Assembly: GCA_038734945.1 (NCBI GenBank)
Contig: JAVYOA010000003.1
Coordinates: 60,907 to 80,906 of the forward strand
Direction: 5' to 3'
Length of the DNA stretch: 20,000 nucleotides
Source: Fervidicoccaceae archaeon
Lineage (GTDB): Archaea; Thermoproteota; Thermoprotei_A; Sulfolobales; Fervidicoccaceae
The notes under the pieces are model-generated. The model worked only from the letters and a program-made list of their open reading frames with translations, was not told where the DNA came from and made no database searches. Shown here piece after piece: positions 1 to 20,000 of the stretch. The position numbers and the translations under genes were made by a program. Numbering within the stretch: position 1 is the first letter of the stretch; the number at the start of each line of letters is the position of its first letter.

Positions 1-1155
1 GACAAACAGCTCTTCCTTCACAATTCCAGCAGATAGAGGAGGAAGACCTGCAGCGCTTAGAGCCCCTATTAAGAATCCAGCTGTCTCAATTTTGAATCCC
101 TTTCCCCAAAGTCCCTTCAGCCTCGAGATATCCCTTGTGTGGAGGGAGTGCTCTACTCTTCCACTCACAAGGAATAAAAGTGCCTTGAAGAGAGCATGAT
201 TGAAGAGGTATAGTAGGGCAACGTAGAACTCCCCAAGACATATTGCTATGAACATGAGTGAGAGGGAACTAAGTGTGCTGAAGGCCAGGACTCTCTTTAT
301 ATCCATTGAAACCAAGCCAGCTAGCGAAGAGAGGTAAAGAGTAATTATAGATACTGCTAGAAGAAAAGCAACAGCTGCTTGATTTCCAAGGAAAATTGGA
401 TAGAATCTTAGCATGAGATATACTCCAGCTTTAACCATTGTGGCAGCATGGAGCAGTGCGCTTACTGTGGTGGGCCCTTCCATAGCATCGGGAAGCCATG
501 TGTGCAGCGGAAATTGAGCGGACTTCCCCATTGCCGCGAGAACCAGGAGTGGTAAAAAGGGAATAAGTTTCAATGAAAGCTGCTGAGAGGACAGAATCGC
601 TGGAATGCTGGATTCTCCGTAATATAGAGCAATAGAGGCAAATGCCATTAAACCAACGTCTCCAATTCTGGTCATGATCAGGGCCTTCATTCCAGCCCTC
701 CTGGCTTCTTTCCTTTCCCACCAATACGCTATTAAAAGCGCACTGCACACTCCAACAAGCTCCCAATTGAGGAGTAGATATATTATGTCGGAGGCTAGAA
801 CTAAGTTCAGCATTGCTCCAACGAAGAGAGAAATCAGAGAATAATACCTTGTAAAGTCCTTAGCATTCTTCATATAGTCAACACTGTAGATAGCGACTGC
901 ACTTCCAATGAGGCTCACAACAAGGGAGAAGAAGGCGGATAGCCTATCTAGATATAGCGATATATGTGGAAGAAATTGTATCTCTATTGGAAGATATGGC
1001 AGAGATATTAAATACATTGATATTGCTAGAGAAAGAATTGCTGAGGCAATTGCAAGCAGCTCAGCAATTGCTCTCCTTCTGAAAAGAAGGATAAGAGCAG
1101 AGGCTACAAAGCTGTTGAGGGAGAGGATTGCGAGAAGATTTGTTGTGGTTTCCAC
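1..1155 (-). CDS. NuoL/MrpA-like antiporter-type membrane subunit of the hydrogenase complex (3' end runs off the window)
   Basis: Not in the ORF track because it has no stop in the window; translated by hand. GTG at 1155 follows a GGGGTGA RBS, and the frame is open to position 1: METTTNLLAILSLN...LNWELVGVCSALLIAYW...RIGDVG...MGKSAQFPLHTWLPDAMEGPTTVSALLHAATMVKAGVYL...DIKRVLAFST...NHALFKALLFL. These are hallmark NuoL/ND5 motifs. Confidence 0.93.
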   Translation of the reverse strand, partial: METTTNLLAILSLNSFVASALILLFRRRAIAELLAIASAILSLAISMYLISLPYLPIEIQFLPHISLYLDRLSAFFSLVVSLIGSAVAIYSVDYMKNAKDFTRYYSLISLFVGAMLNLVLASDIIYLLLNWELVGVCSALLIAYWWERKEARRAGMKALIMTRIGDVGLMAFASIALYYGESSIPAILSSQQLSLKLIPFLPLLVLAAMGKSAQFPLHTWLPDAMEGPTTVSALLHAATMVKAGVYLMLRFYPIFLGNQAAVAFLLAVSIITLYLSSLAGLVSMDIKRVLAFSTLSSLSLMFIAICLGEFYVALLYLFNHALFKALLFLVSGRVEHSLHTRDISRLKGLWGKGFKIETAGFLIGALSAAGLPPLSAGIVKEELFV

Positions 1156-1162
1156 TTTTTCA

Positions 1163-1444
1163 TCACCCCGAGTGCTCTCTCAGTTCATCGAAATCCTCAA
1201 CCTTCCTGCTCTTAGAAAGGGATATGAGAAAGGATATGAGAACAGCTTCCGAAATTCCAGAAATGCTTGCTATTAGAACTATGGCAAATGAAGATGGACA
1301 TATGGAGGAAATAAGATAAACTGCTCCAATTGATGCTGAAAAGATTCCCAATATGAACCTAAAGAGGCTTCTATAGGTTAGAATAGCAGCTATGCCCGCA
1401 CTTATGAGGAGAGAAGATAAAATTGCTGTCAATACTGGTATCAT
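1163..1444 (-). CDS. NuoK-like small 3-TM membrane subunit
   Basis: 93 aa with three hydrophobic helices. ISGISEAVLISF resembles NuoK TM3 (AAAEAAIG). It lies between J-like and L-like genes, with an ATGA overlap and a GGAGGTG RBS. Confidence 0.72.
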   Translation of the reverse strand: MIPVLTAILSSLLISAGIAAILTYRSLFRFILGIFSASIGAVYLISSICPSSFAIVLIASISGISEAVLISFLISLSKSRKVEDFDELREHSG

Positions 1445-1896
1445 TTTCTAGCACCTCCAAGCAAAATTATGATTATTCCTATGGCTATCACTAGAGCAGT
1501 AGCAAGGGAAGTTATGTCTAGATAGCTTATCGGGAGAGTGGGGGAAAGAATGCATGAACCCCCTCTAGGACCCGCTATTTTAATTGCTGTTGAAAAGAGA
1601 ACAGAAACTAGGGCAGGTATAACTATCAGCTTCAATAGCTTGCCCGATGAGGCTATTACTGCTTCTTTTTTGCTGAGAAGAATGGTTGAGACATATGTGA
1701 GAGCAGTTAGTCCGCCGCTGTAAATGAGAACGACTGCTAATCCTGCCTTAGGATCCACTTCAGCAGCTATGGAGAGACCTATGAGCAGAGAGCCAAAAAG
1801 GATAGATACTATGCTGAGAGACCACTTCTCTGTAATCAATGAAAATATGATGACAGCGCTCCCTAGTATGGCCAGGGCTGAAGCGATAATGTCCAT
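1441..1896 (-). CDS. NuoJ-like membrane subunit
   Basis: About 151 aa with about 5 TM segments. VLIYSGG resembles the NuoJ TM3 motif (IIVYAGAI). Start placed at ATG 1896 after GGTGGG; the ORF track extends to 1908. Confidence 0.7.
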   Translation of the reverse strand: MDIIASALAILGSAVIIFSLITEKWSLSIVSILFGSLLIGLSIAAEVDPKAGLAVVLIYSGGLTALTYVSTILLSKKEAVIASSGKLLKLIVIPALVSVLFSTAIKIAGPRGGSCILSPTLPISYLDITSLATALVIAIGIIIILLGGARK

Positions 1897-1908
1897 CTTT
1901 CCCACCAC

Positions 1909-2265
1909 TCATTTTATTATGATTATTGGATCCACATTCTTCCTCATCTCTATGGCATTCTGCCTGCACACCTGGGCGCATAGACCACAATAGATGCACT
2001 TTGAATAATCGAAGCTTGGATTCTTGATTTCAACCTGTCTATTGCCAAGCATTCTCTTTCCTCCAGGTATCATGGTTATTGCCTGAGCTGGACAGGATAA
2101 TGCGCAGAGAGAACAACCAATGCACTTATCTGCTATCAGGACTGGTATGCCTCTTGAAACTTCTGTGAATGCTCTTTCAGTATCTTCTGATGGAAAAGTC
2201 TCCGGTCTTGAAAAAAAGCTCTCTATAGCTTCAAACACTGTCTTCACGCTTTTTTTCGCTACCAT
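1909..2265 (-). CDS. NuoI/HycF-like 2x[4Fe-4S] ferredoxin subunit
   Basis: Two cluster motifs, CIGCSLCALSCP and CIYCGLCAQVCR; located between the H-like and J-like genes. Confidence 0.92.
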   Translation of the reverse strand: MVAKKSVKTVFEAIESFFSRPETFPSEDTERAFTEVSRGIPVLIADKCIGCSLCALSCPAQAITMIPGGKRMLGNRQVEIKNPSFDYSKCIYCGLCAQVCRQNAIEMRKNVDPIIIIK

Positions 2266-3233
2266 AATCCCATCCTCCAGCTTGTTATTATTAGCGCCTG
2301 TATCACGAGCATTGATGCTAATGGAAGAGCAAGCCTCATGGGAAGGAGCATGCTCCTCACTCTCACAGCTACTCCCTCAATGAATGCTAGAAGTATAATT
2401 AGTGCGATAGACTTGAGAAGGAAGTATATTGGCCAAAGAATTGGTAAGCTTGAAACAAGGGGACCATAGCCTCCGCCAAGGAATAGGGACACTATAAGAA
2501 AAATGCTGAGGGTAAAGTCCATGTCGCCAGAGAGTCTTATGTAAGCCAGAGTCCTGCCTGAAAGCTCACTCATCCAACCTGCTGCAATTTCCTGCTTGGC
2601 GTGAGGCAAATCGAATGGAGGCTTCTCTAGCTTTGCAAGCAAGGAGATAACTGCTACAGCAAAACCTATAGGCTGATAAACAATGATAGGAACATTCTGT
2701 ACCTGGTACTGAACGATCTCACTAATCGTAGCTGATCCTACCTGCAAAAATATGATTGCAAAGCAAGACAAGAAGATCAGCTCATAGAGAGAGTACTGCA
2801 CTATTAACCTGCTTGTACCCACTAGTGTGAAGGGAGTCTTTATGGACATTCCCGCCATGAGATAGGAAAAAGATGTCAAGGCAAATATAACTAATATGAC
2901 CAACAGATCTCCGTTGAAGCTGAGAATAGAGCTCTTGGAAAAAAATGGTATGTGGAGAAAACCGTAGGTGAGAAGTGTAACTCCCACGAGTGGAGAGAGC
3001 CTGTACAGGAGTATATCTGTTCCCTCTGAAATTATCTCCCTCTTTCCCAATAGCTTCAGGAAATCAGCTACAGGCTGCAGGATGCCTCCAGGTCCAGTGA
3101 AGTACGGTCCAATTCTTTTCTGAACCCTAGCTATGGCTTTTCTCTCTACCCATTCAAAGAAAAAGCAGAGAAAGAGAAATACTATTCCTGCCCCAAGAGC
3201 TAGAATTGGTACTAGAAAAATGGAGTAGCTCAT
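2259..3233 (-). CDS. NuoH/HycD-like membrane anchor subunit
   Basis: ERKAIARVQKRIGP, GILQPVADFLKLLGK, PFDLP, FLGGG and about 8 TM segments. ATG at 3233 makes an ATGA overlap with the large-subunit stop; the ORF track start is 3242. Confidence 0.93.
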   Translation of the reverse strand: MSYSIFLVPILALGAGIVFLFLCFFFEWVERKAIARVQKRIGPYFTGPGGILQPVADFLKLLGKREIISEGTDILLYRLSPLVGVTLLTYGFLHIPFFSKSSILSFNGDLLVILVIFALTSFSYLMAGMSIKTPFTLVGTSRLIVQYSLYELIFLSCFAIIFLQVGSATISEIVQYQVQNVPIIVYQPIGFAVAVISLLAKLEKPPFDLPHAKQEIAAGWMSELSGRTLAYIRLSGDMDFTLSIFLIVSLFLGGGYGPLVSSLPILWPIYFLLKSIALIILLAFIEGVAVRVRSMLLPMRLALPLASMLVIQALIITSWRMGLW

Positions 3234-4894
3234 AGAGAACACCCAAGGCCAATTCCCTGAGGAGCTGCCCTAGGCAGTTTTACGATGAACGGCTCCTTTC
3301 TGTTAATGTAGACTATTGCTCTATCCTCACAGCTGAAGCAGGGATCTATCATTGTTAAAATTAGGGGGACGTCGGATAGCGTGTATCCTTTTATTGCCTC
3401 TGAAGCCAAAACGAGATTTGGCAGTGTTGGCGTTCTTATTTTAACTCTGTAGGGATTTCTCATTCCGACTTTGCCCCTAATATAATAGTAGAGTTCTCCC
3501 CTCGGTGGCTCAGTTCTTGCAAAAGCTTCACCATCCTTTGAAGTTCCCATGAAGAAAGCTGAAGGAACGGGATTTCCGGAGGGCATTTTCTCAACTAGCT
3601 GTTGGATTATTCCTATTGATTCGAAGGTCTCCTTTACTCTTACTTCAGCAATTGTGAGAACGTCTCCCCTATTTCCAGTTACAACATCAAACGAAACTTC
3701 TGGATAAGCGCCATATGGTTCAACTTTTCTTATATCATAGGGAACACCCGTGGCTCTGAGAACTGGGCCAACGGCTCCTGAAGAAATAGCTGTGTCTGCA
3801 TGATATATGCCTATGCCTCTTGTTCTTTCTTCCAGAGGACCGTATGACATGACCTCCTCAGTTATTCTTCTGAACTCCTTCTCAAATTCCGATATTTCTC
3901 TCTTCACGACCTTCAATTTTTCATCCGAAACATCGTATCTAACTCCTCCAATCGTAATGAAGGATTTATTGACCCTATTTCCCGCAATCATTTCTAAGAG
4001 CTTCATTATCCTCTCTCTGGCAGACCAGAGCCACATGAACATTGAGTCGAAACCTACCCAGTATCCGAGGAGTCCTATCCATAGAGAGTGGCTGTGTATC
4101 CTCTCAAGCTCGGCAACTAGCGTCCTCAAGAATTCTGCCTTTTTATTCGGAGATATCCCCAAGAGATTCTCAACAGCAAGAGTATACGTCCAAGAATGAT
4201 GAAAGCTGCAAATTCCGCATACTCTCTCAACCAGAAAGAGGGTTTGAAGGAAGCTCCTGGTCTCTGCAAGTTTCTCTATGCCCCTATGAACGTACCCTAT
4301 TCTTGGTCTTGCCTCCACAATCTTCTCTCCTTCGAGTGCTATGGCAAAGTGCTCAGGCTCCTTTAGAGCTGGATGATACGGGCCAAAAGGCAGTATTACT
4401 ATGCTCTCAACACTGTACCTGGAGGACCCAGTTATTGGTATAACCGATGAAGGTGGCTCCTGCATCTGAACTTCATTGAGGATCTGCATTAGTTGTTCAA
4501 GTGAAACTGTTTTGAGGAGAGGCGGTGGGGCACCTTGAGGATAGCTTTCCGGTAGGAGAAGCTTGGCATTTGGTAGAGGATGTCCAATGAAGCTGACTCC
4601 AAACATGTCTCTTATTTCCATCTCATATATATAGGCCCCTCTGATCTGAGAGCTTATGCTCTCGACAGCTGCTCCTTTTTCAGGAAGGGATACTAGCAGA
4701 TGTTTCATTTCTCCTTTCCAATTATCAAAGGAATAGATCAGTTCAATGCTGTTTGCCACATGGGTGGCGGTGATTCCTACTAAATGGGGATAGCTCGAGA
4801 TAACTGCTCTGACGGTTTCAGGAAGGGATTCCGGAAATACTGTTAAGACAGAAGAGCTGTCATTCCTTTTCAGGCTTACTGCTCCCATTCTCAT
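3230..4894 (-). CDS. Group 4 [NiFe]-hydrogenase large subunit fused to an N-terminal NuoC-like domain (HycE/HyfG-type architecture)
   Basis: The N-terminal part has YEMEIRDMFGVSFIGHP (NuoC-like). It is followed by FGPYHPALKEP, GYVHRGIEK, the L1 motif ERVCGIC, ELERIHSH, EPPRGE, YRVKIRTP and the L2 motif DPCFSCEDR, then a 29-aa C-terminal extension. The GGAGGTG RBS favours ATG 4894 or 4888 over the ORF-track start 4906. Confidence 0.93.
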   Translation of the reverse strand: MRMGAVSLKRNDSSSVLTVFPESLPETVRAVISSYPHLVGITATHVANSIELIYSFDNWKGEMKHLLVSLPEKGAAVESISSQIRGAYIYEMEIRDMFGVSFIGHPLPNAKLLLPESYPQGAPPPLLKTVSLEQLMQILNEVQMQEPPSSVIPITGSSRYSVESIVILPFGPYHPALKEPEHFAIALEGEKIVEARPRIGYVHRGIEKLAETRSFLQTLFLVERVCGICSFHHSWTYTLAVENLLGISPNKKAEFLRTLVAELERIHSHSLWIGLLGYWVGFDSMFMWLWSARERIMKLLEMIAGNRVNKSFITIGGVRYDVSDEKLKVVKREISEFEKEFRRITEEVMSYGPLEERTRGIGIYHADTAISSGAVGPVLRATGVPYDIRKVEPYGAYPEVSFDVVTGNRGDVLTIAEVRVKETFESIGIIQQLVEKMPSGNPVPSAFFMGTSKDGEAFARTEPPRGELYYYIRGKVGMRNPYRVKIRTPTLPNLVLASEAIKGYTLSDVPLILTMIDPCFSCEDRAIVYINRKEPFIVKLPRAAPQGIGLGCSL

Positions 4895-5324
4895 CTGCAC
4901 CTCCAAGCTGATTCTCGTAGAATTTTTTGATGATGGAATAGATCATTCTCGGATTTGGAGGACATCCTGGAATGCATATCACGTTTTTGAGAACCTTATC
5001 CACTCCTCCTATAACATTGTACCCTCCTCGGAAGACTCCTCCACTGCATGCACAAGTTCCAATAGCCAGAACAACCTTGGGTTCAGGAATTTGATCGTAT
5101 ATCATTCTCAGGGATCCAAGAGTCTGTCTCGTGACTGGACCGGTTACAACCAATATATCAGCGTGTTTTGGAGAGGAAGTTAGAATTGCTCCAAGCCTCT
5201 CAACATCGTACTTAGGTGTGAGAGATGCTACCACCTCAATATCACAGCCGTTGCATCCACCTGAGTTGAAATGGAAGAGCCAAGGGCTCCTCCTCACCAA
5301 CCGGAGTGAGCTATTTTTTTCCAA
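4860..5324 (-). CDS. [NiFe]-hydrogenase small subunit (NuoB/HycG-like, one [4Fe-4S] cluster)
   Basis: GGCNGCDIE, YDVERLG, SPKHADILVVTGPVT, PKVVLAIGTCACSGG and IPGCPP. The likely start is TTG 5324 after GGGGGAG; the ORF-track start 5384 lies deep inside the upstream gene. Confidence 0.93.
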   Translation of the reverse strand: MEKNSSLRLVRRSPWLFHFNSGGCNGCDIEVVASLTPKYDVERLGAILTSSPKHADILVVTGPVTRQTLGSLRMIYDQIPEPKVVLAIGTCACSGGVFRGGYNVIGGVDKVLKNVICIPGCPPNPRMIYSIIKKFYENQLGGADENGSSKPEKE

Positions 5325-5658
5325 TGTCTCTCTCCCCCAAGTAGACGAAGTATCCAAGCACTGTTGCGAACAGGGATGCTGCAAAGAGGAGAATAATCCA
5401 AGGAGAAATTTCTACGAAGAAAGTAGCTACGAGGAGCGACTCGACTGCGAGAAGTATGGATAGAAATATGATCATATCGCTCACATGAACAAAATTCTCT
5501 CCATTGAGAGAGATCCCCGCTGTATATGGCTGGGACTTTCTTCCCCCCTTTTCAACATTGAAGAGGGGAGACTTGCTGGTTAGAACATATATGGCTGCGA
5601 ATAATGCTCCTATCACCAGAACAGAAATTATTTCTAGCTCTATTTCAGCTAGCTCCAA
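5311..5658 (-). CDS. NuoA-like 3-TM membrane subunit, first gene of the operon
   Basis: 115 aa: TM1, then a loop KSQPYTAG (compare NuoA K..PYECG), then two TMs including ILLAVES (compare FDVE). A GGAGGT RBS lies at 5666-5671. Confidence 0.7.
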   Translation of the reverse strand: MELAEIELEIISVLVIGALFAAIYVLTSKSPLFNVEKGGRKSQPYTAGISLNGENFVHVSDMIIFLSILLAVESLLVATFFVEISPWIILLFAASLFATVLGYFVYLGERDIGKK

Positions 5659-5868
5659 TCCAAATACCTCCGGAGATCAATAATTTTTAATTTATTTTCA
5701 ATTAATAAATATTTCTATGTAAAAATCTAAAATTACGAAATAATTTCTTCTATCTTATTAACGTATATTTGCTTAATCAATAATTAATAATATAAAATTA
5801 TATACAATAGCAATCTATTATTACAAATACTTATTATCCTTTTTTCAGTAAAACATCAAAGATTTGAG
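5659..5868. promoter_or_regulatory. AT-rich divergent promoter region for the hydrogenase operon and the maturation protease
   Basis: 210-bp, very AT-rich non-coding gap between head-to-head genes, with several TATA-like words. Individual boxes cannot be assigned confidently. Confidence 0.6.
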
Positions 5869-6420
5869 TTGAAAGAGCTATCAGCAAAAGAGCTGGTTGC
5901 GTTACTGTTGGAAGAAATTGAGAATAAAAAGTCCACAATAGCATGCATAGGAAGCTCTCTCAGATCGGATGATGCCGCTGCATTGAAGCTCTGCGATATT
6001 TTAAGGAAGCGAACAAGCAGCGATGAAATATTAATATGTGATGGTGGACTGGAAAACTGCTTGGATAGGCTAATCGAAAAAAAGCCGAGTAGGCTAGTAA
6101 TATTGGACGCCGCGGCTGTTGATACAAATGAGGCAGGAAAAATTTTCCTCTTTGATATTGAAGAAATCTCAGAGGGAGCTGCTTGGTCCCACAGAATTCC
6201 AATTTCAATGGCGCTGAAAATTTTGAGTAATAGCATATTGCTGGACTCAGTGATCTTAATTGGAATTGGAGGAGAGCGCTTTGATATTGGAGAGGAATTA
6301 TCCCCTTCGGTTGAGAAGCTGATAAACTATGTGGATGAACTTCTTGGAATACGTATGAAGACAATGTTAGAGCTAGAGTTTTCTTCTTATGAGAGCAAAG
6401 ATAAGAATAGGGATGGCTGA
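5869..6420 (+). CDS. hycI: Hydrogenase maturation endopeptidase, HycI-like
   Basis: IACIGSSLRSDDAAA, GLEN, LVILDAA and SHRIP supply the Asp/Asp/His metal ligands of the HycI/HybD family. It is adjacent to a large subunit with a cleavable tail. Confidence 0.88.
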   Translation: MKELSAKELVALLLEEIENKKSTIACIGSSLRSDDAAALKLCDILRKRTSSDEILICDGGLENCLDRLIEKKPSRLVILDAAAVDTNEAGKIFLFDIEEISEGAAWSHRIPISMALKILSNSILLDSVILIGIGGERFDIGEELSPSVEKLINYVDELLGIRMKTMLELEFSSYESKDKNRDG

Positions 6421-7818
6421 AAAAATAAGGGAAATAATTGGGAGGGGAATTCCAATTATTTGCTGTGTAAATAAGGAAACCAGCGGATAGCCCTCCAGCT
6501 TTATTTGAATCGATCTCAGCAACAGAGGAATTTCTCCCAGTAGAAAGCTAATGATGGCAATATCTGCCCTTCTGAGCTCCGGAAGCTCGAGAGCTGCTAT
6601 TAGCTGTATTGCTGTTGGAAGAAGCAGAAGCGATGAGATAACTGAGAGCTCTACTATGAATGACAATCTCCAGATGGAGAAGAGGCCTGAGAAAAGGAGG
6701 GAGAGAGCAACGATAACCCTACTTAATTGTATCTCCATTCTTTCAGATATCCTTCTTGAGTTCCGAAGGAGAGATGAAATATTCGAGGATACAGTGATCG
6801 TTATTCCATTGATAGTAGAGATAGCTGCTGCAAAGATGCTGACGAGAATGAATGATGAAAGAATCTCGTTCCCATAACCTAGAAGGGCATATGTGACCTG
6901 ATCTCTGTTGCTTATAGAGGGGAAAAGTGAGGCAATTGTAAGAGACCTAGCTAATAGTCCTGTCAAGACCATGAAAGCCGTGTATAGAAGCCCATAGATG
7001 CCGAAAGCAGTGATGGCCTTTCTAAGATCTTTTTCGCTTCTGGGGGAAAAGAGCCTCTGTACGACCTGGGGGTTGGAAAGTGCGAAAAATATCCAGGGGA
7101 TGGTGTAGCTCAGAAAGGTTCCGATCGTCCAATACCCCTGTCCAACAGAGAGGGATCCAGAGCTTTCCAAGAGGGAAAAGGCTCCGTGTATGCCTATACT
7201 ATGATTTGTCAAACTCAAGACGAATAAGAAGAATGCTAATCCAGCAGAGAGCATCCATATCCCCTGCATAGCATCTGTGAAAGCTATGCTCCACATCCCA
7301 GCTATCATAGTCCAAACAAAGGAAATCATCACGGAAACGAGAACACCCAAAACATAGCTCATTCCAAGGAAGCTGAATGCTAGAGAAAGACCTTGTATTT
7401 GAGCTGAAAGATAGGGAATGAGGGCTATCATTTGAAATATTGAGATGAATAGAGCAAATTTTCTGGAGCCGAACATATGCTCATTCAGCTCCGAAACTGT
7501 AGATATCTTGGCATCTCTCGAGATTTTCCACAGTTTATTGGCATATAATGAGAGGAGAAACAATGTTGCTATTAGATAGGAAAGCTCATATCCCAGACTT
7601 CCTAATCCTGTGGAGTAGGAGAGGCCAACCAATCCGACTACCATGAAGGCGCTGTAAGTAGTTGATGCATATGCCATGAAACTTAGAAACCATCCAAGTC
7701 TTGTGTGTGCAGAGTAGAAATCCGTGGCACTCCTGGAAAGAAATCTCCTGGAAAAATATGCCAGCATCGATCCAAGCAATACGTAAGCAGAAAACATTAG
7801 AATAAATGAAGAGATCAA
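6373..7818 (-). CDS. Sodium:solute symporter family (SSF; PutP/PanF-like) transporter
   Basis: 481 aa with about 13 TM segments; motifs DFYSA, ASTTYSAFMVVGLVG, PYLSAQIQG, GMWSIAFTDAMQG, NPQVVQRLF and FAAAISTING. The substrate cannot be determined from sequence. Confidence 0.92.
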   Translation of the reverse strand: MISSFILMFSAYVLLGSMLAYFSRRFLSRSATDFYSAHTRLGWFLSFMAYASTTYSAFMVVGLVGLSYSTGLGSLGYELSYLIATLFLLSLYANKLWKISRDAKISTVSELNEHMFGSRKFALFISIFQMIALIPYLSAQIQGLSLAFSFLGMSYVLGVLVSVMISFVWTMIAGMWSIAFTDAMQGIWMLSAGLAFFLFVLSLTNHSIGIHGAFSLLESSGSLSVGQGYWTIGTFLSYTIPWIFFALSNPQVVQRLFSPRSEKDLRKAITAFGIYGLLYTAFMVLTGLLARSLTIASLFPSISNRDQVTYALLGYGNEILSSFILVSIFAAAISTINGITITVSSNISSLLRNSRRISERMEIQLSRVIVALSLLFSGLFSIWRLSFIVELSVISSLLLLPTAIQLIAALELPELRRADIAIISFLLGEIPLLLRSIQIKLEGYPLVSLFTQQIIGIPLPIISLIFSAIPILIFALIRRKL

Positions 7819-7823
7819 TATCT

Positions 7824-8066
7824 CTATTCCCTCCTAATTGAATAATTGACAATGATGAGAGCAATCAAGGAAAGAGAAATCCAGTAGAGAAGAAGAGAGA
7901 TGCCGCTTATTTTCAGAATAAAGGGAAGATAGACCAGAAACAAGATGATTAGGGCTGCTAAATATAAAGTGAGCTTGGAGTGCGGGGGGTGGGATTTGAA
8001 CCCACGCAGGCCTACGCCAACGGATCTTAAGTCCGCCCCCTTCGTCCAGCTCGGGCACCCCCGCAT
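7824..8066 (-). CDS. Small 2-TM membrane protein, probable symporter accessory subunit; the ORF reads through the tRNA-Leu gene
   Basis: The C-terminal ~51 aa (SKLTLYLAALIILFLVYLPFILKISGISLLLYWISLSLIALIIVNYSIRRE) form two TM helices and end 5 bp before the SSF start, which is the usual position of SSF partner genes. The only ATG is at 8066, overlapping tRNA position 1. The start is uncertain (alternative TTG at 7943). Confidence 0.6.
   Translation of the reverse strand: MRGCPSWTKGADLRSVGVGLRGFKSHPPHSKLTLYLAALIILFLVYLPFILKISGISLLLYWISLSLIALIIVNYSIRRE
7981..8064 (-). tRNA. tRNA-Leu (anticodon TAA), intronless, CCA not encoded
   Basis: GCGGGGG TG CCC GAGCTGGACGAA GGG G GCGGA CTTAAGA TCCGT TGGCGTAGGCCT GC GTGGG TTCAAAT CCCAC CCCCCGC A. 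It has a complete cloverleaf, a long variable arm, discriminator A and a canonical T-loop. Confidence 0.97.
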
Positions 8067-8068
8067 CT

Positions 8069-8740
8069 CTATCCCCCAATTGAATTCTCTTCAAATAAGT
8101 TTTTATCTTTCCAATTAATTTCTCTGACTATCCTTGCCGGCCTGTGACTTAATACTAGCACTTTGTCGCTTATTTCTCTGAGTTCTTCCAATTGATGAGA
8201 TACTATTATCATTCCAATTTTCAATCTGCTCCTCAGCGATATCAAGGTTTCATGCAAGGATCTTATTGAAGCCCTATCTATTCCTGTATAGGGCTCATCG
8301 AGAAGTAATATGTCTGGAGAAGTAATCAAGGATCTTGCCAGAGCAGCTTTTCTGGCTGTTCCACCGCTAACCTCTCTGACTCTTTTTTCAAGGTGCTCCT
8401 CTATACCAAACATATGAGCTAGTTCTTCCAGCCTCTTCCCTGCCTCACTTTCATTGATGCCTGAGAGCTTCGCTGCAAGTAGAATGTTCTTTTTGAGGTT
8501 GAACCAAGGAAGAAGCTGATTATCCTGTGGGGTATATCCAATCCTTCCATGTACCTCTACTTTTCCCGAATCTGGCTTGAGAATACCCACAATTATCTTG
8601 AGAAGAGTACTTTTACCCGCTCCATTTGGACCAACAAGACCTATTGCTTCTCCCTTCTTCAATGAAAAAGAGATCTCATCGATTACCAGCAGTCCATTGT
8701 AGGATTTTCTAATCCTGTCTATGACAACTAGCTCATCCAA
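8069..8740 (-). CDS. ABC transporter ATP-binding protein, NitT/TauT family
   Basis: Walker A GPNGAGKST, Q-loop YTPQDNQLLPW, signature VSGG, Walker B LLLDEP, H-loop VSH and the NitT/TauT-like tail VLSHRPARI. Start is TTG 8740 (after GAGGTG) or 8752. Confidence 0.93.
   Translation of the reverse strand: MDELVVIDRIRKSYNGLLVIDEISFSLKKGEAIGLVGPNGAGKSTLLKIIVGILKPDSGKVEVHGRIGYTPQDNQLLPWFNLKKNILLAAKLSGINESEAGKRLEELAHMFGIEEHLEKRVREVSGGTARKAALARSLITSPDILLLDEPYTGIDRASIRSLHETLISLRSRLKIGMIIVSHQLEELREISDKVLVLSHRPARIVREINWKDKNLFEENSIGG
8091..8107 (-). promoter_or_regulatory. Putative BRE-TATA promoter of tRNA-Leu, inside the ABC ATPase 3' end
   Basis: The minus strand reads GATAAAAAC-TTATTTGA: a purine-rich BRE-like run followed by a TATA-like box at -34 to -27 from tRNA G1, a spacing that fits an archaeal promoter with a short leader. 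Confidence 0.45.
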
Positions 8741-9456
8741 TTGATGAACCACCTCTCCAATTGCCTTAGGATGGCCAAATCAACCAATATCATCAGAGCT
8801 ATTAGTATGATGCTCCAAGCAAATACTCCTCCTTTGTATCCGAGATTGTAGCAGTAGACAAGCATGTACCCAACCCCTCCACTGCTACCAAGGGCTTCAG
8901 CAACTACACTGATTCTTAGAGAGTTCCCAATGGCGGCTCTGCTTCCGCTGGCCAAATATGGCAGAACTCCAGGAAATATGAAATATTCAATCAGCTGCCT
9001 TCTTCTAGCACCCATAGCTCTTGCCATATCTCCAAACTTTTCGACTACAACCTTTGCTCCATTGAGGCCCACAGTCAGCAATATAGGATAGGATGTGGCT
9101 GCTACAACTAGAATAGGAGGAAGCGAGCTTGTAAGCCCGAAGATCAAAAGGAAGATCAGAGTCCAGACGAGAGCAGAGACGCTTTGAATAAATGTGTTTA
9201 GGGCCTCAATGAGAGAGGCTGCATGATCGTTAATATAGTAAAGCGCTATTGAAATGAATGCTGCTGCAAGAGAAATTAGGAACCCGGCTATAGTATTCAG
9301 GAGAGTTCTGCCTATGTTGAATAGAAGGCTCCTAGTACCTATCTGCTCAAGGTAGCTCAGCACATCCTGTCCGCTGGGAACTGACATAGGGAACTCGTGA
9401 TACAGCAAGAACCAAAGGCTTAGAATGACAGCGGATAGATAAAACCATCCAAGCAT
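8728..9456 (-). CDS. ABC transporter permease, NitT/TauT family
   Basis: About 6 TM segments, EAA-like loop DMARAMGARRRQ, and FPGVLPYLASG...VVAEALGSSGGVGY. Confidence 0.92.
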   Translation of the reverse strand: MLGWFYLSAVILSLWFLLYHEFPMSVPSGQDVLSYLEQIGTRSLLFNIGRTLLNTIAGFLISLAAAFISIALYYINDHAASLIEALNTFIQSVSALVWTLIFLLIFGLTSSLPPILVVAATSYPILLTVGLNGAKVVVEKFGDMARAMGARRRQLIEYFIFPGVLPYLASGSRAAIGNSLRISVVAEALGSSGGVGYMLVYCYNLGYKGGVFAWSIILIALMILVDLAILRQLERWFINWMS

Positions 9457-9458
9457 GC

Positions 9459-10448
9459 TTAGCCTGATGCGTAGAATACCTGATCACCTATTGTTGAGGG
9501 ATCTTGTGCTAGATATCCTCCCTTCCAAGCCAGAGACCATGAGCTCCTTATTCCCTGAATCACGGTAGAGTTCAGAGTGTTGTCGAGGATAACAACCCTG
9601 CCGTACAAATATGCTGCTTCTTTTTGCGAAAGGCCATAGAGGCGAGCAAGCATCTGCTCTATTGATTGGGGATCGGTTTTCCATATATCAACAGCTGTCT
9701 TTCTCATGGAGAGAAAAGCGCTTAGCTTTTGCCCGTCGCTTGTGAAGTTTTTCGATGCAACCCATACAAGCATTACAGGAATTCCTGTGGAGTTGGACTG
9801 CTTCCAGAGATCCTGAAACGTACCAATTATTGTGAAGTTGTATCTCACCACGCCTATTGAGACAAACGGCTCCCAAACCACTGCAGCAGCTCCATCTCCT
9901 CTGGCTAGGGCATCCAAGATTGCTCCTGGGGGAGAATTAATACCTATTATATCTCCTCCTCCTTGAGGAGAATCAACCACGCTCAGATTGTATATGCTCT
10001 TCATATATGCCTTGAAAAGCATGTATGTTCCAGTGCTAAGCAGCGATATAACGTTTTTTCCCCTTAGCTGCTGGAATGATGAGATTGCAGATGTTCGAGA
10101 AAGAACTGCTTGGTTCTGCAGCATTTCGGGAGAAATTATTTGCACGGAAACTCCGCTCTGAATAAGCTTTGCTGCCATCTCAGAAGGAATGACTGCGACA
10201 TCGATGTCTCCTCTTTCGATTGCTGCCAATATGTCGGTAGTTTTTTCAAAGCGGTAGATCTCCAGCTGCACTCCCTGCTTAGAGCTCAAGTTGAAGTATT
10301 CCATTTCATCAAGCGTGCTAATGCCTCCTTGAAGAGTGCCGGCTCTAATTGTAATGATGTTACTTCCACCTCTCTCCAGGAACAATAAATATGAAGAAAG
10401 AATCAGTAGAGCAAGAACTACGAGTACTGCCAGCAACCATCTCCTCAA
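9459..10448 (-). CDS. ABC transporter substrate-binding protein, NitT/TauT (SsuA/THI5-like) family
   Basis: N-terminal membrane anchor, AIERGDIDVAV, QLRGKNV and ALARGDGAAAVVWEPF. GGGGTGA RBS; first gene of the SBP-permease-ATPase trio. Confidence 0.88.
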   Translation of the reverse strand: MRRWLLAVLVVLALLILSSYLLFLERGGSNIITIRAGTLQGGISTLDEMEYFNLSSKQGVQLEIYRFEKTTDILAAIERGDIDVAVIPSEMAAKLIQSGVSVQIISPEMLQNQAVLSRTSAISSFQQLRGKNVISLLSTGTYMLFKAYMKSIYNLSVVDSPQGGGDIIGINSPPGAILDALARGDGAAAVVWEPFVSIGVVRYNFTIIGTFQDLWKQSNSTGIPVMLVWVASKNFTSDGQKLSAFLSMRKTAVDIWKTDPQSIEQMLARLYGLSQKEAAYLYGRVVILDNTLNSTVIQGIRSSWSLAWKGGYLAQDPSTIGDQVFYASG

Positions 10449-10503
10449 GAGTATTCACCCCTGGTCTGTTTTAAATTTGGGGATTTTTTCCCCTGATATA
10501 TAT

Positions 10504-11418
10504 TTAGAAATAGCCCAGCGCTACATCCAGCAGAGTTCCAGCGCTGACGACTATTCCGATGAATAGATTTAAATTGAATGCCGTTGGAATTTTGCTCAAG
10601 TCCTTCCTAACAATGAGCACCTGAAACAGCATTAGTAGTGATGAAACTGCTACTGACGCAGCTGAGATCTCTCCCAGTCCATACTCATGAACAGCAAGGA
10701 AGAAGGATAAGGAAGAAACGGCATAGAAAATGGAGGAAGTTTTTATTGCTCCAAAAGCACCAAGCTTCGCTGGAATGCTCCCGAGTCCCTCTTTTCTGTC
10801 ATAGTCTATGTCCATTATACTATAGAGTATATCAAAACCTGCTACCCAGAAGGTTACCCCAATTAGATATAGCCACGGAACGGTCTTCAGCGCTGTTTGC
10901 AAAGAATTCACGAATGAGCCAGAAGCAGCAATTGCTCCCCCGAAAACTACCAGTCCAAGGGAGAGACCTAAGTGCAGATGGGGCAGGCTGTGCATTCTCT
11001 TAGCATAAGGATAGCTCATAGCTACAGCATATAGAATGGGGGAGAGCAATAGGGCATAAATGTTGAGAAGCATAGCAGAAGTGAAGTAAACAGCAGAGCC
11101 CAATATGACAACTACCCAGGCATCCCTGAGGCTTAAAGCCCCTGTCACAAGAGGTCTTTTCACGGTCCTGGGATTTCTCCTATCTATTTCCAAGTCTGCT
11201 ATGTTATTGAAGCTCATTCCAGCTGTTCTCAACCCAAATACTGCAAGAGTTGAGAGCAAAAACGTTCTCAAAGAATATGGAAATCCTGAAAGGACTATGC
11301 CAACATAGGCGAATGGAAGGCTGAAAAGCGTGTGCTCTATTCTTATGAGCCTCATCACTGCCCTCATTTTTCCAAAGCTTTGAACTTTGCCTGGATCCCA
11401 GCTAGTAGAATCTCTCAA
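10504..11418 (-). CDS. ubiA: UbiA-family aromatic polyprenyltransferase, MqnP-like
   Basis: IRIEHTLFSLPFAY, FNNIADLEIDRRNPRTVKRPLVTG, YPYAKR and WVAGFDILYSIMDIDYDRKEGLGSIP; overlaps the upstream UbiD-family gene. Confidence 0.9.
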   Translation of the reverse strand: MRDSTSWDPGKVQSFGKMRAVMRLIRIEHTLFSLPFAYVGIVLSGFPYSLRTFLLSTLAVFGLRTAGMSFNNIADLEIDRRNPRTVKRPLVTGALSLRDAWVVVILGSAVYFTSAMLLNIYALLLSPILYAVAMSYPYAKRMHSLPHLHLGLSLGLVVFGGAIAASGSFVNSLQTALKTVPWLYLIGVTFWVAGFDILYSIMDIDYDRKEGLGSIPAKLGAFGAIKTSSIFYAVSSLSFFLAVHEYGLGEISAASVAVSSLLMLFQVLIVRKDLSKIPTAFNLNLFIGIVVSAGTLLDVALGYF

Positions 11419-12895
11419 TCTTGTTCCACCCCTTCAGAATTGTTCCCAGAATACCACTTATCTTTGCTAGAACAGCTTCATCCTCCTTCACCATCTCGGG
11501 CCACTCTCTTCCATAATTTTCCTCCGGAAGCTTTCTAGTAGCATCTATTCCTAGCTTTCCGCCATAGGAGGGGGAGATGTTAGCTGGATCGAGGGCATCG
11601 CTGTGGGAATTCCCGATTATCAGAATATCTCTTGAAGGATTCACGTTTGAAGATATTGCCCATATTACCTTTCCAATATCTCTGGGATCCACATCATCGT
11701 CAACTACAATTATTATTTTTGTGAGGGAGCTCTGGCCCAGGCCCCATAGAGCGCTCATGACCTTCTTTGCTTGTCCTGGGTATCTCTTCTTTATAGAAAC
11801 TATCAGCATCCCCTGAAATACTCCCTCTGGAGGATAGTTGACTTCAACTATCTCGGGAAGGAGCAGCTTCATAATTGGCTTGAATATTCTCTCTATTGCT
11901 TTTCCAATTACACCATCCTCGAGAACGGGTAGTCCAGTCACGCTTCCATAGTAAATAGGATTGTCTCTGAAGTAAACTCTATCGACAGAGAAAATTGGAT
12001 ACTTTTCAGTGGGCTTATCGTAATATCCCCAGTGATCTCCAAAGGGTCCCTCGCTGGATAAGTTCCTCAGCTGCACTTTTCCTTCAATCACTATTTCCGC
12101 ATTGGATGGTACAGGGATGCTGTTAGGGAGCTCATAAAGCTCTATTCCTCTTCCTCTCAGAACCCCAGCAAAGAGGGCCTTGTCAATTGGATATGGAACG
12201 GGAGAGACCGCTGCTAACATCGTTCCAGGATCGCTTCCTATTACTACTGCAACTGGGAGCTCATCGACTCCTTTTTCCAGAGCAGCAGAATGCGCCATAG
12301 CTCCTCTCTTATGAATCTGCCAATGTATCACTGCACGGCCTCCATCTAATATCATCATTCTATAGACTCCCATATTGAGAACTCCCAAGACAGGATCCCT
12401 GGTTATCACAATTGGAAAAGTTGCGTATTTCCCCCCATCCTTTGGCCAGGTTCTAAAGAATGGTATTTTCTCGAGTGGATTGTCGTCCTTCTCCAGAATG
12501 TTGCTTTCAAAGTCTGCATGAGATGTCCTGGAGGGAAGATACTTGGAGGTTCTGAATAGCTCTCCTGTAGCTTTCATTTTTTCAAGAAGAGAAAGAGGAG
12601 GCTGAATCAGCTGCATCGGTATAAGTCTCTCCCCTATATCCTCAAGCTTTTCAACTGATAGCGCTTGCCTAATTACTCTTATGCTGCTGAAAAGGTTCCC
12701 TGCAACTCTCCAGCCATCATACCCCTCAATTTTATTTAAGAGGACAGCCGGTCCTCCAGCATACATCAATTTTCTAAGCAGAGCAGGTATTTCGAGATCG
12801 GGTGAAAGGGGGTTGTTCACTTCAACAAGCTCTTCCTTGCTCTTCAACCACTCAATGTAGCTCCTCAAATCAGCTAGGGGATCCAATTGAATCAC
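11402..12895 (-). CDS. ubiD: UbiD-family prFMN-dependent decarboxylase, menaquinone-biosynthesis (MqnL-like) type
   Basis: WPKDGGKY, NMGVYRM, HWQIHK, EIVIEG, EGPFGDHWGYY, KKRYPGQAKKVMSALWG, IIVVDDDVD and GGKLGIDAT. Confidence 0.92.
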   Translation of the reverse strand: MIQLDPLADLRSYIEWLKSKEELVEVNNPLSPDLEIPALLRKLMYAGGPAVLLNKIEGYDGWRVAGNLFSSIRVIRQALSVEKLEDIGERLIPMQLIQPPLSLLEKMKATGELFRTSKYLPSRTSHADFESNILEKDDNPLEKIPFFRTWPKDGGKYATFPIVITRDPVLGVLNMGVYRMMILDGGRAVIHWQIHKRGAMAHSAALEKGVDELPVAVVIGSDPGTMLAAVSPVPYPIDKALFAGVLRGRGIELYELPNSIPVPSNAEIVIEGKVQLRNLSSEGPFGDHWGYYDKPTEKYPIFSVDRVYFRDNPIYYGSVTGLPVLEDGVIGKAIERIFKPIMKLLLPEIVEVNYPPEGVFQGMLIVSIKKRYPGQAKKVMSALWGLGQSSLTKIIIVVDDDVDPRDIGKVIWAISSNVNPSRDILIIGNSHSDALDPANISPSYGGKLGIDATRKLPEENYGREWPEMVKEDEAVLAKISGILGTILKGWNKIERFY

Positions 12896-14267
12896 TTCCC
12901 TTTCTTGGGAGCTTGAGCTGCTCTCCTGGAGCTATGTAGAAATAATCCTCAAGCATCGGATTTCCCAGAAAGATGTGTCTTCCATCCACTATAACCGGCG
13001 TTCTCATAATTTTTGCTATTGATTTCAAATCGAGATTTCTGAACAACTTGTGATCTGTAACAACTATTAAGCCATCTGCTCCTTTGAAGTCTCCGCTGAA
13101 CGGCTGTAGTCCCAGGCTCCTCAATTCCTCCTCCGAGTAAAATGGATCTAGTACTTCCACAATGCTCCCCCACGCCTCCAGCTCCCTTACAAGAGGAAGT
13201 GTTGGGGTGTTAACATGCTCCTTTACCTCCCCTCTATAACTAAGACCAAGAACAATTAGCCTTGAACCATTGAGAGGTCTTCCTGCTGCATTTAGGGCCC
13301 TCAAAGTTAGCTCCACCATGTGAACTGGCATAAGCTCATTTATCTCTCTAGACAGTCTCACTATTCTGGCTAGCTCGGGAAATGCATGTATTAGGAACCA
13401 AGGATAGACTGGTATGCAGTGCCCTCCAACGCCGGCTCCTGGCTTGTGAATGTGGCTGTAGGGCTGCGAATTCGCTGCATTTATTATTTCATTAACGCTC
13501 AGTCCAAGCTCCTCAGATATAAGTGCCAGCTCATTTGCCAGGGCTATGTTGACATCTCTATATACTCCCTCAAAGACCTTAACGGCTTCGGCCGCCCTTA
13601 TGCTTGATACAGGTATTACTCCCTTTTTGTTGATGGTTTCATAGATGCCGATCAGAGGCTCAAGGGTGCTCTTGTTTATTGCTCCTATGATCTTTGGATA
13701 GCTCTCAGTTATATCTCTTACAACCCTTCCGCTCATAGTTCTCTCCGGTGCATGAGCTATACCGAAGTCCTCCCCAGCTTTCAGCCCTGACATTGACTCC
13801 AGGACGAAGGCATATTTCTCGGTGGTTCCTGGAGGAAGGGTTGTTTCTGTTACAACAATGGATCCTTTTCTTAAACCCTTACCTATGCTGTTGATAGCAG
13901 CATCCATGCTCCTGAAATCAATGCCAGTTCTGGAAGCATAGACGGGGACTATTACTACTATCAAATTGCTCTGCGAGGCTGCCCATGTCCCATCAGTAGT
14001 AGCTATGAAATTTTTTCTCCTAAGGGCCCTTTCCAGCATTTCATCAGTACCTGGTTCAAATGGAATTGGATTCCTTCCCTTCATTAGCTCCTCGACAGTT
14101 TTTTCATTTATATCGACACCAATGACCTTGGCTCCATTCTCAGCAAAAACTAGAGCTAGGGGAAGCCCCATCTTTCCGAGGCCAAAAACTGAAACTGTTA
14201 TTTTCCCTTCTTTGAGATAAGCAGATGCTTCCTCCCTTCCTATGGAAAGCAAGTTCAAATCGATCAC
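12870..14267 (-). CDS. Nucleotide-sugar 6-dehydrogenase (UDP-ManNAc/UDP-GlcNAc dehydrogenase, WecC/WbpA-like)
   Basis: Rossmann motif GLGKMGLP, ETTLPPGTT, APER, AEAVKVFEGVYRDVNIALANEL, catalytic GVGGHCIP and VTDH. Confidence 0.92.
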   Translation of the reverse strand: MIDLNLLSIGREEASAYLKEGKITVSVFGLGKMGLPLALVFAENGAKVIGVDINEKTVEELMKGRNPIPFEPGTDEMLERALRRKNFIATTDGTWAASQSNLIVVIVPVYASRTGIDFRSMDAAINSIGKGLRKGSIVVTETTLPPGTTEKYAFVLESMSGLKAGEDFGIAHAPERTMSGRVVRDITESYPKIIGAINKSTLEPLIGIYETINKKGVIPVSSIRAAEAVKVFEGVYRDVNIALANELALISEELGLSVNEIINAANSQPYSHIHKPGAGVGGHCIPVYPWFLIHAFPELARIVRLSREINELMPVHMVELTLRALNAAGRPLNGSRLIVLGLSYRGEVKEHVNTPTLPLVRELEAWGSIVEVLDPFYSEEELRSLGLQPFSGDFKGADGLIVVTDHKLFRNLDLKSIAKIMRTPVIVDGRHIFLGNPMLEDYFYIAPGEQLKLPRKGSDSIGSPS

Positions 14268-14486
14268 CGGGCACTGGTCATTTTCTATAATTCCCTTTAT
14301 TACTATTGAGTTATCCTTGTATTAGAAGACACCAGGAAGCTCAGATAGTTATTTCTGAACTGTAACTAAAAGTCAGTATATATACAAAATATACAAATAT
14401 TTTAAAAAGACAAATACTTTTATATTGTTGTTTACAAGTTTGCAATTTGTATCTACTTACAATATATTTAAAAATAATTTAGAATA
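14268..14486. promoter_or_regulatory. AT-rich divergent promoter region with repeated ACAA/TTGT motifs
   Basis: Non-coding gap between head-to-head genes. Tandem ATATACAAA x2 at 14380-14397 and TTGTA-N6-TACAA at 14447-14462. Confidence 0.5.
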
Positions 14487-15308
14487 ATGGTGTTCAGAAT
14501 AATGGCGGGCGGGGCCAGCACATATAAACCAGCTCTTATTATATTCTCCGAGTCTCAACCTCTCTCCTGCATCGATGTTGAGCTTGTTGGAAAGCTCAAC
14601 GATGTTCTCTCTGAAAGCAACAGAATCATCGAGAAGATTAGGCAGAGAGGGACTGAAATAGTCGAAGTGAAAGCAGCCATTTCGGGAAACGAAGAAGAAA
14701 CAAGAGCAAATTTGCTTGTTGCAGTGAGGGATGTTGAGAGCAGCGCCTTGGCTCTATCTCGAGAAATCAAGGCTTCTCCCATTGTTTCGTATTCATCCCT
14801 CTCTGGGAGATTCAGAAACATATGCTATTCAATGAGGCAGTTTCCTATTGATGTTCTCGGACTAAGATGGATAATGATGGGTCCCGGGAACTACGAGGCT
14901 CTGACTCTTGGTATGAAAAAGGTCCTAGGTACACAGATATTTCCTTATTATCAGAGAAACTTGGGCATTCATATTGGAAAGAACGTCTACGAGTACTATG
15001 TGAAGGCTCTGGGAGGAATTGATAGGCTGGACGAAGCTATGAAATTTGCCTCAATGCTGCTTCTAGTTGCCGGATGGGGGGTTATTGAGGATTGGAACAT
15101 TGCAGAGAATGGAATAACATTGACTATAAGGGATAACTGGGAAATTCAGCTGTTTGAGACAAAAATGGTGGAGGAAAAGCCAAGAATAATTTTGGGGATG
15201 CTTGAGGGATTTTTCGGATCGTTGCTTAGAAGAGATGTTCTAGCCGACATTGTTTCCATTAAAAAAGAAAACAAAACAATTCTCGCAAAAATTTTCATTC
15301 GATTCTAA
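14487..15308 (+). CDS. Hypothetical protein, putative N-terminal ACT-like plus C-terminal V4R-like domain
   Basis: 273-aa ORF filling the gap. The C-terminal half has LGIHIGK...AGWGVIE...DNWE...ILGMLEGFF, a V4R-like pattern. The N-terminal ~100 aa have ACT-like alternating strand/helix character. Domain calls are by eye. Confidence 0.6.
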   Translation: MVFRIMAGGASTYKPALIIFSESQPLSCIDVELVGKLNDVLSESNRIIEKIRQRGTEIVEVKAAISGNEEETRANLLVAVRDVESSALALSREIKASPIVSYSSLSGRFRNICYSMRQFPIDVLGLRWIMMGPGNYEALTLGMKKVLGTQIFPYYQRNLGIHIGKNVYEYYVKALGGIDRLDEAMKFASMLLLVAGWGVIEDWNIAENGITLTIRDNWEIQLFETKMVEEKPRIILGMLEGFFGSLLRRDVLADIVSIKKENKTILAKIFIRF

Positions 15309-15374
15309 TTGCTTGTTTCTTTTTTAAAGCGTTGCTTCTATATTTCTGAGCTAGAATGCTTTAGCCATACCGGC

Positions 15375-15950
15375 TCACTCCAGACTGCCCCCCTTCTCCA
15401 GGATGTGGGCTTCACTTTGGGAAGAAATAGCTGCTATTCTATCTACTCCTCCAATGCTCTCAATGAACTCAGCTACTGAGATTGGAACGAGCTCCTTCCA
15501 TCTAGAATCTTTCTTCTTCATCAATAACCTGATGAACGTCCCATTGTAGATTTCTCTCCTGTAGGGAGATGGTGTTACTGTCTTGAAGCCAAGCTCGTTG
15601 AATATTCTGAGCATTATGGGATTTCCTACGTATATGGCCTCAGCTCTAGGGCAATTGGAGATTGCATGGAATGCTGAAGAGGGATGAATCTCCATTGTTG
15701 GCAGAGTAGCTGTTATTACTCTACTCAGATCGAGTCCTCTCTCCTTCATGGATAATCTTATCATTTCTATTCTCTCTCCTGCAGTGAATGGGTTTCTCTC
15801 AGTATGGCTCTCGCTGCTCATTCCTATTAAAAAGACCAATTCCTCGTATTCATCTGAAGTGAGGATCTCCTCAGCTACATGAAGATGACCCAAATGAAAA
15901 GGCTGGAACCTGCCGAAGAATATTGCTCTTCTTGGTATGCGTATGTCCAT
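15375..15950 (-). CDS. nadM: Nicotinamide-nucleotide adenylyltransferase (archaeal NadM)
   Basis: FGRFQPFHLGH (HxGH), SHTERNPFTAGERIEMI, GNP, GTFIR and WKELVP. Start placed at ATG 15950; the ORF track extends to 16010. Confidence 0.92.
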   Translation of the reverse strand: MDIRIPRRAIFFGRFQPFHLGHLHVAEEILTSDEYEELVFLIGMSSESHTERNPFTAGERIEMIRLSMKERGLDLSRVITATLPTMEIHPSSAFHAISNCPRAEAIYVGNPIMLRIFNELGFKTVTPSPYRREIYNGTFIRLLMKKKDSRWKELVPISVAEFIESIGGVDRIAAISSQSEAHILEKGGSLE

Positions 15951-16041
15951 AACTACCACTCTTCCTAACGCTCTGTTCAATTGGATAATAAAATATAGCA
16001 CGAGCTGCACTCTTTAAAACCATGCTTCCAGAAAAGTTTCA

Positions 16042-16464
16042 ATGGAGATGCATTTGGGTAGAATTACCATTCCTAGAGAGCTGCTTAATCCCTTCATTGA
16101 GCAAATAAAGCTGTCCTTCAAGAACTACAATAGAATGATAGAGAGCTCAGGATATTATCTGAAACCAGTACACTATGTTACAAAGATCTCCAACGACGAG
16201 AGAAGAATATACATGTATTTGGGAAGGTACTGGTGGAAGATAATATACGTTGGAAGAGATGTAAAGGGGAGGCCAAGAATAAAGTGGATTTATATGGGAA
16301 AAGAAAGGCCAAGAGGTTTGCCTGAACCACCAAAAAATCCTCTGGAAGGACTAGCTATCTATATGATTGCAAGTGACAGAGAAAATTACTATTTTGAGAG
16401 AGAGGAAATGGCTTCTTTGCTGCTCAAAAAATTGAATGAATTTAGAAACAAACTTACTGAGTAG
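16042..16464 (+). CDS. Hypothetical basic, aromatic-rich protein
   Basis: 140-aa ORF filling the gap between nadM and prx, with GYYLKPVH...YLGRYWWK...KWIYMGK...[10 protein letters not shown]. Function not recognised. Confidence 0.75.
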
Positions 16465-17113
16465 CGCTCTTGTAGCAGAGCCACCAATCAAGGCACTCAT
16501 ATTTCTTGAGTCTCTCTGGTATATCGTTCTTGTTGCTTGGTGGCGGAACTATGACCTTGCTTCCCATTATCTCATTGTTTGGCCAGTTTGCTGGCATCGC
16601 CGCCTTTTCCCTATCTGCTACTTGAAGGGCTTTTATCATTCTGATTATTTCATCTATGTTTCTTCCCAGCTCCATTGGATAGTACAGTATTGCTCTTATA
16701 ATCCCGTTAGGATCTATTATGAATGTTGCCCTAACAGTCTGTGTGCCCTCTGATTGTGCATGAAGCATTCCATAGAGCGAAGCAATCTTTCCAGTTGTGT
16801 CAGCAATAATTGGGAATGTTATTTCTATCCCCAGCTTTTCCTTTATCCATTCATCCCACTTTATGTGACTGAATACTTGGTCAACGCTCAGTCCTATTAG
16901 CTTTACTCCAAGCTCCTCGAATTCCTTCATTCTTCTCTGAAATGCATAGAATTCCGTTGTGCAGACTGGAGTGAAGTCTGCTGGATGGCTGAAGAGAATG
17001 ACCCACTTTCCCTTGAAGTCATCTGGAAAGGTTATCTTTCCGTAAGTTGTTAGCGCCTCAAATCTAGGTGCCTTATCTCCGACTCTTGGCATACTTGAGA
17101 AGGATTGGCTCAC
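16454..17113 (-). CDS. Peroxiredoxin, archaeal Prx6/TDXH type
   Basis: [15 protein letters not shown] (peroxidatic Cys), [22 protein letters not shown] and C-terminal [16 protein letters not shown]. Confidence 0.95.
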
Positions 17114-17174
17114 TTAGATCACCGTGAACAATATTCGGAAGCTTAGTAATAAGTGTTATGTTTATATGTTTAAC

Positions 17175-17206
17175 CAATAAAAATATTTTATAAAATTATT
17201 TTATTG
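17175..17206. promoter_or_regulatory. 32-bp imperfect palindrome, candidate operator in the prx/metG divergent region
   Basis: CAATAAAAATATTTTA|TAAAATTATTTTATTG: 14 of 16 positions pair. Confidence 0.4.
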
Positions 17207-17336
17207 CATTTCCTGTTTATACAGATCGAACCTCTACCATCCCAAAAGAGAGCTCTTGTTTGAAATAATTAAAGCTTATTAGGAGTGTATTGCTGATGCT
17301 ATGCTAGATCAGTTTAGGATTTTTGGGGTGAATTGA

Positions 17337-19040
17337 GTGAAATACATCGTATGCAGCGCCTGGCCCTATGTCAACAATGTGCCTCATCTAGGCACAATGA
17401 TAGGAAGCCTGCTATCAGGAGATGTCTATAACAGGTACCTTAAATTGAAAGGAGAAGAGTCTCTCTATGTGAGTGGAAGCGACGAGCACGGCTCACCCAT
17501 CGAGGTTGAGGCTAGGAAAAGAGGAGTTGATCCGAAGATCCTCACAGATGCCATGCATGCCTATGTTAGTGACTTGATTGGAAAATGGGAAATTGAGTTC
17601 AGTAACTACACAAGAACACATAACCAAGTGCATATTGAATTCGTTAGAAACTTCATGACAAAGCTCTATCAGCTAGGCTATCTTGAGAAGAAGAAGGAGA
17701 TTCTTCCATACTGTCCCAATGATAAGATCTTTCTCGCAGATAGATTCATTGAGGGGAAGTGCCCATACTGTGGATATGAGAAGGCTAGGGGCGATCAATG
17801 TGATAATTGTGGAAGGCTCTTGCACCCTACCGAGCTGATTAATCCCCACTGTGTTTTCTGCGGAAGCAGGCCCATATACAAAGAGACTGAAAACTACTTC
17901 TTTAAAATGCAATTGGTCAGAGATAGGCTTCTCGAATGGCTTCGAAACCATAGAGAGCTAGATGATAACGTCAGGAATTACAGCCTAAATTGGGTCTCAG
18001 AGGGTCTTAGAGAGAGGAGCGTGACTAGGGATATATCTTGGGGAGTCCCCTCTCCCCTCCCTGGGACTGAGGGAAAGACCATATATGTGTGGTTTGATGC
18101 TCTTCTTGGTTATTTGAGCTCGGTGAAGGAGTACCTGGAAAAGAATGGAAAGGGAGAAGATTTTGATTTTTGGTGGAGGGATCCTGAAACAAGAACGGCT
18201 TTCTTCATAGGTAAGGACAATATACCTTTCCACGCCATAATCTTTCCATCCATGTTGATAGCATCAGGGGAAAGTTACCCACTGCCCTGGAAAATAAGTG
18301 CTACCGAGTACCTTCTTTTCCAAGAAGAAAAGTTCAGTAAGAGCAGAGGGATTGGCGTGTGGGCTGATGAGGCTCTGGAAATTCTTCCTGCTGACTATTG
18401 GAGGTTTGCCTTGATAAGAATGAGACCAGAAAGTAAGGATACCAGCTTCAGCTGGGTTGAGTTCTACAGAATAATTAACACGGAGCTCAATGACGATATT
18501 GGGAATCTGTTCCATAGGGTGCTCAGCTTCATATGGAGAAATTATGATGGGGTTGTTCCGAGTTCCTCGTACCTAAAAGATGAGCTCCAAGAAATTCAGC
18601 CTGAGATCGCGACTCTTATAGAAAGAGCTGTGGACTCATATGAAAGGATTAAGTTGAAGCAAGCTAGTGAGCATATTTTGGAGCTTGCAAGGCTTGGAAA
18701 TCAATATTTGAACCAAAAAGCTCCCTGGGATCTCATAAAGGAAAATAGAGATAGAGCCTCATCAGTAATTATAGTGGAGATAAATCTCGTGAGACTCATT
18801 GCACTTCTTCTCTTTCCTATAATCCCCTCATCCATGAGGAGAGTTTACAAGATGATTGGAATACCTGGTCCCACTAATGGTGAGCTCAGCAATTTGGAGC
18901 TCATGTTGGTGAAGCCTGGTCAGAGAATAGAAAAGCCAGAACCAATATTCAAGAAGCTCCCCCAGGACTTCCTTGAAAGGATCGATGATATTCTGAACGA
19001 GGCAAGAAAGAGGGCCCTGGATAAGAGGCCGAGAATATGA
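17337..19040 (+). CDS. metG: Methionine--tRNA ligase (short form without the C-terminal tRNA-binding domain)
   Basis: AWPYVNNVPHLGT (HIGH), SGSDEHG, Zn-knuckle region CPND/CPYC/CDNC/CVFC, TRDISWG, YVWFDA, GKDNIPFH and KFSKS (KMSKS). Confidence 0.97.
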   Translation: MKYIVCSAWPYVNNVPHLGTMIGSLLSGDVYNRYLKLKGEESLYVSGSDEHGSPIEVEARKRGVDPKILTDAMHAYVSDLIGKWEIEFSNYTRTHNQVHIEFVRNFMTKLYQLGYLEKKKEILPYCPNDKIFLADRFIEGKCPYCGYEKARGDQCDNCGRLLHPTELINPHCVFCGSRPIYKETENYFFKMQLVRDRLLEWLRNHRELDDNVRNYSLNWVSEGLRERSVTRDISWGVPSPLPGTEGKTIYVWFDALLGYLSSVKEYLEKNGKGEDFDFWWRDPETRTAFFIGKDNIPFHAIIFPSMLIASGESYPLPWKISATEYLLFQEEKFSKSRGIGVWADEALEILPADYWRFALIRMRPESKDTSFSWVEFYRIINTELNDDIGNLFHRVLSFIWRNYDGVVPSSSYLKDELQEIQPEIATLIERAVDSYERIKLKQASEHILELARLGNQYLNQKAPWDLIKENRDRASSVIIVEINLVRLIALLLFPIIPSSMRRVYKMIGIPGPTNGELSNLELMLVKPGQRIEKPEPIFKKLPQDFLERIDDILNEARKRALDKRPRI

Positions 19041-19112
19041 AAAACAACAAAGAACCAGGAGCAATCTTTTAAGTTAAAGTATTGCTTTGCAAAGAGCCTA
19101 TATGGGTCCTGC

Positions 19113-20000
19113 TCACAGAGTAGAGGTAGTGAGATTGCTCAGCGCCTGAACAGTTGATCCCAGTATGTATTCCATCATGGCGCTTCCCAGTATGATCCCA
19201 ATTCCGCTTATTAAAAGAAGAATGCCCAAATAGTACCAGAATGTTCTGGAGACTCCTGGCGTTACCCTTGTTATAGAGAATGCGTTCATCACAGCTGTGA
19301 CTATTGAGAATATTGCACTCATGTAGATAATGGGTGCAAGCGGTATCTGGGACCCAAACAGAGGACCAACGATGTTGGCGGGAATTTGCGCTTGCATTGA
19401 GGTGAGAAGATGGGAAAAGCTGTTGAGTAGGCTGACAACAAATACATTTATGATAACTATTGCTCCCTGCATTATGTATGTTGTAGTCTCAAATGTCTTT
19501 GCTACCTGCAGCCTATTTCTCCTCAATCTCACGATTAAATTATGGTGATCGCTCAGGGATGCTCCAACCACCGAGATCTTCCCACCTTTCTCAATTGCAT
19601 CAATAAATATTCTGAGGAATCTTCTTACGAGCTCACTTCTGCTCTCATTGGCTACCATCCTCCAAGCTATTGATGGATCTATGCCATTTAGAAGCCTTGC
19701 GTAGAGGTTCTCCAGTATTCTGGATAGCTTTCCAAGCTCTACAATGAGCATGGGTCTCAATGCCTTTGCCTGATTCGGAAGCGTTTCGTAGTTCAGGGCG
19801 TAGCTCCTAATGAATATTGGGAAAAAGTCATCTATTTCTCTTATAAGCCCCTCTATTCCCTTGGAGAGCCATCCTGGAAAGATCAGGGCCGCTCCAACCG
19901 CCATTATAAGAATTCCAAGAATGAAGAATGTCAGTTTTCCGGAGAAAATAATATAGATGCTGATGGCGCTTCCTGCTACTATTATAGCTACTGAAGAAAT
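19113..20000 (-). CDS. flaJ: Archaellum/type IV pilus membrane platform protein ArlJ (FlaJ/TadC-like); 5' part lies outside the window
   Basis: The frame stays open from 20000 (ISSVAIIVAGSAISIYIIFSGKLTFFILGILIMAVG...). EIDDFFPIFIRS...ELGKL...LYARLLNGID...AW...ESRSELV...IF.DAIEKGG matches the second T2SSF domain of ArlJ, followed by C-terminal TMs. Confidence 0.78.
   Translation of the reverse strand: MSSVAIIVAGSAISIYIIFSGKLTFFILGILIMAVGAALIFPGWLSKGIEGLIREIDDFFPIFIRSYALNYETLPNQAKALRPMLIVELGKLSRILENLYARLLNGIDPSIAWRMVANESRSELVRRFLRIFIDAIEKGGKISVVGASLSDHHNLIVRLRRNRLQVAKTFETTTYIMQGAIVIINVFVVSLLNSFSHLLTSMQAQIPANIVGPLFGSQIPLAPIIYMSAIFSIVTAVMNAFSITRVTPGVSRTFWYYLGILLLISGIGIILGSAMMEYILGSTVQALSNLTTSTL

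Follow-up and report, generated by a model that had tools for sequence, protein, structure and literature searches.

A [NiFe]-hydrogenase operon in nuo gene order from a Fervidicoccaceae archaeon, a predicted group 4g enzyme with a complex I-type membrane arm

The origin of complex I from membrane-bound hydrogenases is a long-standing question, and the locus described here, from a hot-spring archaeon of the Fervidicoccaceae, bears on it: does an operon arranged in nuo order encode a complex I, or a hydrogenase carrying a complex I-type membrane arm? The window, i.e., the whole stretch of 20,000 nucleotides that was analyzed, begins with eight tightly coupled minus-strand genes (positions 1-5658) in the order A-like, B, fused CD, H, I, J-like, K-like, L. 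The features are as follows:

5869-6420, plus strand: hycI-type hydrogenase maturation endopeptidase (PF01750, E 2.6e-9; TIGR00072, E 8.9e-19; TIGR00142 hycI, E 2e-16)
5311-5658, minus strand: A-like subunit, 115 aa, 3 TM helices; remote NuoA/ND3 homolog
4860-5324, minus strand: B, hydrogenase small subunit (NuoB/MbhJ type), one [4Fe-4S] (PF01058); the ORF 4860-5384 is open to 5384, likely start 5324
3230-4894, minus strand: CD, fused NuoC-like domain and [NiFe] large subunit (PF00329 + PF00346 + PF00374); the ORF 3230-4906 is open to 4906, likely start 4888/4894
2259-3242, minus strand: H, NuoH-type membrane anchor, 327 aa (PF00146)
1909-2265, minus strand: I, NuoI-type ferredoxin-like subunit with 2x[4Fe-4S], 118 aa (TIGR01971)
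1441-1908, minus strand: J-like subunit, 155 aa, 5 predicted TM helices; remote NuoJ homolog
1163-1444, minus strand: K-like subunit, 93 aa, 3 TM helices; NuoK/MrpC family
1-1155, minus strand, open at the window edge: L, NuoL-type antiporter-like subunit (PF00662 + PF00361)

With the likely starts taken, adjacent genes of the operon overlap by 4-29 nt or are separated by at most 7 nt. The first 385 of the 560 aa of L are encoded inside the window and the remainder to its left, where one further antiporter-like gene (N-like, 435 aa) follows, then hypA and a gene for an Mrp/MinD-type (NUBPL/Mrp-type) ATPase. The initial annotation had described eight coupled genes in nuo order; coupling and order hold, but the operon does not end at L. 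It thus comprises nine structural genes, for NuoA, NuoJ and NuoK homologs, B, CD, NuoH, NuoI, and two antiporter-like subunits, L and N-like (PF00361 twice). Each of the related operons (13 of 13) carries this set of genes, which excludes a chance arrangement. The hycI gene lies upstream of the operon and diverges from it, and holds an equivalent place in loci L007, L008, L051 and L144.

CD contains both Ni-Fe cysteine motifs, RVCGIC (residue 228) and DPCFSCEDR (residue 521), as well as GPYHPALKEP at residue 175, and a tail of 29 residues follows DPCFSCEDR. Both cysteine motifs and the C-terminal extension were found in 13/13 orthologs and in 0/10 of the canonical NuoD/NuoCD sequences checked. 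B is a four-cysteine NuoB-like small subunit for a single proximal [4Fe-4S] cluster, with CNGC at residue 44 followed by GTCACSGG and PGCPP. This confirms the CxxC that had been reported instead of a tandem CC; SCCG is present in 7/7 canonical NuoB, including that of the same genome. The nearest solved chains were MbhL for CD (299.8 bits, E 3.4e-88) and MbhJ for B (154.6 bits, vs. about 98 bits for complex I PSST), and I matched TIGR01971 NuoI (E 3.8e-19) and has two CxxCxxCxxxC motifs. Alongside the operon are hycI, hypA and a hypB-type gene; the genome encodes HypD and HypF elsewhere. Together with the motifs and the extension, these maturation genes uphold the view of a genuine [NiFe]-hydrogenase. 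By its large subunit, its small subunit, its anchor and antiporter-like subunits and its maturation genes, the predicted enzyme is one of group 4 (energy-converting, membrane-bound).

Orthologs, of which 13 operons were examined, occur in 10 of the 401 sampled Thermoproteota genomes, including Thermofilum pendens and Thermogladius. The HydDB table lists in group 4g, for T. pendens, Thermogladius and Thermofilum sp. 1910b, the entries WP_011752735, WP_014737566 and WP_020962956 (PMC5037454), which agree at the N-terminus with the CD ORFs of loci L047, L050 and L046. These three entries and the CD of the window form a 100/99* clade, with 51-54% identity, and CD falls outside the 100/99* clade that unites Hyc/Hyf and the 4a/4b (Mrp-linked) sequences. 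Since the large subunits of three of its orthologs are already in HydDB as 4g, the enzyme is probably a new member of a known, uncharacterized subgroup, as had been suspected. HydDB predicts "6 subunits" for these enzymes ('NuoL, NuoH, NuoC, [FeS] protein') and describes a loosely clustered group whose function is unknown (Sondergaard et al., 2016, PMC5037454), whereas the nine structural genes found here include NuoA-, NuoJ- and NuoK-like subunits and a second antiporter-like one. Group 4g has been reported as polyphyletic (PMC13582414), and the gene plan is unlike that of the present operon in other members, e.g., the Thermoanaerobacter kivui Ech2 type. In the literature that we found, no paper describes these enzymes as having a membrane arm wholly of the complex I type, with a NuoA homolog in it.

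The small membrane subunits were assigned by profile comparison, with remote similarity for A and J. The A-like gene starts at a TTG, with GGAGGT 7 nt before it, and P44, G48 and E73 of its product are invariant. A resembles the NCBIfam NuoA model weakly (E 0.0092); its profile, built on 13 homologs, matched only ND3 in the PDB (E 0.0024), and hhalign gave 91.5% to crenarchaeal NuoA (P 8.7e-7) vs. at most 0.5% to Mrp-module subunits. All of the operons (13/13) have an A-like module, which is a gene by itself in 6 of them and part of a fusion with I in the other 7. J matched no Pfam or NCBIfam model, and hhalign gave 85% to crenarchaeal NuoJ (P 6.4e-6) vs. at most 0.6% to Mrp subunits; the syntenic J of sister lineages matched PF00499 (E 2.4e-4 and 3.6e-10). 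The structure model of J has 5 helices (pLDDT 69) and its Foldseek matches were not significant (best E 0.47), 7 of the best 8 being NuoJ/NdhG/ND6 chains. K was weakly similar to PF00420 (E 0.0054) and lacks the TM2 Glu. Its profile retrieved NdhE (8.3e-7), MbsG (3.7e-6), NuoK (1.2e-5) and MbhG (1.8e-3) from the PDB, and hhalign gave 97.4% to NuoK vs. 43% to MrpC-like proteins. Thus, judging from sequence comparison, the three subunits are homologs of NuoA, NuoJ and NuoK, A and J by remote similarity (E 0.0024, hhalign 85-92%), and they do not match the Mrp subunits. Co-folding of H, J and K with A as partner gave an ipSAE of 0.67 (best control 0.01), with at least 88% of contacts shared between runs and a partner pLDDT of at least 62, a mark attained by 116/157 solved complexes and 2/215 mismatched pairs; this result may echo the model's memory of solved complex I and speaks for likeness, not binding.

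The larger membrane subunits H and L also point to complex I. Among PDB chains, H scored 113.5 bits with NdhA, 100.4 with Nqo8 and 99 with NuoH, vs. 69.5 with HycD, 64.1 with MbsM and 58.6 with MbhM; in the tree it was placed with complex I NuoH (support 94/94). L scored 232.7 bits with Nqo12 and 111 with MbhH, and the best 37 Foldseek matches listed for its AF2 model (pLDDT 87) are NuoL/ND5/NdhF chains. The lateral helix of L is short, about 26 residues less than in the NuoL that the genome also encodes; L also has a final TM helix, and in 8/8 sequences Glu(TM5), Lys(TM7), His/Lys(TM8) and Lys(TM12) are retained. Among solved chains, MbsH matches the N-like subunit best; in that subunit a Glu replaces the canonical TM7 Lys (8/8) and the TM8 Lys is absent.

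We propose that the product of the operon is very probably a membrane-bound [NiFe]-hydrogenase of the energy-converting kind, in HydDB group 4g, and would be ferredoxin-driven, ion-translocating and H2-evolving. The initial annotation's ion-translocating ferredoxin:H+ oxidoreductase with a complex I-type arm is kept as the best reading, in which we infer the donor, the direction of the reaction, and ion pumping with its stoichiometry. Reduced ferredoxin from fermentation would feed the two [4Fe-4S] clusters of I; from there the electrons would travel via the one cluster in B to CD, whose Ni-Fe site would reduce protons to H2. Ferredoxin is the simplest donor, because the operon contains no formate dehydrogenase, CODH or diaphorase gene. 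The energy would cross the H/A/J/K interface to the two antiporter-like subunits, first the N-like one and then L, which the short lateral helix of L would clamp and which would carry H+ (or Na+) outward. Whether the proximal module pumps is uncertain, as the N-like subunit is without the TM7 and TM8 Lys and the K-like one without the TM2 Glu. Of the reads in three metatranscriptome runs, 0 fell on the window, a count that speaks neither for nor against transcription.

The physiological direction cannot be read from gene content, since two further [NiFe] hydrogenases and a canonical nuo cluster are encoded in the genome. The reaction is probably reversible. Group 4 enzymes are reversible, and this, with the further hydrogenases, would fit an enzyme operating mainly in uptake, like Eha/Ehb of methanogens, with an ion gradient driving H2-dependent ferredoxin reduction for anabolism in place of electron disposal as H2. 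We regard such a role as improbable, given that the operon has no genes for anabolic ferredoxin-dependent enzymes and that most ortholog hosts (Thermofilum, Thermogladius, Fervidicoccaceae) are, as we take it, fermentative heterotrophs. The HydDB table gives 'Evolving' as the prediction for the orthologs, although its 4g entries include a CD-fused sequence of visible similarity from Methanothermus fervidus, a hydrogenotrophic methanogen (PMC5037454).

An enzyme of the Mbh type (group 4d, Mrp-linked), whose small membrane ORFs would be diverged MbhI- and MbhD/E/G-type subunits, is very unlikely. It would agree with the solved matches of CD, B and the N-like subunit to MbhL, MbhJ and MbsH, and with the earlier class, 4d, that HydDB records for the orthologs (PMC5037454), but not with the absence from the whole genome of the MnhB family (PF04039), found in 25/61 genomes of the order. 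Also, the A, J and K profiles gave at most 0.6% against six Mrp-module alignments, apart from the K value with MrpC-like proteins; those of A and J matched no 6CFW chain at E up to 10, the comparison with MbhI being the PDB search alone; and H and L score far higher with complex I than with MbhM and MbhH. A complex I relative reducing a quinone or another acceptor, or a cofactor-retaining enzyme without hydrogenase function, is scarcely credible: the automatic NCBI names of relatives ('NADH-quinone oxidoreductase subunit C/D'), the NCBIfam NuoD, NuoH and NuoL models, which are the top ones for the operon proteins but all below their cut-offs, and the complex I-type membrane arm point to it, but lineages with 50-80% identity retain all four Ni-Fe cysteines, the GPYHPALKEP Glu, the cleavable tail, hycI and hypA/B, and a canonical Cys-less nuo cluster is already present in the genome.

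The possible closeness to the hydrogenase-to-complex I transition, suggested earlier, is favored by the placement of H with NuoH but is not statistically secured, as AU tests rejected no alternative placement (p 0.12 and 0.053). A stronger version, that the membrane arm of this crenarchaeal 4g clade (NuoA, H, J, K, N-type, and L-type with lateral helix, in nuo order) would be truly orthologous to the complex I P-module and branch just outside joint bacterial and archaeal complex I, seems to us possible but rather doubtful. If true, the full set of small subunits, NuoA included, would have come together on an H2-evolving enzyme of the [NiFe] type before the loss of the Ni-Fe site, and these enzymes would be the closest living stand-ins for the intermediate, open to study in cultured Thermofilum and Thermogladius. 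To our knowledge, neither the solved hydrogenases, Mbh and FHL, nor the related sulfane sulfur reductase Mbs has a membrane arm arranged as in complex I. According to one paper, neither hydrogenases nor any system outside complex I contain relatives of NuoA and NuoJ (Moparthi and Hagerhall, 2011, PMC3144371), and another says so of NuoA (COGcollator 2.0, 2026, PMC13399641). A [NiFe]-hydrogenase with the small membrane set and gene order of complex I, and with NuoH and NuoL closer to complex I than to Mbh or FHL, may thus help to show how the one arose from the other, and bears on module-assembly models and on coupling with only two antiporter-like subunits. Orthologs in cultured organisms make structures and ion-pumping assays feasible.

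Mbh oxidizes ferredoxin, evolves H2 and translocates ions, and the chemistry proposed here is alike. The Mbh of Pyrococcus furiosus (group 4d, PDB 6CFW), which provides the best solved matches of CD and B, is described as having an Mrp-type module MbhA-G, one antiporter-like subunit, and MbhI in the role of NuoA (Yu et al., 2021, PMC8165549); in contrast, the present operon has single NuoA- and NuoJ-like proteins, two antiporter-like subunits and a NuoL-type L. An Mrp-linked type (groups 4d, 4b) was rejected, no Mrp-type membrane module being encoded in the operon; Mrp-linked clusters of relatives have another order, H-CD-I-B. Hyc/Hyf of E. coli (group 4a, PDB 7Z0S) share with it the fused NuoC/large subunit, the hycI-type protease and the HycI-cleaved C-terminal extension, but differ in gene order, and H scores lower with HycD than with NuoH. 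A formate hydrogenlyase was likewise discarded, with no formate dehydrogenase or HycB gene in or beside the operon and CD outside the Hyc/Hyf and 4a/4b clade. With complex I of the 11-subunit kind, this operon has in common the order A-B-C-D-H-I-J-K-...-L-N, the homology of every subunit, the nearest solved relatives of H, L, A, J and K, and the lateral and final TM helices of L. Identity with respiratory complex I was nevertheless rejected: the hydrogenase keeps the Ni-Fe ligands in CD and CNGC in B, whereas complex I has a Cys-less D and SCCG, and it has two antiporter-like subunits instead of three. Both types are encoded in the same genome, where the canonical 11-gene nuo cluster (contig C2) shows 29-38% identity to its paralogs in the operon.

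The initial annotation had claimed eight genes in nuo order at the left end of the window, and open reading frames on the minus strand together with Pfam/NCBIfam identities show that these genes are real. It had also proposed to look left of the window for NuoM/N or Mrp subunits, and there we found an N-like antiporter-like gene. The operon consists of nine structural genes and maturation genes; the window covers G000:C3:60907-80906 in a genome of 1.34 Mb (9 contigs, 99.95% complete).

Genes of the operon and its flanks (subunits lettered after nuo genes; window coordinates unless stated)
5869-6420, divergent from the operon: hycI-type maturation protease (TIGR00142, E 2e-16)
5311-5658, minus: A-like subunit, ORF of 115 aa
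4860-5384 (ORF; likely start 5324, behind a purine-rich stretch), minus: B subunit (PF01058)
3230-4906 (ORF; likely start 4894 or 4888, behind GGAGGT), minus: CD subunit (PF00329, PF00346 and PF00374)
2259-3242, minus: H subunit (PF00146)
1909-2265, minus: I subunit, NuoI-type, two [4Fe-4S] (Pfam/NCBIfam)
1441-1908, minus: J-like subunit, no Pfam/NCBIfam match
1163-1444, minus: K-like subunit (weak PF00420, E 0.0054)
1-1155, open at the window edge, minus: L subunit, 560 aa at full length (PF00662 and PF00361)
L003:10169-11476 (DNA reaching left of the window), minus: N-like antiporter-like protein, after L, 435 aa (PF00361)
Left of the window, after N-like: hypA (PF01155)
Left of the window, after hypA: NUBPL/Mrp-MinD-type ATPase (PF10609)

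With the likely starts, each gene either overlaps the next by 4-29 nt or is separated from it by at most 7 nt. The A-like gene has a TTG start with GGAGGT 7 nt ahead of it, and an AT-rich spacer of 210 nt lies between it and the divergent hycI-type gene. NUBPL/Mrp-MinD-type ATPases take the role of HypB in some archaea, and the genome also encodes HypD, HypF and two further [NiFe] large subunits. None of three metatranscriptome runs from the same study yielded a matching read anywhere in the window (95% likeness; only about 3-5% of each run was read). Genes for a UbiA prenyltransferase and a UbiD-family decarboxylase (10504-12895, minus strand) are found 5 kb from the operon, adjoined by an ABC transporter (8069-10448) and an SSF-family symporter (6373-7818); an SSF-family symporter flanks the operon in Thermogladius too.

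The fused CD protein, whose nearest named relatives are from Fervidicoccaceae MAGs (80% identity), has GPYHPALKEP (residue 175), RVCGIC (228) and DPCFSCEDR (521), and a tail of 29 residues comes after the last of these motifs. The two Cys motifs are found in 13/13 orthologs, each with a tail of 22-31 residues, and E. coli HycE and HyfG have the Cys motifs with a 32-residue tail; neither the nine canonical crenarchaeal NuoD nor E. coli NuoCD have them. The B subunit shows CNGC in the window and in all five orthologs checked, and SCCG was found in 7/7 canonical NuoB (the genome's own and those of six relatives). Judged from these motifs, the enzyme of this locus is predicted to be a hydrogenase, not complex I. 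A complete canonical nuo cluster, A-B-C-D-H-I-J-K-M-L-N, is present in the same small genome (G000:C2:124413-134300, i.e., 4413-14300 on the minus strand of the extracted locus L053), with a Cys-less NuoD and a NuoB carrying SCCG. Two complex I-type arms coexist in this one genome, and the identity of the nuo-cluster proteins to their paralogs in the hydrogenase operon is only 29-38%, too low for the operon to be a recent copy of the canonical cluster.

For the small membrane proteins, alignments were built from 13 collected operons, and the profile comparisons favour NuoA, NuoJ and NuoK, the character that the initial annotation had given them. Pfam yielded 0 matches for 11/11 A-like proteins, and the A-like parts of four scanned I-A fusions were also unmatched; an NCBIfam NuoA model matched the A-like protein weakly (E 0.0092). 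The A-like profile retrieved from all PDB sequences a single row at E ≤10, the Drosophila complex I subunit ND3 (E 0.0024), in an end-to-end alignment covering the P-F-x-G loop motif and the TM2 Glu. With hhalign, this profile gave 91.5% (P 8.7e-7, 79 columns) against a crenarchaeal NuoA alignment of 20 rows, in which two wrong-strand ORFs (L085, L087) were kept. Pfam scans of 12 J-like proteins from the CD-fused clade gave only two rows, both very weak matches to PF00499 (E 0.073 and 0.98), and the J-like profile had only two chance-level rows in the PDB (E 0.89 and 1.6), neither of them NuoJ nor Mbh chains. Against 20 crenarchaeal NuoJ, hhalign gave 85% (P 6.4e-6) across TM2-TM3. The AF2 model of the J-like protein has five helices (pLDDT 69); Foldseek found nothing at E ≤0.001 (best E 0.47), and NuoJ/NdhG/ND6 made up seven of the eight top rows, none significant. 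Also, the syntenic J proteins of two sister hydrogenase lineages match the Pfam NuoJ family directly (E 2.4e-4 and 3.6e-10). The K-like protein, which is without the TM2 Glu, reached 97.4% against NuoK in hhalign, and its profile matched NdhE (8.3e-7), MbsG (3.7e-6), NuoK (1.2e-5) and MbhG (1.8e-3) in the PDB. Cross-controls remained at or below 0.5% (J vs NuoK, K vs NuoJ, A vs NuoK, J and K vs NuoA), with 2.2% for A vs NuoJ.

A better match of these small proteins to Mrp-type subunits was weighed against six Mrp-module protein alignments from Mrp-linked clusters of relatives. The A- and J-like profiles gave at most 0.6% with all six, and the K-like profile reached 43% over 22 columns with the MrpC-like set, vs 97.4% with NuoK. 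An MnhB-family match was absent from the source genome and present in 25/61 genomes of the order. The MbhI subunit of the Pyrococcus furiosus membrane-bound hydrogenase (6CFW chain I), compared through the PDB profile search alone, was not among the matches. When H, J and K were co-folded with A as the scored partner, ipSAE was 0.67 vs 0.01 for the best control (at least 88% of contacts agreeing between runs, pLDDT of A at least 62), a mark reached by 116/157 solved complexes vs 2/215 mismatches. In the model, TM2 of A packs against J TM3, K TM3 and H. As complex I structures are already solved, this co-folding result shows likeness to complex I and may reflect the model's memory of those structures.

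The larger subunits were compared with PDB chains as follows.

Best-scoring PDB chains for the larger subunits
B: MbhJ 154.6 bits; lower, HycG 118.2 and complex I PSST about 98
CD: MbhL 299.8 bits; lower, HycE 249.4, Aquifex NuoCD 231.2 and MbsL 186.5
H: NdhA 113.5, Nqo8 100.4 and NuoH 99 bits; lower, HycD 69.5, MbsM 64.1 and MbhM 58.6
L: Nqo12 232.7, NuoL 203 and MrpA 197 bits; lower, MbhH 111
N-like: MbsH 83.8 bits; lower, Nqo14 67.4

On these bit scores, the catalytic module looks hydrogenase-like and the membrane arm complex I-like. The top 37 Foldseek matches listed for the L model (pLDDT 87.2) were all NuoL/ND5/NdhF chains. At its C-terminus, the model shows a lateral helix of about 35 residues (498-532, lower confidence) between a TM helix and the final TM helix; the lateral-helix region is about 26 residues longer in the genome's own NuoL. 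Yu et al. (2021, PMC8165549) tie the length of the lateral helix HL to how many subunits it spans, and the shorter helix of L fits an arm of two, not three, antiporter-like subunits. In L, 8/8 sequences retain the canonical residues, namely Glu (TM5), Lys (TM7), His/Lys (TM8) and Lys (TM12). Among the N-like orthologs (L003, L007, L043, L044, L046, L047, L050 and L051), Glu replaces the conserved TM7 Lys of NuoL/M/N in 8/8 and the TM8 Lys is missing; in the ortholog of L144, Glu at the TM7 position was seen by eye (GVEAA). The relative L145, with three antiporter-like subunits, keeps the Lys.

Phylogenetic trees were built without named Mbh, Mbx/Mbs, Ech, Coo, Eha/Ehb and Fpo sequences; Mbh, Mbs and FHL were compared via the PDB scores alone. 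The D-domain tree (IQ-TREE, 34 rows, unrooted, without the truncated ORF of L146 and without P. furiosus Mbh) separated complex I NuoD (10 rows), Hyc/Hyf with 4a/4b-type (9 rows) and the CD-fused clade (13 rows), each at 100/99 (starred), with L144 as sister of the CD-fused clade (92/93). As the blocks are separate, the large subunit is not nested in Hyc/Hyf or in the Mrp-linked 4b clade, a nesting in Mbh/Hyf that the initial annotation had named, together with better MbhI or Mrp matches of the small ORFs, as evidence against its view (Mbh not sampled). Only these three blocks and L145 are resolved, with a treekit warning of long branches meeting, so this unrooted tree gives no verdict on the hydrogenase clade nearest NuoD. 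The H tree (35 rows, rooted on HycD/HyfC, narrow sampling) united 4g-type H and complex I NuoH in one clade (94/94, unstarred), excluding FHL-type and Mrp-linked H; inside it, E. coli and crenarchaeal NuoH grouped together (93/95), with the hydrogenase H proteins outside that group. This clade agrees with the suggested closeness to the hydrogenase-to-complex I transition, but AU tests rejected neither NuoH with Mrp-linked H (p 0.123) nor NuoH with FHL-type H (p 0.053), so that closeness to complex I is not secured.

Orthologs of the large subunit (at least 51% identity) occur in 10/401 sampled Thermoproteota genomes, the window's own included; hosts include Thermogladius sp. 4427co, T. calderae 1633, Thermofilum pendens and Infirmifilum. 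Six operons, the window's among them, have the order A-B-CD-H-I-J-K-L-N and seven the order B-CD-[I fused to A-like module]-H-J-K-L-N, the A-like module being present in 13/13. In the latter type (L044-L050; e.g., L044:4931-5623 and L047:4718-5419, plus strand), a NuoI-like ferredoxin protein (about 230 aa) bears a NuoA-like 3-TM module at its C-terminus, and I is ahead of H. The cytoplasmic Fe-S domain directly before TM1 in these fusions seems to go against the N-out topology suggested by how charges are distributed in the free A protein. In the sister lineage L144, the order is hycI-A-B-C-D-H-I-J-K-L-N; C and D are unfused there, and all Cys are kept. L145, from another Thermoproteota lineage (G338:C2:274000-292000), has a B-C-D-H-I module (7156-10555, minus strand), all Cys kept, and a divergent stretch (10823-16847, plus strand) with NuoJ (PF00499, E 3.6e-10), a 96-aa ORF, NuoK and three antiporter-like genes; its membrane arm is even closer in likeness to complex I. 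An archaeal-type A-B-CD-H-I cluster (56% identity) was also seen on a 4.7-kb contig binned as 'Candidatus Saccharibacteria' (CAZUSK010000041.1), a label that is probably a binning error.

The guess of a known but little-studied subgroup was borne out, as orthologs of CD are listed in HydDB. Proteins of T. pendens, Thermogladius and Thermofilum sp. 1910b, whose N-termini match ORFs of L047, L050 and L046, are assigned there to [NiFe] group 4g, formerly 4d, as 'Evolving', 6 subunits, 'NuoL, NuoH, NuoC, [FeS] protein' (PMC5037454, supplement file 2, rows 3175-3177). This group is described as loosely clustered and of unknown function (PMC5037454), and a 2026 study found it to be polyphyletic (PMC13582414). 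In row 3182 of the same table, the methanogen Methanothermus fervidus has a CD-fused 4g large subunit that by eye is very similar to the window's CD over long stretches, which hints at a possible transfer between Methanobacteriales and Thermoproteota.

The enzyme is quite probably a ferredoxin:H+ oxidoreductase that would evolve H2 and use a shortened arm of complex I type for ion translocation; of this reading, we infer the donor, the direction and the pumping. No description of this gene plan was found in the literature searched, and subscription-only papers, not covered, may hold one. According to two papers (PMC3144371, PMC13399641), NuoA lacks relatives in hydrogenases or outside complex I. 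Given these statements, the gene plan and the 4g listing, we place the operon, as a new member, in a subgroup that is known but uncharacterised and has an under-described architecture.

Follow-up and report, generated by a model that had tools for sequence, protein, structure and literature searches.

A transporter subunit gene without its own start codon behind a tRNA-Leu gene in a Fervidicoccaceae archaeon, a likely product of a lineage-specific junction

The 20,000-nt stretch of Fervidicoccaceae DNA analysed here (the window) carries on its minus strand an 80-codon open reading frame (ORF; 7824..8066) that crosses a whole tRNA-Leu(UAA) gene and ends directly upstream of a sodium:solute symporter (SSS) family permease gene. 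The part of the ORF behind the tRNA belongs to a family of small two-helix membrane proteins, whose genes precede this symporter in related archaea and have start codons of their own. With moderate confidence, we interpret this arrangement as the outcome of a junction that arose in this lineage and cost the subunit gene its start; the ORF running through the tRNA would then be a by-product, and the cassette of subunit and symporter would be expressed by read-through and tRNA excision. A junction at a tRNA 3′ end would here have severed a gene cassette precisely at its start codon, and the case poses a puzzle, namely, that an apparently intact, probably needed subunit lacks its own start.

The tRNA gene and the ORF across it

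Upstream of the ORF lies a minus-strand SBP-permease-ATPase operon of an ABC transporter, which consists of an NMT1-like binding protein (9459-10448) and a permease (8728-9456), both identified by Pfam, and an ATPase as the last gene (8069..8752), identified by a match to PF00005 and by synteny with two related genomes, G001 and G004. Downstream lies the symporter gene (6373..7818, minus strand), which encodes a protein of 481 aa from a TTG start preceded by a Shine-Dalgarno (SD) sequence, GGAGG, at 7834-7830 (-11.0 kcal/mol). The symporter belongs to PF00474 (2.5e-22; 79.8 bits, with a gathering score of 22.8, over residues 34-374). It is full length and, of 97 positions with a conservation of 90% or more across 27 relatives, keeps 83, a retention below that of most relatives (95-100%) but similar to that of four other divergent ones (79-90%). 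Convergent with the symporter is a gene for a HycI-type hydrogenase maturation protease (5869..6420, plus strand; PF01750), and the two genes share 48 nt at their 3′ ends. Also on the HycI side, facing the symporter, is a group-4-type [NiFe] hydrogenase cluster.

The tRNA gene was called by ARAGORN at 7980..8064 (minus strand) as a tRNA-Leu with anticodon TAA and a long variable arm. The Rfam covariance model RF00005 matches 7981..8064 over model positions 1-71 of 71, with 56.2 bits and a gathering score of 29, so that the score and the anticodon call together place it in the tRNA family. The gene does not encode the CCA end, has a GC content of 68%, and is the only tRNA gene with a TAA anticodon among the 32 found by ARAGORN in this genome.

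The sequence and the ORF list place the ATG of the 80-codon ORF at 8066-8064, where G8064 is also the first base of the tRNA, and its stop codon, TAG, at 7826-7824, leaving a gap of 5 nt before the symporter TTG at 7818. On the other side, the stop codon of the ATPase gene (TAG 8071-8069) lies 2 nt ahead of the ATG and 4 nt ahead of the tRNA. The tRNA 3′ end falls in codon 29, and the next codon, the first to lie wholly outside the tRNA, opens the subunit-homologous part. From there on, the frame contains neither ATG nor GTG; the first canonical start there is a TTG (7941..7943, minus strand; codon 42) that lies within the first predicted transmembrane helix and has no SD sequence (-1.9 kcal/mol). 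Leucine codons TTA occur at codons 13, 34 and 36. The sequence statements made in an earlier note on this DNA all proved correct on rechecking. A collection of proteins of 44-140 aa contains neither the 80-aa protein nor a relative of it, and the ORF was not called by gene callers. The minimum-energy fold of the RNA from 7930-8085 is not the cloverleaf, with an uninformative z of -0.99.

A family of two-helix subunits upstream of the symporter

The symporter is present in 28 of the 41 related genomes that we searched. In all 22 loci compared (L002-L023; symporter identity 32-40%), it is preceded by a small hydrophobic ORF of about 55-70 codons that ends between -18 and +8 nt relative to the symporter start; two loci with distant paralogs, L024 and L029, were excluded from this set. 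In the alignment of these small proteins (A1), the shared features are a short basic N-terminus, a Tyr 5-7 residues after the Met, helix 1, a (V/L)P(Y/F) motif, a short Gly-containing loop, and helix 2 with (F/Y)W. The ORF in the window shows the same layout in codons 30-80 (7827..7979, minus strand), with helix 1 at about codons 32-49, followed by LPF and then by helix 2 with YW.

A profile built from 18 relatives and searched against the six-frame translation of the genome gave a single match below E 0.1 among 22,208 ORFs, and this match was the ORF across the tRNA (E 8.8e-6, 25.4 bits; profile positions 9-56 aligned to codons 33-80). Together with its position directly upstream of the symporter, this match assigns the ORF to the family. 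No second copy of the subunit was detected elsewhere in the genome by the same six-frame search. For the 19 sequences in A1, Pfam listed neither DUF4212 nor DUF485 nor DUF3311 at E <= 1, comparison of the small proteins with all NCBIfam and Pfam models yielded chance-level matches only, and the best score in an ESM Atlas look-up of residues 30-80, 0.81, was at noise level. As judged from these comparisons, the small subunit is an unnamed family of this archaeal order, which we define here.

Furthermore, we modelled codons 30-80 in complex with the symporter of the same genome. The model scored 0.89, compared with 0.01 for the best of three controls; the mark applied is passed by 116 of 157 solved complexes and by 2 of 215 mismatched pairs, counts that are only rough here because custom alignments were used. 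The contacts agreed at 100% across three runs, and the partner pLDDT was 89. Helix 1 is thus predicted to contact the symporter, and six of the modelled contact residues (31, 34, 35, 37, 38 and 41) lie upstream of TTG 7943. The frame is intact over helix 1, including Y35, which matches the Tyr found 5-7 residues after the Met in the relatives. The proposal that the downstream part encodes a transporter accessory subunit is therefore supported both by the two-helix ORF ahead of the symporter in 22 of 22 loci and by the complex model.

Start codons in the relatives

The relatives differ from the window in where their subunit genes begin. An ATG, GTG or TTG lies 16-24 codons ahead of the conserved Pro in each of the 18 relatives that could be scored. 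The remaining 4 of the 22 loci (L008, L013, L021 and L022) were not matched by the scoring pattern; a looser pattern picked an ATG 20-26 codons before a Pro in L013, L021 and L022, and the wrong frame in L008. The only canonical candidates in the window are ATG 8066, at 47 codons from the Pro, and TTG 7943, at 6 codons, so that the interval in which the family has its starts holds none here. Whether anchored on the profile, on the MAFFT alignment or on the conserved Tyr, the Met of the relatives aligns with residues 24-31 of the ORF, that is, with the 3′ end of the tRNA. This agrees with the observation, made from the window alone, that removal of the tRNA-derived codons leaves a normal-looking N-terminus. 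The same comparison went against the idea that the ATG at the tRNA edge, the frame and the spacing might be conserved, given that none of 30 related loci has a tRNA gene in this position and that all 18 scored relatives have starts of their own.

A junction peculiar to one lineage

These 30 loci, counted without paralogs, comprise the 22 loci above and 8 further ones from 325 genomes of the order; none has a tRNA gene within 600 nt (<=600 nt) upstream of the symporter, and such a gene is likewise absent at the 2 distant paralog loci. In contrast, the upstream side of the junction is shared with relatives. A tRNA-Leu(UAA) gene follows the orthologous ABC permease and ATPase genes also in G001, a genome of the same genus in which this tRNA is 99% identical, and in G004, a genome of the same family, so that this side is ancestral. 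The spacer between the ATPase and tRNA genes is about 220 nt in G001 and at most 65 nt in G004. The 3′ flanks of the tRNA in G001 and G004 both carry CTTTTTGCTATGTA, where the window has subunit codons instead.

The cassette itself occupies a different site in each of three genomes of the genus. In G002, it is flanked by orthologs of C2:17799 and C2:17941, which in the present genome are separated by 141 nt, and in G001, it adjoins orthologs of C9:126849-131181. Pairwise identity among the three cassettes of the genus is only 36-46%, and the symporter in the window is at most 40% identical to any other. The symporter occurs in 146 of the 325 genomes of the order, none with more than 47% identity, and neither genomes nor metagenome contigs yielded a closer relative by which the junction could be dated.

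A TATA-like box and, between it and the small ORF, a 12-bp palindrome are found in 21 of the 30 relatives; the palindrome reads GAACAnnTGTTC or, in one group, AAACAATTGTTT. Upstream of the subunit in the window, neither form of the palindrome is present. Because the arrangement is peculiar to one lineage and the palindrome is absent, the simplest reading of the sequence comparison is that the cassette became attached to the tRNA within this lineage, losing its start codon and control region. The tails of the flanking proteins that extend beyond the part aligned with relatives, about 11 aa in the ATPase and about 29 aa in HycI, fit with a loss of intergenic DNA.

We also considered an integrated element at the tRNA gene, for which the 20-kb window gave no support. 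No integrase was found among the ORFs scanned, nor was a far-end direct repeat, as a search of the window for a second copy of the 3′ 22 nt of the tRNA, with up to 3 mismatches (<=3), gave none. The two contig ends of G001, one 47 nt behind the tRNA and the other behind HycI, do not overlap.

Openness of the frame across tRNA genes

That the frame crosses the tRNA without a stop codon had been regarded as notable. The frame is indeed open, but at the level expected by chance. Across the 32 tRNA genes of this genome, 47 of 96 sense frames are free of stops, and a start-initiated ORF spans the whole tRNA in 22 of 96 frames and at 17 of the 32 genes, with lengths of up to 112 codons; in the tRNA-Leu discussed here, two of the three frames are stop-free. 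Of 29 homologous tRNA-Leu genes in relatives, which have no such ORF behind them, 24 are likewise stop-free in this frame (20 of 25 with anticodon TAA and 4 of 4 with CAA). Start-like triplets are common within the last 8 nt before the first tRNA base in this genome, and in G001, an ATG occurs at -4, but in the frame in which the anticodon TAA is read as a stop codon. Thus, openness appears to be a property of the tRNA sequence, and a nearby start is common. More generally, stop-free frames over GC-rich tRNAs are common (17/32 here), so that finding a tRNA in frame says little in favour of dual coding.

The three TTA codons, cognate for this tRNA, had been put forward as a further signal. TTA accounts for 7% of the leucine codons of the genome and for 3 of 16 in the ORF, a difference short of significance, and the anticodon region of the tRNA itself supplies one of the three; enrichment in TTA was therefore dropped as a signal. 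The suggestion that a single RNA, either translated or processed into tRNA, regulates the transporter fared no better: the orthologs have their own starts (18 of 18 scored), a nearby tRNA is missing from 30 of 30 loci, and the open frame is at chance level. Conservation of the frame and start, which along with translation across the tRNA would mark a dual-use RNA, is seen in 0 of 30 relatives. Nothing at the locus links to leucine, and a tie to leucine status finds no footing there.

Translation and transcription signals

An SD-like GGGGG (8073..8077, minus strand) is located 7-11 nt before ATG 8066 and also forms the last Gly-Gly codons of the ATPase. Its duplex with the 3′ end of the genome's own 16S rRNA reaches -8.4 kcal/mol; of 5000 random positions, 5.4% are this strong, and 68% of 440 ORF starts have a weaker duplex. 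This value is moderately unusual, being attained at 1 of the 32 tRNA genes of the genome, namely, tRNA-Leu(UAA), and at 2 of the 29 tRNA-Leu genes of relatives. SD sites are widely used in this genome and peak 11-14 nt before the ATG.

A TATA-like sequence, ACTTATTT (8093..8100, minus strand), lies at -36..-29 from the first tRNA base, in the tail codons of the ATPase. It is probably the tRNA promoter, as the same motif is found ahead of tRNA-Val(cac) at a nearly equal spacing (-37..-30). It begins 32-34 nt before ATG 8066; in genes of this genome with weak SD sequences, TATA-like sequences peak at -34..-29, consistent with leaderless mRNAs. Another TATA-like sequence, TTTATATT (7961..7968, minus strand), lies within helix 1 codons (T-L-Y-L), with its first base 25 nt before TTG 7943. 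Following the tRNA, the first run of four T residues comes at 186 nt and the first run of five at 224 nt, so that no T-run terminator separates the tRNA from the cassette and read-through is plausible. In the approximately 3/100 of metatranscriptome run X21 that was read, 0 reads fell on 7500-8400, and RNA run X17 contained only 4% of the words.

Alternative explanations

A point against regarding the ORF as a by-product is that the subunit looks alive, where a long-dead gene would be expected to decay. Taken together, the intact helix 1, the predicted contact, the single copy and the intact symporter suggest a recent junction or else continued production of the protein; translation of both helices would have to begin ahead of helix 1, where ATG 8066 is the sole canonical start. 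Translation from AUG 8066 on part of the transcripts, before RNase P and RNase Z cut them, would give a working 80-aa subunit with a basic, tRNA-encoded N-terminal extension of 29 residues, and the borrowed start would have let the beheaded gene survive. Ribosomes could reach this codon without a leader on the primary tRNA transcript (leader of 1-4 nt), the TATA-like box being at a distance that fits the leaderless peak, or by re-starting 2 nt after the ATPase stop codon on read-through operon mRNA, which carries the SD-like site at the usual spacing. The joint chance of a start-initiated open frame (22/96) and such an SD (about 0.05-0.07) is about 0.01-0.02, a figure obtained for features that were selected after being seen. 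Against this stand the absence of the arrangement from all 30 relatives, the pairing of the G of the AUG in the acceptor stem of a tRNA with 68% GC, and the ordinariness of start-like triplets just ahead of tRNA genes here. Cleavage by RNase P at the tRNA 5′ end, as in tRNA maturation, would split the AUG, and processing must be efficient for the sole UUA decoder found. In the portion of the literature covered by a full-text search, no earlier case came up in which a working tRNA gene is translated. This is the chief rival, but on balance we regard production of the subunit from AUG 8066 as rather unlikely.

Other starts seem to us less probable still. A leaderless transcript driven by the box at 7968-7961, which would also carry the symporter, could yield a shortened product of 39 aa from TTG 7943, the first canonical start after the tRNA; TTTATATT is preceded by AAGCT, as in the AAAGCTTATAT promoters of L003, L004 and L021, and some genes here with weak SD sequences show the leaderless-type TATA-like peak. 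However, the box is 25 nt ahead of the TTG, compared with the peak at -34..-29, which predicts an RNA start about 5 nt behind the TTG; the TTG has no SD sequence, the product would be without most of helix 1, including the six modelled contact residues, and the starts of the relatives are always at least 16 codons from the conserved Pro. We consider this product improbable. Initiation at a non-canonical codon between 7979 and 7944 (AAG 7976, or ATC 7949/7946) on an RNA released by RNase Z would restore a full two-helix protein with an N-terminus resembling that of the relatives, and near-cognate codons do exist in this interval. Yet the sequence ahead is the C-rich 3′ acceptor strand, with no SD-like sequence, the genome relies on SD or leaderless ATG, GTG and TTG starts, and the RNase Z cut at 7981/7980 would create no 5′-terminal start codon, which makes this route very improbable. 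Finally, the junction could be a false join made within one of the similar tRNA-Leu genes during assembly. The Logan contigs do break inside the tRNA, and the pieces with the subunit flank reach 26-27 nt into it, short of the 31 nt of the bridging rule (<31 nt). However, two runs from two studies join the same flank to the tRNA 3′ end, depths are equal on both sides (171.9/173.9 in X1 and 8.26/8.0 in X4), and none of the five tRNA-Leu genes stands at a contig end, each having flanks of its own. The contigs of two DNA runs carry 7500-8005/8006 with three differences, all in the symporter (F47F, H38H and T32M). Even a false join would leave the subunit gene abutting the 3′ end of some tRNA-Leu gene, and we give an assembly error hardly any weight.

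Proposed origin of the locus

We therefore return to a lineage-specific junction as the explanation that we favour. In the line leading to this hot-spring archaeon, a two-gene cassette of the two-helix subunit and the SSS permease would have landed immediately downstream of the only tRNA-Leu(UAA) gene, in a rearrangement or insertion with breakpoints at the tRNA 3′ end on one side and at the subunit start codon on the other. This junction would have taken away the promoter region of the cassette, the palindromic operator-like site, the SD sequence and the start codon. The beheaded frame would then extend, by coincidence, through the GC-rich tRNA to an ATG at its 5′ edge. The tRNA is presumably made normally from the TATA-like box at -36..-29 and matured by RNase P and RNase Z. 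RNA for the cassette would most likely come from read-through from the tRNA promoter or the ABC-operon promoter, or else from the TATA-like box in helix 1, and the symporter would be translated from its own strong SD sequence. The subunit gene would be a recent remnant that is untranslated, or translated in a shortened form or in small amounts. On this interpretation, there would be no regulatory link of the cassette to tRNA maturation or leucine.

If, on the other hand, the subunit is made from the ATG upstream of the tRNA, the locus would be a rare natural case of translation through an active tRNA gene. Ribosomes would traverse the tRNA-Leu sequence before it folds, and each transcript would become either tRNA or mRNA, with ribosomes competing with RNase P and RNase Z for one RNA. 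Besides the junction, the analysis has yielded, as by-products, an unnamed family of two-helix SSS subunits, together with a palindrome conserved ahead of its genes.

Comparison with known systems

The 3′ ends of tRNA genes are targets of integrases and hotspots of rearrangement. The present locus resembles such sites in that the breakpoint coincides exactly with the tRNA 3′ end and that the cassette is placed differently in each genome of the genus; unlike at integrase-targeted sites, the ORFs scanned in the 20-kb window include no integrase, and the 3′ 22 nt of the tRNA are not repeated in it.

Co-transcripts of tRNA and mRNA that are cut by RNase P and RNase Z are found in mitochondria, where tRNAs punctuate the transcript, and in bacterial tRNA-tufB operons. 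As in these systems, a tRNA lies beside a protein gene with no terminator between them, and its excision from what is probably a common transcript would define mRNA ends. The mRNAs released in the known systems carry a start codon of their own, whereas here the RNA set free by RNase Z would contain no canonical start ahead of helix 1, the only such start lying beyond the tRNA.

For small proteins encoded next to SSS permeases, the fitness data of one study (10.1101/072470) point to a need for DUF4212 and DUF485 by their permeases, and an account of the rpuS/R locus (PMC9100948) describes a DUF3311 gene that adjoins the SSS family gene NGR_RS10965 and is co-regulated with it. The subunit family of this archaeal order differs from DUF4212 (PF13937), DUF485/YjcH (PF04341) and DUF3311 in matching none of those models, but it shares with them the same design, a two-helix membrane protein of about 55-65 aa encoded directly 5′ of an SSS permease.

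A small-subunit family and its candidate regulatory sites

The small two-helix proteins encoded 5' of sodium/solute symporter (SSS) family symporters in this archaeal order are one family, for which we found no Pfam or NCBIfam model; this family includes the homologous part encoded in the window (7827-7979, minus strand) and its counterparts in 22 related symporter loci (L002-L023). The modeled complex of the small protein with the symporter passed with a score of 0.89, against 0.01 for the best control.

A 12-bp palindrome, GAACAnnTGTTC, is present in 21 of the 30 related loci (L002-L023 and eight further loci of the order, L076-L083), with the variant AAACAATTGTTT in one group of them. In these relatives, the palindrome follows a TATA-like box and precedes the small-ORF start, ~190-260 nt 5' of the symporter start; a regulator of the cassette formed by the two genes probably binds there. 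The palindrome is absent at the small ORF of the window (7824-8066), and the pattern CGAAC-N4-GTTCG has one site in the genome, at C2:376816.

Within the helix 1 codons of the small ORF, we observed the stretch AAGCTCACTTTATATTT (7958-7978, minus strand), which contains two of the rare TTA codons (7% of Leu codons) and is similar to the AAAGCTTATAT promoter boxes that precede the cassette in L003, L004 and L021. The stretch could be a working internal promoter for the symporter.

In two DNA runs, G>A differences were found at 7678, 7705 and 7724, with the respective effects F47F, H38H and T32M in the symporter; no differences were seen in the small ORF and the junction in the same runs.

Surroundings of the tRNA and the cassette

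The ABC ATPase and HycI genes, on either side of the tRNA and the cassette, both extend beyond the part that aligns with relatives. The ATPase tail of ~11 aa (8069-8104) contains the TATA-like box of the tRNA and ends 4 nt before the tRNA itself, and the HycI tail of ~29 aa lies on the strand opposite to the symporter and overlaps its last 16 codons (6373-6420). The HycI protease gene (5869-6420, plus strand) comes after an energy-converting [NiFe] hydrogenase-like cluster (1-5658, minus strand), which comprises an antiporter-like subunit, a NuoH-like protein, a fused 30-kDa/49-kDa large subunit, a NuoB-like small subunit and a 4Fe-4S protein.

In the two other genomes of the genus, contigs G001:C59, G001:C79 and G002:C5 (L032, L067 and L068) all end at this same place, 47 nt past tRNA-Leu(UAA) and just past or within the HycI homolog; thus, across the genus, the tRNA-to-HycI stretch may vary or be difficult to assemble. 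Neither an ABC ATPase ortholog (best match, 34% identity) nor a tRNA-Leu match above 88% identity was found in the G002 assembly.

ORFs across tRNA genes

Genome-wide, start-initiated sense ORFs of 30-112 codons span 17 of the 32 tRNA genes, many of which carry NTGA or ATG within the 8 nt immediately 5' of base 1. Such ORFs are a general hazard when genes or dual coding are called at tRNAs.
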